Shown here: piece by piece, positions 1 to 64,000 of the stretch | Position numbering within the stretch: position 1 is the first letter of the stretch | Layout of the letters: each line of letters begins with the position of its first letter | Source of the DNA: Chloroflexia bacterium | GTDB taxonomy: Bacteria; Chloroflexota; Chloroflexia; Thermomicrobiales; CFX8 | Length of the DNA: 64,000 nt | Reading direction: 5' to 3' | Assembly: GCA_030431755.1 (NCBI GenBank) | Contig: JAUIIK010000005.1 | Coordinates: 2,801 to 66,800, forward strand | Program-made: the position numbers and the translations under genes | Notes under the pieces: model-generated | Database searches by the model: none | What the model was told of the DNA's origin: nothing | The model's input: the letters and a program-made list of their open reading frames with translations, nothing else

Positions 1-408
1 CAATCAACACTCATCACCGACAACATGGCAGCGACCGTGCTCGCCCGTGGCGACGTCCAGGCGGCGGTCGTCGGAGCGGACCGGGTTGCGGCCAACGGCG
101 ATGTCGCGAACAAGATCGGCACGCTCGGCGTCGCGATCCTCGCGCGGCACTACGACGTACCTTTCTACGTCGCCATCCCCACCTCGACGATTGACTTCGA
201 CTGCCCGGACGGCAGAGGCATCCCAATAGAGGAGCGTGCGCCGGCCGAGGTCCTTGAGTTTCGTGGTGCCAGGACAGCTGCCGCTGGAACCGAGGTCTAC
301 AATCCCGCGTTTGACGTGACGCCGGCCGAGCTGGTCTCAGCGATCATCACCGAGCATGGCGTCATCCGCCCGCCATATCGCGAGAACCTCGCAAAGCTAA
401 AGCGCTAG
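1..408 (+). CDS. mtnA: methylthioribose-1-phosphate isomerase (eIF-2B alpha/beta/delta-like), C-terminal part; 5' end outside window
   Basis: Frame 1 is open from base 1. The translation [44 protein letters not shown]...YNPAFDVTP...IITEHG matches the conserved MtnA/eIF-2B core. Stop TAG at 406-408. Confidence 0.85.
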
Positions 409-446
409 GTCCGGCTGTATAGAGGTTGATGCATTCGAACGCTCTC

Positions 447-851
447 GAGGGGTGGAGTTCATCTCCACCTTCATGCATCAAGTTGGGTGTTGGGCAGGAG
501 TATTGCGCTCCTGCTCGTCATCACACACCGCCAGACACCATTGGTTGTGAACGTCCCGCTCCGCGCCTGGCATCCCGAGGAAGGTTTTGCGCCCGAGGGA
601 TCTCCGGCCGGCAGCGCCGCGCTCCGTGAAGGACTACCTCGGTCGCTACGGCGCGACCGATCACCGCCTCGTACACCGGCGGATGGCACGCGCTCAACAA
701 GATCCCTCGGGCGCAAAGCCTTTCTCGGGATGACCATGTTGTTGCTGTGGTGTCTGCGGCCTGGAGCTGGCTGTCCGCAGATGTCGCGCGCGCCGTGAGC
801 AAACGGTTTGACTTGCTGCACGGCGGGCGAATCTATCTCCACCCCTACGAA
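447..851. mobile_element. about 400-bp non-coding foldback element bounded by inverted GTAGGGGTGGAG-type ends (MITE-like, repeat family B)
   Basis: Left end is TCGAGGGGTGGAGTTCATCTCCACC (447-469). Right end is the reverse complement of TTCGTAGGGGTGGAGATAGAT (831-851). Internal arms are complementary, e.g. 573-600 against 702-729. It lies between convergent gene ends, and only Arg/Pro/Ser-rich overlapping ORFs occur inside. Confidence 0.45.
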
Positions 852-902
852 TTCGTCTGCGACGTCTCCGCGATCGCTGGTCTGTAGTTGTGCGATCGGA
901 TG

Positions 903-3788
903 CTAGGCCTCCAGCGGCTCCGGATCGACCTCTTCGGGCAGCACGTCCAGATCATCGTCGCGCGCGGCGACGCCGATCAACAGCGACTGCTCGACGATAT
1001 CCCGGCGCACGAGCTCCTCGGCGTCTGCCAGCGCCTGTCGCAGTGGGTGATCTGGACGGGCGTTGGAGAGCATCTCGCGGACCTGGCGCATGAGATCGAG
1101 CGTCTTGTTGAAGGTCATCACCAGATCGCCCTCACTGAGGTCGATCTTCTCGATGATCGTCGAGATGTTCGCGCCGCCGCACCAGGCTCGGACGCCACCG
1201 TAGAAGCTAGCGTGGTGGCCGCTGGAGATGAACAGGCCGTTGGAACGCTCCGCGCCGACGATGTGCTTCTCGAGATCTTCCAACCGCCGGCGGAGTAGCA
1301 CGAGGTGCTTGGGCAACGTGTAATTGTTCCGCAAGCGGCTGTCCCGGTCGTAGGCGTACCAGGAGAAGACCTCCGCCAGCTCCGCGCCGCTGAGCTTGTC
1401 CAGCAGGCCGCGGTCGATCATCTCGCAGATGATCAAGCCGTTGTTGTCGAAGACGTCGGCCAGCAGATCGGTCTTGGCCGTCGGGTAGCCACGGTGCAGA
1501 TAGCCAAAGCGGTGCAGCACGTCGCGAATGCCGCGAATCAGGCTACGGATGCGTTCGGCTTCGCTGTCGAGCTCGGCCTTCAGCGACTGTTCGGAGCGGT
1601 CGCGTTCCTTCTCGAGGGCGATGGCGTAGCGAATGTTGTTCTGGTGCTCTTTCCGGCGCTCGCAGGCGTGACATGGATGGGCCTCGCGGGCATCCCGCGT
1701 CTCCTGGAGCTGCCGACGCGCGTCCTGCAGATCGTTCTCCAGCTCGGCTCGCGCGGCTTGTTGCTGCGCTTCGACCTTCTCGCGATGCTCGACGATCAGC
1801 TGGTCAAGGTCGGGCAACGGAAATGCGTCAACCTGGTCATGCACGGCGGTGACAACATCGAGCGGCATGAAGGTCATCAGGTCGCGCACCGGGCCATCGA
1901 GGACAGTGAGCTCCTCGGGCACATCGACGACGAACTCGCGCGCCGGCAGGTAGTCGATGTCACGGTACTGCTCCAGCCGCACGACCGACGTGCCGAAGAG
2001 GAACAGGCCAATCCCGCCCATGCCCTCGGGCCGCCCCAGGAAGACGCCCCAGCCGCCCCTGCGTGAGTGGACGACGACGCCTGGGCCACTGGTCCGGAAG
2101 AGGCGGCGCAATGCCTGCCGCCCCGGTTCCGACCAGGGGCGCTCGTCAACACGCATGTTCAGGTTGTCGCGGTCCTTCTCAATCGTCCGTGTCAGGTTGC
2201 TCAGGGCGTTGATCGAGCGGTTGAAGCCGCGATACTCGTCGAGCAAGTTCTCGCCGTCGTCGTAGCCGACCAGGCAACCACGCGGGATCTCCTGCGAGCG
2301 TTGCTCCAGGGCGACGATGTCCTCTTCGAGCTCGCGTGCCCGGCGGGCTGACTGGTGTTGCGCGAGCGACTGCTGCAACAGGAAACGTACTCGATTGCCG
2401 TGCGGCGGATCCCAGAGGTTGAGGACGGTGTTGTAGCGGATCGCGAAGGAGCTCATGACCGGTTCGAGCTCACCTGTCGCAATCTCCAGCATCGTCGAGA
2501 AGCGCACCCAGGGGGAGTATGGCGTGACGACGTGGCCGACCTCGTCCATCCCGCGCCGCCCGGCGCGCCCGGCCATCTGCTGGAACTCGTTCGGAATCAG
2601 CAGCCGGCGCTGGCGGCCATCCCATTTGTTCAGACGTCCGATAACGACCGACCGCGCCGGCATGTTGACACCGAGCGCCAGGGTATCGGTGGCAAAGACC
2701 ACCTGCATCAACCCGCGGCTGAACAGCACCTCGACGAGCTGCTTCAGAATCGGCAGCAACCCGGCATGGTGAAAACCGATGCCGCGCCGCGCGAAGCTGA
2801 TGATGTTGGCGACCTGTTCGAGCTGGCGGTCCTCCGGGCGCAAGCCGCGCAGCTGGCTGTCGATGACCTGCTCGATCTGCTCCGCCCGTTCGTCGTCCGG
2901 CACGAAGCGTGTCCGCATCATCGAGACGCGCTGGGCGTACTCCTCGCAATCGCGCCGTGAGAAGAGGAAGTAGATCGCCGGGAGCATCTGCCGCTGGTAC
3001 ATCGCCTGGAGGATCTCCCACGGTTGGGGTTCCTCCAGCTCCGCTTGCCGGCGGATTTCAGGCGTAATGCCACCACGGCGCATCTGCCGCCGGATCTCAC
3101 CGCCATACTTCGAGAAGTCGCCGACGATGTCGCCATTGTGATCAATGACCGGCCGCAGCTTCTTGTCCAGGTAGTAGTAGAGGGCCAGTGGAATCGCTCG
3201 CTCGTAGTGGGTAATCAGATGGATCGGGCGGTGGGTCCTGCCAATCCAGCCAGCGATCTCGTCGGCGTTCGAGACCGTCGCCGAGAGGCAGATGAGCTGG
3301 ACGTGCTCAGGGCAGAGGATGATCGCCTCTTCCCAGGTCGTGCCGCGCTCGGTGTCGGCGATGTAATGCACCTCGTCGAAGATGACACAATCGACCGTCT
3401 CGATCTCCCAGGGCGTCTGTAGCAGCATGTTGCGCAGTACTTCGGTGGTCATCACGAGGATCGGGGCGGCAGGGTTCTCGGTGACATCTCCCGTGAGCAA
3501 TCCCACCTGGTCGCGGTAGATTTCGCGCAGGTCTCGGAACTTCTGGTTGGAAAGCGCTTTAATTGGCGTCGTGTAGATGACCCGGCCCTGGCGGCGGAAG
3601 GCTTCGTAGACGCCGAACTCGGCGACGAGGGTCTTACCGGTGCCGGTCGGCGCAGCGACCATCACCGAGTCGCCACCCATGAACTTCTCGAGCGCCTCGC
3701 GCTGGAACGGGTCGAGGTTGAATGGGTAGAGCGCCTCGAACTGGTCGATGATCTCAGCAGTCGTCGGTTGCGAACTCGTGGATGTCAT
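903..3788 (-). CDS. Ski2-like DEVH-box RNA helicase (HelY-type, with DSHCT-like C-terminal region)
   Basis: 961-aa ORF with Walker A AAPTGTGKT, DEVH box (VIFDEVHYI), helicase C motifs (FHHAGL, QMAGRAGRRG) and a long C-terminal helical region. Confidence 0.85.
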   Translation of the reverse strand: MTSTSSQPTTAEIIDQFEALYPFNLDPFQREALEKFMGGDSVMVAAPTGTGKTLVAEFGVYEAFRRQGRVIYTTPIKALSNQKFRDLREIYRDQVGLLTGDVTENPAAPILVMTTEVLRNMLLQTPWEIETVDCVIFDEVHYIADTERGTTWEEAIILCPEHVQLICLSATVSNADEIAGWIGRTHRPIHLITHYERAIPLALYYYLDKKLRPVIDHNGDIVGDFSKYGGEIRRQMRRGGITPEIRRQAELEEPQPWEILQAMYQRQMLPAIYFLFSRRDCEEYAQRVSMMRTRFVPDDERAEQIEQVIDSQLRGLRPEDRQLEQVANIISFARRGIGFHHAGLLPILKQLVEVLFSRGLMQVVFATDTLALGVNMPARSVVIGRLNKWDGRQRRLLIPNEFQQMAGRAGRRGMDEVGHVVTPYSPWVRFSTMLEIATGELEPVMSSFAIRYNTVLNLWDPPHGNRVRFLLQQSLAQHQSARRARELEEDIVALEQRSQEIPRGCLVGYDDGENLLDEYRGFNRSINALSNLTRTIEKDRDNLNMRVDERPWSEPGRQALRRLFRTSGPGVVVHSRRGGWGVFLGRPEGMGGIGLFLFGTSVVRLEQYRDIDYLPAREFVVDVPEELTVLDGPVRDLMTFMPLDVVTAVHDQVDAFPLPDLDQLIVEHREKVEAQQQAARAELENDLQDARRQLQETRDAREAHPCHACERRKEHQNNIRYAIALEKERDRSEQSLKAELDSEAERIRSLIRGIRDVLHRFGYLHRGYPTAKTDLLADVFDNNGLIICEMIDRGLLDKLSGAELAEVFSWYAYDRDSRLRNNYTLPKHLVLLRRRLEDLEKHIVGAERSNGLFISSGHHASFYGGVRAWCGGANISTIIEKIDLSEGDLVMTFNKTLDLMRQVREMLSNARPDHPLRQALADAEELVRRDIVEQSLLIGVAARDDDLDVLPEEVDPEPLEA

Positions 3789-3934
3789 GAAAACGCGAAT
3801 TGAATGTGCATACGATTATCCGGTGTAAGTAAGACGAATAGTGAATCGGCCTGGCAACGTAACGTCGGCAGTATACCAACGCGCTCGTATTTTCCCGGAC
3901 AGCGCGTTGGTCCTGGATTGGCGGCGCACGGCGC

Positions 3935-5095
3935 ATGAGGATCGGCATCAACGCCCACAAGCTCTCCTTCGAGCCGGGTTTTCGCCAGGCCGGGACGAGC
4001 CGCTACATCGAGGCGCTGCTCCAGGAACTGCCTGACGTTGCGGGCGACGACGAGATCGTTGCATTCACCGGCCGGGTGCCTGATGACTGGCCGGAACGCT
4101 TCCCCGAGGAGATCACATGGCGACAGGCGCGTTTCGGCACGGCCTGGCCGCCGGCCCGGATCCTCTGGGAGCAATCCGCCGGCGCAGGGCTGGGGCGGCG
4201 TGAGCAACTGGATCTCCTGCACTGCCCGCTGAACATCGCGCCGGCCTTCCCCGGCGCGCCGACCGTCGTCACAGTCCACGACATCGCATTCGAGCGCTTC
4301 CCAGAGCACTATCCGGCCAGCCAGACACGCTATCTCTCAGCGATGACCCGCCTCTCGACCGAGCGCGCGGCGCAGGTCATCGCCGTCTCGCAGGCGACCC
4401 GAGACGACCTGGTAGACATCTATGGGCTCGATCCAGCCAAAGTCAGCGTCATCTACAACGGGGTCGAGGCGCAGTTTCAGCCTCGCGCAGACACCCTGTT
4501 GGAAGCGTTCCGCGCCGCCCAGGGCCTGCCGGATCAGTTCCTACTCTTCGTCGGCACCCTCCAACCACGCAAGAATCTGGACGGCTTGCTGCGGGCCTAC
4601 GCGCTCGTCGCCGACCGCATCGACTGGCCGCTGGTGGTGATAGGCGGCGCGGGTTGGCTCTACAGCCCCATCGGCCGGTTGGTCAAACGGCTCGGGTTGG
4701 CGGATCGCGTCCGTTTTGAGGGATATGTCGAACCGACCGATCTCCCCGACTGGTACGCCGCTGCCTCGATCTTCGCGCTACCCTCCCACTATGAGGGCTT
4801 CGGCCTGCCGGTCGTCGAGGCGATGGCAAGCGGCACGCCGGTCGTTACGTCAACCACGTCGTCGCTGCCCGAAGTCGCCGGCGAGGCCGCGCTGCTGGTC
4901 AACCCCGGCTCGCCGACCGCCATCGCCCGGGGTATCCTGCAACTAGCGGAAGATGGCGACCTTCGGCGACAATTAGCCGGCAAGGGTATCGAACAAGCGC
5001 GCCGCTTCTCGTGGCGCGACGCAGCACATGCGACCTACGCCGTCTACCAGCGTGCCGGAGGACCGGGGAGCAATACGGGCAGTGATAGCGATTAG
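3935..5095 (+). CDS. glycosyltransferase family 4 (GT-B fold)
   Basis: 386-aa ORF with the C-terminal signature PSHYEGFGLPVVEAMASGTPVVTS typical of GT4/GT1 enzymes. Confidence 0.8.
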   Translation: MRIGINAHKLSFEPGFRQAGTSRYIEALLQELPDVAGDDEIVAFTGRVPDDWPERFPEEITWRQARFGTAWPPARILWEQSAGAGLGRREQLDLLHCPLNIAPAFPGAPTVVTVHDIAFERFPEHYPASQTRYLSAMTRLSTERAAQVIAVSQATRDDLVDIYGLDPAKVSVIYNGVEAQFQPRADTLLEAFRAAQGLPDQFLLFVGTLQPRKNLDGLLRAYALVADRIDWPLVVIGGAGWLYSPIGRLVKRLGLADRVRFEGYVEPTDLPDWYAAASIFALPSHYEGFGLPVVEAMASGTPVVTSTTSSLPEVAGEAALLVNPGSPTAIARGILQLAEDGDLRRQLAGKGIEQARRFSWRDAAHATYAVYQRAGGPGSNTGSDSD

Positions 5096-6122
5096 CGGGC
5101 AAAGCAAGAAGATCGCGGAAGTCGGCGAGTTTGGGCTGATCAAAGGGATCTCGAACCTCATCCGGGCTTCGAAAGCCAACGCCTCGGCCATTGAGCTTGG
5201 CCCCGGCGACGACGCAGCGCTCTTCCGCACCCGCCCCGGCCACACAGCAACGATGACCACCGACACGCTGATCGAGGGCGTCCACTTCCGCCACGACTGG
5301 AGCAAAGCCGAGTCTATCGGGATCAAGGCCATGGCGGTCAATGCCAGCGACATGGCCGGCATGGGCGCGCGGCCGCGTGTCGCCGTCGTCTCGCTCGGCC
5401 TGAAGGGCACTGAAACCGACCGCTGGGTCTTTGAGTTCTATCGCGGCGCGCTGAAGGTCGCGGAGCGGCACGGCTTCGCCGTCGCAGGCGGCGACATCGT
5501 CTCCTCTCCCAAAGCGACAGTCGTCTCAGTCACCATCTATGGCGAGCTCTCGCCGCGCAAACCGCCGCTGCGACGCGACGCAGCGCAGCCGGGCGACGTC
5601 ATCGCCGTCACCGGACCGCTCGGCCTCTCCGCCGCCGGCGCTCGGGTACTCGCCGACGACAGCCTGAAGCTCGAAGGCTCGCCCAGAATGCTCGACGCCC
5701 ACCGCCGCCCGGAACCGCGCGTGCTTCAGGGGCTGCTTTTGCGTTACGCCGGCGTCCGCTGCGCGATGGACCTCTCGGACGGACTGCTCGGCGATCTGCC
5801 GAAGATCTGTGACGCCAGCGAGGTCTACGCCCTGCTTCGGGAGGACCAGCTGCCAGTGCCCCACGCGGTGCGCTGGGGCTTCCCTGACTGGTTCGACCTC
5901 GCCCTGCGCGGTGGCGAGGACTTCGAGCTGCTCTTTACCTGCCCGCCGGAGAACCTCGTGCTCGTGGAGATGCTCTTCCGGCGCTGGGGCTGCCCGCCGC
6001 CGATCCAGATCGGCGAAATCCAGGAGCCGCACGAACGCCGCGCCCAGATCCGCATGACCCACACCGACCGCCGCACATTCGACGTTGAACCCGGCGCCTG
6101 GGACCACTTCGGCGCGAAGTAG
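5082..6122 (+). CDS. thiL: thiamine-monophosphate kinase
   Basis: GEFGLI...GPGDDAA...TTDTLIEGVHFR...KAMAVNASDMAGMGA...GGD motifs of ThiL/AIR-synthase-like proteins. The ORF is open from 5028. The GTG at 5082, downstream of GGGGAG, is chosen as start and is uncertain. Confidence 0.8.
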   Translation: MIAISGQSKKIAEVGEFGLIKGISNLIRASKANASAIELGPGDDAALFRTRPGHTATMTTDTLIEGVHFRHDWSKAESIGIKAMAVNASDMAGMGARPRVAVVSLGLKGTETDRWVFEFYRGALKVAERHGFAVAGGDIVSSPKATVVSVTIYGELSPRKPPLRRDAAQPGDVIAVTGPLGLSAAGARVLADDSLKLEGSPRMLDAHRRPEPRVLQGLLLRYAGVRCAMDLSDGLLGDLPKICDASEVYALLREDQLPVPHAVRWGFPDWFDLALRGGEDFELLFTCPPENLVLVEMLFRRWGCPPPIQIGEIQEPHERRAQIRMTHTDRRTFDVEPGAWDHFGAK

Positions 6123-6314
6123 CGCCGGGCAGCGACCTGCGCGACAGAGAGCCATTGAATCGCCCACATGGGCGTCAAGATCCGAACACCAATCCTCAGT
6201 CGAATCTGCCGTGTTAGCGCCTTGGTAGACCAGTGTGCGTATAATTCCGACCGCATCACTCGGGATTCTGCCCGAATGGGAATTGCGTAGCTGGTTACTG
6301 GAAGGCGTAGGGGA

Positions 6315-7463
6315 ATGGACGTTCGCAGGTTTTCACGGCGCAGGCTCTTGAAGTACTCGCTAGCCGGCTCGTCGGCACTTTTGGCCCCATGGCTGCTGGC
6401 GGCATGTGGTGACGATGACGACGACGAGGATGCCGGCGCTGAAGCAGACCCGGAGGCCGACCCGGAGGCTGATCCTGAAGCTGACCCAGAAGCGGATCCC
6501 GAAGCCGACCCTGAATCCACTGAAGAGTTGGAACCAGGAAGTCTGATCGTCTACTCCGGTCGCTCGGAGGAGCTCGTCGGTCCGCTAATCGAGCGTTTCC
6601 GCGATGAAACAGGTATCGACGTTCAGGTGCAATACGCGGGAACCGCCGAGCTCGCGGCAACGCTGCTCGAAGAGGGTGGCAACACACCGGCAGATCTGTT
6701 CTTCGCCCAGGATGCCGGGGCGCTGGGCGCGGTCGCCGCAGAAGGCATGTTCGTCGAGCTGCCGCCGGAGATCCTTGACCGCGTACCGGAACGCTTCAGT
6801 TCCCGCGAGGGATTGTGGGTCGGACTGAGTGGCCGGGCGCGCGTCGTTGTCTACAACCGCGAGACCGTAAGTGAGTCCGATCTGCCCGCGTCGATTCTCG
6901 ATTTCACCGACTCGGAGTGGTCGGGGCGGCTTGGCTGGGCGCCGACGAATGGGTCGTTCCAGGCCTTTGTGACCGCGTTGCGCGTACTCGAAGGCGACGA
7001 TGTCGCGCGCGACTGGCTGGAAGGCATCCAGGCAAACGACGCTGCCGCCTACTCCGGCAACACCCAGGTCGTCCAGGCGGTCATCGATGGCGAGGTCGAT
7101 GCGGGCTTCGTCAACCACTACTACCTGTACCGCTTCGAGGAAGAGGCCGGCGGCGAGGTCGCAGCCGCCAACTACTGGTACCGCGACGGCGGGCCAGGCG
7201 CGTTGATCAACGTTGCGGGGGCTGGAGTCATCGACGGCGCAGAGCACCAGGACGAAGCGCTTCAACTCCTCGAATACATGTTGAGCGACGATGGGCAGCG
7301 CTACTTCGCCGACGAGACATTCGAGTACCCGCTCGCTTCCGGCATCGACGCCGACCCACGGCTGGCGCCGCTCGACGAGATCGAAACCCCGGATCTGGAT
7401 CTCTCGGATCTGGATGATCTGGACGGTACACTGCAACTGTTGACCGATGTCGGGTTGATCTAG
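6315..7463 (+). CDS. ABC transporter substrate-binding lipoprotein (family 1, Fe(III)/thiamine-type)
   Basis: Twin-Arg signal plus lipobox (RRRLL...LLAAC), an acidic linker, then an SBP_bac_1-like body (VYSGRSEELV...FFAQDAGAL...VNHYY). Confidence 0.75.
   Translation: MDVRRFSRRRLLKYSLAGSSALLAPWLLAACGDDDDDEDAGAEADPEADPEADPEADPEADPEADPESTEELEPGSLIVYSGRSEELVGPLIERFRDETGIDVQVQYAGTAELAATLLEEGGNTPADLFFAQDAGALGAVAAEGMFVELPPEILDRVPERFSSREGLWVGLSGRARVVVYNRETVSESDLPASILDFTDSEWSGRLGWAPTNGSFQAFVTALRVLEGDDVARDWLEGIQANDAAAYSGNTQVVQAVIDGEVDAGFVNHYYLYRFEEEAGGEVAAANYWYRDGGPGALINVAGAGVIDGAEHQDEALQLLEYMLSDDGQRYFADETFEYPLASGIDADPRLAPLDEIETPDLDLSDLDDLDGTLQLLTDVGLI
6447..6518 (+). repeat. six tandem 12-nt units encoding (DPEA)x5 + DPES in the lipoprotein linker
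   Basis: Units are GACCCGGAGGCC / GACCCGGAGGCT / GATCCTGAAGCT / GACCCAGAAGCG / GATCCCGAAGCC / GACCCTGAATCC. The peptide is conserved while third codon positions vary. Confidence 0.9.
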
Positions 7464-7472
7464 GAGCTTCAA

Positions 7473-9089
7473 CTGGCGACGAGCCGCCGGGCAGGCTGGA
7501 GAAACAGGGAGTGGCTCGCCATTTCCGGCGCACCCGCCCTACTCTGGCTCCCGGCGGTCGCCATCGCGCTGGCAGTCAACCTGCCGATCGCCTACCTCGT
7601 CATCCGCAGCTATCAGGGCGGCACGGAGTTGCTGGATCTGCTCTGGCGCGACCGTACGCTCACCCTGCTCAGGAACACGGTCCTCCTGACAGCGATCGTT
7701 ACCACTGCGTCAGTGCTCATCTCGCTGCCCTTTGCCTGGCTGGTGCAACGCACTGACCTGCCCGGCCGGCGCTTTTGGGGGATTGCCGGCGTGCTGCCGC
7801 TGGCGATCCCGAGCTATGTCGGGGGCTACGCGATCATTGCCGCGCTGGGACCGCGTGGCATGCTGCAGGGCTGGCTCGAACCCTTCGGCGTCGAGCGTCT
7901 TCCGGAGATCTACGGCCTGACCGGCGCATCCATAACTCTGACCGCTCTGATCTATCCCTACGTCTTGATCACGCTCAACGCTGCACTCCGTGGCATCGAT
8001 CCGGCCTATGAAGAAGCTGCCCGCTCGATGGGCTACGGCCCCTGGCGCACCTTTCTCTTCGTCGATATCCCGCTGCTGCGCCCGGCCATCGCCGCCGGCG
8101 GGCTGCTCGTGGCGCTGTACACGATTGGCGAATTCGGCGCCGTCTCGCTCCTGCGCTTCGACACCTTCACTCGCGCCATCTACACCCAGTACACCAACGC
8201 ATTCGACCGCTCGCTGGCGGCAGGGCTGGCGCTGCTCCTGATCAGCCTGACCGTCATCGTGCTCATCGTCGAAGCGATCACCCGTGGCCGGGCGCGCTAC
8301 TACCGCGTCTCGGCGGGTGGCGGACGCCCGGTCGCACGGCTAGAGCTCGGGCGCTGGACCGCGCCGGCCCTGGGCTTCTGCGCGCTGGTTGTGCTGCTGT
8401 CGCTGGTCATGCCGCTAGGCGTCATCGTCTACTGGCTCGCGCGCGGCCTAAGCGCAGGCGAGCCCTTGCGGCTGGTATGGGACGCCGCCTGGCAATCGTT
8501 CTACGTCTCCGGGCTGGCAGCGCTTGTGGCGATCGTCGTCGCGGTTCCGATCGCAGTGCTGGCGGTGCGCTTTCCAGGACGGATGAGCGCCACCGTCGAA
8601 CGCGCCAGCTACGCCGGGTACGCGCTACCGGGGATCGTCGTCGCGCTGTCGCTCGTCTTCTTCGGCGCGAACTACGCGCCCTGGATCTACCGCACGATCG
8701 GCATGCTGGTGCTGGCTTACACCGTGCGTTTCCTGCCGCAAGCTGTCGGCACGGTTAGAACCTCGCTTCTGCAAATCAGCCCGAGAGTCGAGGAGGCCGC
8801 TCGCAGCCTCGGGTACTCCGGCCCTCGCACCTGGTTGTGGATCACCGCGCCGCTGGCGCGCAAAGGTTTGCTCAGCGGCGCGGCGCTCGTCTTCCTGACC
8901 GTGATCAAAGAACTGCCGGCAACGCTACTGCTCCGACCAATCGGCTTCGACACGCTCGCAACCCGCATCTGGGGCGCTGCTTCGGAGGGCTTCTGGGCAC
9001 GAGCCGCCGCGCCGGCACTGATCCTGATTGCGGTCTCGGCCTTCGCGATGATCTTCATCGAGGGCGTTGGCCGCGAGCGAGAAGGCTAG
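7473..9089 (+). CDS. ABC transporter permease, duplicated (two-domain) FbpB/ThiP-type
   Basis: Two MetI-like permease halves. The frame is open from 7464 and encodes the first TM (APALLWLPAVAIALAVNLPIAYLVI), but the first ATG/GTG/TTG is at 7629. CTG at 7473 lies 6 nt after the AGGAG at 7462-7466, so the start is inferred. Confidence 0.7.
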   Translation: MATSRRAGWRNREWLAISGAPALLWLPAVAIALAVNLPIAYLVIRSYQGGTELLDLLWRDRTLTLLRNTVLLTAIVTTASVLISLPFAWLVQRTDLPGRRFWGIAGVLPLAIPSYVGGYAIIAALGPRGMLQGWLEPFGVERLPEIYGLTGASITLTALIYPYVLITLNAALRGIDPAYEEAARSMGYGPWRTFLFVDIPLLRPAIAAGGLLVALYTIGEFGAVSLLRFDTFTRAIYTQYTNAFDRSLAAGLALLLISLTVIVLIVEAITRGRARYYRVSAGGGRPVARLELGRWTAPALGFCALVVLLSLVMPLGVIVYWLARGLSAGEPLRLVWDAAWQSFYVSGLAALVAIVVAVPIAVLAVRFPGRMSATVERASYAGYALPGIVVALSLVFFGANYAPWIYRTIGMLVLAYTVRFLPQAVGTVRTSLLQISPRVEEAARSLGYSGPRTWLWITAPLARKGLLSGAALVFLTVIKELPATLLLRPIGFDTLATRIWGAASEGFWARAAAPALILIAVSAFAMIFIEGVGREREG

Positions 9090-9422
9090 TCACTCATACG
9101 AAACCGGGTTGGACGGTTCTTGTTGCCAGGTTCGCGTGGTCGCAACCGGCAATGCACCGCATCGCGGCTACCGGTAGCGCCCGGACCATACCGTACCGGA
9201 GTGCCCTGCCACTGTAGCTGCGACGCGATGCGTCGCTCAACCCGCCGCGCTCACTAGCGGCAGATGAAGAACTCATCACGACGAATCGGTATCGCGGGCA
9301 TCGGAGCACTGGTTCGTATGTGCCTGGAAATCGCATTCTTCCGGGCTATGATCTAAACTAGACCTGTTGGGTAGGAATTAGCGTCAATTGTTCGCCAGTC
9401 GAGGCGGGAGGCCCGAGAGACG

Positions 9423-10562
9423 ATGAGCGAGGGCATCGTTCTCCAGAATGTCACGAAGTTCTTTGCCGGTTCCGACCGCGCGGCCGTCAGCAATCTCACG
9501 CTCAACGTCGAACCTGGCGAGATTCTCGCCCTGCTTGGACCGAGCGGGTGTGGCAAGACGACAACCCTGCGCCTGATCGCTGGGTTCGAGCGTCCCGATG
9601 CCGGTTCCGTCGACATCGCGGATGCCACCGTCGCCGCTGAATCGACCTTCGTCGCGCCGGAACGACGTGGCGTCGGGATGATCTTCCAGGAATACGCGCT
9701 TTTCCCGCACCTCACCGTTTCCAAGAACATCATGTTCGGTTTGCGCTCGATCCCGCGCCGCAAGCGACGCGACCGTCTCGACGAGCTGCTTGAACTCACG
9801 GGCCTGACCGAGTTCCAGAACCGCTATCCATACCAGCTCTCGGGCGGCCAGCAACAACGCGTCGCGATGGCACGCGCCCTTGCGCCCCGACCGCATGTCC
9901 TCCTACTCGATGAGCCATTCTCGAACCTGGACACCGAGCTGCGGCTCCAGATGCGAGTGGAGATCCGCGACCTGATCAAGCAGCTCGGAACAACGGCGAT
10001 CATCGTCACCCACGATCAACAGGAAGCGATGACCGTCGCCGACCGCATGGCCGTGATGCTGAATGGCACCGTCCAGCAGATCGACACGCCAGAGGTGATC
10101 TACCACTATCCGGCGAACCGGGCCGTTGCGCGCTTCGTTGGGCAGGGCACCTTTGTTCCGGCCCGTATCACCGGCGATCTGGCCGAGTCTGATCTCGGTC
10201 AGTTTGAGATCCAGGAACATGGTCCACAGGATCAGGTTGACCTGCTCATCCGACCGCGCGATGTGTCTATCGAAGTTGACCCGGACGGTGTTGCCGTTGT
10301 CACCCAGCGCACATTCCACGGGGCGGAGACGACCTACGTCATTCAGCTGCCCTGCGGCGTCCAGCTTCAGTCCAGTCAACCGTCATATGTCTCGATCGCG
10401 CCGGGGACTCGTGTCAGCGTCCGCTGCAACCGAGCGCGCCTGGCAGCCTATGGCGACGACGCGCGCGTCGCGCTCACCAAACCGATGAGCTTCGGCGGTA
10501 TGCATGTCGATTCACCATTCGATATCGGGAACGACACCCTCCACGTAGCCGGTAGCGACTAG
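9423..10562 (+). CDS. ABC transporter ATP-binding protein with C-terminal TOBE-like domain (FbpC/PotA-type)
   Basis: Walker A GPSGCGKTT, signature LSGGQQQRVA, Walker B LLLDEP, plus an extra C-terminal domain of about 140 aa. Confidence 0.85.
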   Translation: MSEGIVLQNVTKFFAGSDRAAVSNLTLNVEPGEILALLGPSGCGKTTTLRLIAGFERPDAGSVDIADATVAAESTFVAPERRGVGMIFQEYALFPHLTVSKNIMFGLRSIPRRKRRDRLDELLELTGLTEFQNRYPYQLSGGQQQRVAMARALAPRPHVLLLDEPFSNLDTELRLQMRVEIRDLIKQLGTTAIIVTHDQQEAMTVADRMAVMLNGTVQQIDTPEVIYHYPANRAVARFVGQGTFVPARITGDLAESDLGQFEIQEHGPQDQVDLLIRPRDVSIEVDPDGVAVVTQRTFHGAETTYVIQLPCGVQLQSSQPSYVSIAPGTRVSVRCNRARLAAYGDDARVALTKPMSFGGMHVDSPFDIGNDTLHVAGSD

Positions 10563-10596
10563 ACCGGCCGGCCGCCCACTACGTTATGATCTGTTC

Positions 10597-11151
10597 GTGA
10601 GCATTGCGATGCATGAATGGACCTGTCACTTGACCGCGACCAGGCGAGCAGGCCTCGATCTGATCTCCCATAGCGCCCGACAGACCAGTGAACTCGGGGC
10701 AGCGCTGGCCCGACGGCTACACCCGGGCGACCTCGTGCTCCTGAGTGGAGCCCTCGGCTCTGGCAAGACGACCTTCATCCAGGGGCTCGCCACCGGCCTG
10801 CGCATCGTCGACCACGTCTCAAGCCCAACCTTCACGCTTGTCGCCGAATACGCGGGCCTGGCCGAGGATGATCGGGGTCTCCGCTTCTACCACATCGACC
10901 TCTACCGGCTCGGCGGAGATCCAGCAGAGACGCACTCGTTCGGACTCGACGAGTACCTCGAAGATACCGCGGCGATCTGCGCCGTTGAGTGGCCACAGCG
11001 GGCTACCGGCAGCTTGCCCGACGAATGGTTGCTGGTCGAGCTGGAGCCGGTCGCCGAGACCAAGCGCCGCGTGCGGTTCATCGCCCGTGGCACACGCTAT
11101 GACGAGATCGTCAAGCAACTGCGTGCAGAGGCCGGGGGTGGACGTGGCTGA
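10597..11151 (+). CDS. tsaE: tRNA t6A37 biosynthesis ATPase TsaE
   Basis: LSGALGSGKTTFIQGLA...SPTFTLVAEY...YHIDLYRL signature of YjeE/TsaE. Confidence 0.85.
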   Translation: MSIAMHEWTCHLTATRRAGLDLISHSARQTSELGAALARRLHPGDLVLLSGALGSGKTTFIQGLATGLRIVDHVSSPTFTLVAEYAGLAEDDRGLRFYHIDLYRLGGDPAETHSFGLDEYLEDTAAICAVEWPQRATGSLPDEWLLVELEPVAETKRRVRFIARGTRYDEIVKQLRAEAGGGRG

Positions 11152-11860
11152 CGGCAGGACCGGCTGGCTGCTCGCCATCGACACCTCGTCAACCGTCGTA
11201 TCGCTCGCGCTTGCCCCGGTTGGGGTCGGCTACGGACAGCCCGGAGCGGAGATTACCTGGCAGGCTGACCGCAATCAGACGGCGACGTTGCTCGGGCAGC
11301 TCGACGGGCTATTGCGGCTCAACGGCATCGAGAGCAGCGATCTCAGCGGCGTCGTCGTCGCGACTGGCCCTGGCTCATTTAGCGCCCTGCGCGTGGGTCT
11401 GGCAACCGCCAAGGGGCTCTGTCTCGCTCACAACATCCCGATCTTTGGCGTCGGCACGCTGGACGCGACAGCAGCGCAGTTCGAGGGCTGGGGCCGGCCA
11501 GTGAGGGCGGTTGTCCATGCCGGGCGCAAGCGCGTCGTAGCCGGGGACTACCGTCCCGGACTAACCGGCCTGACGCTAGCGGCGGCGCTCGAACACCGCC
11601 CACTCGAAAGGCTGAGCGCAGGTCTCAACGAACCAACCCTGCTCGTCGGCGAGCTCGGCGACGACATCGCCGCCGCATACCGCGACGATGAGCAGGTCAT
11701 CCTGCTGCCGCAAGCGACACGCCAGCGCCGCGCGGGTATCCTTATCGACATGGCACACGAACGCTGGTTGCATGACGATTCCGACGACCTCGCGACGCTC
11801 GAACCGATCTACGTCCACGGTCGTCCCCAGCCGGCGGCCACAGGCACGCGAACGGGCTGA
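11138..11860 (+). CDS. tsaB: tRNA t6A37 biosynthesis protein TsaB (YeaZ)
   Basis: LLAIDTSS...GPGSFSALRVGLATAKGL... The GTG at 11138 overlaps the tsaE stop. The upstream part of the 371-aa ORF is out-of-frame overlap with tsaE. Confidence 0.8.
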   Translation: MDVADGRTGWLLAIDTSSTVVSLALAPVGVGYGQPGAEITWQADRNQTATLLGQLDGLLRLNGIESSDLSGVVVATGPGSFSALRVGLATAKGLCLAHNIPIFGVGTLDATAAQFEGWGRPVRAVVHAGRKRVVAGDYRPGLTGLTLAAALEHRPLERLSAGLNEPTLLVGELGDDIAAAYRDDEQVILLPQATRQRRAGILIDMAHERWLHDDSDDLATLEPIYVHGRPQPAATGTRTG

Positions 11861-11861
11861 C

Positions 11862-12521
11862 ATGCCACGCTACTATCTCGAACCGATGCGCCAGGAAGAT
11901 GTCGCCGAAGTCTCCCAGGTGGACCACCTGTGCTTCAGCAACCCGTGGCCGCAATCCGCCTACCGCCGCGAGCTCCGCAAACCCCAGAGCAACTACTACG
12001 TCGTCCTACGCCGGGCCGACGAGGCGGCACCCAACGGGGCTGTCGAGAGTAGCGAAGATGAGCGTGGACGCTTCAGCTTCCTGCCGCTACCCTGGCGGAC
12101 CGAAGCGCCCCGGCGGTCCGACCCGGTCATCGGCTTCGCCGGCATGTGGATCATGTTCGATGAAGCGCACGTGACGACTATTGGCGTCCATCCGGACGAG
12201 CGCGGCAATGGCCTTGGCGAGCTGCTGCTGATCCAGCTCTTCGTCGAAGCAACGAGCCGCGGCGCAGAGATGGTCACGCTGGAGGTGCGCGTTTCGAACG
12301 ACTCGGCCCAGGCGCTCTATCGCAAGTATGGCTTCGAGCGGCATGGCGTCCGGCGGCGCTACTACAGCGACAACGGCGAGGACGCCTACATCATGTGGTC
12401 GCCGAACATCCGCGAACCGGGCTACGTCGAGCACTTCTACCGTTTGCGCGGGCGGCTGCTCGAAAGACTTGGCGGGCAGCTCGTTGCCGCCCCCGACGAG
12501 AGTGCGGCGAGCTCATCGTGA
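11862..12521 (+). CDS. rimI: ribosomal-protein-alanine N-acetyltransferase (GNAT)
   Basis: ATG at 11862 directly after the tsaB stop. GNAT motifs (VHPDERGNGLGELLL, ALYRKYGF). Positioned in a tsaB-rimI-tsaD context. Confidence 0.8.
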   Translation: MPRYYLEPMRQEDVAEVSQVDHLCFSNPWPQSAYRRELRKPQSNYYVVLRRADEAAPNGAVESSEDERGRFSFLPLPWRTEAPRRSDPVIGFAGMWIMFDEAHVTTIGVHPDERGNGLGELLLIQLFVEATSRGAEMVTLEVRVSNDSAQALYRKYGFERHGVRRRYYSDNGEDAYIMWSPNIREPGYVEHFYRLRGRLLERLGGQLVAAPDESAASSS

Positions 12522-13630
12522 ACATCCTGGCGATTGAGACATCCTGCGACGAGACGTCGGCGGCAATCGTCCATGAGGGCCGCGTCGTGCGCTCGAACGT
12601 CATTGCGTCGCAGACCGACATTCACGCCCGCTACGGCGGCGTCGTGCCCGAGCTGGCGTCACGCCAGCACATCATCGCGATCACCCCGGTCATCGAAGAA
12701 GCTATTGAGCTAGCCGGCATCGCCCGCGACGAGATCGACGCGATCGCCGTCACCGAAGGGCCCGGCCTATCGGGATCATTACTCGTCGGCGTGAACATGG
12801 CCAAGACGCTCGCCTTTGCCTGGAAGCGGCCGCTGATCCCGGTCAACCACCTCGAAGGTCATATCTACTCAAATTGGCTGCGACCAGCGGACGACGACCG
12901 GCCAGCGCCCGACTTCCCGGCAGTCTGCCTGATCGTCTCCGGTGGGCACACCGAGCTGATCCTCGTTCACCGGCACGGCGTCTACGAGATCCTCGGGCGC
13001 ACGCTGGACGACGCGGCCGGCGAGGCGTTCGACAAAGGGGCGCGTATTCTCGGGCTCGGCTACCCGGGCGGCCCGGCCATCCAGCAGGTGGCGGAAGGCG
13101 CGCGGCTGCTGGTGGAGTTCCCGCGCTCCTGGCTCGGTGAGAGCTACGATTTCTCATTTTCCGGTGTCAAGACGGCGCTCCTCCGGGAGTGCGATCAGTA
13201 CCGCCGTCCGCGTGACCCGCGCCGCCCGTCCAACCGCGACCTGAGCGCGCCTTTTCCGGAGCACGAGCCGCCGGAGTATTCGCCGAACATGCCGGTCACG
13301 GGTCTGGCAGCCTCCTACGAAGACGCAATCGTCGACGTGCTCGTCTCCAAGACCATCCGGGCCGCTGGAGAACACGGCGCGCGTAGCGTCCTCCTCGCCG
13401 GGGGTGTCGCCGCCAACCGCCTGCTGCGCAGTCGTCTGGAACGCCAGCTCGACGTGCCGCTCTTCGTGCCGCCCATCGAATACTGCACCGACAACGGCGC
13501 GATGATCGCCGCGGCGGCTTACCAGATCATCCGCCGTGGAGTCTCATCCGGCTGGAGTCTCGATGCCAAAGCCCAGTACCCGCTCGAAGCCATCCCGAAC
13601 GTCCAGATCATCGCCCATGTCCGTGGCTAA
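12518..13630 (+). CDS. tsaD: tRNA N6-adenosine threonylcarbamoyltransferase TsaD
   Basis: ILAIETSCDETSAAIV...GGHTELI...GYPGGP motifs of Kae1/TsaD. The GTG at 12518 overlaps the rimI stop (GTGA). Confidence 0.9.
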   Translation: MNILAIETSCDETSAAIVHEGRVVRSNVIASQTDIHARYGGVVPELASRQHIIAITPVIEEAIELAGIARDEIDAIAVTEGPGLSGSLLVGVNMAKTLAFAWKRPLIPVNHLEGHIYSNWLRPADDDRPAPDFPAVCLIVSGGHTELILVHRHGVYEILGRTLDDAAGEAFDKGARILGLGYPGGPAIQQVAEGARLLVEFPRSWLGESYDFSFSGVKTALLRECDQYRRPRDPRRPSNRDLSAPFPEHEPPEYSPNMPVTGLAASYEDAIVDVLVSKTIRAAGEHGARSVLLAGGVAANRLLRSRLERQLDVPLFVPPIEYCTDNGAMIAAAAYQIIRRGVSSGWSLDAKAQYPLEAIPNVQIIAHVRG

Positions 13631-14408
13631 CGACTACACACACGAACGTGATGTCGCGGCCCGCGTCGCCCGCGAGGCCGGCGCGTTGCTGCTAGAGCTC
13701 CAGGATCAGGTGCGTGAGATCGACTTCAAGGGCAAGACCGACCTCGTGACCGACGCGGATCGGGCCAGCGAGGTACTCATCGCCGAGCGCCTGGCAACGG
13801 CGTTCCCGGAGGACGGGCTGCTCGGCGAAGAGTCTGGCTACAGCGACACCGCCGCCAGCGCCGCCCGGCTGTGGGTCGTCGACCCGCTGGACGGCACGAC
13901 GAACTACGCTCACGGCTTCCCGATCTACGCCGTGTCGATTGGTTTGCTGGTCGATGGCGCCGTCGTAGCCGGGGCAGTCTACGTGCCCCCATTGGACGAA
14001 CTGTTCAGTTCCGCGCGCGGGGCCGGCGCAACGCTCAACGGCGCGGCCATCGCGCCATCCGCCAACGACACGCTCGAACATGCGCTGCTCTGCTCCGGCT
14101 TCTCCTACGATCCCGCCGAGCGCGAGCGCAACTTCGAGCACTGGCGGCGCTTTGTGATGCGGGCCAGGGCCGTCCGCAGGATTGGCTCGGCCGCCTATGA
14201 CCTCTGCTGTGTTGCCTGCGGCCGCTTCGACGGTTACTGGGAGCGCGGCCCCTCCGCCTGGGATCTCGCAGCCGGTAGCTTGATCGTCAGCGAAGCCGGC
14301 GGCACGGTCAGTGACTTCGCGCTGCAACCGTTCGATCCTTTTGCCCGGGAGGTGCTGGCCGCCGCGCCCGGCGTGCAGCGCGAGATGGCAGCCGTGCTGG
14401 CCGGCTGA
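13617..14408 (+). CDS. inositol monophosphatase family protein (SuhB-like)
   Basis: EESG...WVVDPLDGTTNYAHG...WDLAAG motifs of the IMPase family. The ATG at 13617 overlaps the tsaD end. Confidence 0.85.
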   Translation: MSVANDYTHERDVAARVAREAGALLLELQDQVREIDFKGKTDLVTDADRASEVLIAERLATAFPEDGLLGEESGYSDTAASAARLWVVDPLDGTTNYAHGFPIYAVSIGLLVDGAVVAGAVYVPPLDELFSSARGAGATLNGAAIAPSANDTLEHALLCSGFSYDPAERERNFEHWRRFVMRARAVRRIGSAAYDLCCVACGRFDGYWERGPSAWDLAAGSLIVSEAGGTVSDFALQPFDPFAREVLAAAPGVQREMAAVLAG

Positions 14409-14502
14409 CGCCGACAGTGCGAAATGCGTGCTGTAGTACCTATATCCCCCACGTACCGTACCCCCGTGGTACCGTCCTCTGGAATTCTAGGAGTAAGGTA
14501 GA

Positions 14503-14952
14503 GTGGATTCGGAAGCCCACGATTTTCATAATGAGATCATAGAGGCGATACAGACTGGCGAGGTTGTCTGTCTGTTCTTCCCGAGAATCGGGAAGACGCT
14601 GGTGCTGGATTTGCGCCATACCATCGAGATTCCACCAGGCGTGATGATCGACGATATGGTGACCCGGCCCCGCGAACGCCTTGAGCGACTTGAAGCGTTG
14701 CGGCCAACGCTGCCGCCGCCGGACGAGCTACGCATCGCCCCCTGGATCGGGTCGGTTGCGTCGCTGGAAGATGCTGGGATCGCCAGCGCCATGCTCGAAC
14801 GGTGCGCCGAGACCGGCGATGTCGGCGCGGTCGAACGGTGCCGCAAAGCCCTTCATGCGCTCAGCAAACTGGAGCGAGAGCATTTGCGCGCAATTGTTCG
14901 CGGCGAGATGTCCCGCACTATTTGGGAGCGCGAGCGGGGCGCGGCCAACTAG
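14503..14952 (+). CDS. hypothetical protein
   Basis: 149-aa ORF with a GTG start preceded by TAGGAGTAAGG. Composition is protein-like and no family was recognised. Confidence 0.5.
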   Translation: MDSEAHDFHNEIIEAIQTGEVVCLFFPRIGKTLVLDLRHTIEIPPGVMIDDMVTRPRERLERLEALRPTLPPPDELRIAPWIGSVASLEDAGIASAMLERCAETGDVGAVERCRKALHALSKLEREHLRAIVRGEMSRTIWERERGAAN

Positions 14953-15022
14953 CAGCGCGCAGGTCTCAGCCGGGCCACCAAGCGCGGCGGCCCCGCGCCG
15001 GGCAAGACCCGGCCACTGAGCA

Positions 15023-15880
15023 GTGGGAGCATGTGACGTGGAAGAGCCAACGACGACAACAACGACAATTGTCGAGGAAGCATTCGAGTCAACGCCGGAC
15101 CCGTCGACGACGACCCTGTTGAGATCGGCCGTCGGGACAACATCCCTCTTGAACCGCTGGGGCACCCCGGCCACCGATCAGCACTTCGTAGCCACGACGC
15201 TCGACTGGATCGGCGAAGAGCTCGGCGCAAAGCGTCCACGCTTCGTCCGGTTGCTGCCTTCCGGCGTCTGGATCGTCCAGACGGCCGTGCAGGGCAAGAT
15301 CGTTGCCCAGGCGGCAGACCGCGCCGAGATCGCCATGGCCTGGTCCGTCGGCTTGAGCCGCGACATCTACAGCGCCTCGCGCCCGCGCGTCACCACCGCC
15401 GATGGCCAGGGCATCCGGCCCATCGCCGTCACCACCTACATCGCTATCCCCGTCCTCTGCCAGCAGGGTGTAGCGGGCATCATTGAAGCCGCCGGAGAGC
15501 TCAAGCCCGGCGCGGAACGCATCGCCCATGCCGCCACCGGTCGGCTCGCCGACTTCGCCACCCGGCTGATGTTCGACCCCGGCCTCCGCACGGAACCGCG
15601 CATTACGCCGGACACCGAATGCGACGTCGCCGCCGGGCTCAACTCTGAGAATTGCAACAAGCTCTCCGACACCGAGTGGGAGTTCGTCTGCACGATCACG
15701 GAGACCAAGACGATTGCTGAGATCGCCGAACAGCTGGAGTGGCCCGAAGAGCAGGTCATCGGCGTCGCCAAAGAGCTCGTCGGCCGCGGCATGATTACTG
15801 TCCGCACACCGACCGGGCTGCTGATGACCTCGACGACCTCGCTGCTCAGCGATCCCTCGGACTACCCGGTTCCGGCCTGA
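15023..15880 (+). CDS. hypothetical protein, possible GAF-like sensor plus C-terminal winged-helix segment
   Basis: 285-aa ORF. The central region is GAF-like by eye. The C-terminal segment TKTIAEIAEQLEWPEEQVIGVAKELVGRGMITV looks like a wHTH. Confidence 0.45.
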   Translation: MGACDVEEPTTTTTTIVEEAFESTPDPSTTTLLRSAVGTTSLLNRWGTPATDQHFVATTLDWIGEELGAKRPRFVRLLPSGVWIVQTAVQGKIVAQAADRAEIAMAWSVGLSRDIYSASRPRVTTADGQGIRPIAVTTYIAIPVLCQQGVAGIIEAAGELKPGAERIAHAATGRLADFATRLMFDPGLRTEPRITPDTECDVAAGLNSENCNKLSDTEWEFVCTITETKTIAEIAEQLEWPEEQVIGVAKELVGRGMITVRTPTGLLMTSTTSLLSDPSDYPVPA

Positions 15881-16069
15881 TCTCCGGCCCGCGAGGCAGA
15901 CAGCGCAAGTATTCTGTTACTGGTGAAGTGAAGTGTTCGTCTCACTTCGCTGGGCAACTCAACCGTAACGACCTTGTCAATTCTCCCGCTGGTCGAAATG
16001 ACAAGCCTGATGCTTGATGAGTCATCTGGGAAGTCACAGATCTTCTATCTAATCATGTGTCACAAACCA

Positions 16070-16459
16070 CTAGGCCGAGTGCAGCGCGCCCAGCGCAAGC
16101 GGGAGACAGGTCCAGCCCAGTGCGATGAGCGCCGCGGCGCCACGTTCCCGCACCAACAGCCGCGCGCCGCCGTAGGCGACGAACCCGGCAATCAGGTGTG
16201 GCACAACGAGAAACTTCACGACAACATCGCCGGAAACCGGAGGCGGTCCCGGCGCGCAACCAATGATGCAGTCGAGGCTCGCTACCACCGCCAGCGCGAC
16301 CCCAACGACCATCACCACCCAGGCTATCCCGAACATCCCTACGGCCCCCACAAAGCGCATGGCTGACTCCTCATCATCAATGCGTACATCCCTTTTGTTC
16401 CTCTCCCTTGCCATAGACGCCGCGCCCAGCGCACAGGTTCCCAGGCCCTCGGCTGGCAC
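16070..16459 (-). CDS. small integral membrane protein (start uncertain; internal Met codons at 16414 and 16360)
   Basis: Three to four hydrophobic segments (GMFGIAWVVMVVGVALAVVA, FLVVPHLIAGFVAYG, ALIALGWTCLPLALGAL). Confidence 0.45.
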   Translation of the reverse strand: MPAEGLGTCALGAASMARERNKRDVRIDDEESAMRFVGAVGMFGIAWVVMVVGVALAVVASLDCIIGCAPGPPPVSGDVVVKFLVVPHLIAGFVAYGGARLLVRERGAAALIALGWTCLPLALGALHSA

Positions 16460-16482
16460 TACAATGGGGCCGGAGGTGAATC

Positions 16483-17418
16483 ATGGCTATCTACGAAATC
16501 GGGCCAACCCGCGAGAACCTGCACGGCACGTTCTCGGCGGAGATCGAACCGGTCCTGACGATTGACCCCGGCGATACCGTCCGCTTCGAGACGCTCGACG
16601 CCGGCTGGGGCCTGGAGGCCTTTCCCGCAGACGGTGGCGACCGCAGGGTGTTCGAGCCGCAGGACTCCGACCTGGACGCCGGCCATGCCCTGTGCGGGCC
16701 GGTCGCTGTCCGTGGCGCGCGGGCCGGGCAAACGCTCGTTGTGCGGATCGACGAGCTGCGGACCGGCACGTTCGGCTTCAACGCTGCTGGCGGGCCGAAC
16801 CCCAGCCGCGCCGAACCGTTCGGCTTGAGCGCCGACCTGCGGCTGCTCTTGCGCTGGGAGCTGGACCGCGAACAGATGATCGCGACGAATCAACACGGCC
16901 ATAAGGTCGCGATGCGCCCGTTCCTCGGCGTCATGGGGCTGCCGCCCGCGGCGCCGGGACACCACCCGACAGCGCCGCCGCGGGTGACCGGCGGCAATCT
17001 CGACTGCAAGGAGCTGGTCGCAGGCGTCAAGCTGTATCTGCCCATCGCTGTCGATGGCGCACTCTTCTCCACAGGCGACGGCCACGCGGCCCAGGGCGAC
17101 GGCGAGCTCAGCGGCACGGCCATCGAATGCCCGATGGAGCTGGCGGCGCTGACCTTCGACGTTTTGGGTGACATGCCAATCGAAGTCCCGCACGCCCTGA
17201 CGCCTGACGCCTGGCTCACCTTCGGCGTCAACGAAGATCTCGACGAGGCGATGCACCAGGCCGTCAACGCCATGCTCGATCTGATCATGCGGCTGCACGA
17301 CGTCGACCGGGGCACGGCATTGGCGCTCGCCAGCACCGTCGTCGATGTCCGGGTGACCCAGGTCGTCAATGGGGTCAAGGGCTGCCATGTGGTGCTTGGG
17401 CATGGCGCGATCCGGTGA
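16483..17418 (+). CDS. acetamidase/formamidase family protein
   Basis: GGNLDCKEL..G..LYLPI...GALFSTGDGHAAQGDGE..GTAIE motif block typical of the FmdA/AmdA family. Confidence 0.85.
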   Translation: MAIYEIGPTRENLHGTFSAEIEPVLTIDPGDTVRFETLDAGWGLEAFPADGGDRRVFEPQDSDLDAGHALCGPVAVRGARAGQTLVVRIDELRTGTFGFNAAGGPNPSRAEPFGLSADLRLLLRWELDREQMIATNQHGHKVAMRPFLGVMGLPPAAPGHHPTAPPRVTGGNLDCKELVAGVKLYLPIAVDGALFSTGDGHAAQGDGELSGTAIECPMELAALTFDVLGDMPIEVPHALTPDAWLTFGVNEDLDEAMHQAVNAMLDLIMRLHDVDRGTALALASTVVDVRVTQVVNGVKGCHVVLGHGAIR

Positions 17419-17489
17419 GTGAGGGAATAGGGAGCAGGGATTAGAGATTAGAGCTGTCAGACGCACAGCATTGAAACGAGGAGGGATCA

Positions 17490-18266
17490 ATGGCGACTGA
17501 GACGAGCACACGAGGCCGCGCGGGTCAGGCGCTGCCGGATTTCACGCTTCCGCTGCTGGACGGCGGTGAGCTTGAGGTTGGGGCGCTACGCGGCAAGAAG
17601 CTGCTGCTCTTCTTCTGGGGCTCCTGGTGAGGCTGCCGCGCGCAACTGCCAGGCTGGCAGGAGTTCTATTCGCGGCACAAGTCCGATAGTTTCGAGATCG
17701 TCTCCATAGCGCTCGAACACGGTGGTGGCCATCTGGCGCAGCCATTTGTCGCAGCCGCGAACGCCGAGTACCCGACTGTCGTTGACGAAGACGGCCTGAC
17801 GACCACGCTGCTCGATTTCCGCGCCGTCCCGAACGGCGTCCTTGTCGACGAAGCAGGCGTCATCCGTTATGCCAAGTACGGCGGCTTCTCAGTCGACAAA
17901 CCCGAGGACGTCGCGGTTGTCGAGCGCTTCCTGGCCGGTGAAGATCCCGGTGAGAGCCCGGCGCATGACGGCCCATACCAGTTGACCGGCGCAGAACAGG
18001 AGCTCGTGCAGACCAAGCTGCGGCTCGGCCACGCACTCAAGGAGCTTGGGCGCAAGGGCGAGGCGCTGGCTGTCTGGACCGAGGCGCTGCACCGCGATCC
18101 CGAGAATCTTGTCATCCGCAAGCAGATCTGGTCCGAGAAGTACCCGGAGAAATTCCATCCCGAGATCGACTGGGCCTGGCAACGCGAACAGCTCAAAGCC
18201 GAACGCGAGGCGGAGATCGCCGCCGGTATCTGTGGTCCCGACGGTTGCCCGGTGCCCTGGGCCTGA
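17490..18266 (+). CDS. TlpA/ResA-like thioredoxin-fold redoxin with C-terminal TPR-like tail; in-frame TGA (17628-17630) at the first redox-Cys position (candidate selenocysteine)
   Basis: ATG at 17490 follows GAGGAGGGA. The translation is ALPDFTLPLLDGGELEVGALRGKKLLLFFWGSW[TGA]GCRAQLP...AVPNGVLVDEAGVIRY. The frame stays open for 212 codons after the TGA and has no start codon until 17982. A SECIS-like hairpin follows. Confidence 0.6.
17634..17677 (+). promoter_or_regulatory. SECIS-like stem-loop 4 nt downstream of the in-frame UGA
   Basis: Outer 7-bp stem UGCCGCG (17634-40) / CGCGGCA (17671-77). Inner 5-bp stem CUGCC (17646-50) / GGCAG (17656-60). Apical loop AGGCU. Confidence 0.45.
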
Positions 18267-18294
18267 TCGAGCCTTTCCAGCGCCCGATCATCCA

Positions 18295-18329
18295 GAAGCC
18301 GCCTGCGAATGAACCTTGCAGGCGGCTTC
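18295..18329 (+). terminator. hairpin after the redoxin gene (possible terminator; no clear U-tract)
   Basis: Perfect 12-bp stem GAAGCCGCCUGC / GCAGGCGGCUUC with an 11-nt loop. Confidence 0.5.
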
Positions 18330-18472
18330 GCTTGTCGGCCCTACGAGTCGGTCGAATCCACACTCACCACGGATAACATAAGATATATTAATATATTGCT
18401 TTACGTTTCTCAGTATTTCGTGTACGTTTGTCGAGCCGCAATGAGGCGGTAGCTGCACGAACAGGAAGCGCG

Positions 18473-19447
18473 ATGAACGCGATCTCGGTCAGCGATCTGA
18501 CAAAGACGTACGGCAACGGTGTCGAAGCGCTACGCGGCGTCTCGTTCGAGGTGGCTCAGGGTGAAATCTTCGGTCTCCTTGGGCCCAATGGCGCAGGCAA
18601 GAGCACGACCGTCCGCATCCTCGCGACGTTGACCCAACCGGGCGGCGGCGCTGCTATCGTCGGCGGCCACAATGTCATCGACGATCCGGCCGGGGTGCGC
18701 CGCAGCATCGGCTACGTCGCCCAGGCGTCCGGCGTCGACCGCTGGGGCACTGGTCGGGAGAACCTGGTCCTCCAGGCGCAGATCCTGCGCGTCCCTTCCG
18801 GCCAGATCGGGCAACGTGTCGACGAACTGCTTGCGTGGGTCGGCCTGACCGACGCCGCCGACAAGCTGGTCAACACCTACTCCGGCGGCATGAAGCGCCG
18901 CATCGACATCGCCATGGGGATTATCCACGAGCCGGCCATCCTCTTCCTGGATGAACCGACAACCGGCCTCGACCCGGAAACGCGCGCCGCGCTCTGGACC
19001 GATCTCGACGGGCTGCGGCGCGACCGCAACCTGACGGTGCTCTTGACAACCCACTACCTCGAAGAGGCCGACCGGCTCTGCGACCGGCTGGCGATCGTCG
19101 ACCAGGGCCAGGTCGTCGTCGAGGGCACCCCGAACGATCTCAAAGCCGCGATCCGTGGCGACACCGTCACGCTCGAAGTTGGCGAGAGCACTGCGGCGGC
19201 CCGCGAGACACTGCGCGGCCTGGACGACGTCTACGAGGTCATCCCGGACGGCGGCAGCGTCATCGCCAACGTCGCCCGTGGCGCAGCCGCGATCCCACAG
19301 CTGGTCACGGCGCTGGAGCGCGCCAGCATCGATGTCCAGGAGGTGACGCTGAGCCGGCCATCACTCGACGATGTCTACCTGCAATACACCGGTCACCGTT
19401 TCGTGCCGGGTGAAGCCACCGGCACAGGAGAAGAGCCGCGACGATGA
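18473..19447 (+). CDS. ABC-2 type exporter ATP-binding protein (DrrA-like)
   Basis: Walker A GPNGAGKST, signature YSGGMKRR, Walker B LFLDEPTTGLD. ATG at 18473; the ORF is open from 18428. Confidence 0.85.
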   Translation: MNAISVSDLTKTYGNGVEALRGVSFEVAQGEIFGLLGPNGAGKSTTVRILATLTQPGGGAAIVGGHNVIDDPAGVRRSIGYVAQASGVDRWGTGRENLVLQAQILRVPSGQIGQRVDELLAWVGLTDAADKLVNTYSGGMKRRIDIAMGIIHEPAILFLDEPTTGLDPETRAALWTDLDGLRRDRNLTVLLTTHYLEEADRLCDRLAIVDQGQVVVEGTPNDLKAAIRGDTVTLEVGESTAAARETLRGLDDVYEVIPDGGSVIANVARGAAAIPQLVTALERASIDVQEVTLSRPSLDDVYLQYTGHRFVPGEATGTGEEPRR

Positions 19448-20217
19448 TGACCTTCTTTCCTGACACTTACCACCTGACGCTGCGCCACATCCGCACAACC
19501 CTGCGCATTCCGATCTGGATCTTCGTGACGCTGACCCAGCCGGTCATCTGGCTGACGCTCTACGGCCAGCTCTTCCAGCGGGTCGTCGAGATCCCCGGCT
19601 TCGAGGGCGACAGCTATATCCAGTTCCTGACGCCCGGTGTCATCATCATGACCGCCTTCTTCGGCTCGGCCTGGGCCGGGATGGGCATCATCGAGGATCT
19701 CCAGCACGGCGTCATCGACCGGATGCTAGCGACCCCGGTCAACCGCGCTTCACTCATTGCCGCGCGGGTCGTCCACGCCTCGCTGACCGTCGCGATCCAA
19801 TCGATCATCATCATCGTTCTGGGCATGGTCCTGGGCGCGAGCGTGCCTGGCGGCGTGCCCGGCGTGCTGGCAATTCTGCTGCTTGGCGCGCTGCTTGGGG
19901 CAGGCTTCTCGGCGATCTCGAACGGCGTTGCCCTGCTGACCCGCCGCGAGGAGACGTTGATAGCAATCATCAACTTCTTCGGGCTGCCGCTCGTCTTTCT
20001 CTCGACAGCCTTCATGGCCTCCGACCTGATGCCGGACTGGATCCGCTTCCTGGCCCAGGGCAACCCGGTCAACTGGGCGGTCAACGGCGCCCGCGACGCG
20101 ATGGTTGGCGAGAATTGGGCGACCACCTGGGCTTATGTCGCGCTGCTCTCCGCCTTCGTCCTCGTCGCCGGCTTCTTCAGCACCCAGGCGTTTCGGATCT
20201 ACCAGCGCTCGGCGTGA
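19444..20217 (+). CDS. ABC-2 type transporter permease (DrrB-like)
   Basis: Six predicted TM segments. ATGA start/stop overlap with the upstream ATPase. Confidence 0.8.
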   Translation: MMTFFPDTYHLTLRHIRTTLRIPIWIFVTLTQPVIWLTLYGQLFQRVVEIPGFEGDSYIQFLTPGVIIMTAFFGSAWAGMGIIEDLQHGVIDRMLATPVNRASLIAARVVHASLTVAIQSIIIIVLGMVLGASVPGGVPGVLAILLLGALLGAGFSAISNGVALLTRREETLIAIINFFGLPLVFLSTAFMASDLMPDWIRFLAQGNPVNWAVNGARDAMVGENWATTWAYVALLSAFVLVAGFFSTQAFRIYQRSA

Positions 20218-20255
20218 GGGTGAGTTTGTAGTTTGTAGGTTGTAGTTTGTAGGAA
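20217..20255. repeat. repeat family A arm (GGGTGAGTTTGTAGTTTGTAGGTTGTAGTTTGTAGGAAG)
   Basis: Closely related copies at 31268-31299 (same orientation) and at 31369-31405 and 55931-55962 (reverse). Confidence 0.8.
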
Positions 20256-20372
20256 GACCGCGCAGTGTAGTCCCCGCGCAGCGAATGGGCTATAGTCAGG
20301 GTTTGCAGGAGAGTAATGAATCGCGCCCGCCCCATTTCTTCAGGCTGAAACGCCCTGGAAAGTCACCACCGC

Positions 20373-21761
20373 TTGGACCCAACTGAATTCCGCCGCCTCG
20401 TCCGCCACGGCCTCGGCCGCGCCGCTCTCCACCTCCAGCAACATGATCCGGAGCCTTTTCTAGAGACCATCGTAGAGTCGTGCAAGTCGAATGATTGCTA
20501 CGATCGTCAGGTTAACGGCAACCGGACGCAGTATCACTGGGACCTAATCGAAGCTGCGTCGGCGCATCAGTTGGTCTTCGATGCCCTGGCAAACGAATTC
20601 GGGTCGACACTCGAAGTCCCATACTGGACAGTAAAGATCATGGAGCGTTTCGCCCAGGTCAAATTTCCTGGAGCGCTTCCATTCCTGGAATCCGCATTGC
20701 GGCGCGATCCGACAAGTTGGTCCGTTATCAGTGCATTGATCGGTGTGGACGGCCTCGGCAGCCTCCCACGCATCAGCTCTAACCTCTCGTCCGTTGAGGC
20801 TGACCATGACAATGTCTGCGACGCCGCGAGACACGCTCTCTATCTAGCGGGCGAAGAACTGGGCAATCAAGCTCTTCTGGCCGATGTCTTGTCAGAACTG
20901 CCCGATGATCAACAAGACGCCATCGAGAAGCTTCGCACCATCGTAGCCCGCTATAGGCGGAATCGCAATGTCCGGAATGGGCACCGCGACGACTCGCGAA
21001 GACGCCGGAAGGATCCATCGAACATCCCGTTTCGCGATGTCTGGACCTCTGTGGAGGACCAGATCAAATCAAGCTCGATTCGTTCGGGTGTCATCTCGAC
21101 CGATTCCGGATACACAAGCTACCGAGAATGGGGCAAGCACGCAGATGACCTTCAGATCGAGCACGCTGCCTACGAACTATCCGCTCATGCGCCAACGGAT
21201 GTAGCGAGGATTGCCCGCTATGCACAAGTGTTCGCGAAGCGACCGTATCCGCTTGATCCACAGATCCTCATCGATGCGATAGACACGAACATAGAATTAG
21301 GGGATCAAGACTATTGGATCAGTCCTGAAGGTTGGGCAGTACACTGCTGCCTTCGTGCGCTGAGCAACATGTCAGACTCCAGGATATCTGACATGTCCAC
21401 CAGGCTGCGTAACCGTAGCGATCACTGGCGCGGCTATTGGACGATTCTGTTTCCTCCCAACGACAGCGGAAGCTATGCCGAATTGTTCGAGGAATCCATG
21501 CGCTCGGAGACGGACGAAGAAGTAATTCACTCATGGGGCTCCGATCTCTGTGATCGTGCCGGGAGATTTTCCACCCCGGCGTTCGCAAGACCGCTCGCAC
21601 TGCTCTACGACAGCAACCCATGCGGTGTATGCCGCCACGACACGGTCAAGCTGTTGCATAGAATCGGAGCGTTGACGGACAGAATGGCTCGCGAGTGCCA
21701 CTACGACTCCAACGAGTCCACCCGCGAGTTCGTCGCGTCTATCGCTGGGACACCGTCGTAG
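20373..21761 (+). CDS. hypothetical protein (orphan, visibly lower GC than its neighbours)
   Basis: 462-aa ORF with a TTG start. Non-repetitive, protein-like composition. No recognisable motif. Confidence 0.5.
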   Translation: MDPTEFRRLVRHGLGRAALHLQQHDPEPFLETIVESCKSNDCYDRQVNGNRTQYHWDLIEAASAHQLVFDALANEFGSTLEVPYWTVKIMERFAQVKFPGALPFLESALRRDPTSWSVISALIGVDGLGSLPRISSNLSSVEADHDNVCDAARHALYLAGEELGNQALLADVLSELPDDQQDAIEKLRTIVARYRRNRNVRNGHRDDSRRRRKDPSNIPFRDVWTSVEDQIKSSSIRSGVISTDSGYTSYREWGKHADDLQIEHAAYELSAHAPTDVARIARYAQVFAKRPYPLDPQILIDAIDTNIELGDQDYWISPEGWAVHCCLRALSNMSDSRISDMSTRLRNRSDHWRGYWTILFPPNDSGSYAELFEESMRSETDEEVIHSWGSDLCDRAGRFSTPAFARPLALLYDSNPCGVCRHDTVKLLHRIGALTDRMARECHYDSNESTREFVASIAGTPS

Positions 21762-22203
21762 GACGACCCCGCCAGCCGCGGCGGATGGGTTCGCGCCAGG
21801 CGAGGAGGACGGCGAGCAGGACGACGCCGACGATGTTGACGGCGATCTGGGTGTACTCGGTGACGAAGCCGTTGACCGTCGTGCTCTCGGTATAGCCCAG
21901 CGGGAAGGCGAAGAACTGCTCGGTGGGACTGCCAACCGGCTCCCAGGCGTAAATCGGGATCTGCACGGCCGCCCAGCCAAGCAGCACCAGCCAGCCGGTG
22001 TTGCCGCCCGGTGTACGCCAGAGCACCACGCCGCCAGCGATACCGACGAGCGCAACGACGGCCCGGCTATACGCCACCCACTCGGCATCGAACAACGGGC
22101 CAAGGTCGACCAGGATCGACAGGACCCTGACGACGACCGCGTAGGTCGCGACCCAGTTCAGCTGCTTCGTGTGACGGTTCCACTCTTCGCGCAGACCTGA
22201 CAT
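21739..22203 (-). CDS. hypothetical membrane protein
   Basis: 154-aa ORF with about four hydrophobic helices. Confidence 0.5.
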   Translation of the reverse strand: MSGLREEWNRHTKQLNWVATYAVVVRVLSILVDLGPLFDAEWVAYSRAVVALVGIAGGVVLWRTPGGNTGWLVLLGWAAVQIPIYAWEPVGSPTEQFFAFPLGYTESTTVNGFVTEYTQIAVNIVGVVLLAVLLAWREPIRRGWRGRPTTVSQR

Positions 22204-22214
22204 GACTATCCGAG

Positions 22215-23858
22215 CTACTCCCCGAACCGGCCAGTGGCGTCGTAGACGGTCCGGCCCTCGACAACCGTCGCCAGCACGCCGAGATTCAGCAGCTCATTCG
22301 GATCGACGGCGGTAGGGTCGGCGTCGAGGATGCAGAGATCGGCGTACTTGCCCGGCACAAGCGAGCCCTTGCGGTCCTCGGCGAACTCGGCCCAGGCGGC
22401 GTCGAGCGTGTAGCCCTTCAGCGTCTCCTCGATGGTCAATGCCTCCCCAGGCCAGCGCCCGCCGGGCGGGTTACCGTGGATGTCCTGACGGGTGACGGCG
22501 TGATAGAGCCCGACCCGTGGATCGAGCGTCTCGACCGGCCAATCGGTACCGAGACAAATGTGCGTCCCGATATCGAGGAACGAGCGCCAGGCGTAGGCTG
22601 TCTTGACCCGCTCCGGCCCAACCCGCGACTCGACCCAATTGAGGTCGGTGATGCCGTGAACAGGCTGGAGCGATGCGATGACGCCGAGCTGCGGGAAGCG
22701 CTCCATATCCTCGCGGGTGATCGACTGCTCGTGTTCGATGCGGTGGCGGTGGTCGGGCCAGTCGAATTGCTTCGTCACGTGCTCGATCGCGTCGAGCGCC
22801 ATCCGGCAGGCGGCGTCGCCGATGGCGTGCAACGCGACCTGGATGCGGTGCCGGTGGGCGCGTTCGATGATCGGGTTCAGCTCCTCCTGACTGATCCTGA
22901 AGACGCCGGTGTTGCCAGGATCGTCGCTGTACGGCTCCAGCATCGCCGCCGTGCGCGAGCCCAGCGTGCCGTCGAGACTGAGCTTCAACGCGCCGAGCTT
23001 GATCCAGTCGTCACCGAAACCGGTCCGGACGCCCATCTTGATCATCGGCTCCAGGAACGGCTCCGGAACCTCCCAGCCCCGCAGCAGCGTGTTGACTCGC
23101 ACGGTCAGGTCGCCACGTTCGCGAAACTCCTGGTAGAGCGCGATATCCTCGGCCGGCGCATTGTCATGGATGCTCGTGATGCCGAAGCGGGCAGCCTCGG
23201 CCAAGGCGTCGGAGAGCGCCTTGCGTTGCTCGGCCTTGCCCGACGCCGGCAGGATGCGTTCGACCATGAGTTTGGCGGTCTCCTGGAGAATCCCGGTCGG
23301 CTCGCCGTGCTCGTCACGGACGATGTGGCCGCCGTATGGGTCGTCCGTGTCACGGGTAATCCCGGCAGCCTGTAACGCGAGCGAGTTGGCCCAACCGACG
23401 TGTCCATCGGCCCGGCCCAGGTAGACCGAGTTGTGTGGCGAAACCTCGTCAAGCTCCTCTTTCGTCGGCAGCGCCACAACGTCGGTGCGCTTCGTGTCAT
23501 CCCAGCCGCGCCCGACAACCCAGTCACCCGGCTCTGCGTCCCGCGCCTTCGCGAGCACCGCCTGCTGCCACTCGCGCATAGTAAAGATGCCGCCGAGCCG
23601 CACGCGGCTGAGGGTCATCCCGCCGCTGACGAAGTGCGTGTGGGCATCGATGAAGCCCGGCATTACCGTCGCGCCATCGAGGTCAACGACCTTCTTCGCG
23701 GAGGACACAAGCCCGTCAAGCTCCTCGTCCGAGCCCACGGCGACGATCCGGCCATCCCGTATGGCTAGCGCCTGCGCCCTGGGCTGCCCGGCGTCAATCG
23801 TCAGAACATTCGCATTCCGCAACAGCAGATCCACGTCACACCCCTCAGTCCCGGCCAC
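22215..23858 (-). CDS. amidohydrolase family protein (YtcJ-like, amidohydrolase 3)
   Basis: N-terminal PGFIDAHTH metal-binding motif, internal HAIGD, and a C-terminal GSLVPGKYADL block. Confidence 0.85.
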   Translation of the reverse strand: MAGTEGCDVDLLLRNANVLTIDAGQPRAQALAIRDGRIVAVGSDEELDGLVSSAKKVVDLDGATVMPGFIDAHTHFVSGGMTLSRVRLGGIFTMREWQQAVLAKARDAEPGDWVVGRGWDDTKRTDVVALPTKEELDEVSPHNSVYLGRADGHVGWANSLALQAAGITRDTDDPYGGHIVRDEHGEPTGILQETAKLMVERILPASGKAEQRKALSDALAEAARFGITSIHDNAPAEDIALYQEFRERGDLTVRVNTLLRGWEVPEPFLEPMIKMGVRTGFGDDWIKLGALKLSLDGTLGSRTAAMLEPYSDDPGNTGVFRISQEELNPIIERAHRHRIQVALHAIGDAACRMALDAIEHVTKQFDWPDHRHRIEHEQSITREDMERFPQLGVIASLQPVHGITDLNWVESRVGPERVKTAYAWRSFLDIGTHICLGTDWPVETLDPRVGLYHAVTRQDIHGNPPGGRWPGEALTIEETLKGYTLDAAWAEFAEDRKGSLVPGKYADLCILDADPTAVDPNELLNLGVLATVVEGRTVYDATGRFGE

Positions 23859-23932
23859 AATCGAGCACCATCGGCTTCTTCGCCTCTAGCCTAGCGCGAC
23901 GCCACCATGCGGGAAACCAATCCCCTATCAAC

Positions 23933-24007
23933 CGTAGGGGTGGAGTTCATCTCCACCCGGCGACAGGATCGTAGACAACCCGGGTGGAGATGAACCCCAC
24001 CCCTACG
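23933..24007. repeat. miniature inverted pair of repeat family B (two 28-bp arms, 19-bp spacer)
   Basis: CGTAGGGGTGGAGTTCATCTCCACCCGG (23933-60) against CCGGGTGGAGATGAACCCCACCCCTACG (23980-24007). Each arm contains the GGTGGAG/CTCCACC hairpin. Confidence 0.75.
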
Positions 24008-24030
24008 AGTGTTCGACGGTATCGATTCCT

Positions 24031-24903
24031 TCAGTGTATTCGCTGTTGCTCGGCCAACACGGCGCTGAAGAAGGATTCCACGGTCGGCACGATCTCGAAA
24101 CCGGCGTGCGCCACGCCGGGCACGGTATCAAATTGGACGGCGATGTCGCGCTGCTCGAAGCTCTCGCGGAGCGCTGTGAGGCGGTCGATCCGTGTGACAC
24201 CGGAGTCGTTGACGCCCGGCATGTACCAGCGCCCGCCTTCGGGGATCGTGATCTCCCAGGTCTCGATGTCATTGCCGCCGACGACCATCTGGACCGGGAC
24301 ATTCCGCATGGCGTCGAGATCAAGCTCAATATCGAACACATTCTTGAGGTCAGCGACACCAACCCACCAGGGCTTAGTGTCGTCAAGCAACGTCACCATG
24401 CCCGGCGCGCCGATTGAGATCGCCGCCAGACGCTGTGGGTGCAGGTAGAAGAAGCGGTGGGCGAAGTGACCGCCGCCCGAGAAGCCGTGGAGGAGGAAGC
24501 GCTTGTGTTCGATGCGGTAGGTTTCGGCAACTTCATCGACCATCGCCAGGAGAATCAGGTCAAAGCGCATGTCGTGGAACTTGATGAACTTGTAGTTGCT
24601 CATCTCGCCCGGCTCAATAAGGCCAGCCGGGAAGAGCGGCGCGAGGACGATACACTGCTCCCGCTCGGCGAACTCAGCAAAGGCATCGCGGTATTGTTGG
24701 GCGGGGCGGCTCGTGCCATGTACCACGACGATCAGCGGGTACTGCTGGTCGCCATCTTCGTCATAGTCATGCGGCACATAGAGGCAGTAGGAACAGCGTT
24801 GGTCGTACCGGCAAGCGAAGAGCGTCGTCCGGCCGAAGCCGTAGTGCGAGATCTGCTTGCCGTGTCCCGGCTCGCGTGCGGGGAGCGCCATCGCAATCGC
24901 CAC
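24031..24903 (-). CDS. alpha/beta hydrolase (esterase/depolymerase-like)
   Basis: Nucleophile elbow GFSGGG, followed by Asp and His positions typical of the serine hydrolase fold. Confidence 0.7.
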   Translation of the reverse strand: MAIAMALPAREPGHGKQISHYGFGRTTLFACRYDQRCSYCLYVPHDYDEDGDQQYPLIVVVHGTSRPAQQYRDAFAEFAEREQCIVLAPLFPAGLIEPGEMSNYKFIKFHDMRFDLILLAMVDEVAETYRIEHKRFLLHGFSGGGHFAHRFFYLHPQRLAAISIGAPGMVTLLDDTKPWWVGVADLKNVFDIELDLDAMRNVPVQMVVGGNDIETWEITIPEGGRWYMPGVNDSGVTRIDRLTALRESFEQRDIAVQFDTVPGVAHAGFEIVPTVESFFSAVLAEQQRIH

Positions 24904-25060
24904 CGTTCATCTCAACGTCACGCGCGCCGCCATCGAGATCACAGCGCCGGGAGCCTTCGTATCCTGCGCCGCTACTCTACTTCGATCCCGCAACTGGCGA
25001 AAGTTCAAGGTGTCGGTCCAGTCCCCCTTATACAAGCCAGCAAGGTCAGCGCACGTCGTC

Positions 25061-26857
25061 CTACGTAGCAGGCACAAGATGATCGGCGCAGCTGCCGCCA
25101 TTGTCGTCGCTGTTCGTGCCGTCCGGGCAGATGGTGTCCACGAACGACGGCATGACGAGCGTCGCCGAACGCAGCTCCGCGCCGAGGAGATTCGCACCGC
25201 TGAAGAGCGGTTGCGCGAGGGTCGCGCCGGAGAAATCCGCGCCAACGAGCGATGTCCTGGTGAAGCCCGGTTGCGCCAGGCTCGTGTCATGAAAGAGCGC
25301 ACCGTCGAGGATCGTGTTCGTGAAGTCCGGCTGCGCGAGGTCGGCACGGGTGAAATCCGCCATGCCGGCATTGACTGCGGTGAAGTCTCCCTGGGCAACG
25401 GTCGCGTCCGAGAAGTCAGCGCAAACCAGCCCTTGCCCACTGAACACGGGCTGCATGAGCACCTGGCCCGAGAAATCGGGTCCATCGCCGGGGCTACATG
25501 CGCCGCCGGGCGGGTCGCCTGGATCGTCCAGCCTGCCGAGGCAGGTGCCGCCTGAGCTATCGCTGTTGCTGCCATCAGGGCAGATCGTATTGACGAAGGT
25601 CGGCATGACAAAGCTGGCCGTCGCCATCTGCGCGCCAAGCAGGTTTGCGTTGACAAAGGACGGCTGACTGAACGAGGCGCCGGAGAAATCGACGTTTGTC
25701 GCGACCGTGCCGTTGAACTCCGGCTGCTCCAGCTCCGCTCCGACGAAGGATGCGCCGTCCAGGTCTGTGTTTACGAACTCGGGCTGCCGCAGGAGCGCAT
25801 CATCGAAGTTCGCCAACCGGGCATTAGCCCGCGTGAAGTTGCCCTGTGCGACATCGGCGTTCGTGAAGACCGCGCAGCGCAGGTCCTCGTCGACATACGA
25901 CGGCTGCAACAGCAACTGCCCGGCGAAGTTCGGACCGCTGCCGGGCTCGCAAGCACTACCTGGCGGTGGTGGTGGCGGCGCGCCATCGTCGTAACGCCAG
26001 GCGCGGTAGTGCAACCCGACGTTGCCGGCCTCGACCTGCCACTGTGGCGCATTGTCGGGTGTATAGGTGAGGCATCTGCGCTGGAAGCACTGGAGCAGCA
26101 ACAGCTTCGTCACCCCGCCGACCTGGACATCCGCCCAGTAGGCCTCGGTCACCGGGAAGCCGGTTGCGAAGTAGGGATTCTGGAAGAGGACGTCAGCGAC
26201 AAACGCGCCGTCCACGTAGACCGTGCCGGTCGAGTTCATGAAATCCCAGAACGGCCCGGCGACGGCATGGCCTGTCTCGGCAGTAACGACCGACGCCTGA
26301 ACGCCGTAGGTTGCGAGGTTTGCATCGACTGAGACAGTGCCCGAGCGGTCGATCCGCTGCACGAGCCCAGCGCCGGGCGCGGCTGCCGGGAGTTCCGTCA
26401 CCGTAGCCATCGTCGCGTAGGTCGGGCCATTCGGATCGCCGGCGTCGCCAGCCACATTCACCTGTGCCGAACTCCGTGTGACAAACGCGTTGTCGCCCAC
26501 CTGCATCGCGCCGGTCATCAGCTCGATGACGAGCAATCCATTGGTGACGTACCAGATCGACTCCTGATCACCGTCGGCGAAGGTGACCTCCATCCGCGCC
26601 TTGTCGTAGTACTGCACGCTGCGTTCGCCGCCCGTTGATTCCTCATAGGGCTCGTGCAGCACGTCGGTCACCGGTCCCGGCCCCCAGATCCAGGTGCGCT
26701 GCGCTTGGCCGCTCGCCACCGGCAAATCCGGCCGCTGCCATGTCCGCTCGAAGACCACGTCGGCATTGCCGTGGGTCGCAAGTACGACACCCTGTAGCTG
26801 CGCGACCAGGCCGACCACCACAATGCAGACGATTCCAACCCTGGCTACCACCGCCAC
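25061..26857 (-). CDS. secreted/membrane-anchored protein with an N-terminal unknown domain and two tandem pentapeptide-repeat modules
   Basis: N-terminal hydrophobic anchor. The C-terminal half has runs of A(D/N)LxG/ADFxx pentapeptides, duplicated as two modules of about 150 aa that each end in ...TICPDG(S/T)NSD..GG(T/S)C. Confidence 0.75.
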   Translation of the reverse strand: MAVVARVGIVCIVVVGLVAQLQGVVLATHGNADVVFERTWQRPDLPVASGQAQRTWIWGPGPVTDVLHEPYEESTGGERSVQYYDKARMEVTFADGDQESIWYVTNGLLVIELMTGAMQVGDNAFVTRSSAQVNVAGDAGDPNGPTYATMATVTELPAAAPGAGLVQRIDRSGTVSVDANLATYGVQASVVTAETGHAVAGPFWDFMNSTGTVYVDGAFVADVLFQNPYFATGFPVTEAYWADVQVGGVTKLLLLQCFQRRCLTYTPDNAPQWQVEAGNVGLHYRAWRYDDGAPPPPPPGSACEPGSGPNFAGQLLLQPSYVDEDLRCAVFTNADVAQGNFTRANARLANFDDALLRQPEFVNTDLDGASFVGAELEQPEFNGTVATNVDFSGASFSQPSFVNANLLGAQMATASFVMPTFVNTICPDGSNSDSSGGTCLGRLDDPGDPPGGACSPGDGPDFSGQVLMQPVFSGQGLVCADFSDATVAQGDFTAVNAGMADFTRADLAQPDFTNTILDGALFHDTSLAQPGFTRTSLVGADFSGATLAQPLFSGANLLGAELRSATLVMPSFVDTICPDGTNSDDNGGSCADHLVPAT

Positions 26858-27154
26858 CCTCGTTTCACGCTCGCCTATTTACTGAACAATGTTAATAAAA
26901 CAGCGAGATGTTACGAGAGTATTGCGACGGCGGCCACCTCGGATTGTGCTGCATTGCCGACATCAGATCATTTCAATGCGCATCGGCCAGCGTGTCAGGG
27001 TGTATGGCCGCGGCTAAGCCTGTAACGCTCGCTCTTGAAGCGGACTTAACGACATGAGTGACAGCAAACACCAGGCATTGCCCGCGCGACCTGCTCGAAC
27101 TCGTCCCGTGAGAGGCGACAACGGCGACTTTGTCAGGCGCTGAAGGGAGTTGCG

Positions 27155-28417
27155 TTGTCGCAGCATGACCATCCTGGGCTCTGGCGTCACCGGGATTTCC
27201 TCAAACTTTGGTCCGGGCAGACGCTGTCGCTCTTTGGTGATCAGATTTCTCTCGTCGCGATCCCACTCCTCGCCGTCGTTAGCCTTGACGCCAGCGCATT
27301 CCAAATGGGACTGCTCATCGCCGTGAACCGTGCGCCGCTGTTGATCTTCGGGCTCTTGGCCGGCGCCTGGGTGGACCGCGTGCGCCGGGCGCCGTTGCTG
27401 ATCGGACTTGACATTGGCCGTGCAGCGCTGCTGGGAGTCATCCCGCTCTGCTGGGTATTCGACGCGCTCAGCATGCCGGTACTCTATCTTTCGACGTTCC
27501 TCATTGGCGCGCTCAGCGTCTTCTTCAACATTGCCCACACATCCTACGTGCCGAGCCTCGTTCCACGCGGTCAGTTGATCGACGCAAACAGCAAACTTGC
27601 GACGACCCGCTCGATCTCGCAAATTGCTGGACCCGGCATCGCGGGCGGCCTCGTGCAGTTTCTAACCGCGCCGTTTGCGCTCGTCATTGATTCGATTTCA
27701 TTCCTTCTGTCAGCCGTCTTTCTCTGGCGCATCTCGGAGCGAGAAGTCGAACCGTCCAAGCTCGGTAATGCAGGAGCGGCTATCGCAAGCATTCGACATG
27801 ACGTCACCACAGGCATTCGTTTCGTCATGGACCAACCAATCGTGCGCGCCAGTGCCGCCAGCGCCAGTACCTACAACTTCTTCAATACGATGCTGGTCGC
27901 GGTCTATATCTTGTTCCTGAGTCGCGACCTCGACCTGAGTCCGGCGGCAATCGGCGTCATTCTCGCGGCAGTTGGCCCCGGAGGGTTGATTGGCTCCCTG
28001 ATCGCCAGCCGGCTTGCTGTGTCTTATGGAGTTGGCCGCATCGTCTGCGCTGGCCTACTGCTGGCTGGCGCGGCTAATCTGCTAATTCCGTTTGTCTTCG
28101 GTCCGGCAACGGTAGTCATTGCAATTCTTCTTATCGCAGGGTTTCTCAACGGGCTTGGACAGCCTCTCTACAACGTCAACCAGTTGAGCCTGCGCCAGGC
28201 TGTGACGCCCTTAACAATGCTTGGCCGTATGAGCGCTACGAATCAGGTGTTCGTTGGCGGTCCGGCAGTGCTTGCGGCAGTGCTCGGCGGAATTCTCGGC
28301 GAGATCATCGGTGCACGCGGCGTCATGCTGGTTGGGGCGTGCGGGACGATTCTCGCAGCGGGCTGGGTCATCTTCTCACCGGTGCGTCAACTCAAAGCCA
28401 TTCCGGTGAATCCTTAA
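27155..28417 (+). CDS. MFS transporter (EntS/MFS_3-like)
   Basis: WRHRDFLKLWSGQTLSLFGDQ start typical of this subfamily, with about 12 TM segments. TTG start. Confidence 0.75.
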   Translation: MSQHDHPGLWRHRDFLKLWSGQTLSLFGDQISLVAIPLLAVVSLDASAFQMGLLIAVNRAPLLIFGLLAGAWVDRVRRAPLLIGLDIGRAALLGVIPLCWVFDALSMPVLYLSTFLIGALSVFFNIAHTSYVPSLVPRGQLIDANSKLATTRSISQIAGPGIAGGLVQFLTAPFALVIDSISFLLSAVFLWRISEREVEPSKLGNAGAAIASIRHDVTTGIRFVMDQPIVRASAASASTYNFFNTMLVAVYILFLSRDLDLSPAAIGVILAAVGPGGLIGSLIASRLAVSYGVGRIVCAGLLLAGAANLLIPFVFGPATVVIAILLIAGFLNGLGQPLYNVNQLSLRQAVTPLTMLGRMSATNQVFVGGPAVLAAVLGGILGEIIGARGVMLVGACGTILAAGWVIFSPVRQLKAIPVNP

Positions 28418-28428
28418 TAGCAGCCCCG

Positions 28429-29973
28429 CTACTGAGACGGCGATCCCAGCAACCGATAGTAGCCGGCCTCGCCGGACGCCATGAAGGTGACGGAGCCGTC
28501 ACCGGAGACGGCGTAGTTGACGTCGTTTGAGAGCGCCACGAACCCGAGCGGGTCCTGGCTGGTGATCCGGGCCGCAGCGACGGTGCCTGGTGGGATTGCG
28601 TCCCAGGAAGGGAAGTAGACGAAGTTGTTGCCGCCGGCCGGCAGCGTCAACAGGAAGGGTTGCTCCAGCACGCTCTGGCCGGTGTTCGTGATGAGCTGGA
28701 TCTCGACCGTCTGCGGATTGTCCGGGTTCATGTTCTGGATGTTGATCCCGGAGTTGTCGTGCCGCCCGTTGAGCGGGTCTTCCCGGAAGGTGACCGGGAT
28801 CGCGGCGTCGACCTGGCCAACGCTGCTGGCGATGTATGAGATCGCCTCGACGGTCTCGTACTTGACCTCGTCGATGGCCGCCGTGATTGGTTGGTTGCTC
28901 TCGATCATCGCACTGCCAACGAAACCCTCTTCGTCGACGTTGTTCGGCGTATAGATGTAGCGCATGGTGTGCGGCGGCAATTGCAGTTCGACCTCGCGCG
29001 CCAGCCCGCCGGCAACCTCGAAGTAGCGGATCGTGATGTCGGCCTGCTCATCGCCGAGATTGGCGAGATTGATGCCGGTGTTCCAACCGTTGTAGGCGGT
29101 GAAGAGCAACGGCGCAGCGAGCAGGTACTGGTCAGCCTCCGGCTCGGGCACGCCGCTCGTCGCCATGTTGGTGATCGCCATCCGGGCCGCTGGCTTGGAG
29201 CGCAGCGTATACGCCCCAATCGGGCCGTCGCCGACGATCTGGACAAATCCGACCCAGCCCTCAGTCCCAACCTCTTCGAGCACGTCGATAGCCGCGCTGA
29301 CACCCGGCGCGAGCGTGCGCTCGACCTCGGCGACCGCGCCTGACTCGCCCGAGATGTTGTCGGCGGAGTAGAAGCGCAGCCTGACGTCAGCGCCGCCCGT
29401 CTGCTTGAAATTCGTGACCCTGATAACCGAGTTCCAGTCGGAGTTTGTCTGGACGATCGGCAGATACCAGATTGAGCTACCGTCCGCTGACTCAGCGGCC
29501 CGGACGTCTGAGCTTGACAGTCCCGTATAGCCGGACACGGTGGTCGCGCCGTCGCTCCACGGCGACCGGCGGCTGTCCGGCGTCACCATCTTCAGGCTCG
29601 CAGTAACTGGACAGAACGCCTCCAGCCTGACCGGCGCGCCAGGCGACGGAATGGCCAACGAGTTTGCGGAGATCGTCCGCGACGACCCGGCTGCAACTGA
29701 GAGTTGCGCGACCTTCAGCCACGACCCGGTCCGGCCGATGTAGATCGACACGGCACACGTCTGATCGTCGAGGTTCTGGAACGAGAGCTTGCCGTACCAG
29801 GGGCCGAGCGAATTGACCTCTTCACCGTTGGGAACCCAGGGGAAGAAGAACTCCTGCGGCTCATCCGGCATGCCGGCGGAGGCTGGAGCGACCGCGCCAA
29901 AGACCCCGGACACAAGGACAACGAGGACGCTCAGGAACCTGGCGGGCCTCCGGCGGTCGGTGAACCGGGACAT
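28429..29973 (-). CDS. secreted hypothetical protein built from four divergent repeats of about 110 aa
   Basis: Signal peptide (RRRPARFLSVLVVLVSGVFGAVAPASA). Four modules each begin with (F/Y/L)xP(W/I/L)V-like strands followed by an I/L-x-N-x motif. Confidence 0.55.
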   Translation of the reverse strand: MSRFTDRRRPARFLSVLVVLVSGVFGAVAPASAGMPDEPQEFFFPWVPNGEEVNSLGPWYGKLSFQNLDDQTCAVSIYIGRTGSWLKVAQLSVAAGSSRTISANSLAIPSPGAPVRLEAFCPVTASLKMVTPDSRRSPWSDGATTVSGYTGLSSSDVRAAESADGSSIWYLPIVQTNSDWNSVIRVTNFKQTGGADVRLRFYSADNISGESGAVAEVERTLAPGVSAAIDVLEEVGTEGWVGFVQIVGDGPIGAYTLRSKPAARMAITNMATSGVPEPEADQYLLAAPLLFTAYNGWNTGINLANLGDEQADITIRYFEVAGGLAREVELQLPPHTMRYIYTPNNVDEEGFVGSAMIESNQPITAAIDEVKYETVEAISYIASSVGQVDAAIPVTFREDPLNGRHDNSGINIQNMNPDNPQTVEIQLITNTGQSVLEQPFLLTLPAGGNNFVYFPSWDAIPPGTVAAARITSQDPLGFVALSNDVNYAVSGDGSVTFMASGEAGYYRLLGSPSQ

Positions 29974-30069
29974 TACGCAGGTCGCTTCAGGTTCATGTGC
30001 CCCACCCTGTTTGTACGGCAGTCGCTGTAGCGGAGATGATACCGCAGTCCCGCGCGCTGCCGTCGCCGG

Positions 30070-30726
30070 CTACTCGCCGTCGAGCGCCGCCCCAAAGCGG
30101 CGTTCCGCGCGCTCCAGCGCGTCGGCCAGCTTCTGCTGCTGTAGCGCGACCGTCAGATCGCCACGTGTGCGCTCGAGGACGCCGCGCGCCATGTCCGTCG
30201 ACCGGCGCAACCCGCCGGTGACCGCGTCCGGATAATCTACGGTAACGAGCAGGCTATAGATGTCATCCATCACGCCCAGGGTCTCCTCTGCGCGTTCCAG
30301 GTCGCCACGGCGCATCGCATCCAGCGCGTGCCGGCGCAACTCCCCGGCGCACTCCGCTAGGCCGTTGAGATAGACGGCATCCTCGACGCCCAACGCCTCG
30401 GGATCCGCCAGCGGCCGCCCGGCGAGCAAGGCCAGCGTCAGATTCGCCTCGGCGAACTCCTTCTGCGCGTCGCGGACATAGCCGGACCAGTAGATCGACG
30501 GGAAGCCTTCCAGCTCCGCCGTCAGGTCGACGAGCATCCCTCGGGCGCGGGCGATCAGTTCGCCGGACTCGTCGAAGTCGCTGCGGTGCGCCGCGCGGAT
30601 GCTGTTCGCGCTGAGCCGGACGATCTGGCGGGTTTCCGCCAACGCCCGTTCCCTTGCTGCATTAATCCCGTCGAGGTTGTTCAGGATACGTTCACCATAG
30701 GCATTCAGATGTGAGGCGATGGACAT
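30070..30726 (-). CDS. translin family protein
   Basis: 218 aa from the ATG at 30726. All-helical, with a YLNGLAECAGELRR block resembling the translin YL.GL.D..GEL.R motif. Confidence 0.6.
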   Translation of the reverse strand: MSIASHLNAYGERILNNLDGINAARERALAETRQIVRLSANSIRAAHRSDFDESGELIARARGMLVDLTAELEGFPSIYWSGYVRDAQKEFAEANLTLALLAGRPLADPEALGVEDAVYLNGLAECAGELRRHALDAMRRGDLERAEETLGVMDDIYSLLVTVDYPDAVTGGLRRSTDMARGVLERTRGDLTVALQQQKLADALERAERRFGAALDGE

Positions 30727-31106
30727 GTTTGTTCGTTCTCCAGACCAGGCAGAGTCTCTGGAGCCACCGAGACCCGGCCAGCTTTGCGCAAAACGCAGAC
30801 GTTTCGCTACGGAACTGACGCTGTGGCCACACGGCAACGACCAGAGCGGCCAGAATTGACGAAGCGGCGACGCGCTGGTACGCTAGCGACGTGCAGTCAA
30901 CAGCATCGGCGACTTGTCTATGTTGACACACAGGCTATGATTGGGAGTAGTAGGTTCCGGGACAGCGAGCCGCCGGTTGGTGCGAGGCGGTATCAAAGGG
31001 ACCGAACTCGCCCGGGAGCCGTGGATGTGAGCCCAGCCGGGCAGCATCCGCCGGAGTGCCACCGTTAGCGGGCAAATGAAGCGGGTCAGACCGCGCGACA
31101 GACCAC

Positions 31107-31182
31107 GGGGCTGTAGCTCAGCTGGGAGAGCGCAACACTGGCAGTGTTGAGGTCAGGGGTTCGAGCCCCCTCAGCTCCACCA
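31107..31182 (+). tRNA. tRNA-Ala (anticodon GGC), CCA encoded
   Basis: Hand-folded full cloverleaf: 7-bp acceptor stem with G3:U70, D stem GCUC/GAGC, anticodon loop CUGGCAG, T arm AGGGG-UUCGAGC-CCCCU, discriminator A, CCA at 31180-82. Confidence 0.9.
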
Positions 31183-31227
31183 CAATCCCTGTCGCACACC
31201 GGCTGACCAAGCAGGGTGGTACCGCGG

Positions 31228-31266
31228 AACCTTTCGTCCCTGATCGGACGGAAGGTTTTTCTTTTA
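31228..31266 (+). terminator. intrinsic terminator of the T-box leader
   Basis: 12-bp stem AACCUUUCGUCC / GGACGGAAGGUU (one G.U pair), loop CUGAUC, followed by UUUUUCUUUU. Confidence 0.85.
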
Positions 31267-31267
31267 A

Positions 31268-31405
31268 GTTTGTAGTTCGTAGGTTGCAGTTTGTAGGAAA
31301 TCCTGCCGGTACTTCTCCCCTCTCCCAGCATTGGGAGAGGGGCCGGGGGTGAGGGACTTCCCTCGCTCTTCCTACAAACGACAACCTACGAACCACAAAC
31401 TCACC
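31268..31405. repeat. composite repeat family A element (32-bp inverted arms around a GC-rich core) inserted in the leuS 5' UTR
   Basis: Arms are GTTTGTAGTTCGTAGGTTGCAGTTTGTAGGAA (31268-99) and its near-complement (31369-31400). The core has an 11-bp hairpin CCCCTCTCCCA/TGGGAGAGGGG and a GGGGGTGAGGG box that is also seen at 55913-24. Confidence 0.8.
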
Positions 31406-31437
31406 AGACGAACTCACTGAACTGAAAGGAATGCTCA

Positions 31438-34221
31438 ATGGTCGTCAGCGAAAAAGCAGCCAGCCAGAGCGAACGTTACAATCCCGACGCCATCGAGCAG
31501 AAATGGCGCGACCGCTGGGCGGAAGCCAAGCTCTACAAGTGGCGGCCGGAAGAGACCAAGAAGCCCCGCTGGTACGCGATGACGATGTATCCCTACCCGA
31601 GCGGCGACCTGCACATCGGCCACTGGTACGCAATGTCGCCGTCGGACGCCGCCGCCCGCTACAAGCGCATGCAGGGCTACAACGTCTTCTTCCCGATGGG
31701 CTTCGACGCCTTCGGGCTACCGGCCGAGAACGCCGCCATCCGCAACCAGATCCACCCATACAAGTGGACGCTGGCGAATATCGAGAACATGCGCCGCCAG
31801 ATGCGCTCGATGGGCACGATGTTTGACTGGGATCAGGAGGTCGTCACCTGCGACCCTGAGTTCTACAAGTGGAACCAGTGGTTCTTCCTCCAGTTCTATA
31901 AGAACGACTTGGCCGTCCGAAAGGAAGCGCCGGTTTGGTGGTGCCCGCAGTGTCAGACAGTGCTGGCCAACGAGCAGGTCCTCGACGGCGGCTGCGAACG
32001 TTGCGGCACCGAGGTCTACCAGCGCAACATGACCCAGTGGTTCTTCAAGATCACCGACTATGCCGACGAGCTGCTGGACTTCAGCGAGATCGACTGGCCC
32101 GATCCCGTCCGCATCATGCAGACCAACTGGATCGGCCGTTCCGAAGGCGCGAACGTCACCTTCCAGCTGGAGACCGGCGACGAGATCGAAGTCTTCACGA
32201 CACGGCCCGATACGCTCTGGGGCGCAACCTTCATGGTCCTGGCGCCGGAGCACCCGCTGGTCGACAAGCTGACAACGCCAGAACAGCGCGACGAGATCGA
32301 CAAGTACAAGGCCGAGGTTGCGCGGCGGACCGAGATCGCGCGCCAGTCGACCGAAACCGAGAAGACCGGCGTCTTCACCGGCGGCTACGCGACCAACCCG
32401 GTCAACGGCGAGCAGATCCCGGTCTGGATCGCCGACTACGTCCTGATGAGCTACGGAACCGGCGCGATCATGGCGGTCCCGGCTCACGACGAACGCGACT
32501 TCGCCTTCGCGCTGAAGTACGCGCTGCCGGTCGTCCCGGTCATCCGCCGCAACGACGGCCTGACCCGCGCAATGGTGTTGGAGTCGATGCTCGAGGATCG
32601 GCCTTCCTTTGAGGTTGCGATGGTTGAAGGCAATTACGCCTATGACGAGACCGAGGTCGGCTTCGAGATTGCGCTGGGTCCTGAGAAGGTCGACGACTTC
32701 CTGACGCTGGCCAGCAAGCATGCCCGTGACGGCGGCGTCATTGGGTATATCGGCGCTCGCACCGGGGCGGTCTTCCAGGATGAGATCGTCGAGCTGGATT
32801 CGGTCGATGGCGACCGCAAGATCGCCGATTGGGCCGGCACCTGGACGGCAATGGAATTCCTGACCGGCCTGCCCTTCCTGGATGAGATCGCGTTCCACAA
32901 CGAATACGGCACGATGATCAACTCCGGCGAGCTGAGCGGCACATCCGGCGCGGAGGCCGTCGCCACAACCAACGCCTGGCTGGAGGAACGCGGGACCGGC
33001 CGCGCCGCCGTGACCTACCGGCTGCGCGACTGGCTAATCAGCCGCCAACGCTATTGGGGCACGCCGATCCCGATGATCTACTGCGATGAGTGCGGCATCG
33101 TCCCGGTGCCTGAGGAGGATCTGCCGGTGCTGCTGCCGGAGGATGCCGAGTTCAGCCCGACCGGCGAATCGCCGTTGCGGACGCACCCGGACTTCCTGCA
33201 CGTCGAGTGCCCGAACTGTGGCGGCGACGCCCGGCGCGAGATCGACACAATGGACACCTTCGTCGACTCTTCCTGGTATCAGTACCGCTACCTGAGCCCG
33301 CACCTGGACAGCGCGCCTTTCGACAACGACCTGTCCGAGCGCTGGATGCCGGTCGATCAGTACACCGGTGGCCGCGAGCACACGGTCATGCACCTGCTCT
33401 ACACGCGCTTCTGGACCAAAGCAATGCGCGATTGCGGATTGGTGCGCTTCAACGAGCCCTTCAAGCGGCTGGTCAACCAGGGCTTCATCCTGGGCGAGGA
33501 CAGCGAGAAGATGTCCAAGAGCCGCGGCAACGTCGTCGACCCCGATGATCTAGTCGACTCGCTCGGCGCGGACACCGTCCGCCTCTTCCTGATGTTCATG
33601 CGGCCGTGGGACATGACCGGCCCCTGGGACAATCAGGGCGTCACCGGTGTGCGTCGCTTCCTGGACCGCGCCTGGTCGGTCGTCGTCGATACCGTCGACA
33701 ACACGGCAGACGGGGCCGCCTCGCCCGATAACGTGCGGAGCCTGCAGCGGCTGACCCACCAAACCCTGCGCGAGGTGACGAAGGATGTCGAGGCCTTCAG
33801 CTGGAACACGATGGTCGCCAAGCTGATGGAGTTCGTCAACGAGCTGATGAAGCTGAAGGATGAGCCCATCGCCGGCAGCGACGCCTGGAAGGAAGCGACA
33901 AAGACGCTGACGCTGATGCTGGCGCCCTCCGCTCCGCACATCGCCGAGGAGCTGTGGGCGCGCCAGGGCTTCGAGTTCAGCATCCACGACCAGCGCTGGC
34001 CGGAGTACGACGAAGAGCTGGCCGCCGACGACGTCATCGAGATCCCGGTCCAGGTCAATGGCAAGGTCCGCGGCCGCATCACGATCCCGGCCGGCGCAGA
34101 TTCCGCCGCCGCCATCGCCGCTGCGGGCGCCGACGAGAACGTCGCCCGCTACCTGGCCGACGGCGCAATTGCCAAGGAGATCTACGTCCCCGGCCGCCTG
34201 GTCAACTTCGTCGTGCGATAG
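31438..34221 (+). CDS. leuS: leucine--tRNA ligase
   Basis: 927 aa with HIGH-type motif (GDLHIGH), KMSKS, the CP1 editing domain (TTRPDTLWGATF, AVPAHDERD), and an extra segment of about 100 aa after the editing domain. Confidence 0.95.
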   Translation: MVVSEKAASQSERYNPDAIEQKWRDRWAEAKLYKWRPEETKKPRWYAMTMYPYPSGDLHIGHWYAMSPSDAAARYKRMQGYNVFFPMGFDAFGLPAENAAIRNQIHPYKWTLANIENMRRQMRSMGTMFDWDQEVVTCDPEFYKWNQWFFLQFYKNDLAVRKEAPVWWCPQCQTVLANEQVLDGGCERCGTEVYQRNMTQWFFKITDYADELLDFSEIDWPDPVRIMQTNWIGRSEGANVTFQLETGDEIEVFTTRPDTLWGATFMVLAPEHPLVDKLTTPEQRDEIDKYKAEVARRTEIARQSTETEKTGVFTGGYATNPVNGEQIPVWIADYVLMSYGTGAIMAVPAHDERDFAFALKYALPVVPVIRRNDGLTRAMVLESMLEDRPSFEVAMVEGNYAYDETEVGFEIALGPEKVDDFLTLASKHARDGGVIGYIGARTGAVFQDEIVELDSVDGDRKIADWAGTWTAMEFLTGLPFLDEIAFHNEYGTMINSGELSGTSGAEAVATTNAWLEERGTGRAAVTYRLRDWLISRQRYWGTPIPMIYCDECGIVPVPEEDLPVLLPEDAEFSPTGESPLRTHPDFLHVECPNCGGDARREIDTMDTFVDSSWYQYRYLSPHLDSAPFDNDLSERWMPVDQYTGGREHTVMHLLYTRFWTKAMRDCGLVRFNEPFKRLVNQGFILGEDSEKMSKSRGNVVDPDDLVDSLGADTVRLFLMFMRPWDMTGPWDNQGVTGVRRFLDRAWSVVVDTVDNTADGAASPDNVRSLQRLTHQTLREVTKDVEAFSWNTMVAKLMEFVNELMKLKDEPIAGSDAWKEATKTLTLMLAPSAPHIAEELWARQGFEFSIHDQRWPEYDEELAADDVIEIPVQVNGKVRGRITIPAGADSAAAIAAAGADENVARYLADGAIAKEIYVPGRLVNFVVR

Positions 34222-34229
34222 TCTGAGGT

Positions 34230-34266
34230 TCCCTCCCGCGATGTCCAGGTCGGACCGTGGGAGGGA
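34230..34266 (+). terminator. hairpin 9 nt after the leuS stop (possible terminator, no U-tract)
   Basis: 11-bp stem UCCCUCCCGCG / CGUGGGAGGGA (one G.U pair) with a 15-nt loop. Confidence 0.4.
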
Positions 34267-34571
34267 GCGCCACTCACATGCCAACAACGGGCATCGGGGT
34301 CAGTGACTGCCGACGTCAAAGTCGCCTATCGCTGTTGAGAGAAACCAGCGGTCATGGCGTCGGCGAGCCATGTCCGACTGGCGATCAGGGCGCTGGCCGA
34401 AGCATGGCAGCGGGCCCCCCCTCGCGTGAGAACGCTCCCACGCAACGGGGTTTCCGCGAACTCGAAGGCTCTTGATCGACCTCAGCCATGCACACAGAAG
34501 ACTCGCTACAGCATGGCCGCGGCGAACGACAGATCGCACCGCTCACGCCGGGACCTCTGGCTTGCGTCGTC

Positions 34572-36083
34572 CTATCGAGTCGCCACGCCTTCCTCGGCCC
34601 GCACGGCTGTTACCGCAGCCTCTCCCGCAATTCGACCGAAGACCGCGCCGGATGTCAGCCCGGTCCCGCCTGGGTAGTTGAAGTAGAACAGGCCACCGAC
34701 GATCTCGCCCGCGGCGAACAGTCCCGGTATCGGCTGCAAATCCTCGTTCAGAACCTGGCCTTCGGTGTTTATGCGCAGTCCACCGAACGTGAATGTAATG
34801 CCGCAGGTCACCTGATAGGCCTCGAAGGGCGGCGAGTCCAGGCGGTTGGCCCAGTTCTGCCGTGGTATCGGCAACCCATCCGCGCTCCGTCCATCCTTGA
34901 CAGTAGGATCGAACGGTATGTCGGTTCTCACGGCCTCGTTGTATGCCGTTACCGTCTCCAAGAAGCGGCTGGCGTCAACATCTTCAAGCTTCTCAGCGAG
35001 TTCTTCGAGGGTATCCGCTGTGACCTTCGTGACTTCACGAATGCGGTACTCGTCGCGCAGCAGGTTCGTCACCTTCTGATCGAAGATCTGCCACGCGAAT
35101 TGCCCAGGCTGCTCGAGAACGCGCCGACCGTACTCGGCGTAGGTATAGTTGCGGAAATCAGCGCCTTCATCGACGAAGCGCTCGCCTCGAGCATTGATCA
35201 TGATGCCAAATGGATAGCTGTGCTTCTGAAAGCCATCGCCGACTGCCAGATCGCCAAAGTCCGGAGCGTTGCGATCCCAGCCCACTGAGTGGCAGCCAGA
35301 CCAGTTGCCCCAGGGAATCGCGCCGACATCCAACGCCATCCGAATTCCGTCGCCTGTGTTATGTCGTGTTCCGCGTACTTTGGCCAGCTCCCAACCGGGG
35401 CCCAGATACCGCGTGCGCCACTCAGCGTTGGACTCAAAGCCGCCGCAGGCAAGCACAACAGCGCCACAGTGGATCTCTCGAGTCTCGCTTCCTGACCGCA
35501 CGACGAGCCCCTTGATCGTGCCGTCTTCCTCGATGAGGCGTTCGGCTCGCGTGCCGTACTGGATTTCGATGCCCTGGCGCTCGCAAGCGCCGACCAGCGC
35601 CTCAATCAGCCCTGGCCCCCCACCGGACACGAGCAGTGTGATGCCGCCCCAGAACTTGAAGTGTCCGTTGACTTTGAAGGCCTGATGCGAATATGCAGGC
35701 ACAAAGCGCACCTGGTGATTATCATGCAGCCACTGCCATGTGGACAGGCTCTGCGTGACCATGATTGGCACCAGCTCCGGATCGGAGCGAAACTGCGTAA
35801 TGCGATCCATGTCCTCGTAGAACTTGTCGGCCGTATACGTCCCGAAATCGGTCGTGCGCTTTTCTTCCTCATTGAGATCCGGGACAAGCGTCAGCAGATC
35901 ATCGAGGCTCTCATAGACGGTTCGAATAGCCCCACCGGTGAATCGGCTGTTTCCACCTTGCTCTGCCTCGCTGGCGCGTTCCAGGACGACCACGTCGGCG
36001 CCCTGCTCACGAGCTGCGAGCGCAGCGCACAGCGCCGCGTTTCCTGCGCCGACGACAACGACCGTGTTATTCCTTGCAGACAT
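34572..36083 (-). CDS. FAD-dependent oxidoreductase, TcuA-like (fumarate reductase/succinate dehydrogenase flavoprotein fold)
   Basis: N-terminal VVVVGAGNAALCAALAAREQGADVVVLE dinucleotide fold, GGNSRFTGG, and a C-terminal AAGEIVGG...GTGLTSGAVFGR block. Confidence 0.7.
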   Translation of the reverse strand: MSARNNTVVVVGAGNAALCAALAAREQGADVVVLERASEAEQGGNSRFTGGAIRTVYESLDDLLTLVPDLNEEEKRTTDFGTYTADKFYEDMDRITQFRSDPELVPIMVTQSLSTWQWLHDNHQVRFVPAYSHQAFKVNGHFKFWGGITLLVSGGGPGLIEALVGACERQGIEIQYGTRAERLIEEDGTIKGLVVRSGSETREIHCGAVVLACGGFESNAEWRTRYLGPGWELAKVRGTRHNTGDGIRMALDVGAIPWGNWSGCHSVGWDRNAPDFGDLAVGDGFQKHSYPFGIMINARGERFVDEGADFRNYTYAEYGRRVLEQPGQFAWQIFDQKVTNLLRDEYRIREVTKVTADTLEELAEKLEDVDASRFLETVTAYNEAVRTDIPFDPTVKDGRSADGLPIPRQNWANRLDSPPFEAYQVTCGITFTFGGLRINTEGQVLNEDLQPIPGLFAAGEIVGGLFYFNYPGGTGLTSGAVFGRIAGEAAVTAVRAEEGVATR

Positions 36084-36116
36084 CTCTGGGTCCTTTCCAG
36101 CATTTCCATTTTTGAC

Positions 36117-38438
36117 CTAGCGGATGCCCTGGCCCCCGCGGTTAATGATTTGCCAGATCTTGCGGTCAGTGATCGGCAGGTCGAGCGGCTCAACATCAAA
36201 TGGACGCAGCGCATCCATGACGGCGTTCGCCACTGCCGGCGGCGCATGGACGGTGCCAGCCTCGCCTACCCCCTTGGCCCCGAGAATGTTCCGCGGGGTC
36301 GGAGTAACCGTGCGCTCAAGTTGAAAGTTTGGAAACCATGAGGCTTTCGGCACTGCATAGTCCATCAAGGAACCAGACACGAGCTGGCCGCTATCGTCGT
36401 AGACCACCTGCTCCCACAGCGTCTCGGCAATGCCCTGGACCGCGCCACCGATAAGCTGGCCTTCAACAAGACGTGGGTTCACCACGTTGCCGACGTCATC
36501 GACAGAAACAAAGCGTTCGATCGTTGGTTTGCCGGTGTCGCGATCGATCGACACGAGCGCGGCCGTAGAACCGAATGGGAACGTATCCCCATCGGCCTGA
36601 TACCGAACATTCGCCTCAATTCCTCGCGCCGCGCCGCCAGCTGCGTCATGGCCGTTCTTCGCCAGATAGCTCTCGACTACCTGCTCCAGACGCAGGCGGA
36701 TCTCGGGAGCGCCGCGCGGTCCGACTTCGCCGCCCTCGAGGACGAGGTCATCCGGGGTGACTTCCAACATCTCAGCTGCTTCCGACAAGACCGTCTCGCG
36801 CACCGCCTCCGCTGCCTGTCGGAGTGCGCTGCCGCCTAGCTGCAAACTGCGGCTACCCATAGTGCCGCCGCCACGCGGTTCCACCGCGGTGTCGCCATGC
36901 GTGATGTGGATGTCATCGAGCGCGACGCCCAGCTCGTCACTGATCAGCTGAGCGAAACTCGTCGCGAGGCCCTGCCCGTGGGGCGATGTTCCGGTCACAG
37001 CCTGGATGTGACCATCCTGATCGAGTGTGAGTACCCCTGCGTCGCCGCCGCCGCCGGAAACCTCAACACAGCTGGCGAGCCCAAGCCCAACGACCTCGCC
37101 TGCCGCTCGACGCTCCTCGATCTGCGACTTCAGGGTCTCGAGATCCAGCAGATCGGACAAGCGGTCAAGCGCCTTGTGATAGTCCCCGCTGTCGTAGATA
37201 ATGCCCGACGCATTGGTGTAGGGGAACGCATCTGCCGCTATGAAATTGCGGCGGCGGATGTCGGCTTGGTCCATCCCGAGCGCGTGTGCCACGTCGCTGA
37301 CAACCCGCTCGATGAAGTAGGCGGCTTCCGGCCGGCCGGCCCCGCGATAAGGCCCGACAGGCCCGGTGTTCGTGAAGACAGAGACGATCTCCGATTGCAC
37401 TTCGGGGATCGTGTACGCGCCAGTTGGAAACAGCAACATACGCATCGGCGGCCCGGCGGCGAACTTCATAAGGTATGCGCCAAGGTTCGCAACGGTGCGA
37501 AGCTTCAGGGCTCGAATCCGGCCGTCACTGTCGAATGCCACCTCGCCGTCGGTGTAGGCTTCGCGCCCGTGCATCGAAGATTGAAGATCCTCACTGCGGG
37601 TGGCGATCCACTGCACCGGGCGTCCAGCAATGCGCGCCAATGCGAGCAGGAGGATATCTTCGCGATAGGCGGTCATCTTCGCGCCGAATGCGCCACCAAC
37701 GTCAGGGGTGATGACGCGCACATCTTCGTCTGGCACGCCCATCGCCGTGGCGAGGTCACCACGCTCAAGCCAGGCCGCCTGGGTGCTCAGCCAGAGTGTG
37801 AACTTGCCGGTCTCCTCATCGTAGGAACCGATTCCCCCGCGATTCTCTATTGGGATCGCGGCGACGCGCCCATGCCCCACGCGCACCGACATACGATGTT
37901 CGGCGGCGGCGAAGGCTTCGTCAACCCCGCCCGTGTCCTTCTCCGCAGTCGTGACAACATTCGTGCCAAACTGTGGGTGGACGAGGCTGGCTGACTCCTT
38001 CAACGCCTCGCGGGCGTCAACAACAGCCGGCTGGGTCTCGTAGTCGACCGAGATGAGCTCAAGCGCGTCCTCAGCGATCGCCTGTGACTCGGCCACGACT
38101 GCCACGAGCGGGTCGCCAACGAATCTGACAACGTCGCCAGCGAGCGGCGGATGCTCCGGGATATTGATGTCACCGCCGACAGGGACATCGCCAACATCCC
38201 CCAGGTCAGCCGCCGTCACTACCGCGAGGACGCCATTAAGCTGACTAGCAGCCGTGGTATCTATAGAGCGAACATTCGCATGCGCATGGGGGCTTCTCAG
38301 TAGAGCCACGTATGCGAGATCGGCTATATCTAGATCTTCAAGGTATTGCCCGGCACCGGTAATCAACCGTGGATCTTCGATCCGCTTGACCGACTGCCCG
38401 GTCAACGCCGCGCGTGCTCTGTTCGTTTCGTCTGTCAT
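36117..38438 (-). CDS. xanthine dehydrogenase/aldehyde oxidase family molybdopterin-binding large subunit
   Basis: GQSVKRIEDPRLITGAGQYLEDL hammerhead start, GGAFG and GGGTMGSRS blocks, C-terminal GAKGVGEAG. The ATG at 38438 is preferred over the ORF start at 38477. Confidence 0.85.
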   Translation of the reverse strand: MTDETNRARAALTGQSVKRIEDPRLITGAGQYLEDLDIADLAYVALLRSPHAHANVRSIDTTAASQLNGVLAVVTAADLGDVGDVPVGGDINIPEHPPLAGDVVRFVGDPLVAVVAESQAIAEDALELISVDYETQPAVVDAREALKESASLVHPQFGTNVVTTAEKDTGGVDEAFAAAEHRMSVRVGHGRVAAIPIENRGGIGSYDEETGKFTLWLSTQAAWLERGDLATAMGVPDEDVRVITPDVGGAFGAKMTAYREDILLLALARIAGRPVQWIATRSEDLQSSMHGREAYTDGEVAFDSDGRIRALKLRTVANLGAYLMKFAAGPPMRMLLFPTGAYTIPEVQSEIVSVFTNTGPVGPYRGAGRPEAAYFIERVVSDVAHALGMDQADIRRRNFIAADAFPYTNASGIIYDSGDYHKALDRLSDLLDLETLKSQIEERRAAGEVVGLGLASCVEVSGGGGDAGVLTLDQDGHIQAVTGTSPHGQGLATSFAQLISDELGVALDDIHITHGDTAVEPRGGGTMGSRSLQLGGSALRQAAEAVRETVLSEAAEMLEVTPDDLVLEGGEVGPRGAPEIRLRLEQVVESYLAKNGHDAAGGAARGIEANVRYQADGDTFPFGSTAALVSIDRDTGKPTIERFVSVDDVGNVVNPRLVEGQLIGGAVQGIAETLWEQVVYDDSGQLVSGSLMDYAVPKASWFPNFQLERTVTPTPRNILGAKGVGEAGTVHAPPAVANAVMDALRPFDVEPLDLPITDRKIWQIINRGGQGIR

Positions 38439-38462
38439 GCTTTCTCTCCCTACACAGAGTGC

Positions 38463-38475
38463 GTACAATGTATCC
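38463..38475. promoter_or_regulatory. candidate GntR operator (GTACAATGTATCC) in the Mo-hydroxylase/gntR divergent region
   Basis: TACA-A-TGTA palindrome. It resembles the 20-bp repeats at 43115 and 43352. Confidence 0.35.
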
Positions 38476-38503
38476 AATTCTTGGTGACGAAAGGGTCTAC
38501 GTC

Positions 38504-39232
38504 ATGGCGTCAAACGAAATCTCCTCAAACTCAGCGAAACAGCTTACAAAAATGTGGGAGAACCAGACGATGACCGGAGCCACGTCGGACATGGTTCATC
38601 ACGTCTTACAAGAAGCAATCGTCTCCCATATCCTTGAGCCCGGGCAGCGTCTGACTGAAGAGCAGCTGGCCGGGCTCTTTGCCGTGAGCCGCACCCCGGT
38701 GCGGGAAGCGATCGTCAGGCTCGAAGCCGAACACTTTGCGCAACGTATTCCGCGCCGCGGGCTGGTGGTCAGCAGGGTGACGCCCCAGGACATCGTCGAC
38801 GTCTATATTGTGCGAGAGGCCAACGACGGGCTCGCTGCCTTTCTGGCCGCGCAACATGCAACACCCGCCGACGTATCGAATCTTGAGTGGATCAACAGCC
38901 AGTTCGGCGCTGCGGCGACAGGCGCGGCTGAAAACATGCACCAGCTCGTCACCCTGAACCTGCAGTTCCACGAGGCACTCGCCGAGTCCTCGAACAATAC
39001 CCTGCTCTTGAACATCGTGAAACAGGTCCACAACGTCGTGCGCCGATTCGGAAGCACGACCTTTCGGAAGTCCGGACGCGCGGAGACCTCGGCCGTCGAA
39101 CATGCCCGGCTCGTCGAGGCAATCAAGGCCGGCGACGCAGAGCGTGCGCGCCAGATCGCCGTAGACCACATGGCGACGGCGCGCCGCATTCGCATCTTGA
39201 TGCTTGAGCAAGAAGACTCGACTCCCGTCTAG
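38504..39232 (+). CDS. GntR family transcriptional regulator (FadR/FCD-type C-terminal domain)
   Basis: wHTH LTEEQLAGLFAVSRTPVREAIVRLEAE, followed by a helical FCD-like domain. The start at 38504 is uncertain; the ORF is open from 38414. Confidence 0.85.
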   Translation: MASNEISSNSAKQLTKMWENQTMTGATSDMVHHVLQEAIVSHILEPGQRLTEEQLAGLFAVSRTPVREAIVRLEAEHFAQRIPRRGLVVSRVTPQDIVDVYIVREANDGLAAFLAAQHATPADVSNLEWINSQFGAAATGAAENMHQLVTLNLQFHEALAESSNNTLLLNIVKQVHNVVRRFGSTTFRKSGRAETSAVEHARLVEAIKAGDAERARQIAVDHMATARRIRILMLEQEDSTPV

Positions 39233-39304
39233 GATCGCCTACGCCGCGTGGCAGCCAGCTTGACCGTCATCGGACATACCCCGGTGATAGAAACCGTGTC
39301 GTCA

Positions 39305-40229
39305 TCATCCTCGGATATGGCGCTGACGCGGATCCAACAGATCACGAAGCCCGTCGCCAATGAAGTTGAAGCTCAGTACGGCCAGAAAGATGAATGCGCC
39401 GGGGATGATCGACTGCCACGGATTCACCTCGAGAAAGACGTACCCGTCCCGCAGCATCCCGCCCCAGCTCGGGGTCGGAGGCGGTACGCCAAGGCCCAGG
39501 AAACTCAGACTCGCCTCGGCAAATACGACCTGACCAGCGCCGAGCGAGGCCTGGATCAGAACGATGCTCACGAGGTTGGGGAGAAAGTGGCGAACCACGA
39601 GACGCGGCGGGCGCACGCCAATCGCGCTGGCGGCGACAATGAACTCCTGGTTTCGCAGAGCGAGCACCTGGCCGCGCGTCAAGCGCGCTGTACCCGGAAT
39701 GCGTACGACGGTCAACGCGATGATGATGCTCTGGAGGCTTGCCCCTAACGCAAACGCGATGGTCAACGCCAGAATCAGGCTTGGGAAAGCCATCATCCCG
39801 TCCGTGGCCCGCATGATCACACTGTCGACCCAACCAAATCCATAGCCACTGATGAGGCCGAGGGCGACACCGATGATCGTGCCGCCAACGACGGCGCTCA
39901 ACGCGACGAAGAGCGAGATCCTGCCCCCGTAGATGATGCGCGAAAGACTATCCCGTCCCAGGGTGTCGGTTCCAAAGAGATGCTCCCGTGTCGGTTCTTC
40001 TAACCGTGCCGTCGCGTCGATCTGGTTCGGGCTATACGGCGCGATCACCGGAGCGAACACGGCGCCCAGCACAAGGATCAAGAGCACCATCATGCCGATG
40101 CCGAGCTGCGGGTACGCGCGCGATCCGCAGCCACTCCAGCGGCAGGCTCTTTCGGGGCCGGCGCTCCGCGCCCAGCGTCTCGGCGCTGCCTAGATCCCTC
40201 AACGTCGAATCCGCCGTCGATCTAGCCAT
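39305..40229 (-). pseudogene. DppC/OppC-type ABC permease, N-terminus in a different frame (apparent 1-nt frameshift near 40110-40125)
   Basis: The ATG at 40229 overlaps the dppB-like stop (ATGGCTAG) and encodes ...RKSLPLEWLRIAR, which aligns with the DppC N-terminus. The frame then breaks in a GCGCGCG run. The remainder (YPQLGIGMMVLLILVLGAVFAPVIAPYSP...) continues in the frame of ORF 39305-40093. Confidence 0.65.
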
Positions 40230-41178
40230 ACATTGCCCGAATTCTTGGGTCCAGCAGACCGTAGGCGAGGTCGGTCACGAGATTCACCGCGACTACCATG
40301 AGCGTGATGAAGAGGACGACGCCTTGCACGACTGGCAGGTCCCGGCCAAATATCGCGTCGATGATCAACGTCCCCATGCCCGGTAGCGAGAAGATCGTCT
40401 CGGTCACCACGGCGCCGGCAAAGAGCCCGCCCATCTCAAGGCCGAGGATCGTGACGATGGGGATGAGCGCATTCTTCATAGCGTGCCCGAAGATGACAGC
40501 GCGCGAGCGCAGGCCTTTGGCCCTGGCAGTGCGCACATAGTCCTGGTCGAGCACTTCCAGCATCGATGATCTGACGTAGCGCGCCTGGGAGCCGATGTAG
40601 CCGGTCGCGAGTGTCAACGTCGGCAGCAGCATGAGCTTCAGGTTCTGGACCGGATCATCGAGAAACGGCACGTATCCCGATGACGGCAACCAACCCAGCT
40701 TGAGCGAGAAGGCGAAGATGAGCAGGATACCGAGCCAGAAGTTCGGTATAGAAAGGCTGATCGAGGCAAGCCCCGAGATCACGACATCAACCGGCGACCC
40801 TGGCCGCAACGCAGCCAAGGTCCCCAGTGGGATTGATATCGCCAGCGCCAGACCAAGCGCGAGGAACGTCAGCTCTAGTGTTACCGGAAGCCGATCACGG
40901 ATGGTGTCGGTAACCGTCACCGGGCTCCGCCAGGAGGTCCCGAGATCGCCACTAAGGACGTGTCGCATCCAATCGAGATATTGGACCGGCACCGGACGAT
41001 TTACCCCCAGGTCCTCGCGCATCCGGTCGATTGTCTGCTGATCGGCAGCCGTGTCCTGTCCAAGGATGACAAGCACCGGGTCTCCGACGACCATGCTCAT
41101 GAGCGCGAACGTCGCAATGGAGATCACGATCAGCACGGGCAACATTTGCAGTAGTCGTCGGAGAACGTACCGGAACAT
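40222..41178 (-). CDS. DppB/OppB-type ABC permease
   Basis: MFRYVLRRLLQMLPVLIVISIATF start and BPD_transp_1 core, both typical of DppB. Confidence 0.85.
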   Translation of the reverse strand: MFRYVLRRLLQMLPVLIVISIATFALMSMVVGDPVLVILGQDTAADQQTIDRMREDLGVNRPVPVQYLDWMRHVLSGDLGTSWRSPVTVTDTIRDRLPVTLELTFLALGLALAISIPLGTLAALRPGSPVDVVISGLASISLSIPNFWLGILLIFAFSLKLGWLPSSGYVPFLDDPVQNLKLMLLPTLTLATGYIGSQARYVRSSMLEVLDQDYVRTARAKGLRSRAVIFGHAMKNALIPIVTILGLEMGGLFAGAVVTETIFSLPGMGTLIIDAIFGRDLPVVQGVVLFITLMVVAVNLVTDLAYGLLDPRIRAMYG

Positions 41179-41189
41179 GTCAAGCCCTA

Positions 41190-43025
41190 TCAGCTGGAGC
41201 TAAGTGAGAATTCGCGCAACCGGAGAATCAGATCCGGGTGGTAGACGAAGTTCTGAAGCTCCGCCCGACGAACCGCAAAGACCGATGGCCAGTGCTGGAA
41301 CGTGTAGTCAGCCTGCTCGATAATCAGCCGCTCCACCTCGTGATAGATCTCGGCGGCTTCGGCCGTGTCGTAGATGGATGCAGCCTCGTCGAGCAGCTCG
41401 TCGATCGTTGCGTTGTCGGAGCCAGTCGTGTTCTGGAAACCCGTTGAATACCACAGGATTCGCAAGAGCCCGTCGGGGTCCGCCCGGGGGGCCCAGCTCG
41501 TCGGCACCCAGTTGCTGACGTCCTCTTTGGTCAGCGTAAACGCATCGGCAGCATTGACCGTCTCAATTTCAACGGTAATACCCAGCTCTTGATACTGCGC
41601 CTGGAGCAACTGGGCGAGTGTCTGATTGAACTGCGTGTTCGAAGCAGTGAGGGTAAAGGTTTCGCCTGCCATGCCCGAAGCTTCGACGAACTCCTTCGCG
41701 AGGTCGAGGTCGAAGTCCAGCCCCTCGGAGTCAAGGCTCGGGTCGTAGGCCCAGCCGCCACCGAGCGGGTGGGTGGCTACGCGCCCTGTGCCCCCGTACA
41801 TCACTTCCTTGATCTGCTCGCGGTCGGTGGCATGCGCGATGGCCTTGCGGAAGTCAGCGTTGTCAAACGGCGGCTTGTCGAGGTCGAAGTGCGTGCCGGC
41901 GAAACGGGCGCTCTGCAGCTCTTCGATCACGAGGTCGTCTTAGTTCTCGACTGTCTCGAGCAGCGTCGGATCAACGCCGTCGATGATGTGGGCTTCGCCA
42001 GTTCTAATCTGCGTAAGCTGGACCTGAGTCTCGGGAACATGGCGGATCTCGATGCGGTCGAGATACGGCTTGCCGTCTTCCCAGTAGTCTTCGAAACGCT
42101 CGAGGGCTATGAAACCATCGGGCGCCCACTCCACGAACTTGAAGGGACCGGAACCAACGGGGTTAAGGGCGAACTGATCACCAAGTTCCTGAGCGGCAGT
42201 CGGCGACACAATGAAACCGGGCCGTTCGCCGAGCGTCGCCAGAATCGGACGCCAGGGCTTCGACAGGTTGACCTGGACAGTCACGGCATCGAGCGCGTCA
42301 ACAGACGCGATGGCCTCTGAGAGCTGGCTGCTGAGCGGCGAGTTCACTTCGGGATCCAGCACGCGCTCAATGTTCCACTTGATGGCTTCCGCATCACAGG
42401 GGGTTCCGTCATGGAACACGACACCTTCATGAAGGTTGAAGGTGATGACCGTGCCGTCCTCGCTGAAATCCCAGGACTCCGCAAGCTCTGGAATGATGTT
42501 GAAGTCGACATCGTATCCAACCAGGTTGTTGTAGATCAGGTACAGGGCGTAGCGCTCGGAAAACTGCGCTGAGAAGTGCGGGTCCAATGTATTGGCATCG
42601 AGGTTTGTCGCATACACTAGCGTGCCGCCGGTCGCCGGCGCTTCACCTGAGTCACCTTCCGTTGGCGATGCCTCGCCCTCGTCGGCAGCCGTCTCCGTCG
42701 GATCTGCTCCGTCGCCATCCTCGGACTCCGTCGCCTCCCCTTCGTCGGCAGCCTCGGTTGGCGTGGCCTCTGAACCACCATCATCTGAGGTGGCCGTCGC
42801 CTCTTGGGCAGCGCCGCCCGATGTCGCGGTCGCATTGTCGTCATCATCGTCGTCGTCATCGCCACCACACGCAGCGAGAAGCGCGCTTGCGACGACGCCA
42901 GCCGAGAGGCCGACGAAAGCCCGGCGAGAAATCTGATGGCGTTGGAACTGATCGAGATAGTCACTTGGATTCGGCATTAGTCTCCTCCTCAATGCCTCAC
43001 GTTGATATGCGCCTAGGTTCGCCAT
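41190..43025 (-). pseudogene. family 5 (peptide/nickel-type) substrate-binding lipoprotein interrupted by an in-frame TAA (41940-41942)
   Basis: ORFs 41940-43025 and 41190-41930 are in the same frame and read ...LLETVEN[TAA]DDLVIEELQSARFAGTHF... across the stop. The N-terminal part has a TAT signal, a lipobox (LLAAC) and an acidic linker. The C-terminal part has no signal peptide. Confidence 0.7.
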
Positions 43026-43114
43026 ACGGCTCGAATCTCAAGACCTGCATCGCAAACCAACCGCGTGCCCCCCGGTTGCATTCGCGACAAGAAGCGGGTC
43101 CTGCATTAGGCATC

Positions 43115-43134
43115 GAATACAGTGTATACAGTCC
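43115..43134. promoter_or_regulatory. candidate operator GAATACAGTGTATACAGTCC
   Basis: Contains overlapping palindromes ATACA-G-TGTAT and TGTATACA. A near-identical copy lies 237 bp downstream. Confidence 0.45.
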
Positions 43135-43351
43135 ATACAGACTGTCAAGCGCTACGTTGCCACCGCTTCTTAATTGGACGGGCTAGAGGCGGTTACAAGC
43201 TCATTGCAGGCTTCGGCCAGCACCGCATGCCAGCACGTGAAACTGCGCTTCGCGCCACCGGAGGCTGGAGCGAGCGGTCTGAAATTCGTCATTCGTTGCG
43301 GACCTATTGCAATGCAAATGCACTTCGGATACTCTAGTCACGCTCGTGATT

Positions 43352-43371
43352 GAATACACTGTATACACTCC
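43352..43371. promoter_or_regulatory. candidate operator GAATACACTGTATACACTCC
   Basis: 18 of 20 positions identical to 43115-43134. It sits about 65 bp upstream of the first cyclophilin-like gene. Confidence 0.45.
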
Positions 43372-43434
43372 CGAATGACCAGCGATCGTGCAGCCTACGC
43401 TGGAGGGAGATGGGTAAAGACGAAGGGATACCCG

Positions 43435-43863
43435 ATGCGAATACAAGTCAAAGTCGGTGACACGGTAGCCGAGGCAGCCCTGTTCGAGGACAAGGCGCCG
43501 AAGACGGTCTCAGCCCTGTGGGAGCGCTTGCCGATTCAGGATCGCACCATCCAAGCACGTTGGTCCGGCGACGCCTGGCGCACGGAGGGCAACTATGAAC
43601 TGCTCACCCAGGCAGATCCCGTCGAGAACGGGGCTGAGCGGCTCAGCGCCGGCGACGTCATCTACTATCCTGGCTATCGCAGCGGCCTGCTCAAGGTCGC
43701 CATCGCCTACGGCAACGCCCAATGGCTCGCGCCATTCATGGTGCCGCTCGATGTCTCGCACATCGGGAAGATCGACACGAACCTGGATCAATTCGTCGAG
43801 CAGTGCTCGCAAATCATCTTCCAGGGCCCATTCGAAATTGAGATCTCGCGTATCGAATCCTAA
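43435..43863 (+). CDS. cyclophilin-like fold protein (DUF3830-type, assigned from memory)
   Basis: 142 aa: MRIQVKVGDTVAEAALFEDKAPKTVSALWERLP...WSGDAWRTEG...AGDVIYYPG. Paralog of 44009-44437. Confidence 0.55.
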   Translation: MRIQVKVGDTVAEAALFEDKAPKTVSALWERLPIQDRTIQARWSGDAWRTEGNYELLTQADPVENGAERLSAGDVIYYPGYRSGLLKVAIAYGNAQWLAPFMVPLDVSHIGKIDTNLDQFVEQCSQIIFQGPFEIEISRIES

Positions 43864-44008
43864 CCGCAGATATTCCGTATGCCGCGTGGCGCGGACGAGA
43901 CTCTCGCCGGTCGTGGCCAACGCGCGTTCGGGCACGGCGTGCACGAGCGCGAACCAGTAAGAGCAACAAGACAGCAGGTCACAACGACCAGAAAGGAACC
44001 AATTCCCA

Positions 44009-44437
44009 ATGCGCATCCAGATCAAAGTCGGAGATGTCGTCGCCGAAGCGCAGCTCTTCGATGACAAAGCGCCGAAGACCACGAAAGCTCTCTGGGAGCA
44101 CCTGCCCATCACCGATCGCACGATTCAGACCCGCTGGTCAGGCGACGCCTGGCGCACCGAAGGAAACTACGAGCTACGGCCCGAAGGTGAGCCCGTCGAA
44201 AACGTCGCCGGGCGGCTGAGCGCCGGAGACATCATCCACTTCCCTGGCTACCGCGGAGGGCTGATCAAGGTCGGCATCGCCTATGGCAAGGCTCAGTGGC
44301 TCAACCCGTTCATGGAGCCGATCGACGTCGCGTACCTCGGGAAAATCGACACGAACCTGGACGAGTACGTCGAACTCTGCCAGCGAATCATCTTCGACGG
44401 TCCGCTCGACGTCGAGATTACGCGCATAGAGGAATAG
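44009..44437 (+). CDS. cyclophilin-like fold protein (DUF3830-type), tandem paralog
   Basis: 142 aa, colinear with 43435-43863 and roughly 70% identical to it by eye. Confidence 0.55.
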   Translation: MRIQIKVGDVVAEAQLFDDKAPKTTKALWEHLPITDRTIQTRWSGDAWRTEGNYELRPEGEPVENVAGRLSAGDIIHFPGYRGGLIKVGIAYGKAQWLNPFMEPIDVAYLGKIDTNLDEYVELCQRIIFDGPLDVEITRIEE

Positions 44438-44461
44438 CCGTAGCTCGGAGGGGAGGCGTCA

Positions 44462-45463
44462 ATGCTCTTTGGCCTCGGGATTCCAACATGCAGAGAGGGA
44501 CTCGCCTATCCGGTGAGCTTCGCCGATCTGTAGCAGACGGCTGAGCTAGCGCGCGCCGCGGAGCGGCATGGATTCGACGCGCTCTGGGGGAACGATCACC
44601 TGGCGACCCAGCGCGTCCTGCTGGACACGCTTGAGAATCCACCTGACTTCTACGAACCGCTTGTTGCATTCGCGTATCTTGCCGGGCAGGTGCCACGCCT
44701 GCGCTTTGTCGCGGCAACCATAGTCGCCCCGCTGCGCGATCCCGTGTTGCTGGCGAAGCAAGTGGCGACGCTCGATCAAGCATCACAGGGACGCTTCACA
44801 CTCGGCTTGGGCATTGGGGCGTACCGCGAGGAGTTCAACGCGCTCTTCCCCAACCTCAAGGGCGCGCACCGTGGCCGGATGATGAACGAGACGATCGCGG
44901 TAGTGCGCGAGCTCACCACGAAGCGGCGGGCAGCGTTCGACGGGGAGTTCTATCAGTTCACCGAGATTGAGATGTTCCCAAAGCCTGTCCAAGATCCGCT
45001 ACCGATCTTCGTGAGTGCCAGTACGCCGGCCACAATCGAGCGCGCCGCCCTCCGAGCTGATGGATTGATTCTGGCCGGCGCATCGCCCGCACGCGTTGCC
45101 GACGCCGCAAGCCACTTTCGGGCAGCGGCCGAGGAGGCGGGGCGCGACACCGATATGCTCCAGGTATGCGCGCAAGTGTGGGTCGGCGTCGGAGCCGACG
45201 ATGCGGCAGCCACCGCGACATTACGAAACTCCCAGCACTTCAAACGACTGGAAGCGCTACGACCGGACAAAGATGCGGAGACGCTCACGCAGGAGTTCCA
45301 AACGGGAAATCTCCTCGGTGATCCGGACGCCATCAAGGCTCGCATTCGTGAGTATGAAGCGGCCGGGGTAGACCACCTCGGACTGGTCTTCCTGGGCCAG
45401 CAGATCGATGATCTGCACGCCCAGGTCGAGTTGTTCGGTCAATCCGTCATCGCCTCGTCCTAA
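44462..45463 (+). pseudogene. luciferase-like (LLM) flavin/F420-dependent oxidoreductase with an in-frame TAG (44531-44533)
   Basis: The ATG at 44462 gives MLFGLGIPTCREGLAYPVSFADL[TAG]QTAELARAAERHGFDALWGNDHL..., in the same frame as ORF 44690-45463 (GRFTLGLGIGAYREEF...). Confidence 0.65.
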
Positions 45464-45520
45464 CGACGGCGACACCTGGCACGACTGCGTGTCATCGTCC
45501 AAATGAATGGAAGTTGCCTC

Positions 45521-46405
45521 ATGCCGTACATAGACATTGATCTCGACGGAACCGTCTACCGCGCAGCCCTGCTGGAAGATCGCTCGCCAAACACCACTGC
45601 CGCGCTCTGGTCAGCACTGCCCATCGAAGGCCGTGCCGCGCACGGGCAATGGAGCGGTGCGATCTTCCGCATGCTGGAAGAAGCCCCGGTCGAATTTCCT
45701 GCCGGCGACCGAGGGGCGGGATTCCAGTACCCCGGTCTGGTTGTGATCAACCCCGGGAATCGTGAGATTGCGATCTGCTACGGACAGGGCCGGCTAAACC
45801 TTCCGACCGGTCCGTTGAATCCGATTCCCGTGGCCGAAATCGGCGGCGACCTCTCCGCAATCGTCGATTTTGGCGTGAGCCTGCAATTCGATGGCGCAAA
45901 GTCGATCCGTATCAGCGCGTCCGAAGACCAGGAGTCACAGCTCGCACCGCCGCCGAATCCGGGCGGTCGGGTAATGGATGTGACGCTTGGCGCAAGCACG
46001 ACACCAGCCGTTCTGCTCAAGGACATTTCGCCGGTCGCCTCGGGCGCATTTGGCGATCTGCTGCCTCTTCAGGGACGGGCGACCAATACCCACTCGAGCG
46101 GACCACTCGTCCGTTTCTGGAACGATGAAGGCGGGCCCGAGGGTGAGACGCCACTGGAGGTCGAGGATCTGGAACGCGGTCAGGCAATACTCTACCCAAG
46201 CTACCTCTACTACTTGCCGTCGCGTCCATGGCGCGGCGTTCGCATTCCCATCGAGGCAACTGCCATGGGTGGCGCTGTCAGCCGCGGGACGACGCAGCTC
46301 GTGCCCTTCGCGCGCTTCACCGGAGATTGGTCGGAGTTTCGGGCGGAAGCCTTGCGCTTGATCGTCGATGGGGCTAAACCGATGGAGTTTCGGCTTCGAG
46401 ACTAG
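45521..46405 (+). CDS. protein with two cyclophilin-like (DUF3830-type) domains
   Basis: The N-terminal half MPYIDIDLDGTVYRAALLEDRSPNTTAALWSALP...WSGAIF resembles the two upstream paralogs. The C-terminal half repeats the pattern more weakly. Confidence 0.5.
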   Translation: MPYIDIDLDGTVYRAALLEDRSPNTTAALWSALPIEGRAAHGQWSGAIFRMLEEAPVEFPAGDRGAGFQYPGLVVINPGNREIAICYGQGRLNLPTGPLNPIPVAEIGGDLSAIVDFGVSLQFDGAKSIRISASEDQESQLAPPPNPGGRVMDVTLGASTTPAVLLKDISPVASGAFGDLLPLQGRATNTHSSGPLVRFWNDEGGPEGETPLEVEDLERGQAILYPSYLYYLPSRPWRGVRIPIEATAMGGAVSRGTTQLVPFARFTGDWSEFRAEALRLIVDGAKPMEFRLRD

Positions 46406-46528
46406 ACATCACCACTTGCCTCGTTCAATGCTTGACGCAGTACCAACACCGACCCGGTCAAGGTATCAATGGGTTGGTACGAGCTTCCAGCAACCATGAC
46501 CCGAAAGGATGAGCCCTTGAGCAGCCAA

Positions 46529-47476
46529 ATGGAAATGAGCAAGACAGAGCGTGTCATGGCGGCCGTCGCCGGGCACAACGTCGATCGCCTGCCCGTATGC
46601 TTCTGGCATCACTTCAAGCCAGCCGGTTCCGGGCGGCGCATGGCGGAGGTAACGTTTGACTTCTTCGCCAACCAATTCGATCTTGACATCCTCAAGATCA
46701 TGCCGGACATCCCATATCCCGTTTCGCGCCGCTCAATCAAGAACCTTGACGATTGGCGGCTGATCGAGCCCATCGACAGCGTGCGCTCGCGCTTCTTCAA
46801 TCAGCGCGCAGTCAGCATCCGGGCGTTGCGTGACATCGTCGGCTACGAAACGCCGATCGTGATGACCGTCTTCTCCCCGCTCTGCGAAGCGCTCCACTTC
46901 GTCGAATCGTATGATCTGTTCTTCGAACACTACGATCAATCACCGGCGGTTATCCACGAGGCGCTCGCAACGATGGCCGAGAACCTCCGGGCTCACATGC
47001 AAGACTGCATCGACGCCGGCGCAGACGGGGTCTTCTTTGCGCTGCAGGGCTGCACGGACGCGATCATGTCCCGTGACCGATATCGGGAGCTCGGTCGGCC
47101 GTACGACTTGCTTGCCCTCCAGGGACTCCAGGATGGATGGCTTAACATCCTCCACGTCCACGGCAATGAAGATCTCCACTTCGAAGAGACGCTCGACTAT
47201 CCGGTCAGCGTGATGTCCTGGTCCGACCGGCTCGCGGGTCCGAGCCTGGCGGACGCGCGTGCCCTCACCGACAAGTGCCTGATGGGTGGTTGGCACGAGT
47301 TTGGGCCGCTCTCGAATGGCCCGGAAGATGCCATCCGGGAGGAAGCACAAGACGCTATCGAGCAGACCGGCGGCCGCAAGTTCATTCTCGCAAACGGCTG
47401 CTCCGTCCCGGATGACACGCCTGAAGAGTGGTTGCATGCTGCCCGCAATATGGTCGAGTCACTCGATCTCTCGTAG
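46529..47476 (+). CDS. uroporphyrinogen decarboxylase (URO-D) family protein, MtaA/UroD-like
   Basis: ERVMAAVAGHNVDRLPVCFWHHF... start and TIM-barrel-like length. The start is uncertain; the ORF is open from 46469. Confidence 0.55.
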   Translation: MEMSKTERVMAAVAGHNVDRLPVCFWHHFKPAGSGRRMAEVTFDFFANQFDLDILKIMPDIPYPVSRRSIKNLDDWRLIEPIDSVRSRFFNQRAVSIRALRDIVGYETPIVMTVFSPLCEALHFVESYDLFFEHYDQSPAVIHEALATMAENLRAHMQDCIDAGADGVFFALQGCTDAIMSRDRYRELGRPYDLLALQGLQDGWLNILHVHGNEDLHFEETLDYPVSVMSWSDRLAGPSLADARALTDKCLMGGWHEFGPLSNGPEDAIREEAQDAIEQTGGRKFILANGCSVPDDTPEEWLHAARNMVESLDLS

Positions 47477-47550
47477 ACGTTCCGTAGTCGCTTGAGCGAG
47501 GGGCTTCGGTACTGGGACACCTAACCGTGAAATACCTGGATTGAGCTAAC

Positions 47551-47994
47551 GTGTTCTCAACCGTCCGCCAGCACTACCAGCTCATTTCGGCCATTGCGTT
47601 GGTCATTGGAGTGGCGTTGATCACGGTGGCCGAGATGCCGAGCATGCACTGGACACGCGTCTTTGGGGCCACCGCCATCTCGCTCGGGGCGCTGGGACTC
47701 GGCATCTACGTGGGCCTGACACAACCGGGCCGCTATGCCGCCGCCCGGGCACGCCTGGCCAGCATCAAACAGCAGATCGGCATCGTCATGTTGGTCGTGC
47801 TCTTTCTGCCTGCGCTGCTCGGTCTCGGAGCAGGCATCGCTGGATTGTTCAACAGCCCTGGCGGCACCGGCTGGGTCATCGCGACCGGCGCGCTCATCCT
47901 GGCGTTGATGCTCGCGGCCACGGTCGCCGCCTTCGTCATCGGTGTCCAGGCGCTCACCGGCCACAGTCCGGTTGAAGGCGACGACGCGGCATGA
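47551..47994 (+). CDS. small membrane protein (4 TM), translationally coupled to the downstream gene
   Basis: 147 aa with four hydrophobic helices. The stop overlaps the next start (ATGA at 47991-94). Confidence 0.55.
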   Translation: MFSTVRQHYQLISAIALVIGVALITVAEMPSMHWTRVFGATAISLGALGLGIYVGLTQPGRYAAARARLASIKQQIGIVMLVVLFLPALLGLGAGIAGLFNSPGGTGWVIATGALILALMLAATVAAFVIGVQALTGHSPVEGDDAA

Positions 47995-50084
47995 CCGCAA
48001 CCCGTGAGATCCTCTGGAACGTCGGCTCCCTACAGGTCCTCATCCTCTACATCCTGCTGGTTCTACCAGTCGCCTTCCTCGCCTTCGGCGTCGCCCGCCG
48101 GGTGCAGATGTGGCGGCGCGGCCAACCCGACACCAGCCGCTTCGACCGCTGGCCCGAGCGTGCCCGCGCGGCGCTCACCAAGAGCATCCTCCACGGCCGT
48201 ATCGTCCGTCGCGGGAAGCTCTATGCCGGCCTGATGCACGCCAACATCTTCGGTGGCTTCATCATCCTCCTCATCGGCACCATCATCGTCCTGATCGAGG
48301 AGGACATCACCGTCCCGCTCTTCGGCTGGAGCTTCTACCAGGGCGACTTCTACCTCGGCTACAAGCTCATCGTGAACCTCGGCGGCGTCATGCTCATCGT
48401 TGGCGTCCTGCTGGCCTTCGCCCGCCGCTATCTCATCAAGCCGAAGTTCCAGGAGACCGGTCCCGACGATCTGCTCGTGCTCGTCTTCTTGCTGCTGCTG
48501 GCCGTCCAGGGCTTCACAACCCAGGCGTTGCGGCTGGCCGTCGAAGGCGATCCCTGGGGTCCCTGGTCCTGGGTCAGCTACCCGATGGCGCTGCCGTTGA
48601 GCGCGCTCTCGACCGGGACGCTGGAGACGCTGCATACCGCCAACTGGATCAGCCACTTCGCGACGACCTACGTCTTGCTGGCCTACTGGGCCTACAGCAA
48701 GATGATCCATCCCTTCACCAGCCTGGCCAACGTCTTCTTCCGGCGTTTCGAGCCGCTGGGCGAGCTGCGGCGCATCCCGGAGATCGAGGCAGCCGAGGTG
48801 CTGGGCTACGGCAAGCTGGAGGACTTCTCCTGGGCGCACCTGATGAATGTCGACGCCTGCATGCACTGTGGCCGCTGTCTCGAGTACTGTCCGACCTTCA
48901 ACACCGGCAAACCGCTGCATCCGCGTGATCTGGTGCTCGAGCTGGCCAGCTTCCAGGCCGACCAGGGCGGTATCTGGAGCGGCGAGCTGGGCGGCGAGGC
49001 CAAGACGGCGCGGCATCGTTGGGGCAAGGGCGCTGAGCGTGAGCTGATTCCCGGCGTCGTCTCGCCCGAGGAGCTCTGGGACTGCACGACCTGCGGCGCC
49101 TGCATCGAGCACTGCCCGGTCTACATCGAGCATGTCCCGATGATCGTCAGCATGCGCCAGCACCTGGTGCTCGAACGGGGCGAGTTCCCGAGCGAGGTCA
49201 CGCCGACCTTCAACAACCTGGAGCGCTTCGGCAGCCCCTACCCGATTCCCCAGAGCCAGCGTGACGACTGGACCAAGCGGCTCGCCGAGCCGGTCAGATA
49301 CATGGCCGAGTTGGAGGAGACCGAGGAGGTCGAGTACCTCTTCTTCGTCGGCTGTCTGGGCTCGTTTGACGAGCGCAACCAGCGCACGACGCTGGCGTTG
49401 TGCCGGATACTCCAGGCGGCGGGGGTCAACTTCGCGATTCTCGGCAAGGAGGAGACCTGCACCGGCGACCCGGCCAAGCGCATCGGCAACGAGTATCTGG
49501 CCCAGATCATGGCCGAGCAGACGGTCGAGACGCTCAACAGCTACAGCTTCAAGAAGATCGTCACCGCTTGTCCGCACTGCTTCAATGCCATCGCCAACGA
49601 GTTCCCGCAGATTGGCGGCGCGTACGAGGTGATCCACCACAGCCAGCTGCTCAATGACTTGCTTGCCAGTGGCCGGGTCAGCCTGGATCCGGAGTCGGCG
49701 ATGGCGCGCGGCAAGGTGACCTACCACGACCCCTGCTACCTGGGGCGCTACAACGGCGTTTATGATGCGCCGCGCGAGGCAGTGGCGGCGATGCCGGGGG
49801 CGGAGCTGGTCGAGATGCGGCGCAACCGCAACCGGAGCTTCTGTTGTGGTGGCGGTGGTGGCCGGCTGTTCATGGAGGAGCAGCGTGGCAGCCGGATCAA
49901 CCAGGCGCGGGTGGCGGAGGCGTTGGAGACGGGGGCTGAGCTGTTGTGTGCGGCCTGTCCCTTCTGTATGACGATGTTCGAGGACGGTATCCGCGGCGTT
50001 GGCGCCGACGATGACTTCCAGGTCCTCGACCTCGCTGAGATCGTCGCCGGCTCGATGGTCGAGGAGCCGACTGTCAAACAGTAG
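47991..50084 (+). CDS. membrane-anchored Fe-S oxidoreductase: NarI/DsrM-like 5-6 TM domain fused to a 2x[4Fe-4S] ferredoxin domain and two CCG (HdrD/GlpC-like) domains
   Basis: N-terminal TM helices with conserved His. CMHCGRCLEYCP and CTTCGACIEHCP cluster motifs. CCG-type blocks FFVGCLGSF...CTGDP and CPHC...SFCCGGGGG. Confidence 0.75.
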   Translation: MTATREILWNVGSLQVLILYILLVLPVAFLAFGVARRVQMWRRGQPDTSRFDRWPERARAALTKSILHGRIVRRGKLYAGLMHANIFGGFIILLIGTIIVLIEEDITVPLFGWSFYQGDFYLGYKLIVNLGGVMLIVGVLLAFARRYLIKPKFQETGPDDLLVLVFLLLLAVQGFTTQALRLAVEGDPWGPWSWVSYPMALPLSALSTGTLETLHTANWISHFATTYVLLAYWAYSKMIHPFTSLANVFFRRFEPLGELRRIPEIEAAEVLGYGKLEDFSWAHLMNVDACMHCGRCLEYCPTFNTGKPLHPRDLVLELASFQADQGGIWSGELGGEAKTARHRWGKGAERELIPGVVSPEELWDCTTCGACIEHCPVYIEHVPMIVSMRQHLVLERGEFPSEVTPTFNNLERFGSPYPIPQSQRDDWTKRLAEPVRYMAELEETEEVEYLFFVGCLGSFDERNQRTTLALCRILQAAGVNFAILGKEETCTGDPAKRIGNEYLAQIMAEQTVETLNSYSFKKIVTACPHCFNAIANEFPQIGGAYEVIHHSQLLNDLLASGRVSLDPESAMARGKVTYHDPCYLGRYNGVYDAPREAVAAMPGAELVEMRRNRNRSFCCGGGGGRLFMEEQRGSRINQARVAEALETGAELLCAACPFCMTMFEDGIRGVGADDDFQVLDLAEIVAGSMVEEPTVKQ

Positions 50085-50560
50085 CTCGAACGCGCCGGCG
50101 CTCCAATGCCCATTGAGAGCGTATTGCTCGTCATGACGAGTGACAGGTCTACTTGAGACACTCGGTTGTTGTCCCAAGGAACTCCAGGCTCGTCCTCGCG
50201 CCTCCTATGGGAGCGGCAATTCAACGTGCGAAGCGGACAGAGCGAACATCTGCTCGCGTCTCCGCGTGGAGAGTGTGAGATACACGCGATGCCCGTCTCC
50301 AAGTCCGAAGAGTGAAGCACGGCTGCCCCAAGCACAGGGCAGTCAGACCCTGCATGGCATCTGACCGGCTACTCCTTATGCCCCATCAGTCGGTACAATA
50401 AGTAGCATAGGCGAGATGGACTTTGGTGCGACCGTACGCGGGTAACGGTACGGTGCAATGATGTCCTATTTCGATCTGGTACCCGGCGACGTTACGTACC
50501 GATATCAGGACCGCGTTTCGTCTTCGCGTGATTCTGGAGCGTGGACCGGGCTTGTAGCAG

Positions 50561-51844
50561 TTGACAACCCACAGACGTCAACGCGCCACGATGAGATTAC
50601 ACAAGCTGGAAAGTAACGGCTTGGCGACAACTAACGCAGCCGCGCAGCCGCACCAAAACTCACAGGAGGGTTCGCAGCGTCCAAATGCGCCGCTCGCGAG
50701 CGATTTCCTCTTCGCGACGAGCGACTGGGTCTACTCTGTCGCTATCGTCATCTTCGCATTCCATCTGGGCGCTGGACTTGCAGCAGCCGCGGCGGCGCTG
50801 CTCATCCATGCAGCCGCGCGCTTGCTCGTCATTGCGGTCCCGATCGTGCTGCCTCAGTCCAAACGGCGGCTGGCGTTGATCGAGGCGCTACGCGCTGGGC
50901 TGATACTCGCGCTAGTCTTCGTAGCATCTGCCGACGCATTGTGGATTGTCCTCGTTGCCGCGAGTAGCATCGGGTTCATCGGCGCATCGATCGACCAAGC
51001 CCGCGGGCAGCTCGTTCCGGCGCGACCGGTCGTGGGCGACAGCCAGACCGTGCGGGCGCGTTTGATCTGCCGCTGGGATCAACTCGCCATGATCACGGGA
51101 TCGCTCGTGGCCGGCGCGCTCATTGTTGCCTGGAGCGAGCTGCCGGCCTTTGCAGTCGCCGCTGGGCTTGCGCTTGTCGCCGCAGGCATACTCCTGCGGT
51201 TGCCCGAAGAGGGCCTCCGCGCATCCCTGACAACAGCTCCCGCAGCCCCCAGACGAACGTTCGCGCGGAGTGGCGTGCCACAGGCGCTGCTTGTGGCGCT
51301 CGCGGCCGGCGCGGCGCTTGGCATCGCCCTGCGCGTCATGCTTGTCGAGATCGTGCTCGACGAACATGGCCACACCGAGCTCGTCTACGGGCTCTTCATC
51401 GCGCTGGCGGGGGCCGGGGCGTTCGCGGGTCCACTATCGATCCCGCGCCTGCTCTCGCGCTTGCCGGCTGCGCTCGTACTCGGCTGTGTCACGGCGGCGC
51501 TGTCCGTGGCGCTCGTCACAGCCCATCTGGCGGATCCGCTCGCGCTGGTAATCCCGGTCATTCTCGCTTGTGGAGTGCTGGCTGTAACCGGCGAGCGCGC
51601 CGGGGAGACGATACTCCGCCGCACCGTGCCCGCCAGTGAGCTCGATGCCAATTTGCAGCTGTTGGCAGCCGTGACAGTTGCTGGTCAGATCGTCGCGTTG
51701 GCGACCATAGCGAGCCTCGATCACATCTCCGGCAGCCTGGCGGCCGTCATTGCGCTCACGACGATGAGTATCGTTTGTGCCCTCATCCCGATTCTCATGT
51801 ATGTACGCGAACGCAATCGGCCGCGGGCGAACAACGGCGGCTGA
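50561..51844 (+). CDS. putative MFS-type membrane transporter
   Basis: 427 aa with about 10-12 hydrophobic helices. No sharp motif; start uncertain. Confidence 0.45.
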   Translation: MTTHRRQRATMRLHKLESNGLATTNAAAQPHQNSQEGSQRPNAPLASDFLFATSDWVYSVAIVIFAFHLGAGLAAAAAALLIHAAARLLVIAVPIVLPQSKRRLALIEALRAGLILALVFVASADALWIVLVAASSIGFIGASIDQARGQLVPARPVVGDSQTVRARLICRWDQLAMITGSLVAGALIVAWSELPAFAVAAGLALVAAGILLRLPEEGLRASLTTAPAAPRRTFARSGVPQALLVALAAGAALGIALRVMLVEIVLDEHGHTELVYGLFIALAGAGAFAGPLSIPRLLSRLPAALVLGCVTAALSVALVTAHLADPLALVIPVILACGVLAVTGERAGETILRRTVPASELDANLQLLAAVTVAGQIVALATIASLDHISGSLAAVIALTTMSIVCALIPILMYVRERNRPRANNGG

Positions 51845-51869
51845 CATCTATTGAAGGGGCCGGCACGGC

Positions 51870-52718
51870 TTGGTCTACATCGAGCGCAGTGAATTCTTCG
51901 ACGTGTCGCCGCAAGCCTACCGGGGCTTTGGCACGCCTTCCAGCCATCCGGAAGCGCGCTCGCCACGCGGGCAAGCGTTGCGGCGGTGGCTGGATCAGCA
52001 GGTCGAGATCGTCCAGATTCCGGTGACGATCCCCGACGACGCCCTGCAACTATCGATAGCCCAACCTTCTGCGGAGTCCCGGAGGCGCTTGTTCGAGCTC
52101 GCGCGCGAGAATCCGGAACAGCAGCTGCCCTACTGGGCGGATATCTGGCCCTCCGGCCTCGCTCTCGGTGCCGTCGCACTACAACGCTCCAACGAGCTAT
52201 CCGGACGCCAGGTGCTGGAGGTCGGCAGCGGGCTCGGCTCGACAGCTGCCGCGGTCCTGTCAACCGGCGCGGAACTGACGGTTCTCGACTACTCCCCGCT
52301 CGCGCTCGGGCTGTGCCGGTACAACGGGCTGCTGAATACCGGCCGATCGCCGCGCGCGTTGCCGGTAAACTGGCGGCATCCCGCGCGTAGCGTTCTCCAG
52401 CGGCTGGACGCCTCCGGTCCCTTTCCCATCATCATGGCGGCCGACGTGCTCTACGAGAGCCGTGACATCGAGCCGCTCATTGCGTTGATCGAGCGGCTCC
52501 TGGCAGACACCGGTGAGCTGTGGATCTCTGAGCCTGGGCGCAAAGTCGCGGCGCGCTTCCTCGACACGCTCGCGCTGCGCGGCTGGCGCTTTACGTCGAC
52601 GACGGTCGACTACGCCCGCCCGGACGGCGACCACGATCGCATCCATATCCACACGATCCGGCGCGATCAGGCTGGTGACCGGGTTCAGTTCCGGAGCATT
52701 GGCGGCTGGCGGGTGTGA
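51870..52718 (+). CDS. class I SAM-dependent methyltransferase (Methyltransf_16/lysine-MTase-like)
   Basis: WPSGLALG...GRQVLEVGSGLGSTAAAV...VLDYS...IMAADVLYE pattern. TTG start, uncertain. Confidence 0.6.
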   Translation: MVYIERSEFFDVSPQAYRGFGTPSSHPEARSPRGQALRRWLDQQVEIVQIPVTIPDDALQLSIAQPSAESRRRLFELARENPEQQLPYWADIWPSGLALGAVALQRSNELSGRQVLEVGSGLGSTAAAVLSTGAELTVLDYSPLALGLCRYNGLLNTGRSPRALPVNWRHPARSVLQRLDASGPFPIIMAADVLYESRDIEPLIALIERLLADTGELWISEPGRKVAARFLDTLALRGWRFTSTTVDYARPDGDHDRIHIHTIRRDQAGDRVQFRSIGGWRV

Positions 52719-54208
52719 CTCGGCACGGCAAGCGACATTGGCGAAAAGCGTCCGTCCTGGCAGTCTTGCTGGCGCTGTGCGCCGTCGGCTGCAGCGGCCC
52801 TGACGCGACCAGCGAGGATGTTGCTGGCACATCGACACCGCTGGTTGCCGAGGCAAGCCCCAGCGCCACCGGCACGGCAACGATCGCTCCACCAGCTGGC
52901 AGCGCTGGCCCAACGCCCACGCCTGTCTCCGGGTCGCCAACAGACAGCCCGGCTTCCGCAACCACTCCTGCGCCATCCGCTGACACCGCGACGCCGGCGG
53001 CTTCGCAGACCGTCGTCCCAGCGGAGCCTACGGCCACGGCAGGTCCAGCATCGACGCCGACCGGCACGCCTCCACCAGCATCGTCGGAACCCGATCCAGT
53101 CAATGCCGCTGTGCGGTTCGAGCAGGTCGCCACCGGATTCATCGAGCCGACGTACCTCACCCACGCCAGCGACGGCAGCGGGACGCTCTACGTCACAGAA
53201 AAGCGCGGGATGATCTACACCCTCGATGGCGCGCTCTTTCTGGACATCACCGACCGGGTCATCAACACCGGGCTGGCCGGAAACGCGCGCGAGCTGGGCT
53301 TGCTGGGGCTGGCATTCCACCCCGAATTTGAATCCAATCGCATTTTTTATGTCCACTACAACGACCGCAATGGCGACACCGTCGTTTCGCGTTTCGAGGC
53401 GAACTCCAACGGCGCAGGGGAACCGGCAACCGAACGGGTGCTCCTGGCGCTCGATCAGCCCGAAGACCATTTCAATGGCGGGACTATCCTCTTCGGTCCC
53501 GACGGCCACCTCTACATCGCGCTCGGCACCGGCGGGAACCGGCCGGAGGATCACCTCAACTCGCAGGACCTCGGCAGTCTCTTCGGGAAGCTCCTGCGGA
53601 TCGATGTTGACGCTGGCAACCCGTATGCCATCCCGCCAGACAACCCCTACGTCGATACTGCCGGCGCGCAACCGGAGATCTGGGCCTACGGGCTCCGCAA
53701 TCCCTGGCGCTTCGACTTCGACGAGGCGACCGGCGATATCTACATCGCCGAACCGGGACAATTTGGCTTCGAGTGGGTGCATTACCAGGCGGCCGGAGCC
53801 GACGGCGTGCCAGCCGGCGCGGTGAACTACGGTTGGCCCGTCTATGAAGGGTTCCACTGCTTCGATATCCCCTCCGGGACATCTAGCGACGCCGGCAATT
53901 GCAGCCCGCCGGAAAACTACCAGGCGCCGATCATCGAGTACCCGCGCGGTCAGAACGGTGGCTGCGTCATCGTCGGTGGCGCGGTCTACCGTGGCGCGAC
54001 GGTGCCTGCGCTGAATGGCGCGTATCTCTACAGCGACTTCTGCTCGGCCGTCGTCTACGCGGCCTGGCGCGACGGCGCGGGAGCGTGGCAGACGACCACG
54101 CTGGCAGATCTACCGGGACTCGCGAGCTCGTTTGGCGAGGATGAGTCCGGCGAACTCTATCTGCTCAGCATCTCCGACGGCACGATCTACAAAGTATCTC
54201 CCGCTTGA
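52715..54208 (+). CDS. PQQ-dependent sugar dehydrogenase (soluble aldose/sorbosone dehydrogenase-like) lipoprotein
   Basis: Lipobox (LCAVGC), a Pro/Thr/Ala-rich linker, then GLLGLAFHPEF...FYVHY...HNGG...GPDGHLY...YGLRNPWRF blocks. Confidence 0.8.
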   Translation: MTRHGKRHWRKASVLAVLLALCAVGCSGPDATSEDVAGTSTPLVAEASPSATGTATIAPPAGSAGPTPTPVSGSPTDSPASATTPAPSADTATPAASQTVVPAEPTATAGPASTPTGTPPPASSEPDPVNAAVRFEQVATGFIEPTYLTHASDGSGTLYVTEKRGMIYTLDGALFLDITDRVINTGLAGNARELGLLGLAFHPEFESNRIFYVHYNDRNGDTVVSRFEANSNGAGEPATERVLLALDQPEDHFNGGTILFGPDGHLYIALGTGGNRPEDHLNSQDLGSLFGKLLRIDVDAGNPYAIPPDNPYVDTAGAQPEIWAYGLRNPWRFDFDEATGDIYIAEPGQFGFEWVHYQAAGADGVPAGAVNYGWPVYEGFHCFDIPSGTSSDAGNCSPPENYQAPIIEYPRGQNGGCVIVGGAVYRGATVPALNGAYLYSDFCSAVVYAAWRDGAGAWQTTTLADLPGLASSFGEDESGELYLLSISDGTIYKVSPA

Positions 54209-54256
54209 GCCGACGATTCGATAGCCAGTGGCGGCTCTTGTTATCCTTCACAGGTT

Positions 54257-55792
54257 ATGGATAGCAACAGACCAGCCAGGCTTGGAGACGACGTGACCGT
54301 AGCGGGACAAACGACATTTCACATCATCACGATGGGCTGCTCGAAGAACCGGGTGGATTCGGAGGGCATGGGCCGCGTGCTCAACGCCCGTGGGCTGACC
54401 GAGGTCGCCCAACCCGGCGACGCCCAGATCGTCATCGTCAACACCTGCGGCTTCCTGGAGGCCGCGCGCAACGAGTCGGTCGGCATGATCGACCGGATGC
54501 TCGGTGGCCGCCAGCAGGATCAGGTGGTCATCGCAGCTGGCTGCATGCCGGCGATGCCGGGCCACGAGCACGAAATTCCGGACGGCGTCGATGCGGTCAT
54601 CACAACGCATCAGTGGGACCAGATCGGCGATGTCGTCGGCGGCCTGGTTGAGCTGCCGGATATCGAAGTCACCGGCCGCGACGGTATGTTGACCTCGTTC
54701 CCGCGCTCAGCCAGCGGCGGCCCGGCAACACCGAGCGCCTACGTCAAGATCGCCGACGGCTGCGACCACAATTGCCACTTCTGCGCGATTCCGCTGATCA
54801 AGGGTGGGCAGGTCTCCAAGCGCCCGAGCGATGTCATTCGCGAGCTCCAGGAGCTGGCAGCGGGCGGGACCAAAGAGGCGGTGCTCGTCGCGCAGGACAC
54901 GATCCGCTACGGGGCGGACATCGGCATCAAGCATGGCCTGCCAAAGCTGCTCCAGATGATTACCGAGGAAGTGCCGGACCTGCCCTGGCTGCGGATGCTC
55001 TATATCTACCCGACGCCGCTGACGCTCAAGATGGTCGATACACTGGCCGAGCACGACCAGCTACTCAACTACATCGACATGCCGATCCAGCACGCCAGCA
55101 AGGATGTCCTGCGGCTAATGGGCCGGCCGAGCAACCCGGATATGACCAGACGGCTCGTCGACCACGCCCGCACCAAGCTCGACGACGTCGCGATGCGGAC
55201 GACCTTCATCACCGGCCACCCCGGCGAATCCGAGGATGACTTCGAGCAGCTTGCGCGGTATCTGGAGGAGATGCAATTCGACCACGTCGGCGTCTTCACC
55301 TTCTCCCACGAGCCGGGCACGCAGTCGGCGCTGCTGGGCGACACCATCCCGCCTGCAGTCGCCGAGGAACGGCGTGACATCCTGATGGAGATCCAGCAGG
55401 GCATCTCGCTCAAGAAGAACGAGCAGCGCATCGGTCAGAAGCTCGACGTACTTGTCGAAGGCACCGGCGAGATGGAGGACGGCTACGGCAACACCGAGCC
55501 GATCAGCGTCGGCCGCGCCAGCTTCCACGCACCGGAGGTCGACGGCCTCGTCTTTATCCCAGGCCAGCTCCCGGAGGGCCAGCTCGTCAGCGTGACAATT
55601 GAGGAAGCCAGCCCCTACGACCTTTGGGCCGCGCCGCTCAATCGCAACGCCACCCGCCGCGCCTTCCGCACCGCCGAGCAGGAGGAGCAACGCCGCCAGC
55701 AGGTCCGCGCCACACGCCCCGACCAGGCTGGCCGCCTCTCGAGCGAACGCGCCCGTGCCAAGCAGATCATCCCGCTCGTCCCGGTAGATTAG
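54257..55792 (+). CDS. rimO: ribosomal protein S12 methylthiotransferase
   Basis: FHIITMGCSKNRVDSE UPF0004 start, radical-SAM CDHNCHFC, a TRAM-like domain, and a basic C-terminal extension. Confidence 0.8.
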   Translation: MDSNRPARLGDDVTVAGQTTFHIITMGCSKNRVDSEGMGRVLNARGLTEVAQPGDAQIVIVNTCGFLEAARNESVGMIDRMLGGRQQDQVVIAAGCMPAMPGHEHEIPDGVDAVITTHQWDQIGDVVGGLVELPDIEVTGRDGMLTSFPRSASGGPATPSAYVKIADGCDHNCHFCAIPLIKGGQVSKRPSDVIRELQELAAGGTKEAVLVAQDTIRYGADIGIKHGLPKLLQMITEEVPDLPWLRMLYIYPTPLTLKMVDTLAEHDQLLNYIDMPIQHASKDVLRLMGRPSNPDMTRRLVDHARTKLDDVAMRTTFITGHPGESEDDFEQLARYLEEMQFDHVGVFTFSHEPGTQSALLGDTIPPAVAEERRDILMEIQQGISLKKNEQRIGQKLDVLVEGTGEMEDGYGNTEPISVGRASFHAPEVDGLVFIPGQLPEGQLVSVTIEEASPYDLWAAPLNRNATRRAFRTAEQEEQRRQQVRATRPDQAGRLSSERARAKQIIPLVPVD

Positions 55793-55845
55793 TCGGGCAT
55801 TGAGGAACGATGAGATCTACCAACCGGCAACGTCAACACCATCTT

Positions 55846-55962
55846 CCTCCCCCTCTCCCCGCGTAGCGCAGCGAAGCAGTGGGCGGGGTACCCGCCTAGC
55901 GGGTCGCGGGACGGGGGGTGAGGGCGGCTGTTCTCCTACAAACTACGCACTACAAACTACCC
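55846..55962. repeat. repeat family A element (CCCCTCTCCCC ... GGGGGGTGAGGG ... reverse arm)
   Basis: The sequence at 55931-62, TTCTCCTACAAACTACGCACTACAAACTACCC, is the reverse complement of the family A arm. The core boxes match those at 31315-31356. Confidence 0.7.
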
Positions 55963-55980
55963 GCAGAGTAGAGAATTCCC

Positions 55981-56970
55981 TCACTCGGGCCAAACCGGCT
56001 GAAACATCACCCACTGCTCTGGAGCGCGGCGAATTGCGTCCTCCAGCACACCAACAACGCGTTCCATGCCTGCGCGGACATCCCGCTCACGGTCATCGGT
56101 CCGCTCGATGTAGATCGGGTCAATGATCCGGAAGTAGAACTCGTGCCGTCGATCGCGGATGCTCTTGCGGTAGGCAAATACCGGGATGAGCGGCGCGCCG
56201 GTTTCCCTAGCCAGCTTCACCGCGCCGACCGGCAGCGTCGTTGGCTGGCCGAAGAAATCGACCGGGTAGCCTTTTGCGCCGAAGTTGCGGTCGCCGACCA
56301 TCGCGACGAACTCGCCCTTCCGCATCGCCTGGACAATGTGTCGGATTGAGTGGCTATTGACGACCTCCAGGCGTATGCCGAGGCTGCTGCGCCAGTAGGT
56401 GACACCGGCGAAGAGATAGTCCGGCACCGTCGAGGAGGTCAGCACCAGCGGGCGATGGCGGCTAGTCAGCACATACTGACCGATGAAATCGAACGCGCCC
56501 ATGTGTGCGCTCACGAGGATCGCCCCGGCACCCTTGGCCATCGCCTCGTCGATCAGCTCCCAGCTGCCCTCTTCAACGTAGTGCATCGCTTCCAGCCGCT
56601 CGCGGTCGAGCCGTGGCAGCGACGCGAGGTCCCAGAAGTTGCGGCAGGATGTCCGGAAGACCCAACGCGCGCGCTTGCGTAGCTCGCGCTCGGGCAACGC
56701 GCCGGCATACACGGCCCGCAGATTGTCCATGACCGCGCGCCGGTACGTGTGGAACCGCAGGAACATCCAGACGGCGGTGATATCCGCCAACAGATAGCCC
56801 AGGCTCAGGGGCAGGTGGAACGCGAAAAAGCTGAAGACGCGCGCGGCGAGAACGCTCGCGCGGACGCTGTAACCCGTGCCGAGGCCGAGATCACTTAGGG
56901 CATTACGAGATCGAACCGCCACGATGTTCTGCCTGCTCTGCTGCCATGTCAACAGACACTGCGGCATCAC
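55981..56970 (-). CDS. lysophospholipid/lipid A-type acyltransferase (LpxL/HtrB/PatA-like)
   Basis: 329 aa, LPLAT_LABLAT-like, with an HMGAFD-type HX4D motif (SAHMGAFD). The start is uncertain; an alternative GTG lies at 56922. Confidence 0.7.
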   Translation of the reverse strand: MMPQCLLTWQQSRQNIVAVRSRNALSDLGLGTGYSVRASVLAARVFSFFAFHLPLSLGYLLADITAVWMFLRFHTYRRAVMDNLRAVYAGALPERELRKRARWVFRTSCRNFWDLASLPRLDRERLEAMHYVEEGSWELIDEAMAKGAGAILVSAHMGAFDFIGQYVLTSRHRPLVLTSSTVPDYLFAGVTYWRSSLGIRLEVVNSHSIRHIVQAMRKGEFVAMVGDRNFGAKGYPVDFFGQPTTLPVGAVKLARETGAPLIPVFAYRKSIRDRRHEFYFRIIDPIYIERTDDRERDVRAGMERVVGVLEDAIRRAPEQWVMFQPVWPE

Positions 56971-57610
56971 CGGAAGCTGCCTCGCCCGGTTGCTCTTCCT
57001 CGCTGAAGTAATACATAGCGTCGTAGAGCACCGGTAGGCCGCGAATCACGCAGATAGCGACCGACGAGTAGACGATGAACCAGACGATGCCACGAAAGAC
57101 CTCTACATCATATACCGAACCGAGGAATCTCTCCGGGGCCGTTTCCCACGCCAGCATCCAGGCGAGCAAGACGAACGCCAGGCCCTTCGACCAACCGTAG
57201 TAGGCACGGCTGAAGCGACCGGAGGTCAGGAACTGGGTGAAGGCCGAGCGCATCATCGTCGACTCGCCGAAGGGCGTCATGCCGCGGCCGAGCATCGCAG
57301 CTCGGACGACGTCGACACTGAAGGAGCGTGTGATGACGATCAGCGGCGCCCAAACCGGGATGAGTTGGAGGTGGGCAAAGACGACCCAGAGGACGTTCTC
57401 GACAACCCGGTCGCCGGCGATGTCGAGCACCGCCCCGAGATCGCTCGTCGAGCCGCGCCGCCGGGCTACCCAGCCGTCGAGTCCGTCGGCGAGGATGACG
57501 AGCGCGATGAAGATGCCAGCGATGAAGATCAGCCAGTAGTTGTCGCTGTAGAGCATGGCGACAGCGACGAAGAGCAGAATTATTCGACCAAAGGTGATCA
57601 GATTGGCCAT
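56903..57610 (-). CDS. CDP-alcohol phosphatidyltransferase family protein
   Basis: DGLDGWVARRRGSTSDLGAVLDIAGDRV matches D(x)2DG(x)2AR(x)8G(x)3D(x)3D. Confidence 0.85.
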   Translation of the reverse strand: MANLITFGRIILLFVAVAMLYSDNYWLIFIAGIFIALVILADGLDGWVARRRGSTSDLGAVLDIAGDRVVENVLWVVFAHLQLIPVWAPLIVITRSFSVDVVRAAMLGRGMTPFGESTMMRSAFTQFLTSGRFSRAYYGWSKGLAFVLLAWMLAWETAPERFLGSVYDVEVFRGIVWFIVYSSVAICVIRGLPVLYDAMYYFSEEEQPGEAASGDAAVSVDMAAEQAEHRGGSIS

Positions 57611-57693
57611 GTGCCTCCCAGCAAACCCCGGCCGGCTCCCCGGGTCGGCCTGGTCGCGGCAAGATGTGGCCGGTCAACCTATCCTAACATGGC

Positions 57694-58842
57694 TCAGATC
57701 AGTCCCGTCGTCGAGATCATGCCCGCCAGGATCATCAGCGCCGTGACGAATCCCGCCGCCAGCAGCAAGCGCGCCTCGAACGGCCGCTCAAGCGCAGCGG
57801 CAAAGGTCGCCAGCGCGCAGTTGACTGCGATGAGCGCCCCGGCGGCGACCGGGTAGATCCAGACGCCGTCAATGATCCAGACGCCGTCGGGTCGCACGAA
57901 CCACGTCGGCTCGCCGTTCGCGTCCCAGGTTACCGCCAACGGCGTGTTGACTGAATCGACCTTCCAGGCCGCCATAAAGACGAGCACGATCAAGACCAAC
58001 AAACTCAGGGCCAGCAACCGCGACGCGACCGGATCACCATCGACGATACGCGCCCGAAACAGACGGTAGGCCAGCGGGCGCGGGAACCTTATCTGACGTC
58101 GCGGCGCGAACCGCTGCGGTGCGGGCGCAGTCGGCGCCGGCGGGACTTCCACCATCGGCGTTGCAGGAAGTGCTGCCGGCGTCGGAGGCGCGTTCGCGTC
58201 GGGGGGCACGAAGGCGGGCCGGCCCGCGCCGCCGCGAAACGCTTCGAGCGCCTCAACGAAGAGGACCGGGCGCTCGGGCGAAATCGCCACGGTTCCGCCA
58301 CCGGTAGTGCGTATGCGCACGCGCTCGTGCGGCGGCGTCGTCGCAAATGTGCGCCAGTAGCCGTCCGATGTCTGGTTGAGCGAGTCGTAGTATCCGGGCC
58401 AGTAGCGTTCGTAACCATACACGTCGATGAGGTCGCGGGGCCGAAAAACGACGTCATCGATTTCGCGATAGGGGATGCGAACCTGGTGTCCGGCTGAGAC
58501 TATCGAGAGCACGGCGTCATCCAGGGTGTAGCGCAGGGTATACAACCGCACGGCCTGAATGCCGACACCTACCGTCATTGCCGCCGCGCCAAGCATCGGG
58601 ACGCCCCAGAGAACACGGCTGAACCCCGCGCCAGCCAGAACGCGCTGGAAGCAGAGCAGCGTCAGAATCATCCCAATGGCGAAAAGCGCTATGCCTATTA
58701 GCTTGCCTGCGCCGGGCTCCGGTAGCCAGGCGCTGCGCCGGTCAGGGAACTGCGTTTCACTGGGACGCGAGACTGCTGCGGGAGGAGCGCGAAACCGGCC
58801 GGGGTCAGGAATCTCGTCCAGAGCCCCGGGCCGGTCGTCCAC
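57694..58842 (-). CDS. membrane protein with bacterial PH-like domain, Pro-rich linker and C-terminal multi-TM domain
   Basis: Two TM segments, then a YdbS/YdbT-like PH segment (LRYTLDDAVLSIVSAGHQVRIPYREI), a PAPTAPAP linker, and 3-4 C-terminal TM segments. Confidence 0.5.
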   Translation of the reverse strand: MDDRPGALDEIPDPGRFRAPPAAVSRPSETQFPDRRSAWLPEPGAGKLIGIALFAIGMILTLLCFQRVLAGAGFSRVLWGVPMLGAAAMTVGVGIQAVRLYTLRYTLDDAVLSIVSAGHQVRIPYREIDDVVFRPRDLIDVYGYERYWPGYYDSLNQTSDGYWRTFATTPPHERVRIRTTGGGTVAISPERPVLFVEALEAFRGGAGRPAFVPPDANAPPTPAALPATPMVEVPPAPTAPAPQRFAPRRQIRFPRPLAYRLFRARIVDGDPVASRLLALSLLVLIVLVFMAAWKVDSVNTPLAVTWDANGEPTWFVRPDGVWIIDGVWIYPVAAGALIAVNCALATFAAALERPFEARLLLAAGFVTALMILAGMISTTGLI

Positions 58843-58869
58843 GTCTCACCACATTCACTGCGTCATCGG

Positions 58870-60315
58870 TCAGGAGCCAAGGAGACTCGGCGATTCGATC
58901 TCCTCCGGCAAAGGCACTTCCGCCGAAATCGACGCCGACTCCTGCTGGTCGTCCAGCCACCGGTTGACTGCGCCCTGTTGGAGCGTGCGGAGAATGGACA
59001 CTGTCAGCGGCCGGTCATCCTCATGACCTGTGACGAGGATGATGTGCCAGCCGAATTCTGATTGCACGGGTTCGGACAGCTCGTCAACGTCGAGCGAGAA
59101 CGCCGCTTCCTCAAAGGGTGGTGTCATGATGCCGCGCGGGAACCAGCCAAGATCGCCGCCGTTGATCGCGCTCGACGTGTCGGTGCTGACTTCTTCGGCC
59201 ACCACCGCGAAGTCTTCGGATTGCAGGCGCGTGTCGATGAGCTCAATCGCAGCGTCCCGGGTCGCGACCAGGATGTGGGAGGCACGGACCTGCTCCTGGC
59301 TCTCCGGGATGTCCTTGATGAGCTCTTCGTTGAGCTTCAGCCGTCCCAGCTGGGGTCGCGCAATCAGGCGCTCGAAGTCGCCGCGGCTCATGCCGGCACG
59401 GTCGAGGAAGTTGCTGTCGAGCAGCTCGAAGCCCGCCTCTGATGTCTCGATAGCCTCTTCGCGGTTTGGCGTCGAGGTCGGTTCGAGGGTCGGAACAGGC
59501 GTGAAGGTCGGCGGCGCATCGGGATCGGGTGTCGCCGTCGGCGCTTCCGCCGTCTGCGTCCCGACAGCTTCCGAGGTTGCGATGAAATCAGGCGTTGCAG
59601 TCTCGTCGGGATCAGCAGCCGTTTCTTCACCCTCGGCGGCCGTCGCTTCCGGCTCCGCTTCAACCGTAGCAGTCTCGGCGTCTGCGGTCGCGAGACCTTC
59701 CGCCGTGGCGGTGGACTGCTCGAAGAAGCCCTCGATGGTCTCGGTCGCCCAGGCTGCCGCCGTCGGCGGAATGGTGGACGTCGCGGTCGGCTCCGTCAGT
59801 GGTACCGGGGCGAGCAACTGATCGATATAGTCGTCAACCTCTTGTTCGGAGAGCACAATGCCAAAGTCATCCAGACCCTGCATCACGAGCTGATCCTGGA
59901 TCATCCCCTCGAGCGCTTCTGGATTGATGTTCTTATCGCCGTTCTCGAGGTCTTCAAGCTCAAGGGCCAGCGCCCCGATCTGCTGCTGGATGCCGACGCG
60001 CTGGTCTTCCGAGGAGACCTGCAATTGCTGATTGAGGCTCGTCACTTCCTGGAGCAGCGTGTACGTGCGATATTTCTCGTAGTCCTCGCGCCGAATGTCG
60101 ACGCCGTTAACCGTCGCATAGGTTTCTCGGGGCACGAGGATGTACTGCCAGATGGCCCCGGCCGCCAGCGAAAGCACAACGATGAGCGCAACGGCAGCGG
60201 TCGCGTAGATCAAGATCCGGCGCTGCCGCTCCTCACGTTCGGCACGTGAGACATACCGTCCATCGTTGGCGCTGCCGGTGAGGGATGCAAACCACACACG
60301 GACACGCTCAAACAT
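58870..60315 (-). CDS. peptidyl-prolyl cis-trans isomerase, parvulin/PrsA-SurA-like, membrane anchored
   Basis: N-terminal TM. The C-terminal rotamase block is VRASHILV...GGDLGWF....PFEEAAFSL...SEPVQSEFGWHII. Confidence 0.85.
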   Translation of the reverse strand: MFERVRVWFASLTGSANDGRYVSRAEREERQRRILIYATAAVALIVVLSLAAGAIWQYILVPRETYATVNGVDIRREDYEKYRTYTLLQEVTSLNQQLQVSSEDQRVGIQQQIGALALELEDLENGDKNINPEALEGMIQDQLVMQGLDDFGIVLSEQEVDDYIDQLLAPVPLTEPTATSTIPPTAAAWATETIEGFFEQSTATAEGLATADAETATVEAEPEATAAEGEETAADPDETATPDFIATSEAVGTQTAEAPTATPDPDAPPTFTPVPTLEPTSTPNREEAIETSEAGFELLDSNFLDRAGMSRGDFERLIARPQLGRLKLNEELIKDIPESQEQVRASHILVATRDAAIELIDTRLQSEDFAVVAEEVSTDTSSAINGGDLGWFPRGIMTPPFEEAAFSLDVDELSEPVQSEFGWHIILVTGHEDDRPLTVSILRTLQQGAVNRWLDDQQESASISAEVPLPEEIESPSLLGS

Positions 60316-60375
60316 GGATGCCTACCAATTTCCGTCCTCTAGCGGTACGCCGGACATTATCCCAGCGCGTTTCCG

Positions 60376-60681
60376 TTAGCGTCGTCGGCCGCCGCCGCGC
60401 CCGCCCCGGCCACCACGGCCGCGACGTTCACGCTGGGCCGCCCGGCCATCATCGACGAAGGGCAGCAGGCCCAGGTGTCGCGCGCGCTTGATTGCCTTCG
60501 CCAGCGAGCGCTGGTGCTTCGCGCTGATCCCGCGCCGCCGGCGTGGTTCGATCTTCCCAAGGTCGGAAATGAACTGGCGCAAGAGCGCCACATCCTTGTA
60601 GTCCACATGCACGATGCCGGCTTCGCCGATTGGGTTCACCTGCCGGCGCGGGAAGCGCCGCCCGCCTCGCCGTCCACTCAT
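60376..60681 (-). CDS. rpsR: 30S ribosomal protein S18 with Arg/Gly-rich C-terminal tail
   Basis: [50 protein letters not shown] core, followed by ...[18 protein letters not shown]. Confidence 0.95.
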
Positions 60682-60737
60682 CTCACTTTGCCTCTCACTC
60701 GTAGCCGGCCCATGCGTCTCCCAGCGGGCCGCAGTTG

Positions 60738-61211
60738 TTAGAACGGTACGTCGTCGATATCGTCTTCAAAATCGTCGGAGGGACGGCTCTGTGGCCCGCC
60801 ATCAGCGCCGCCACCGCCACCATAGCCCCCACTCGGCTGGCCCATGCCGCCGCCAGCACGAATCGCTTCACTCTCTTCGCGTGTGTTGAGCATCTGGAAG
60901 TTATCGCAGTTGATCTCGACATTGGTGCGCTCGACGCCGTCATTGCCAACGAAGGTATTGATCCGCGGCTGACCGTCAACGAGCACCTTCATCCCCTTGG
61001 AGAGGTAGGTGTCCGCGACCTCGGCCTGCCGGCCAAAGACGGCCACACGGTACCAATCGGTCTCGTCGACATAGTCGCCGCCACCGGACGGTCGCCGGCG
61101 ATTGACCGCAATCGAAAAGTTCGTCACCGGCGTTCCGGAGGGCGTGTAGCGCATTTCAGGGTCTCGTCCGAGATTTCCGACGACAATAATGCGGCTGTAT
61201 CCTCGCGACAT
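60738..61211 (-). CDS. ssb: single-stranded DNA-binding protein
   Basis: [39 protein letters not shown]-fold start, a Gly-rich linker, and an acidic tip DDIDDVPF. Confidence 0.95.
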
Positions 61212-61240
61212 GCTCTGGCTCCTTGCCTGGTCGAGACGCG

Positions 61241-61822
61241 CTATTCCTCTTCTTCTTCGGTGTCCTCGCCGTTGTCGTCCGATTCATCCTCATCTGTAGC
61301 GGAATCATCGTCACTATCATCGCTAGCGTCGCCGTCACTATCGTCGCCAGCGTCGCTGCCACTCTCGGCAGCGGCGTCATCCGTGGTCTCGGATGGAGCT
61401 TCACTAGCCGCTGCCGCGCGCTCTTCGCCGGCAGCGTCATCCGACGAATCGTCTGTCTCGTCGGCTTCCGGCTCATCTTCGTCCCCGTCGATCTCTCGCA
61501 CGGTGAGCGGATCGAACTTGACGATCAGATGCCGGATGATCGCTTCGTCCAGCCGCAGCTCGCGGTCGAGCTCGGTAATCGCGGACGGGACAGCGTCAAA
61601 GTAGTAGAGCACGTAGAACGCGTCACGGAAATTCTGGATCGGATAGGCGAGCCGGCGATGGCCCCAGGGGCTATCGTGGGTGAACGATTCGATCGTTCCC
61701 TCTTGTGCCTCGATCAGTCCGTTGACGCGCTCGACGACATTCGGCAGACCGTCTTCAGTCACGGTCGGCGCGACGACAATCATCATTTCGTACTTGCGGG
61801 GTTTCGGTGCAGGACGTGCCAC
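61241..61822 (-). CDS. rpsF: 30S ribosomal protein S6 with an acidic C-terminal tail of about 83 aa
   Basis: RKYEMMIVVAP...RRLAYPI core. The GTG at 61822 (after GGAAGGAAA) is preferred over the TTG at 61876. The tail is rich in D/E/S. Confidence 0.85.
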   Translation of the reverse strand: MARPAPKPRKYEMMIVVAPTVTEDGLPNVVERVNGLIEAQEGTIESFTHDSPWGHRRLAYPIQNFRDAFYVLYYFDAVPSAITELDRELRLDEAIIRHLIVKFDPLTVREIDGDEDEPEADETDDSSDDAAGEERAAAASEAPSETTDDAAAESGSDAGDDSDGDASDDSDDDSATDEDESDDNGEDTEEEEE

Positions 61823-61851
61823 CTGGCGCAGTTTCCTTCCAACGGGTTTGT

Positions 61852-61899
61852 GTTGCCTGACGTGGCGCGCGGACAAGCGCAGGTCCGCGCCGTGGCAAC
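61852..61899 (-). promoter_or_regulatory. structured hairpin in the rpsF 5' leader (possible S6:S18 autoregulatory element)
   Basis: On the minus strand: GUUGCC-ACG-GCGCGGAC-cugcgcuu-GUCCGCGC-GCCACGUCA-GGCAAC (6-bp and 8-bp stems with an asymmetric internal loop). Confidence 0.35.
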
Positions 61900-61971
61900 A
61901 CTGAAAGGTAGTCTCTCAGTTCCTCTGCCGTGCCATTGCGAACGGCAATCACGAAGTGTAACAGATCGTGC

Positions 61972-62880
61972 TCAGGCGGATTGCGGCGGCGCTTGGACGA
62001 CCTGCACACCGGCGCGGTCGAGAGCGGGCGCAAGCACCGCGCCCGGCACATCCAGCTCCGTGGCGGTGGCCTTGATCGACTCGGCAACGCCGGCGACGCG
62101 CTCGTCCGCGACAAGCAGCAGCACCGTGGGTCCAGCGCCAGAGAGACAGCCGCCAACGGCGCCCGCGCGCCTGGCGGTGTCGATCACCGGGGCAAGGTGC
62201 GGGAACAAGCGCGCGCGGTAGGGCTGGTGGAGCCGGTCGTCCATCGCCTCGCTCACCAGCTCGGCGTCGCCGTCGCGCATGGCCTTGACCAGCAGCGCGG
62301 TCCGCCCAACGTTGGCGCTGGCATCGCTCAGCGGCACGCGCTTCGGCAGGACGCCCCGCGCTACGTGGGTGAAGGCGGCAGATTCCGGCACGAACAGCAC
62401 GGGCTGCCAGGGCAGTTCTTCGGCTATCTGGGCGGCCAGAAAGCCGTCGCCCGTCGCGATAGCCGCCGTAACGCCGCCCAGGACAGCCGCGGCGATATTG
62501 TCGGCGTGGCCCTCGATAGACCCGCCGAGGTCGATCAAATCGTCGGTCGCGAGCGCTGTGCCGGTCGCGAGCATCGAGCCAATCTGGAGCCCGGCGACGA
62601 GCGCGGCAGCAGACGACCCGAGCCCGCGCGCAACCGGAATCTGGGCGTCCATCTGCAAAGCGCATGGCTCGATGGGGATCCCGAGATGCCGTGCGGCGTG
62701 CTTGATGCCGATCTCAACCAGATCATCCCCGCCAAACAAGTCGGTCGCAGAGCGGCTTCTGGTCGGCGGCAGCGCCGGATCAACCCGGATCGTCAGATGC
62801 ACGGCGAGCGCGATCGCAAGGCTATCGAAGCCCGGCCCGAGGTTAGCGCTCGACGCCGGCGCGCGCACCTCAAAGGACAT
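61972..62880 (-). CDS. thrB: homoserine kinase
   Basis: MSFEVRAPASSANLGPGFDSLAIAL start and the GHMP kinase motif GLGSSAA. The ATG at 62880 overlaps the thrC end. Confidence 0.9.
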   Translation of the reverse strand: MSFEVRAPASSANLGPGFDSLAIALAVHLTIRVDPALPPTRSRSATDLFGGDDLVEIGIKHAARHLGIPIEPCALQMDAQIPVARGLGSSAAALVAGLQIGSMLATGTALATDDLIDLGGSIEGHADNIAAAVLGGVTAAIATGDGFLAAQIAEELPWQPVLFVPESAAFTHVARGVLPKRVPLSDASANVGRTALLVKAMRDGDAELVSEAMDDRLHQPYRARLFPHLAPVIDTARRAGAVGGCLSGAGPTVLLLVADERVAGVAESIKATATELDVPGAVLAPALDRAGVQVVQAPPQSA

Positions 62881-64000
62881 CCGACATCGCCTCATCAAGC
62901 GCGTCCAACGACGAATCGATCACTACGGGGCGGTTCGATAGCGCCTGTGGCGGATCAGCCAGGTGATAGTCGATAACGGTATCGCTATCCTTCATCAGAT
63001 TGCCGGTGAGGATCGTCAACACACGCTCACCCGCGTCAATCACGCCCTCGTTGACGAGCCGACGGATGCCCGCTAGCCCGGCTGCGGAGGCTGGCTCGCA
63101 ACCAATGCCGGCCCGGTCGATCTCTGCCTTCGCGTCGAGCAATTCACTGTCCGCGACCGCCAGGACAAGACCCTCTGTCTCGCGGATCACGCGCCAGGCT
63201 TTAGCGTAGTTGACCGGCGCACCGATCTGGATCGCGCTGGCGACGGTCTGCGCGCTGACCGGCTCAAGCCCGTCGAAGCCGCGTTCGAACGCAGCCGCGA
63301 ACGGCGCTGAGCCGGCGGCCTGGACGACGGCGACCTTTGGCATCTCGACGATGAGACCGGCGTGCAGCGCCTCGCGCAACGCCTTGCCGAGCGCGCTGAC
63401 ATTGCCGAGATTCCCGCCGGGCAGCACCACCCAATCGGGCGCTTGCCAGCGCCGCTGCTGCAAGGCCTCCAAGAATATCGACTTCTGGCCCTCGAGCCGA
63501 AATGGATTGAGCGAGTTCAGGAGATAGAGCCCGTAGCGGTCTGCCGCCGAGCGCACCATCGCCATCGCCGCGTCGAAATCCCCGCGCACCTGGATGATCC
63601 GCGCGCCATAGGCAATCGTCTGGGCCAGCTTGGCCGCCGATATCTTCCCCTCCGGCACAAAGACGACCGACGGCAGCCCTGCCGACGCTGCGTATGACGC
63701 AACCGACGCGCTCGTGTTGCCGGTGGAAGCGCAGGCCACCACCGACGCGCCGATCCAACGGGCATGGCTCACGCCCACCGTCATGCCGCGATCCTTGAAC
63801 GAACCCGTCGGGTTTTCGCCCTCATGCTTGAACCAGACCTCGACGCCCGCCAGATCATCGAGCCGTGCCTCGTGGTAGAGGTTGGTATTCCCTTCGGGCT
63901 TGGAGACGATCGCGTCGTCCGGAAAGTCCGGCATCAGCTCGCGATAGCGCCAGACGCCGGAGCGATACGGGGCGTCAAGGCTGCCCAGGCGCTCGTCGAA
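62870..64000 (-). CDS. thrC: threonine synthase, 5' end outside window
   Basis: PLP-lysine block NPTGSFKDRGMTV. The frame stays open to base 64000 (...GVWRYRELMPDFP...). Confidence 0.9.
   Translation of the reverse strand, partial: FDERLGSLDAPYRSGVWRYRELMPDFPDDAIVSKPEGNTNLYHEARLDDLAGVEVWFKHEGENPTGSFKDRGMTVGVSHARWIGASVVACASTGNTSASVASYAASAGLPSVVFVPEGKISAAKLAQTIAYGARIIQVRGDFDAAMAMVRSAADRYGLYLLNSLNPFRLEGQKSIFLEALQQRRWQAPDWVVLPGGNLGNVSALGKALREALHAGLIVEMPKVAVVQAAGSAPFAAAFERGFDGLEPVSAQTVASAIQIGAPVNYAKAWRVIRETEGLVLAVADSELLDAKAEIDRAGIGCEPASAAGLAGIRRLVNEGVIDAGERVLTILTGNLMKDSDTVIDYHLADPPQALSNRPVVIDSSLDALDEAMSDVL

Follow-up and report, generated by a model that had tools for sequence, protein, structure and literature searches.

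Redoxins of the ResA/StoA/TlpA/CcmG group are membrane-anchored or secreted proteins, and their targets are cytochrome c, Sco and the spore cortex. In translation of Escherichia coli fdhF, the loop of the SECIS hairpin carries G23/U24, of which the G is essential. Between these two subjects lies a published selenoprotein family that is defined by a U-G-C motif (PMC2398784, PMC9312934, PMC13188914) and was named "Prx-like (UGC-containing)" by Zhang and Gladyshev (2008). The family is reported to be commoner in non-marine samples, which fits the soil- or terrestrial-type Chloroflexota MAGs recovered here, and most selenoprotein families of this sort were predicted computationally (PMC9312934). 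We found no report of experimental insertion of selenocysteine (Sec) for any UGC-family member, and a full-text literature search for 'WAxxUGC' returned no papers. The motif is also represented in NCBIfam by NF041054, 'WAxxUGC_long' (ResA-like WAxxUGC motif-containing protein), an equivalog model of 354 positions with a cut-off of 300 bits.

We analysed a 64-kb stretch of DNA, here called the window, in which positions 17490-18266 form, with a probability that we put at about 0.9, a single unbroken gene whose product is a selenoprotein of 258 residues, a short UGC-type member of the TlpA/Prx-like redoxins (Table 1). An earlier note on this DNA had read a single complete TlpA/ResA-type frame from the ATG at 17490 through an in-frame TGA at 17628-30, and all of its coordinates were confirmed. 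The peptide around the TGA is ...LLLFFWGSW-[TGA]-GCRAQLPGWQ..., with W-[TGA]-G-C at 17625-17636, and the frame, read to 18264-66, holds no further stop or frameshift. Beyond its end, the consensus terminator scan raised no flag at 18298-18326, because the U-tract of the hairpin there is weak.

Table 1. Features of the predicted selenoprotein gene and its surroundings (window coordinates)
Feature	Position	Strand	Basis or remark
Shine-Dalgarno-like GAGGAGGGA	17478..17486	+	3' end 3 nt before start codon; read from sequence
Predicted selenoprotein CDS, complete	17490..18266	+	258 codons including Sec47; stop TGA 18264-66
Thioredoxin-fold (TlpA/ResA/StoA-like) domain, aa 11-136	17520..17897	+	Pfam, PDB sequence matches, AF2 model of a homolog
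Predicted UGA selenocysteine codon, residue 47, first redox position	17628..17630	+	Locus comparison, Cys homologs, structure alignment
Partner-Cys codon TGC of U-G-C motif	17634..17636	+	tblastn loci, alignment A2
Full hairpin with window-specific 7-bp lower stem 17634-40/17671-77	17634..17677	+	MFE fold
Apical SECIS-like stem-loop CUGCC-AGGCU-GGCAG, codons L-P-G-W-Q	17646..17660	+	Starts 18 nt after U of UGA; conserved
C-terminal helical (TPR-like) domain, signature DPxN..IRKQIW..PEKF.P.ID..WQ	17982..18224	+	Weak Pfam TPR; P0001 model; A1 columns
CGPDGC motif (Cys248...Cys253)	18231..18248	+	Alignment A1
Possible terminator hairpin GCCGCCUGC-(11 nt)-GCAGGCGGC, then UUCGCUU	18298..18326	+	Read from sequence; low confidence

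Nearly all homologs are annotated as if two proteins were made, a peptide of 46 aa and a C-terminal protein with a start of its own, and the gene calls seen at the loci likewise consist of a fragment of ~45 aa and a separate C-terminal ORF. We consider this arrangement most improbable. The earlier note had pointed out that no ATG, GTG or TTG follows the window TGA for 117 codons, which is correct, the first being the TTG at 17982. A split would moreover divide the thioredoxin fold within its active site, separating beta-1 from alpha-1, and the annotated starts differ among homologs (L/M-PGWQ, MEH...), as artefacts would. The start codon 42-48 codons 5' of the TGA is kept in nearly all homologous loci.

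The homologous loci were retrieved by C-terminal peptide patterns, so that the search was unbiased at the Sec column. All 64 loci have TGA there and none has TAA or TAG, although their identity is only 33-85% and they come from at least eight higher taxa; Thermomicrobiales, other Chloroflexota, Rubrobacter, Armatimonadota, Gemmatimonadota and cultured Bacillaceae are among their sources. Matches by tblastn extend through the TGA in most of 63 loci, and the partner Cys after U-x is present in every Sec-form locus recovered in this way, the codon bases T7 and G8 being invariant in alignment A2. The middle residue of the U-x-C motif is G in 27 members of the clade and R in 26. The one-residue spacing, which the earlier note had treated as a caveat and proposed to look for in homologs, recurs in every member, in the published family and in NF041054; it is a hallmark of the family and no objection to it.

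The claim that the TGA occupies the position of the first redox Cys is borne out by relatives that lack Sec. Full-length homologs whose motif is C-G-C or C-x-C, and which share the C-terminal domain, place a Cys at the Sec column (P0133, P0138, P0145, P0146, P0152, P0172, P0173, P0211, P0245, P0267 and others). In solved structures the window TGA aligns to the first Cys of WCxPC, and in HMMER alignments with the top three PDB matches the Pro of CxPC falls opposite a one-residue gap. The tests by which the earlier note proposed to refute a selenoprotein reading may be mentioned here: all three that were run favoured it.

An error of sequencing or assembly at 17630, with TGC or TGG as the true codon, might be suspected from the likely metagenomic origin of the source sequence and from the JGI protein P0001, which prints W at the Sec column (as does P0181, a protein record only). 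The DNA of P0001 has the in-frame stop TGA, however, and its printed W is an artefact of the translation table. A Logan assembly made independently (run ERR3428548, L068) is identical to the window over 3,373 bp, TGA included. With TGA in all other loci as well, we give the idea of an error practically no credence.

Immediately 3' of the TGA, the earlier note had described a two-tier SECIS-like hairpin. The minimum free energy fold of the RNA at 17628-17680 reproduces it exactly (17634-40/17671-77 and 17646-50/17656-60, loop AGGCU), and its apical 5-bp stem proved universal, but its 7-bp lower stem is peculiar to this sequence and keeps no fixed place in homologs; most sequences do pair alignment columns 13-15 with 37-39, in a weaker lower helix. 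By itself the hairpin is unexceptional, at -21.3 kcal/mol and z = -1.06, with 31 of 200 shuffled sequences folding as well, and its significance comes from comparison across loci. All five pairs of the apical stem are kept in 62 of 62 sequences. The sole variable pair, 19-33, is C-G in 43, U-G in 11 and U-A in 8, with no mismatches (Fisher p = 2e-5), and this covariation falls at synonymous sites, the Leu encoded by the stem being always YUG. The loop never varies at base G25, which is always followed by G or U; at the residue encoded there, all 62 Sec forms have G or V, as against 2 of 15 Cys forms. Rfam at gathering threshold reported only tRNA-Ala over the window.

The element resembles bacterial SECIS elements of the E. 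coli fdhF type in being a hairpin within the coding sequence directly 3' of UGA, with an apical loop ~23-28 nt from the UGA that presents G followed by U or G. It differs in that the conserved part comprises only a stem of 5-6 bp and a loop of 5 nt, and in that no conserved bulged U was identified.

Both sides of the TGA evolve as coding sequence. Against the homologous locus L005, dN/dS for the whole gene is 0.10, the part before the TGA giving 0.17 and the part behind it 0.09, and substitutions show an excess at third codon positions both upstream (37272 vs. 24961/20982) and downstream (34738 vs. 23717/17709). These comparisons show purifying selection on both flanks, with dN/dS near 0.1.

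Such values bear on the plain nonsense mutation that the earlier note had held out as a real alternative, in which TGC or TGG became TGA in this lineage and inactivated an ordinary CxC or CxxC redoxin. The window holds no selA, selB, selD or tRNA-Sec within its 64 kb, as might be expected of such a pseudogene, and four relatives look decayed (L023, L042, L048 and L063). Copies can indeed decay, as the extra stops of L023 and L042 attest, but the copy in the window is free of further stops and of frameshifts. Selection on both flanks, the same TGA in 64 divergent loci and a SECIS stem that is intact and covarying count against inactivation, and we judge it very unlikely. The earlier note had also mentioned other broken genes in the window. 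The largest pair of frames separated by TAG, at 7461, was rejected as a broken gene: an SBP gene and, behind it, a permease gene merely share one frame. Three further candidates in the window gave no Pfam signal, and a search of the window for more frames interrupted by TGA, based on GC3, gave too much noise to be of use, the GC content being 63.5%.

Linkage to the Sec machinery is seen in relatives. The genes of Virgibacillus kekensis are arranged as selD(Sec) - tRNA-Sec - selB - selA - UGC redoxin gene, the last directly following selB-selA, and in Halobacillus seohaensis the same genes lie within ~10 kb; in these Bacillaceae the redoxin gene closes the selB-selA operon as its final cistron. 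Both Bacillaceae loci, L058 and L049, have tRNA-Sec, selB, selA and a Sec-containing selD beside it. When their SelA, SelB and SelD were compared by local tblastn with the window and with all loci, nothing was found beyond these two loci. A second TGA-containing redoxin, Prx-like and with the motif YRGDW-U-PYC, adjoins the gene in at least 13 Thermomicrobiales/Chloroflexota loci, and the Cys form P0146 fuses both redoxin domains.

It could be supposed that TGA is read as Trp or Gly (codes 4, 25), or by Sec-independent read-through, to give a protein without selenium; gene callers did, after all, write W in P0001 and P0181. Yet TGA is also the true terminator of 22 of 61 family genes, the window gene among them, from which we conclude that the genetic code is not reassigned. 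The Sec column, too, matches the Cys of the CxC homologs and, in the CxxC relatives of solved structure, the catalytic Cys, the hairpin loop has the SelB-type G-G/U at the canonical distance, and the gene sits in a sel operon in Bacillaceae. Such a reading is highly unlikely, and Sec remains our assignment for the codon.

On the basis of its motif, its domain and its NF041054 match, we assign the window gene to the UGC family, of which MDE0950781.1 and MBL6689828.1 are published exemplars; it adds a member to a family already described. With the family of Zhang and Gladyshev it shares an AhpC-TSA/TlpA-like thioredoxin fold, Sec in first position, the one-residue U-G-C spacing and the manner of its prediction, from an in-frame TGA and a downstream hairpin. 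It differs in that R is nearly as frequent as G between U and C, so that 'UGC' under-describes the clade. The helical domain, the CGPDGC tail, the sel linkage and the second selenoprotein are absent from the consulted portions of the family's published accounts (PMC2398784, PMC9312934, PMC13188914).

NF041054 is the best NCBIfam match (1.2e-38). The window protein shares its W-[AG]-x-x-U-G-C pattern in the form W-G-S-W-U-G-C, with G for A (relatives carry W-A-S-W or W-G-S-W before U), and profile positions 81-194 correspond to the redoxin domain and, weakly, 278-324 to the IRKQIW region. Its score, however, is 133.3 bits, and five other clade members tested score 119.7-159.4 bits, all below the 300-bit cut-off. 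At 258 residues the window protein also lacks the first ~80 positions of the model, its aa 12 matching profile position 81. The clade is a short sister subfamily of NF041054 and no equivalog.

The closest solved structures belong to the ResA/StoA/TlpA/CcmG(DsbE) group (1st9, 3erw, 1jfu, 3kcm), which has the same fold and the context FW(A/G)SW-C..C-R..LP. Unlike these CxxC proteins, the window protein has U-G-C, one residue fewer, and adds a C-terminal tail of ~120 residues that includes the helical domain. They are anchored or secreted, whereas its N-terminus, MATETSTRGRAGQALPDF, shows no hydrophobic stretch by inspection of the translation alone; the short subfamily to which it belongs may be cytoplasmic. 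It scores below the cut-offs of the NCBIfam models for ResA (61.5/170), StoA (51.1/210), TlpA (37/230) and DsbE (25.5/123). Peroxiredoxins are more distant: the PxxxT/SxxC(U) motif of AhpC/Prx/BCP is absent, the sequence F-F-W-G-S-W-U lacking both an upstream Pro and a Thr or Ser at -3. No peroxiredoxin NCBIfam model matched the window protein at E<=0.01, and the relatives tested gave weak matches (E 4e-4 to 1.6e-9), far below cut-off. As judged from sequence, the protein is closer to TlpA, ResA and StoA than to true peroxiredoxins.

With C put at the TGA, Pfam identifies AhpC-TSA (PF00578, 6.8e-15) and Redoxin (PF08534, 1.5e-14) over aa 11-136, and PDB sequence matches are to StoA (3erw, 1.1e-14), ResA and TlpA. 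The structural evidence comes from the AF2 model of the homolog P0001 (pLDDT 79.5), standing in for the window protein; its best Foldseek matches are 3kcm, 3erw and ResA, with TMt ~0.8. The tail, which the earlier note had called TPR-like, gives weak Pfam TPR matches over aa 176-211 and corresponds to four helices at positions 170-247 of the P0001 model. Its signature columns are invariant in alignment A1, and the domain is common to the Cys forms and to NF041054 positions 278-324. In the CGPDGC motif that follows, C248, P250, D251 and G252 are invariant in A1 and C253 nearly so. The motif is found in Thermomicrobiales, Chloroflexia and Bacillaceae members and is missing from eight Dehalococcoidia-type members and the Fimbriimonadales member L056; the model is of low confidence in this C-terminal tail.

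From these data and from studied relatives we infer a mechanism for the source organism, including Sec insertion, catalytic chemistry and substrate. The UGA would be read as selenocysteine in translation. As in E. coli, a complex of SelB, GTP and Sec-tRNA(Sec) would bind the hairpin 18 nt downstream through its loop (G25-G26) and bring Sec to the A site, the presumed SelB-binding hairpin being encoded by the invariant L-P-G/V-W-Q peptide. In the resulting protein W-U-G-C would replace the W-C-x-P-C active site of the CxxC relatives. Sec47, at the N-terminus of helix alpha-1, would be the attacking nucleophile, and Cys49, one residue closer than usual, would resolve it into a strained selenenylsulfide. 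By analogy with these relatives, the protein is likely a thiol-disulfide or thiol-peroxide oxidoreductase, in whose function the C-terminal helical domain and the CGPDGC tail may take part, and which in many relatives may be partnered with the adjacent second selenoprotein, the W-U-P-Y-C Prx-like redoxin.

A bolder and rather doubtful proposal is that the U-x-C redoxin is half of a dedicated two-selenoprotein relay, in which the selenenylsulfide and the CGPDGC tail would form an internal electron chain comparable to the tail of thioredoxin reductase. It is suggested by the adjacency of the two genes in at least 13 loci, by the P0146 fusion and by the position as last cistron of the selB-selA operon. 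If true, the family would have a specific function, such as the handling of selenium or peroxide in connection with the Sec pathway itself, as opposed to generic disulfide reduction.

The survey points to use of selenocysteine in many Thermomicrobiales and other aerobic Chloroflexota. V. kekensis and H. seohaensis, which are cultured and tractable, carry the gene in a sel operon and make an experimental test possible for a family known only from computation. The natural U-x-C site likewise offers a case for how loss of one residue from CxxC and exchange of sulfur for selenium tune redox potential. All but one of the database homologs listed lack the N-terminus (146-220 aa vs. 258), nearly all begin at L/MPGWQ, and none has a source name that says selenoprotein; the invariant signature W-[AG]-S-W-TGA-x-TGY...YTG-CCN-G(G/T)N-TGG-CAR provides a simple rescue of such mis-annotated genes.

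The redoxin gene at 17490-18266 (+) is an intact selenoprotein gene and not a pseudogene; the earlier note, which had proposed a TlpA-like selenoprotein with UGA at the first redox-Cys position, described a real feature and read it correctly. From the ATG the frame gives MATETSTRGRAGQALPDFTLPLLDGGELEVGALRGKKLLLFFWGSW, then the TGA at 17628-30, then GCRAQLPGWQ..., with the flanking signals summarized in the table. In the mechanical ORF list the locus is represented only by a fragment of 46 aa (17490-17630) and another of 94 aa that begins with TTG 17982; no ATG, GTG, or TTG therefore follows the TGA within 117 codons of the window frame. The sequence matches the description of the ATG, in-frame TGA, open frame, and start-less stretch on all points. 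With the stop replaced by Cys, residues 11-136 match the Pfam models AhpC-TSA (6.8e-15) and Redoxin (1.5e-14), and residues 176-211 give weak TPR matches.

Features of the redoxin gene, its neighbors, and the second TGA-containing redoxin gene of related loci
Feature	Location	Strand	Remark
Shine-Dalgarno-like GAGGAGGGA	window 17478-86	+	precedes ATG 17490
Start codon ATG	window 17490	+	sequence read
Terminator TGA	window 18264-66	+	frame open from the 17628-30 TGA up to here
Acetamidase/formamidase-family gene	window 16483-17418		upstream of redoxin gene
ABC ATPase	window 18428-19447		downstream of redoxin gene
ABC-2 permease	window 19444-20217		downstream of redoxin gene
Second TGA redoxin gene	L002 9108-9851		beside U-x-C gene
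Second TGA redoxin gene, other loci	L007, L009, L010, L016, L018, L021, L022, L024, L025, L027, L030, L046, L051		

One genome per GTDB species was scanned with the peptide patterns GICGPDGCP and FKVVPNG, which were drawn from the C-terminal part, so that the search was blind to the Sec column. The 63 loci obtained (cited here by L numbers) share 33 to 82% amino-acid identity with the window protein, the closest genomes being Thermomicrobiales/Chloroflexia MAGs (82% and 80%); a Thermomicrobiales bacterium is accordingly the most likely source of the window. Wherever the contig includes the N-terminal part, the Sec column is a stop codon, set in the motif W-[GA]-S-W-*-x-C-R-x-Q-L-P-[GV]-W-Q. 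The codon is TGA in 64 of 64 instances (TAA 0, TAG 0) and non-Sec homologs have Cys there. The hosts are MAGs of Thermomicrobiales, Chloroflexia, Dehalococcoidia, and Limnocylindria, further members in Rubrobacter, Armatimonadaceae, Fimbriimonadales, Gemmatimonadota, and Thermoanaerobaculia, and three cultured Bacillaceae (Halobacillus seohaensis, Robertmurraya beringensis, and Virgibacillus kekensis). One Thermomicrobiales contig (L010 2231-2464) carries, in addition, a more remote paralog that shares the TGA (LVAWASW-*-GCRRDLPVWQ); it resembles P0211, P0240, and P0267, long Cys forms whose N-terminal domain is large.

Database proteins of this family are mostly truncated. Among 5.8 billion proteins searched, 277 matched, of which 120 were listed; all but one of the 120 lack the N-terminus (146-220 aa, compared to the 258-aa query), and most of 15 inspected homologs start at 'L/M-PGWQ', a few residues past the TGA column. 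The sole full-length call among the matches listed, P0001 (JGI), prints 'FFWGSW-W-GCREQLPGWQ'; at the codon behind the printed W, the underlying DNA (L001) reads TGA, an in-frame stop. This W is a translation-table artefact, presumably explained by a code-4 model chosen for a short contig, and full-length entries with 'W' at the Sec column are a handy pointer to hidden selenoproteins. A 131-kb NCBI contig (L002) provides a second example with the same stop. The database protein sequence P0181 also prints W at the Sec column.

The spacing of one residue between Sec47 and Cys49, which the earlier note raised as a caveat, recurs invariantly and is a signature of the family. When aligned by HMMER to solved StoA, ResA-like, and DsbE-like structures, the motif is one residue short, the gap falling at the Pro of W-C-x-P-C; U-G-C is a CxxC shortened by one residue. 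The intervening residue is G in 27 cases, R in 26, N in three, and S, Q, H, V, and A in one each; the published name 'UGC-containing' under-describes the clade, and 'U-x-C' fits better. Searched exhaustively, 1.84 billion cluster representatives yielded full-length Cys forms with C-G-C (P0133, P0211, P0240, P0245, and P0267) and with C-x-C (P0138, P0145, P0146, P0152, P0155, P0172, P0173, P0204, P0205, and P0209), most of which have in common a C-terminal 'IRKQ(I/L)W...PE(K/R)F...WQ'-like region. These homologs of identical spacing form a classical Sec/Cys pair with the family.

Other explanations of the TGA fare poorly. A sequencing error is countered by an independent Logan assembly of run ERR3428548, identical to window 16473-19845, TGA included. 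Reassignment of the code is ruled out because 22 of 61 family genes, the window gene among them, truly end in TGA. A plain nonsense mutation had been raised with reference to other genes in the window broken by TAA, TAG, or a frameshift. These were not located in the window, and the long frame pair separated by a TAG at 7461 (6291-9086, +) is not a broken gene; its two halves are separate genes read in the same frame, the first for an extracellular solute-binding protein and the second for an ABC permease. Against such a mutation stand the conserved TGA, coding sequence on both flanks, and the lack of decay. Among 62 sequences, differences fall mainly at third codon positions in the 33 codons before the TGA (24961/20982/37272) and likewise in the 33 codons after it (23717/17709/34738), and a start codon is conserved 42-48 codons upstream in nearly all loci. 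Compared with L005, its nearest relative, the window gene has a Nei-Gojobori dN/dS of 0.10 overall (0.17 upstream of the TGA, 0.09 downstream). These patterns indicate that both sides are coding. Decayed-looking copies do occur: L023 (2246-2260) is interrupted by an additional TAG four codons ahead of the Sec codon, L042 (about 3542-3581) has an extra TGA 13 codons upstream and a W-to-R change in the hairpin-encoding motif, and L048 and L063 are shortened, ending early. The window copy has no such sign.

The two-tier hairpin proposed as a SECIS is exactly the minimum-free-energy fold of 17628-17680, at an energy (-21.3 kcal/mol) ordinary for its composition (z = -1.06; 31 of 200 shuffles fold as well); the window sequence alone cannot judge it. 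In a gapless alignment of 62 distinct sequences, 66 nt from the TGA onward, RNAalifold predicts a single consensus helix, columns 19-23 with 29-33 (window 17646-50 with 17656-60). This is the apical 5-bp stem of the proposal, with all five pairs standard in 62/62 sequences; the 7-bp lower stem is peculiar to the window, most sequences having a short lower helix (columns 13-15 with 37-39), and 44 of the 62 a sixth G-C pair (columns 18-34). The sole variable pair is C-G in 43 sequences, U-G in 11, and U-A in eight, with no mismatches; every Leu codon is YUG, and the closing Gln is encoded by CAA only alongside UUG (Fisher p = 2e-5). The loop has G at position 25 in every sequence and G or U at position 26; together they open a codon that specifies Gly or Val in 62/62 Sec forms. 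In the 15 Cys-form homologs, which need no SECIS, the corresponding residue is G just twice and otherwise A, S, L, R, E, I, or F (p = 6e-13), so the constraint lies on the RNA and not on the protein. In the SECIS of Escherichia coli fdhF, G23/U24 contact SelB; the candidate resembles it in loop position (nt 24-28 from the U of UGA) and in G-G/U content.

Within the 64-kb window there is no selA, selB, or selD, and Rfam finds nothing beyond one tRNA-Ala. In two cultured Bacillaceae, ARAGORN places tRNA-Sec 4-6.5 kb from the gene. The order in V. kekensis (L058) is selD, tRNA-Sec, selB (6273-8228), selA (8564-9967), and the redoxin gene (TGA at 10103); H. seohaensis (L049) has selD, tRNA-Sec, selB, and selA within about 10 kb of it. 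Both selD genes (L058 about 5780, L049 about 8180, - strand) have an in-frame stop at SSKGG-*-GCKIGPEDL, the classical Sec position of SelD, and therefore encode a Sec-containing SelD, shortened in the mechanical ORF list to 275 and 319 aa. This site likewise reads U-G-C. A further TGA-containing thioredoxin-like frame (...ILEFGADW-U-PGCRQL...) lies within a few kb of the sel genes in both loci (L058 1951, L049 3699).

Next to the U-x-C gene, at least 13 Thermomicrobiales/Chloroflexota loci and a Rubrobacter MAG (L024) have another redoxin gene that is missing from the window and that likewise contains a conserved TGA (VLVFYRGDW-U-PYCNGQL); each of those genomes therefore has two or more selenoprotein genes. 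This second gene is of U-x-x-C type with a C-terminal helical extension, and none of its best NCBIfam matches (thiol peroxidase, PrxU, SelL-related) reaches the cut-off. Related RSAxW-U-PYCKTQL variants occur in L039, L047, and L048. The Cys-form protein P0146 (441 aa) fuses a C-Y-C domain of the U-x-C family (aa 1-230) to a W-C-PYC homolog of this neighbor (aa 262-438; E = 3e-20), a Rosetta-stone arrangement that hints that the two adjacent selenoproteins act together.

The best NCBIfam match of the window protein is NF041054, 'WAxxUGC_long, ResA-like WAxxUGC motif-containing protein' (1.2e-38), at 133 bits, below the 300-bit cut-off; five other clade members tested score 120-159 bits. The redoxin domain aligns to profile positions 81-194 of 354 and the C-terminal region, weakly, to 278-324, which places the protein in a shorter sister subfamily without the approximately 80 N-terminal positions of the curated model. 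In its account of the 'Prx-like (UGC-containing)' family (pfam00578, motif UGC), the GOS study lists 46 Sec sequences, more abundant in non-marine samples (PMC2398784). Because the family has been known since 2008 and is curated at NCBI, novelty is modest; what is new is the short subfamily whose scores fall short of the curated cut-off, the near-equal frequency of U-R-C and U-G-C variants, a compact candidate SECIS set by LP(G/V)WQ codons, wide presence in Thermomicrobiales, and linkage to the sel operon and a second selenoprotein.

P0001 shares 59% identity with the window protein; its AlphaFold2 model (mean pLDDT 79.5) has a thioredoxin fold followed by four helices, and the best Foldseek matches of that model in the PDB are of TlpA/ResA/StoA/DsbE type (TM about 0.8 on target). 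Unlike those membrane-anchored or secreted proteins, the window protein has, by inspection, no hydrophobic N-terminal segment. Members from Thermomicrobiales, Chloroflexia, and Bacillaceae invariably carry CGPDGC near the C-terminus. The eight Dehalococcoidia-type members (L050, L053, L055, L057, and L059-L062) and Fimbriimonadales L056 lack it and end soon after the ...WQ(K/R)EQ motif; the tail is an accessory module. Model confidence at CGPDGC is low, so contact with the active site cannot be claimed. Sec47 would attack a disulfide or peroxide substrate, and Cys49 would resolve the intermediate into a strained selenenylsulfide, which a thiol partner or the C-terminal Cys pair could then reduce. 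No functional link to the flanking genes (16483-20217) is evident. The single window tRNA, tRNA-Ala(GGC), lies about 13 kb downstream (31107-31182, +), and two relatives have one about 7-8 kb downstream (L006 18863-18938; L008 17601-17676), which suggests loose synteny.

Follow-up and report, generated by a model that had tools for sequence, protein, structure and literature searches.

A tRNA-Ala(GGC) gene nested in Stem III of a leuS T-box leader of a Chloroflexia bacterium and of relatives from several bacterial phyla

In bacteria, tRNAs can be co-transcribed with the mRNA of a translation protein. This is known for the thrU-tyrU-glyT-thrT-tufB operon of E. coli, where the tRNAs are freed by RNase P and 3' processing. 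Furthermore, tRNAs and tRNA-like elements can punctuate the processing of longer transcripts, as seen for mitochondrial tRNAs and for the mascRNA of MALAT1, the latter being a tRNA-like element that serves only as a processing signal.

T-box leaders are able to accommodate extra RNA as well. Within Stem III only the ends (5'-RRRxG ... AA-3') serve the discriminator, and the stem-loop in between is variable (PMC11404447, PMC7583486). In translational T-boxes, insertions in Stem III and in helix A2 of the discriminator lie off the conserved termini (PMC7583486), and the same is described for the stem Sa of the staphylococcal glyS leader (PMC9177973).

Here, a leuS leader is described that was found in the window, i.e., the whole 64-kb stretch of DNA that was analysed. 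It resembles the canonical transcriptional T-box leaders (RF00230; leuS, tyrS, and glyQS of B. subtilis) in having the same modules in the same order, with a CUC specifier and leuS downstream. In contrast to these, 113 nt are inserted in the loop of its Stem III, made up of linkers and a 76-nt tRNA gene for a different amino acid. T-box and tRNA gene are both intact; conservation extends to their arrangement and to the position of the promoter, and Stem III covaries. Probably, this is one transcription unit, whose leader senses tRNA-Leu and at the same time serves as precursor of tRNA-Ala(GGC). Both T-box riboswitches and tRNA genes are textbook subjects. For a functional gene threaded through a riboswitch helix, no description was found in a full-text literature search, which had key subscription papers outside its reach; this agrees with the first-pass annotation of the window, which regarded the architecture as undescribed.

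The T-box leader and its Stem III

The features of the locus are the following (positions of the window, strand in brackets):

30856-30884 (+): leader promoter, recognised by conservation; -35 TTGACG (30856-61), 17-nt spacer, extended -10 TGgTACGCT (30876-84; hexamer 30879-84)
30928-31244 (+): T-box leader, RF00230 positions 1-219, with a 113-nt insertion within the Stem III loop
30933-31020 (+): Stem I with K-turn, specifier loop, AG bulge, and distal loop (covariance-model alignment and sequence)
30964-68 (+): AG bulge AGCGA (covariance-model alignment and sequence)
30975-85 (+): distal loop (covariance-model alignment and sequence)
31007-31009 (+): specifier codon CUC (Leu), followed by the purine G31010 (covariance-model alignment)
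31021-31067 (+): Stem II, IIA hairpin (31052-64), and F-box CCGUUA (31062-67) (covariance-model alignment)
31079-31101 (+): Stem III, 5' side; purine string AAGCG (31079-83), GGUCAG (31084-89), CCG (31091-93), GCGACAG (31095-101) (covariance model for the basal helix; covariation)
31107-31182 (+): tRNA-Ala, anticodon GGC (31140-42), G3:U70, A73, encoded CCA (ARAGORN, Rfam tRNA)
31189-31210 (+): Stem III, 3' side; CUGUCGC (31189-95), CGG (31200-02), CUGACC (31203-08), conserved AA (31209-10) (sequence, covariance model, covariation)
31213-31241 (+): T-box sequence AGGGUGGUACCGCG (31213-26; UGGU bulge 31217-20) and antiterminator 3' strand CGUCCCU (31235-41) (covariance-model alignment)
31226-31265 (+): intrinsic terminator hairpin (31226-59) and U run (terminator prediction; RNAfold -18.1 kcal/mol)
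31438-34221 (+): leuS, leucine--tRNA ligase, 927 aa (TIGR00396, 1000.3 bits, cutoff 548)

The RF00230 model (positions 1-219) aligned in full to 30928-31244 with 88.7 bits and an E-value of 8.6e-20 in a 901-nt search. Stem I, covered by model positions 1-104, aligned at high posterior probability. Its K-turn is formed by G30933-C35 paired with G31018-C20, the bulge UAU, and the tandem pairs G39.A17/A40.G16 (30939-40 vs. 31016-17), and in the specifier loop the S-turn AGUA (30946-49) faces GAA (31004-06). The amino acid of the specifier, Leu, matches the downstream gene leuS. Downstream from the T-box sequence, the terminator hairpin (31226-31259) comprises 12–14 bp followed by the U run and is mutually exclusive with the antiterminator.

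The first-pass annotation had proposed that a tRNA-Ala(GGC) is nested in a leuS T-box, and this reading held on every point against RF00230, ARAGORN, the Rfam tRNA model, and TIGR00396. All T-box elements listed there were recovered at the same positions by the RF00230 alignment and the sequence; the covariance model, aligned over its full length (E 8.6e-20), did not reject Stem I or the antiterminator; the overlap of antiterminator and terminator was confirmed by the hairpin at 31226-59 with its U run; and the tRNA at 31107-82 with G3:U70, A73, and encoded CCA is agreed upon by ARAGORN, Rfam, and the sequence.

With 88.7 bits the window T-box does not reach the RF00230 gathering score of 93. 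Due to this small deficit it is missed by a default whole-window Rfam search; a run at the gathering threshold returned the tRNA alone, and the T-box surfaced only once a short stretch was searched with reporting by E-value. The shortfall is probably caused by the penalty for the 113-nt insertion.

With regard to Stem III, the earlier proposal has to be corrected in part. A 7-bp helix (31095-101/31189-95) below the tRNA had been noted and is present, whereas Stem III itself had been taken as missing. The covariance model, however, finds it at GGUCAG 31084-89/CUGACC 31203-08, with the family's conserved flanks AAGCG (5') and AA (3'). The 7-bp helix extends Stem III distally (6 + 3 + 7 bp), and in place of a terminal loop there is the tRNA.

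Covariation, which had been suggested as a check on the bracketing helix, was observed among 63 distinct relatives for the 6 basal pairs; the 7-bp extension is only partly kept, in L113 and L045. For the final test, the register was set by the conserved flanks and was blind to pairing. Here, 74.6% of the Stem III cells were paired, in comparison to 53.4 ± 1.7% in shuffled controls (reached by 0 of 500 shuffles) and 27–41% when the strands were slid; 111 cells had changed on both sides, compared to 41 ± 8 after shuffling. Since the pairing-blind rule mis-registers the Ktedonobacteria, it lowers the paired fraction. Two other definitions of Stem III were dropped: the longest contiguous helix, which is circular as a covariation test, and an earlier anchor rule, which mis-registers AGAGUG-type flanks. 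Minimum free energy folding of the whole leader recovered the terminator and the 7-bp helix and did not recover a clean cloverleaf; such a fold is not informative because the RNA is folded kinetically.

The nested tRNA and its recurrence in other genomes

ARAGORN and Rfam concur on a tRNA-Ala(GGC) at 31107-31182 (Rfam tRNA, 64.4 bits, E 1.1e-11, threshold 29), which is the only tRNA that ARAGORN detects in the 64-kb window. A comparison of the leuS leaders of related genomes, as had been suggested, revealed that the insert recurs: the same arrangement is present in at least 81 other assemblies from several bacterial phyla. Species genomes were scanned for a T-arm of any tRNA 30–60 nt before a T-box sequence, which yielded at least 120 loci. 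Among the 120 matches listed, 78 have a tRNA at this site; every one is a tRNA-Ala(GGC), and leuS lies downstream in 74 of these 78, which belong to Chloroflexota, Bacillota, Atribacterota, and Armatimonadota. An unbiased sampling of LeuS from metagenomes added three further nested cases. Cultured carriers include Desulfotruncus alcoholivorax DSM 16058 (L021, T-box 130.7 bits), Desulfitispora alkaliphila DSM 22410 (L094), and Tengunoibacter tsumagoiensis Uno3 (L077); Thermosyntropha lipolytica DSM 11003 (L069), whose locus is truncated at its edge, is a probable further one. Where the remaining 42 listed matches lack a tRNA, they are due to chance or represent ordinary T-boxes, such as trpE with UGG (L022, L028) and pheS with UUC (L039), and ARAGORN at a relaxed threshold returned only noise.

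The sensing part is conserved together with the insert. The specifier GAA-CUC-R is found in essentially all of 76 aligned relatives and a terminator with a U run in 72 of 79 class members, and the RF00230 scores of nested relatives range from 54.9 to 130.7 bits, with 10 of 23 members tested at 93 or above. The two E-values together with the recurrence in at least 81 independent assemblies exclude chance. The recurrence in more than 80 assemblies also rejects a mobile element or an assembly artefact, and none of the reading frames examined beside the leader suggests a mobile element.

Is the insert itself a gene? The existence of tRNA-like elements that function in processing only, e.g., mascRNA, might point to a tRNA-shaped structural element or a pseudogene, yet the pattern of conservation leaves this reading hardly any credibility. 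The GGC anticodon is present in all 81 nested cases, G3:U70 in 66/66 parsed relatives with A73 kept, and the stems carry compensatory changes, located at acceptor pairs 4, 6, and 7. The tRNA sequence is identical at 76 of 76 positions among three relatives with differing flanks, L113 and L045 showing 76/76 identity, and the window's tRNA has all columns that are invariant in the alignment of the four relatives. An encoded CCA is absent from roughly a quarter of the parsed relatives, which is expected of real tRNA genes matured by CCA addition. Due to these CCA-less copies, a cis pairing of the tRNA's own ACCA with the UGGU bulge was rejected as a conserved feature. Furthermore, U occupies position N(-1) in 51 of 76 cases and G in none, against a background of 21% T and 32% G; bacterial RNase P reportedly prefers U(-1) in the leader. 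Judged by this sequence conservation, the insert is very probably a working tRNA and not a mimic. The earlier suggestion that the cloverleaf acts as an extended Stem III scaffold is therefore only partly retained: the tRNA is carried by a true Stem III that covaries, but it is kept as a real tRNA and not as a shape alone.

In some relatives, both parts occur separately. A plain Stem III is found in L121, L180, and L200, the tRNA lies upstream of the T-box in L123, and L139, L157, and L158 possess the tRNA without a T-box, which demonstrates that nesting is not obligatory for either part. In a rough neighbor-joining ordering, L121 and L123, where the tRNA is gone from Stem III, as well as L139, L157, and L158, where the T-box is gone, fall within blocks of carriers. 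L157 retains only a hairpin resembling the T-box terminator, CUCGUCCC...GGGAUGAG-U7.

One could argue from these loci that the T-box is a decaying relic without regulatory function and that the tRNA-Ala(GGC)-leuS operon is what matters. The linkage of both genes in the absence of a T-box (L139, L158), the lone hairpin of L157, and the score of the window T-box below the gathering threshold would fit. Against this stand the K-turn, CUC specifier, elbow platform, F-box, RRRxG/AA flanks, UGGU bulge, and exclusive terminator, which are intact in the window and across phyla, as well as the covariation of Stem III; the score deficit is attributed to the insertion penalty, and relatives reach up to 130.7 bits. 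A relic is therefore highly improbable.

A link between Ala and Leu decoding supply had also been considered. It obtains no direct support; relevant to it is that tRNA-Ala(GGC) and leuS are linked in loci lacking a T-box too and that a tRNA-Ala(CGC) is often found directly upstream. The linkage of tRNA-Ala (GGC, often also CGC) with leuS is old and outlasts the loss of the riboswitch.

Transcription unit and proposed mechanism

Both hexamers of the leader promoter are invariant between the window and three relatives with LeuS proteins 71–84% identical, although the surrounding sequence has diverged. The sole hit of a promoter scanner, TTGTCT-16-TATGAT (30914-41), was rejected, being located inside Stem I and not conserved. 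Between F-box and tRNA, nothing promoter-like and no -35/-10 pair is conserved in the four aligned loci of the window's clade. In seven loci of the Anaerolineae/Caldilineae type, tRNA-Ala(CGC) lies behind a promoter, and Stem I starts within about 5–30 nt of this tRNA (5 nt in L049, 9 nt in L073). This leaves no room for a separate leader promoter, so that co-transcription is forced there. In Ktedonobacteria, a second promoter separates the upstream tRNA from Stem I, and the promoter layout thus varies between lineages.

The latter case proves that extra promoters can arise here. Together with the extended -10 (TGgTACAAT) located in L158 8 nt 5' of the tRNA-Ala(GGC) that precedes leuS without a T-box, it could favor two independent, overlapping units: a tRNA with its own promoter inside the leader, sharing the T-box terminator, to which the leader promoter would add little tRNA. 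However, the window's clade lacks a conserved -35/-10 pair in front of the tRNA, Stem I abuts the upstream tRNA in the seven loci, and in Bacillota only 2–9 nt separate Stem III from the tRNA, so that any promoter could only overlap with structurally constrained sequence of IIA/B and Stem III. Two independent units are thus improbable; a weak internal promoter may be present within the window leader. The comparative data (one conserved promoter 5' of Stem I, Stem I abutting the upstream tRNA, and U(-1)) rather favor the earlier proposal that the tRNA would be made from the leader promoter and excised.

For the single transcription unit, the following mechanism is proposed. The sigma-70-type promoter at 30856-30884 would drive a transcription-attenuating T-box leader, in which the CUC specifier and the platform of Stem I would capture tRNA-Leu(GAG). 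The 3' end of this tRNA would then be tested by the UGGU bulge in the discriminator, which is composed of Stem III and antiterminator. Uncharged tRNA-Leu would stabilise the antiterminator and allow RNA polymerase to read into leuS; otherwise the hairpin at 31226-59 would end transcription. The tRNA-Ala(GGC) gene fills the terminal loop of Stem III, the one part of the discriminator that is free in length and sequence. Since the tRNA gene lies in this loop, each leader transcript, whether terminated or read through, would double as a pre-tRNA-Ala, from which tRNA-Ala(GGC) would be freed by RNase P and 3' maturation. The output of this tRNA would be constitutive and leuS expressed on demand only. 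The excision would split the leader, and the leuS mRNA would gain a new 5' end just 5' of the terminator hairpin. Co-transcription in the window's lineage, cleavage by RNase P and processing, and the sensing of tRNA-Leu with read-through are inferred here from the sequence and its relatives.

Whether the nested tRNA also takes an active part in the switch is a separate question. It might act as a timer, adding ~110 nt of transcription time before the decision, or as a processing signal for RNase P/RNase Z, by which Stem I is cut off from the discriminator and the leuS mRNA receives a defined, hairpin-protected 5' end. In this case leuS output would be tied to the tRNA-processing capacity. Such a role would fit the retention of the nesting in at least four phyla, despite a LeuS divergence of about 50%, and the constant insertion site directly before the decision point. 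Parallels are a major pause that is said to occur in the Stem III region of the B. subtilis glyQS leader and the thrS leader, which is reportedly cleaved just 5' of its terminator, stabilising the read-through mRNA. On the contrary, L121 and L123 retain a T-box from whose Stem III the tRNA was lost, L139, L157, and L158 show the reverse, and the linkers between Stem III and tRNA vary from 0 to >30 nt among relatives. Moreover, the persistence could reflect the difficulty of moving an essential, promoterless tRNA gene. An active role is therefore a tentative idea, and we consider it doubtful.

Somewhat less likely still is a composite switch, in which co-transcriptional folding of the nested pre-tRNA-Ala and its processing by RNase P/Z would time the tRNA-Leu decision, yield two RNAs, and fix the 5' end and stability of the leuS mRNA. 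If this were true, LeuRS synthesis would be gated by tRNA-Leu charging as well as by tRNA-maturation capacity, and the expression platform of a riboswitch would include a processed gene.

Significance and comparison with known systems

For the preferred reading of a single transcription unit, the locus would illustrate that an attenuator can use its leader transcripts, which are constitutive and for the most part terminated, as a production line for an essential RNA. The relatives represent a natural, phylum-spanning experiment on the cargo tolerance of the T-box discriminator at Stem III, and the nesting bears on whether the transcription time from tRNA capture to the termination decision matters.

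In contrast to canonical T-box leaders, about half of the nested members tested lie under the Rfam gathering score, probably because of the tRNA and linkers in the Stem III loop. This suggests that pipelines using this threshold may under-annotate leuS regulation in Chloroflexota and related groups.

Like the stem Sa of glyS and the insertions of translational T-boxes, the insert is extra RNA in the discriminator that leaves the conserved termini untouched. The former are simple helices without a gene product, whereas the window's insert is a complete gene of a translation component. The loci with an upstream tRNA-Ala(CGC) resemble a mixed operon of the thrU-tyrU-glyT-thrT-tufB type, but the tRNAs of the latter are separate modules 5' of the mRNA and are not threaded through the helix of the deciding riboswitch. 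Finally, as in tRNA punctuation and in the cleavage of the thrS leader, excision would leave an mRNA 5' end just before a stable hairpin, as predicted here from the sequence; unlike mascRNA, the element of the window is very probably a genuine decoding tRNA.

Anatomy of the leuS leader

Within the whole 64 kb, ARAGORN finds a single tRNA, a tRNA-Ala(GGC) at 31107-31182 on the + strand, with which the Rfam tRNA model concurs (64.4 bits, E 1.1e-11); at gathering thresholds the whole window yields no Rfam match besides this tRNA. Using E-value reporting on 30600-31500, the Rfam T-box model RF00230 was aligned over its full length (1-219) to 30928-31244 with 88.7 bits (E 8.6e-20), which is under its gathering score of 93. 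The T-box and the embedded tRNA-Ala(GGC), both called in the first-pass annotation from the sequence, are thus recovered by dedicated models, and every T-box element named there lies where it had been placed.

Elements of the leuS leader, all on the + strand (K-turn to antiterminator 3' strand: sequence and RF00230 alignment)
30933-40 with 31016-20, +: K-turn
30946-49, +: S-turn AGUA, facing GAA at 31004-06
31007-09, +: specifier CUC, then G
30964-68, +: AG bulge
30975-85, +: distal loop
31062-67, +: F-box, after Stem II and the IIA hairpin
31213-26, +: T-box sequence with the UGGU bulge
31235-41, +: antiterminator 3' strand
31226-59, +: terminator hairpin and U run, overlapping the antiterminator
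31438-34221, +: leuS, the next gene (TIGR00396, 1000 bits)

The alignment contains one large insertion of 113 nt in the Stem III loop, and the tRNA lies wholly within it. A 7-bp helix carrying the tRNA at its tip had been proposed to stand where Stem III should be. The helix is present, as is Stem III itself, whose basal part is formed by GGUCAG (31084-89) and CUGACC (31203-08). Basal part, a CCG/CGG segment and the 7-bp helix add up to a Stem III of 16 bp, at whose tip the tRNA is found.

The Rfam tmRNA model also matches the nested tRNA, here at 31107-31182 and in many other loci. Its 39-45 bits stay under the gathering score of 47, and the match presumably reflects the likeness of the tmRNA's tRNA-like domain to an alanine tRNA; under clan competition the tmRNA row sometimes replaces the tRNA row in output tables. 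Between the terminator and the leuS start codon lies an imperfect inverted repeat (31255-31413) with 45-nt arms, 82% complementary and made of GTTTGTAG-like units, which encloses a perfect 11-bp hairpin (31317-42). The arm motif occurs again at 20224-20249 and 55939-55957 (five matches in the window vs zero expected), and the repeat looks like a small dispersed element, MITE/REP-like, inserted in the leuS 5' UTR. The encoded LeuS, at 927 aa, exceeds the 843 positions of the bacterial model and aligns to it in two segments; an extra precomputed Pfam match (PF12773 or PF01406) in some Chloroflexota relatives suggests a lineage-specific insertion.

Recurrence and conservation of the nested tRNA

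The pattern sought in one genome per GTDB species was a generic tRNA T-arm with the T-box sequence 30-60 nt further on (GTTCRANNCC...GGGTGGNACCRCG), and at least 120 loci match it. Among the matches listed, 78 have a tRNA at the pattern site, which is tRNA-Ala(GGC) in 78 of 78, and 74 of these 78 have a leuS N-terminus downstream; in the remaining four, the contig or the fetched locus probably ends there. The specifier GAA-CUC-R is found in essentially all carriers (MAFFT alignment of the 5' halves), and a strong hairpin with a U run directly follows the T-box sequence in 72 of 79. Carriers belong to the Chloroflexota (Thermomicrobiales, Sphaerobacteraceae, Ktedonobacteria, Anaerolineae, Caldilineae, Thermoflexales, Limnocylindria), the Bacillota (Syntrophomonadaceae, Peptococcaceae, Thermoanaerobacteraceae, Thermacetogeniaceae, Desulfitispora, Desulfotruncus), the Atribacteria and the Armatimonadota; the LeuS proteins closest to that of the window come from Thermomicrobiales and Chloroflexia MAGs (83-84% identity). 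The nesting is a widespread class and no accident. RF00230 scores of 22 relatives range from 54.9 to 130.7 bits, and only 10 of 23 leaders (these and the window) reach the gathering score, so that about half would be missed by annotation pipelines using this cutoff.

Pattern matches lacking a tRNA were rejected as class members, being chance matches or ordinary T-boxes of other genes. The fetched loci L022, L028 and L039 are ordinary Chloroflexota T-boxes matching by chance, ahead of a trpE-like gene (UGG) or pheS (UUC), with no tRNA inside these T-boxes. Locus L146 has a c-di-GMP-I riboswitch (887-973, - strand, 84.4 bits) some 200 nt upstream of its nested leuS T-box, in the opposite orientation.

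For covariation, the Stem III register was set by the flanks alone (6 nt after AGNG, 6 nt before AANNN-GGGUGG) and was thus blind to pairing. Of 378 cells 74.6% are paired, vs 53.4 +/- 1.7% with shuffled partners (a value attained in 0 of 500 shuffles) and 27-41% with the partner strand slid. Two-sided changes occur at each of the six pairs, with 111 double-change cells vs 41 +/- 8 in shuffles, and a separate script gave the same picture. Examples are GGUCAG/CUGACC, GAUAGG/CCUAUC, GGUGGC/GCCACC, GACAGG/CCUGUC and GGUAAA/UUUACC; the linkers between Stem III and tRNA vary from 0 to more than 30 nt. By covariation, the helix enclosing the tRNA is genuine.

The tRNA is conserved as well. In the 66 copies that parsed cleanly, G3:U70 never varies, A is the discriminator base and every anticodon is GGC, with compensatory changes at acceptor pairs 4 (G-C/C-G), 6 (U-A/C-G/A-U) and 7 (G-C/A-U). 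CCA is encoded in about 47 of the 66 and absent in the rest; among ordinary tRNA genes it is likewise present or absent. Of 76 copies, 51 have U at position -1, 20 have C and 5 have A; G does not occur there (local background T 21%, G 32%), and U at -1 is also the leader preference of bacterial RNase P. In the relatives L113 and L045 the tRNA is identical to that of the window at 76 of 76 positions, and the flanking helices differ. Judged by its sequence, the nested copy is a functional tRNA gene.

Transcription and proposed mechanism

Aligning the window with L113, L045 and L011 (LeuS 71-84% identical) revealed two invariant blocks in diverged upstream DNA, TTGACG (30856-61) and TGgTACGCT (30876-84), with a -35/-10 spacing of 17 nt. 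With Stem I following some 40 nt later, they constitute a predicted sigma-70 promoter of the extended -10 type. Across these four leaders, no promoter-like conservation is seen between the F-box and the tRNA.

Stronger evidence comes from just upstream of the leader, where 17 Chloroflexota loci (L004, L007, L023, L032, L035, L049, L053, L073, L077, L078, L087, L092, L093, L103, L107, L109, L110), plus L126 and L136, carry a tRNA-Ala(CGC) on the same strand. In L049, L053, L073, L078, L087, L103 and L110, a clear TTGACA-17-TAnnnT promoter precedes this tRNA, with Stem I starting about 5-30 nt beyond it (5 nt in L049 and 9 nt in L073 to the T-box model start); at such Anaerolineae/Caldilineae-type loci the sole promoter precedes tRNA-Ala(CGC). 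This leaves no room for a separate leader promoter, and the riboswitch 5' half therefore serves as spacer in a two-tRNA operon. Ktedonobacteria differ in having a conserved promoter, TTGCAA-17-TATAGT, after the upstream tRNA and ahead of Stem I. Leader, nested tRNA and leuS most likely form one transcription unit, as layout and conservation indicate.

RNA polymerase would start near 30890, and Stem I and Stem II would capture tRNA-Leu(GAG) through CUC. The Stem III 5' strand, tRNA-Ala, the Stem III 3' strand and, last, the T-box bulge would then be made, the locally folding tRNA-Ala drawing the two Stem III strands together. Uncharged tRNA-Leu would lock the antiterminator and leuS would be transcribed; otherwise the hairpin at 31226-59 would end transcription. 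Terminated or read through, the transcript would hold pre-tRNA-Ala(GGC), to be released by RNase P and 3' processing. Thus, tRNA-Ala(GGC) would be made constitutively from RNA otherwise discarded, and leuS conditionally. Since the discriminator contacts only the ends of Stem III (PMC11404447, PMC7583486), its tip is a natural cargo site. As side effects, the anatomy would add about 110 nt of transcription time ahead of the decision, and excision would cut the leader, so that leuS mRNA would begin just before a stable hairpin. Possible use of either effect by the switch is the most interesting question.

Evolution and relation to described T-boxes

In an unbiased sample of 80 metagenome LeuS loci, chosen by protein rather than leader, the majority have neither tRNA-Ala(GGC) nor T-box. 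The nested form occurs in three (L126, L136, L146); in three others, L121, L180 and L200, leuS has a T-box whose Stem III is a plain hairpin. Two variant layouts are found among close LeuS relatives: in L123, the only such case of the 80, tRNA-Ala(GGC) (48-121) precedes a complete CUC T-box (280-492, plain Stem III), with leuS about 1 kb further downstream, and in L121 the Stem III of the T-box (1219-1444) is a plain helix of 5 bp, no tRNA being present within 1.5 kb. In three further loci, L139 (1282-1357), L158 (1307-1382) and L157 (1367-1441), tRNA-Ala(GGC) directly precedes leuS, with no detectable T-box. Behind the L157 tRNA stands CUCGUCCC-uaa-GGGAUGAG-U7, apparently a remnant of the T-box terminator, and in L158 an extended -10 (TGgTACAAT) lies 8 nt ahead of the tRNA.

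A crude neighbour-joining tree built from LeuS N-termini shows the nested form occupying large blocks of Chloroflexota and Bacillota, with the other states inside them. This fits an old origin of the nesting and later loss of one part or the other; alternatively, horizontal transfer may have produced the distribution. Alanine tRNA genes persist in their pairing with leuS, also where a T-box is missing.

The architecture had been believed undescribed. Full-text literature searching (coverage excluding Vitreschak 2008 and Gutierrez-Preciado 2009) turned up no account of a tRNA gene lying within a T-box. Neither the TBDB paper nor the recent T-box papers covered refer to such a case, and we consider a prior mention rather unlikely. 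A 2020 review states that discriminator insertions occur, Stem III included, and nothing further (PMC7583486). Classical as T-box and tRNA gene each are, their nesting is unexpected; it is conserved and lends itself to experiment.

Follow-up and report, generated by a model that had tools for sequence, protein, structure and literature searches.

A conserved triad of DUF3830 and luciferase-like proteins, apparently inactivated in one Chloroflexia genome

The locus and its question

Do seven neighbouring genes on one strand, built around a family of small barrel proteins, form a single functional module, or is their proximity a composite of separate histories? This question is raised by positions 43435-50084 of a Chloroflexia contig, within the window analysed here (the whole stretch of 64,000 nucleotides). 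A sequence-only reading had described the block as a substrate-inducible catabolic or redox module delivering electrons to the membrane through an HdrD-like protein. All seven genes were present at these positions, and profile matches confirmed the proposed flanks, namely a GntR/FCD regulator, a Mo-hydroxylase large subunit, a TcuA-family flavoprotein, and a family 5 importer. The features are as follows, with L001 denoting the closest related locus:

34572-36083, minus strand: TcuA-family FAD flavoprotein, 503 aa (PF00890, 161 bits; NF006130)
36117-38438, minus strand: Mo-hydroxylase (xanthine-dehydrogenase family) large subunit (PF02738, PF20256, PF01315)
38461-38476, no strand: operator-like word GCGTACAATGTATCCA between the Mo-hydroxylase and GntR genes (read from the sequence)
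38505-39232, plus strand: GntR/FCD transcriptional regulator (PF00392, PF07729)
39305-40229, minus strand: oppC/dppC-like permease, frameshifted (tblastn with intact L001 OppC)
40222-41178, minus strand: oppB/dppB-like permease (PF00528, PF19300; 89% identity to L001)
41190-43025, minus strand: family 5 solute-binding lipoprotein with in-frame TAA (PF00496 in both halves; translation)
43117-43132, no strand: operator candidate 1, ATACAGTGTATACAGT (word search against shuffles)
43354-43369, no strand: operator candidate 2, ATACACTGTATACACT (word search against shuffles)
43435-43863, plus strand: small DUF3830 protein a, 142 aa (PF12903, 58.7 bits)
44009-44437, plus strand: small DUF3830 protein b, 142 aa (PF12903, 54.9 bits)
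44462-45463, plus strand: Mer-like F420-class LLM oxidoreductase, TAG-interrupted (PF00296, 192 bits; TIGR03619)
45521-46405, plus strand: tandem two-domain DUF3830 protein, 294 aa (profile, BLASTP, AlphaFold2 model)
46469-47476, plus strand: URO-D/MT2-like TIM-barrel protein (PF01208, 87 bits)
47551-47994, plus strand: 4-TM protein (four hydrophobic segments)
47991-50084, plus strand: predicted EtfD-type membrane Fe-S/heme oxidoreductase, 697 aa (Pfam domains; PDB 9OJN)

The DUF3830 barrel proteins

Both small proteins exceeded the Pfam DUF3830 cut-off of 26 bits and share 72% identity, in agreement with their earlier description as tandem paralogs of this family, on which no literature was found. 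Protein a is 82% identical to its L001 ortholog (dN/dS 0.09), and for protein b, 239 homologs were found in MAGs of Thermomicrobiales/Chloroflexota and in metagenomes, most of them at 65-86% identity. A Glu-Asn pair is invariant among the small proteins, as are several Arg and Trp residues. Glu64 is conserved and is a candidate counterpart of the catalytic Glu of KslB or McbB. The N-terminal half of the tandem protein matched DUF3830 at 49.6 bits and its C-terminal half gave a weak BLASTP match to the small protein (E 6e-5), while the AlphaFold2 model (pLDDT 86) displays an identical order of strands and helices two times over; the count of four cyclophilin-like domains, one in each small protein and one in each tandem half, is therefore correct. 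Foldseek searches with DUF3830 models ranked 3KOP first, followed by KslB and McbB, two Pictet-Spenglerases that were matched in their catalytic barrel; for protein b (model pLDDT 93), the TMq was 0.86 for 3KOP and ~0.77 for KslB. An EN...GD motif is common to the DUF3830 proteins, 3KOP, AF2241, and TM1367. The barrel is alike in fold to that of the Pictet-Spenglerases at 17-18% identity, but the helical-bundle domain of these enzymes is absent from DUF3830 proteins.

A conserved triad and its associates

Small DUF3830 protein(s), a Mer-like F420-type LLM oxidoreductase, and the tandem DUF3830 protein form a triad that is conserved in ~18 distinct loci, distant Chloroflexota included, with one to three small DUF3830 genes per locus. 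The conserved unit is this triad with its associates, and not the seven-gene block. In L033, the tandem gene, the LLM gene, the small DUF3830 gene, and SBP5-oppBC make up one co-directional operon with overlapping genes. An ABC importer accompanies the triad wherever the contig extends far enough, of family 5 here and of family 3 in one distant lineage; the other usual companions are a GntR/FCD repressor with a TGTATACA operator, a TcuA-family flavoprotein, and an aldehyde-oxidising enzyme. The neighbourhood comparison thus upheld the grouping of the DUF3830 and LLM genes with importer, regulator, flavoprotein, and Mo-hydroxylase, and did not extend it to the URO-D-like gene or the 4-TM/EtfD pair.

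The luciferase-like assignment of the LLM protein was borne out by PF00296, and the protein scored 199 bits against TIGR03619, the F420-dependent LLM class (cut-off 167). It matched Mer profile models, and among its relatives in the PDB are Mer, Adf, FGD, and fHMAD. CofD was found in this genome, but the CofH model gave no match there, so that de novo synthesis of F420 is only putative.

The regulator, whose reading frame is open from 38414 with a likely ATG start at 38505, is 86% identical in L001 and adjoins the triad in most loci. The proposed operators were recovered: four word matches (the two sites plus overlapping opposite-strand matches) compare with 0.00 expected in shuffles. A promoter-like TTGACA-16-TACACT of the minus strand (43148-43121) shares bases with candidate 1, and 65 bp separate candidate 2 from the first DUF3830 gene downstream of it. 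Eight other distinct loci (L001, L003, L004, L006, L007, L008, L009, and L032, with L008 and L031 taken as one) have kept the TGTATACA core ahead of their small DUF3830 gene. The word GCGTACAATGTATCCA is similar to TACA-N-TGTAT, the core of both operator candidates, and GTATAC-type words occur near the GntR genes of L003, L006, L008, L031, and L032. The intact L001 ortholog of the binding protein (598 aa) has 5U4O, AgaA (6HLX), and GsiB as its closest solved relatives, AgaA being a binder of the opine agropinic acid.

The flavoprotein scored 585 bits against NF006130, ‘tricarballylate dehydrogenase TcuA’ (cut-off 369). Relatives with 26-91% identity occur in or beside the triad in L001, L003, L007, L008, L009, L010, L030, L038, L043, and G010; those of L007, L009, L010, L030, and L038 immediately follow the tandem DUF3830 gene. 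The Mo-hydroxylase subunit is co-located with the triad in L001, L003, L006, L008, L030, L032, L037, L038, and L039. Its best NCBIfam match, glyceraldehyde dehydrogenase alpha, reached 656 bits and lies below the cut-off of 790; small or medium subunit genes were not found beside it. Aldehyde oxidation recurs through unrelated enzymes, with NAD-dependent ALDH (two genes in L043) and tungsten AFOR (in L004) besides the Mo-hydroxylase.

The URO-D-like gene and the EtfD pair

The earlier URO-D/MtaA-like label stands as far as PF01208 is concerned, whereas the MtaA and CmuA models remained far under their cut-offs, and the zinc motif LHICGN...GCG of MtaA (4AY7) aligns with LHVHGN...GCS. The gene has a 78% identical paralog at G000:C245 and orthologs (77%) in same-genus genomes without DUF3830, and is linked to the triad in four of ~18 loci. 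It was dropped as a module member, and is a facultative island member, paralog of a core gene.

The four hydrophobic segments of the 4-TM protein, its ATGA overlap with the next gene, and the fusion of a NarI-like domain, a 4Fe-4S dicluster, and two CCG domains in the 697-aa protein were all found as described. The identity of the latter was revised from HdrD-like to EtfD: it matched PDB 9OJN (M. smegmatis EtfD) at E 3.4e-112, with the cluster Cys motifs aligned and one His aligned in each of two heme-ligand regions, a comparison that draws on PMC13083937. By sequence, it is predicted to be an ETF:menaquinone oxidoreductase of the EtfD type, as in mycobacteria. Of the 151 genomes of the order, 70 have an EtfD ortholog, and same-genus genomes without DUF3830 are among them. 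Ten other EtfD loci were inspected; in every one, the 4-TM gene or etfD comes after etfB-etfA, or after etfA at a contig start, and in nine the 4-TM gene lies after etfA and upstream of the EtfD-type gene (the exception is L023). The copy beside the cluster is detached from etfBA. A second 4TM-etfD copy, 93-100% identical to that of the window, lies on contig C170, which ends inside the repeat; the distal part of the window etfD may therefore be a collapsed repeat.

Together, the block is best read as a composite of three parts (a probability of about 0.6): an accessory catabolic regulon, a URO-D/MT2-like paralog, and a detached second copy of 4TM-etfD.

Lesions in this genome

An in-frame TAG at 44531-44533 (CAG>TAG) interrupts the LLM reading frame at a position where the intact L001 and L003 proteins have an invariant Gln. 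The binding-protein gene carries an in-frame TAA at 41940-41942, where the L001 ortholog has GAA (Glu). In oppC, a 2-bp deletion near 40121, seen as a 2-bp gap in the DNA alignment, splits the tblastn match of L001 OppC into frame -3 (40229-40116) and frame -1 (40123-39308). The values of dN/dS, at 0.03-0.09 for nine cluster genes where estimable, denote long-term purifying selection. The module in this genome thus appears recently inactivated; the substrate-inducible uptake and catabolism module proposed earlier is real, being co-conserved in many independent loci, but is broken here in three genes.

Alternative readings of the block

The seven genes and their flanks might yet constitute one module, with the 4-TM/HdrD-like pair as a dedicated electron outlet to the quinone pool that would in effect take the place of TcuB by re-oxidising the TcuA-like flavoprotein or the cofactor of the LLM. 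The shared strand, gaps of 24-145 bp, the ATGA overlap, and the lack of a terminator-like site between the genes accord with this, as does the ancestral adjacency of URO-D, 4TM, and etfD in the lineage of the window and L001. TcuA enzymes require a membrane Fe-S partner, and no TcuB was found in this genome. A membrane Fe-S protein accepting flavoprotein electrons is plausible by analogy, since TcuA is followed by a genuine TcuB (416 bits) in the G010 cluster and a CitB-family gene is present in L038; for the EtfD copy here, such a role would be putative. Yet EtfD occurs regardless of DUF3830 and follows etfBA elsewhere, as described above; among the triad loci, etfD adjoins the triad only in the lineage of the window and L001, and in L001 a 1.6-kb deletion has removed the 4-TM gene and EtfD residues 1-407, leaving the remainder of the cluster intact, LLM and binding protein included. 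The pair was accordingly rejected as a conserved module member, and the one-module account is improbable. Slightly less so, although still doubtful, is the suspicion that faulty assembly or strain mixing produced the three lesions and the EtfD junction and that the real module is intact and functional. The lesions and the EtfD join were read from a draft MAG assembly of 272 contigs with 2.8% contamination, contig C170 ends within its near-identical stretch, other MAGs of the genus also have broken etfD genes, and purifying selection was long-term. On the other hand, the two nonsense changes and the 2-bp deletion, the latter outside any homopolymer, are independent, lie within 4.5 kb, and have no counterpart elsewhere in the block, and the junction between URO-D and 4TM is in unique sequence and was independently confirmed by the L001 and L002 assemblies.

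What the regulon might do

The working hypothesis is that an opine-like amine is imported and its C-N bond cleaved in an F420-linked reaction with release of an aldehyde, a chemistry that rests on fold resemblance (17-18% identity) and neighbouring genes. The importer, of peptide/opine type, would take up an opine-like, amino-acid-derived secondary or cyclic amine carboxylate, which the DUF3830 barrels would hold in a fold shared with the substrate-binding catalytic barrel of Pictet-Spenglerases. The LLM enzyme would transfer hydride to F420 from the carbon of the C-N bond, like Mer in reverse, and the iminium would open or hydrolyse to an amino acid and an aldehyde or keto acid. The Mo enzyme would oxidise the released aldehyde, the TcuA-like flavoprotein would desaturate a saturated acid, and the GntR/FCD repressor would leave its TGTATACA operators when substrate is present.

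Xanthine-dehydrogenase-family large subunits are classic N-heterocycle hydroxylases, and the Mo-hydroxylase could instead be one of these, which would suit the recurrent isochorismatase-family hydrolases adjoining the triad (L031, L037, L042). The module would then degrade an N-heteroaromatic or cyclic amide (nicotinate-, hydantoin-, or ureide-like), the Mo enzyme hydroxylating the ring, isochorismatase-family amidases opening amides, the LLM reducing the ring, and the DUF3830 proteins performing an unrelated hydrolytic or isomerase step. CoxS/CoxM-type subunits in L032 and L039 fit such a pathway; the top models of the Mo subunit, however, are glyceraldehyde/aldehyde dehydrogenases, ALDH or AFOR, neither able to hydroxylate a ring, substitutes for it in other lineages, and Fe-S/FAD subunit genes do not accompany it here or in most loci, making this pathway unlikely. 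Somewhat more credible, though still tentative, is that the DUF3830 proteins are non-enzymes, serving as ligand-holding, scaffold, or chaperone subunits of the LLM or as carriers of substrate from importer to enzyme, with all chemistry left to the LLM and the flavoprotein. Cyclophilin-like domains often serve as binding modules in other proteins, little of the conserved EN motif is left in either half of the tandem protein, and the copy number of the small genes varies. Against this, the small proteins are strongly conserved across many MAGs (65-86% identity, dN/dS 0.03-0.09), their invariant Glu-Asn, Arg, and Trp form a pattern typical of active sites, and the nearest characterised fold relatives are enzymes with the active site inside the barrel.

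Occurrence and significance

The DUF3830 subfamily of the window type was found in ~6 of 151 genomes of the order and was absent from four of four same-genus genomes; the tandem protein occurs in five of 401 genomes of the phylum, and a search of 1.84 billion representatives gave only 41 clusters with it at E<=1e-30. The regulon is sporadic in occurrence and possibly mobile. Newly established here are the conserved triad unit, the predicted EtfD identity of the ‘HdrD-like’ protein, and, as read from its sequence, the broken state of the module in this genome.

Gene content and distribution of the DUF3830 proteins

The block is made up of seven genes:
43435-43863, same strand, small DUF3830 protein
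44009-44437, same strand, second small DUF3830 protein
44462-45463, same strand, luciferase-like (LLM) oxidoreductase
45521-46405, same strand, tandem two-domain DUF3830 protein
46469-47476, same strand, URO-D-superfamily protein
47551-47994, same strand, protein with four hydrophobic segments (4-TM protein)
47991-50084, same strand, membrane Fe-S protein

The two small proteins, each of 142 aa, are 72% identical to one another, as tandem paralogs recognised from the sequence at roughly 70% identity should be, and both exceed the Pfam cut-off for DUF3830, the family that the sequence-only reading had named. PF12903 scores of the three cluster proteins were 58.7, 54.9 and 49.6 bits (gathering threshold 26 bits), with positions 1-142 of the 143-position model covered. 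In the 294-aa tandem protein the DUF3830 match lies in the N-terminal half, and the C-terminal half is a more diverged repeat matched by BLASTP only (E 6e-5); an AlphaFold2 model (pLDDT 86) has one strand/helix order present twice, in keeping with the two related domains first proposed. The remark that DUF3830 has no assigned function also held, as literature searches for DUF3830, for PF12903, for McbB with cyclophilin-like, and for cyclophilin-like with luciferase-like and F420 returned no paper.

These three are the only DUF3830 genes in the genome of the window (a 5.1-Mb draft in 272 contigs), and homologs of the small proteins come from Thermomicrobiales, Thermomicrobiaceae or Chloroflexota MAGs. 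A DUF3830 gene is found in 85 of the 151 genomes of the order, nearly always as one ‘canonical’ gene scoring 100-160 bits; the low-scoring subfamily of the window (44-59 bits) occurs in only about 6 of the 151 and in none of the four same-genus genomes. A phylum-wide sample of 401 genomes has the tandem protein in 5, and a search of 1.84 billion cluster representatives gave only 41 clusters for it at E<=1e-30. A pattern scan of genome contigs with a five-sequence alignment reached only four Thermomicrobiales loci. With so few genomes carrying either protein, the module is a rare accessory trait. Canonical genes stand alone, and at the seven loci inspected their surroundings have nothing in common (P-type ATPase, malate synthase, helicase, cation efflux, GH4, MazG and others), so their neighbours give no functional hint, whereas the window subfamily occurs with the LLM gene and the tandem relative, the exception being a pair of near-duplicate loci without an LLM gene (L004 and L005).

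A co-conserved import and catabolism module

About 18 distinct related loci, taken from metagenomes and species genomes, were compared by mapping the window proteins onto them, and the components that recur are listed below.

Table. Conservation of module components at the related loci.
Component; occurrence
Small DUF3830 (1-3 genes), LLM and tandem DUF3830; all three at 11 loci, most others being cut by a contig end
ABC importer; wherever the contig is long enough, mostly family 5, with a family 3 polar-amino-acid/opine type in G521
GntR/FCD regulator; most loci
Mo-hydroxylase large subunit; most loci
TcuA-family flavoprotein; most loci, being the gene immediately after the tandem one in L007, L009, L010, L030 and L038

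The flanking genes reported earlier (a GntR regulator, a Mo-hydroxylase/TcuA-like pair and a family 5 importer) were all found, the regulator being of the GntR/FCD type and the Mo-hydroxylase part a large subunit. The view of the block as one catabolic or redox module therefore stands for the triad of small DUF3830, LLM and tandem genes together with importer, regulator, TcuA-family flavoprotein and Mo-hydroxylase, which are co-conserved; it does not extend to the membrane Fe-S and URO-D-like genes, which are not. At one locus (L033) the tandem gene, LLM gene, small gene, binding-protein gene and oppBC follow one another in a single operon with overlapping genes. The Mo subunit scores best on the glyceraldehyde dehydrogenase alpha model, and loci without it carry two NAD-dependent ALDH genes (G521) or a tungsten AFOR (L004); this non-orthologous swap among aldehyde-oxidising enzymes suggests an aldehyde intermediate. 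Isochorismatase-family hydrolases recur three times at related loci, and the closest solved relatives of the binding protein in L001, one of two loci of the closest relative, include the opine binder AgaA.

In the exceptional pair L004/L005 (Chloroflexota MAGs GCA_028872835 and GCA_028876375), no LLM gene lies within 10 kb. The five DUF3830 genes there, three small and two tandem, lie among three family 5 binding-protein genes and are accompanied by GntR, MaoC hydratase, acyl-CoA dehydrogenase, HpcH/HpaI lyase, PrpD/MmgE and AFOR genes, which makes this a richer, differently wired DUF3830 locus.

Fragments of a phage-integrase gene lie directly beyond the TcuA-like gene in L001 (positions 1-526), and the GC content of the window is 0.59-0.61 across 38-46 kb vs 0.63-0.67 around it; both features hint at a mobile island that takes in the whole block. 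The 476 bp after the last gene (50085-50560), with no convincing ORF and no Rfam match, may mark the island end.

Predicted operators

Two copies of the palindrome TGTATACA, flanked by ACAGT-type sequence, lie in the divergent promoter region between the binding-protein gene and the first small DUF3830 gene, where none is expected by chance, and its core lies upstream of a small DUF3830 gene in eight other distinct loci. A related word sits between the Mo-hydroxylase and GntR genes, and one of the TGTATACA sites overlaps a promoter-like site (TTGACA-16-TACACT) on the importer strand. The candidate operator sequence for the GntR/FCD regulator is ATACAGTGTATACAGT. The repetition and conservation of the palindrome are good comparative evidence for one regulon under a GntR/FCD repressor acting at these predicted operators, and the operator candidates first matched to the regulator, palindromes of the GT-N-AC type, thus occur twice in the window, with their core conserved in orthologous loci. 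A riboswitch was sought in the 410-bp leader and none was found in Rfam.

The LLM oxidoreductase and F420

Profile searches agree with the assignment of a luciferase-like oxidoreductase, which also passes the cut-off of the F420-dependent LLM model TIGR03619 (199.4 vs 166.9 bits). It is Mer-like, matching Mer and other F420 LLM structures (Adf, FGD and fHMAD among those compared); compared with the LLM family, the gene in the window is cut by a nonsense codon and its F420 class is that predicted by the profile. Mer moves a hydride between F420 and an iminium carbon. For the TIGR03619 (Rv2161c) family, we know of no member with an established substrate. The genome of the window encodes CofD (F420 2-phospho-L-lactate transferase), which scores 319.5 bits (cut-off 257). 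The CofH model (TIGR03551) gave no match at all in this genome and cross-hits in 12 of 14 control genomes; either the Fo synthase was missed or is divergent, or else Fo is salvaged.

The DUF3830 fold and its likeness to Pictet-Spenglerases

The AlphaFold2 model of the small protein (pLDDT 93) superposes best in Foldseek on 3KOP from Arthrobacter sp. FB24 (E 6.6e-9, TMq 0.86), the Pfam representative of DUF3830, related to Cyclophil_like PF04126 (TM1367, AF2241) and available as a solved structure since 2009. As modelled, the small DUF3830 proteins share the cyclophilin-like beta-barrel fold of 3KOP, which bears out their family assignment. The next matches are the bacterial Pictet-Spenglerases KslB (9NS6/9NST/9K0A; E about 5e-7, TMq about 0.77, rmsd 2.5-3 Å) and McbB (3X27), placed above TM1367, AF2241 and true cyclophilins, and the model of the tandem protein retrieves the same list. 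The Pictet-Spenglerase beta-barrel is the best structural match of the DUF3830 models that has been characterised functionally. In KslB and McbB the barrel is the site of L-Trp and a 2-oxoacid or aldehyde partner and holds a catalytic Glu (PMC12012969), namely Glu274 in KslB and Glu97 in McbB. Pictet-Spenglerases carry out iminium chemistry on an amino acid and an aldehyde or 2-oxoacid (PMC12012969; PMC12536604), and the cucumopine and mikimopine opine synthases belong to the same enzyme family as KslB and McbB (PMC12536604), in a grouping that also includes StnK2. In DUF3830, Glu64-Asn65 is invariant across 40 sequences, and the EN...GD motif (Glu-Asn, Gly-Asp) kept by the window proteins is shared with 3KOP, AF2241 and TM1367.

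Membership of the DUF3830 proteins in the Pictet-Spenglerase family itself, which this likeness might bring to mind, is contradicted by domain composition. Pictet-Spenglerases combine the barrel with a helical bundle, whereas DUF3830 proteins consist of the barrel alone (142 aa) or of two barrels (294 aa), and the helical-bundle domain PF18631 had no match in any cluster protein, nor in the genome in a search run with no positive control; the absence of the bundle argues that they are not members. Sequence identity between the two groups is only 17-18%, and the DUF3830 profile, searched against PDB sequences, reached 3KOP, AF2241 and TM1367 but not KslB or McbB, so the link is by fold only. 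The contexts differ as well, that of DUF3830 being catabolic (importer, repressor, dehydrogenases) and that of Pictet-Spenglerases biosynthetic. As a fold relationship, the link directs attention to iminium, i.e. C-N, chemistry.

An EtfD-type protein outside the conserved module

The last gene encodes a 697-aa fusion of a NarI-like membrane domain, a 4Fe-4S dicluster and two CCG domains and overlaps the preceding 4-TM gene by an ATGA, an architecture and coupling that were read correctly at the outset. Judged by its sequence, this ‘HdrD-like’ protein is EtfD, of the membrane ETF:menaquinone oxidoreductase type. It aligns with M. smegmatis EtfD (9OJN, cryo-EM) at E 3.4e-112 over residues 21-320 and 354-689, with CxxCxxCxxxCP present twice, the CCG motifs (VGC, ETCTGD, CPHC, DPC, CCGGGG, CPFC) conserved and a His aligned in each of the two heme-ligand regions, by region rather than by ligand number; the cluster and heme ligands of EtfD are listed in PMC13083937. 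The mycobacterial protein (Rv0338c / MSMEG EtfD) thus shares the TM/heme-b domain, two cubane [4Fe-4S] motifs and two CCG domains, and has in addition a disordered C-terminal tail of roughly 265 residues that the window protein lacks. Mycobacterial EtfD is described as a single polypeptide (PMC13083937), whereas in Thermomicrobiales a small 4-TM gene precedes etfD.

EtfD orthologs (63-86% identity) occur in 70 of the 151 genomes of the order, including three of the four same-genus genomes without DUF3830, and at nine other loci of relatives the gene order is etfB, etfA, 4-TM gene (not detected in L023), etfD. In the window, etfD follows the URO-D-like gene, away from etfBA, and neither etfA nor etfB was found within the 64 kb. 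Contig C170 of the same genome (1810 bp; L024) starts in etfA and continues through a 4-TM gene into the start of etfD, etfB not being shown on it; from the 4-TM start its DNA is 93-100% identical to window positions 47551-48320, and it ends inside an identical stretch. The two copies point to two etfD units in this genome, as in the same-genus genome G062, one of them having its distal part collapsed or absent from the assembly. The junction in the window is nonetheless real, since L001/L002, assembled independently and with 79-91% protein identity across the cluster, show the same URO-D-like gene followed by the first 4-TM codons. In L001 a 1.6-kb internal deletion joins these codons out of frame to codon 408 of EtfD, with LLM (337 aa) and binding protein (598 aa) both intact. 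An intact cluster beside a destroyed EtfD copy marks the copy as a passenger or optional extra of the island of this lineage, and it is not a conserved module part. As the electron outlet of the module, the role first given to it, the protein keeps its domains but neither the HdrD-like identity nor a conserved place.

The 4-TM protein has no family assignment. When nine other Thermomicrobiales loci were probed with the window gene, it was detected between etfA and etfD at eight (L018-L022, L024-L026), and it is often translationally coupled to etfD; it was not detected in L023, and L013 has at that position a small ORF that agrees in size and start. The protein may be an unrecognised EtfD subunit.

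The URO-D-like gene and the TcuA-like flavoprotein

The neighbouring protein belongs to the URO-D superfamily, as first read, but the MtaA-like part of that assignment did not hold. MT2 models TIGR01463 and NF004889 gave 59 and 69 bits (cut-offs 235 and 244), and the Zn motif of MtaA (4AY7), His-x-Cys...Cys, is replaced by His-x-His...Cys (His-Val-His...Cys); no corrinoid protein gene was found in the block. The gene has a 78% paralog elsewhere in the genome, and orthologs of 77% identity occur, in each case about 23 kb from etfD, in same-genus genomes without DUF3830. Linkage to the triad is seen only in the window, L001/L002, L032 and G010 (a remnant with a stop codon), and the gene is at best a facultative accessory.

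Elsewhere in the genome (G000:C245:25880-26830; L034 9871-10836), a 321-aa URO-D/MT2-like protein is encoded by a single standalone gene conserved across the order (orthologs in G071, G062, G012, G017 and G041) and followed in this genus by a gene for 133-135 aa. The context of this core paralog was considered as a functional clue and set aside as uninformative, given a standalone gene with a small downstream partner.

The TcuA-family flavoprotein scores above the cut-off of NF006130 (585 vs 369 bits) and below that of TIGR02485 (266 vs 373 bits). In Salmonella enterica TcuA and TcuB form the tricarballylate dehydrogenase system, and TcuA is followed by a true TcuB (416 bits) in the G010 cluster; the L038 cluster has a CitB-family gene. 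The window flavoprotein is paired with the Mo-hydroxylase and with the DUF3830/LLM triad, and a TcuC transporter is not its partner. A search for TcuB (CitB) with TIGR02484 gave no match in the genome of the window. From the TcuB of G010, the CitB-family gene of L038 and the lack of a TcuB match here, it can be conjectured by analogy that the EtfD copy could still serve the TcuA-like flavoprotein.

Probable decay in the genome of the window

Three cluster genes of the window carry independent lesions. LLM codon 24 (44531-44533) is TAG, where relatives have CAG/Gln; the binding-protein gene has TAA where L001 has GAA/Glu; and oppC has a 2-bp deletion outside any homopolymer. Recoding of the TAG, by pyrrolysine or read-through, was rejected, as the codon aligns with a conserved CAG/Gln and neighbouring genes have the TAA and the 2-bp deletion; the three together indicate ordinary decay. 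Nine cluster genes allowed an estimate of dN/dS between window and L001 (dS of the LLM gene being saturated), and as all gave 0.03-0.09, the lesions are recent. That they instead reflect misassembly or strain mixing is unlikely, though enough of a chance to be borne in mind. On ordinary decay, the module in this genome would probably be non-functional, and, as it appears to be dying, its practical value for this genome is small.

In-frame TGA codons or splits also occur in etfD of related MAGs (G071:C10:69416-71491; G048:C14:80648-82722; G047:C25), indicating that gene lesions or assembly errors are common in this genome group.

Proposed chemistry and biological meaning

What is new here is the DUF3830/F420-LLM triad regulon, a hitherto undescribed form of import and catabolism cluster under repressor control, centred on a family to which no function has been assigned; the novelty is not in the membrane Fe-S protein, an EtfD. 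The analysis shows gene content, linkage, operator and folds, and from the Pictet-Spenglerase-like fold, the Glu-Asn/Gly-Asp motifs, the Mer-like LLM, CofD and the AgaA-related binding protein we infer the chemistry. The most economical hypothesis, to which we give a probability of about 0.2-0.25, is import coupled to F420-linked C-N cleavage. An amino-acid-derived secondary or cyclic amine carboxylate would be imported and oxidised at the C-N bond by a barrel-LLM complex in an F420-linked step; the oxidised amine would open to an amino acid and an aldehyde or keto acid; the Mo enzyme would oxidise the aldehyde, and the TcuA-like flavoprotein may desaturate an acid product.

In its most specific form, which we regard as speculative and rather improbable, the DUF3830 barrels (two single-domain subunits and one tandem) and the Mer-like LLM would constitute an undescribed F420-dependent C-N oxidoreductase/lyase of several subunits, amounting to a ‘retro-Pictet-Spenglerase’ or opine-cleaving system that frees an amino acid and an aldehyde from imported opine-like or cyclic amine carboxylates; in the lineage of the window, the duplicated ETF-free EtfD may, instead of TcuB, have come to serve as electron sink for the TcuA-like flavoprotein.

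The EtfD assignment extends the mycobacterial enzyme, whose structure was solved recently, to Chloroflexota, where its 4-TM partner is conserved and this genus carries it in two copies. The triad, together with a conserved repressor-operator pair and a dedicated importer, gives DUF3830 a defined experimental context, in ligand screens and in expression from an intact ortholog. If the proposed C-N chemistry is true, it would provide the first function for DUF3830 and would mean that Thermomicrobiales can use imported opine-like or cyclic amine carboxylates.
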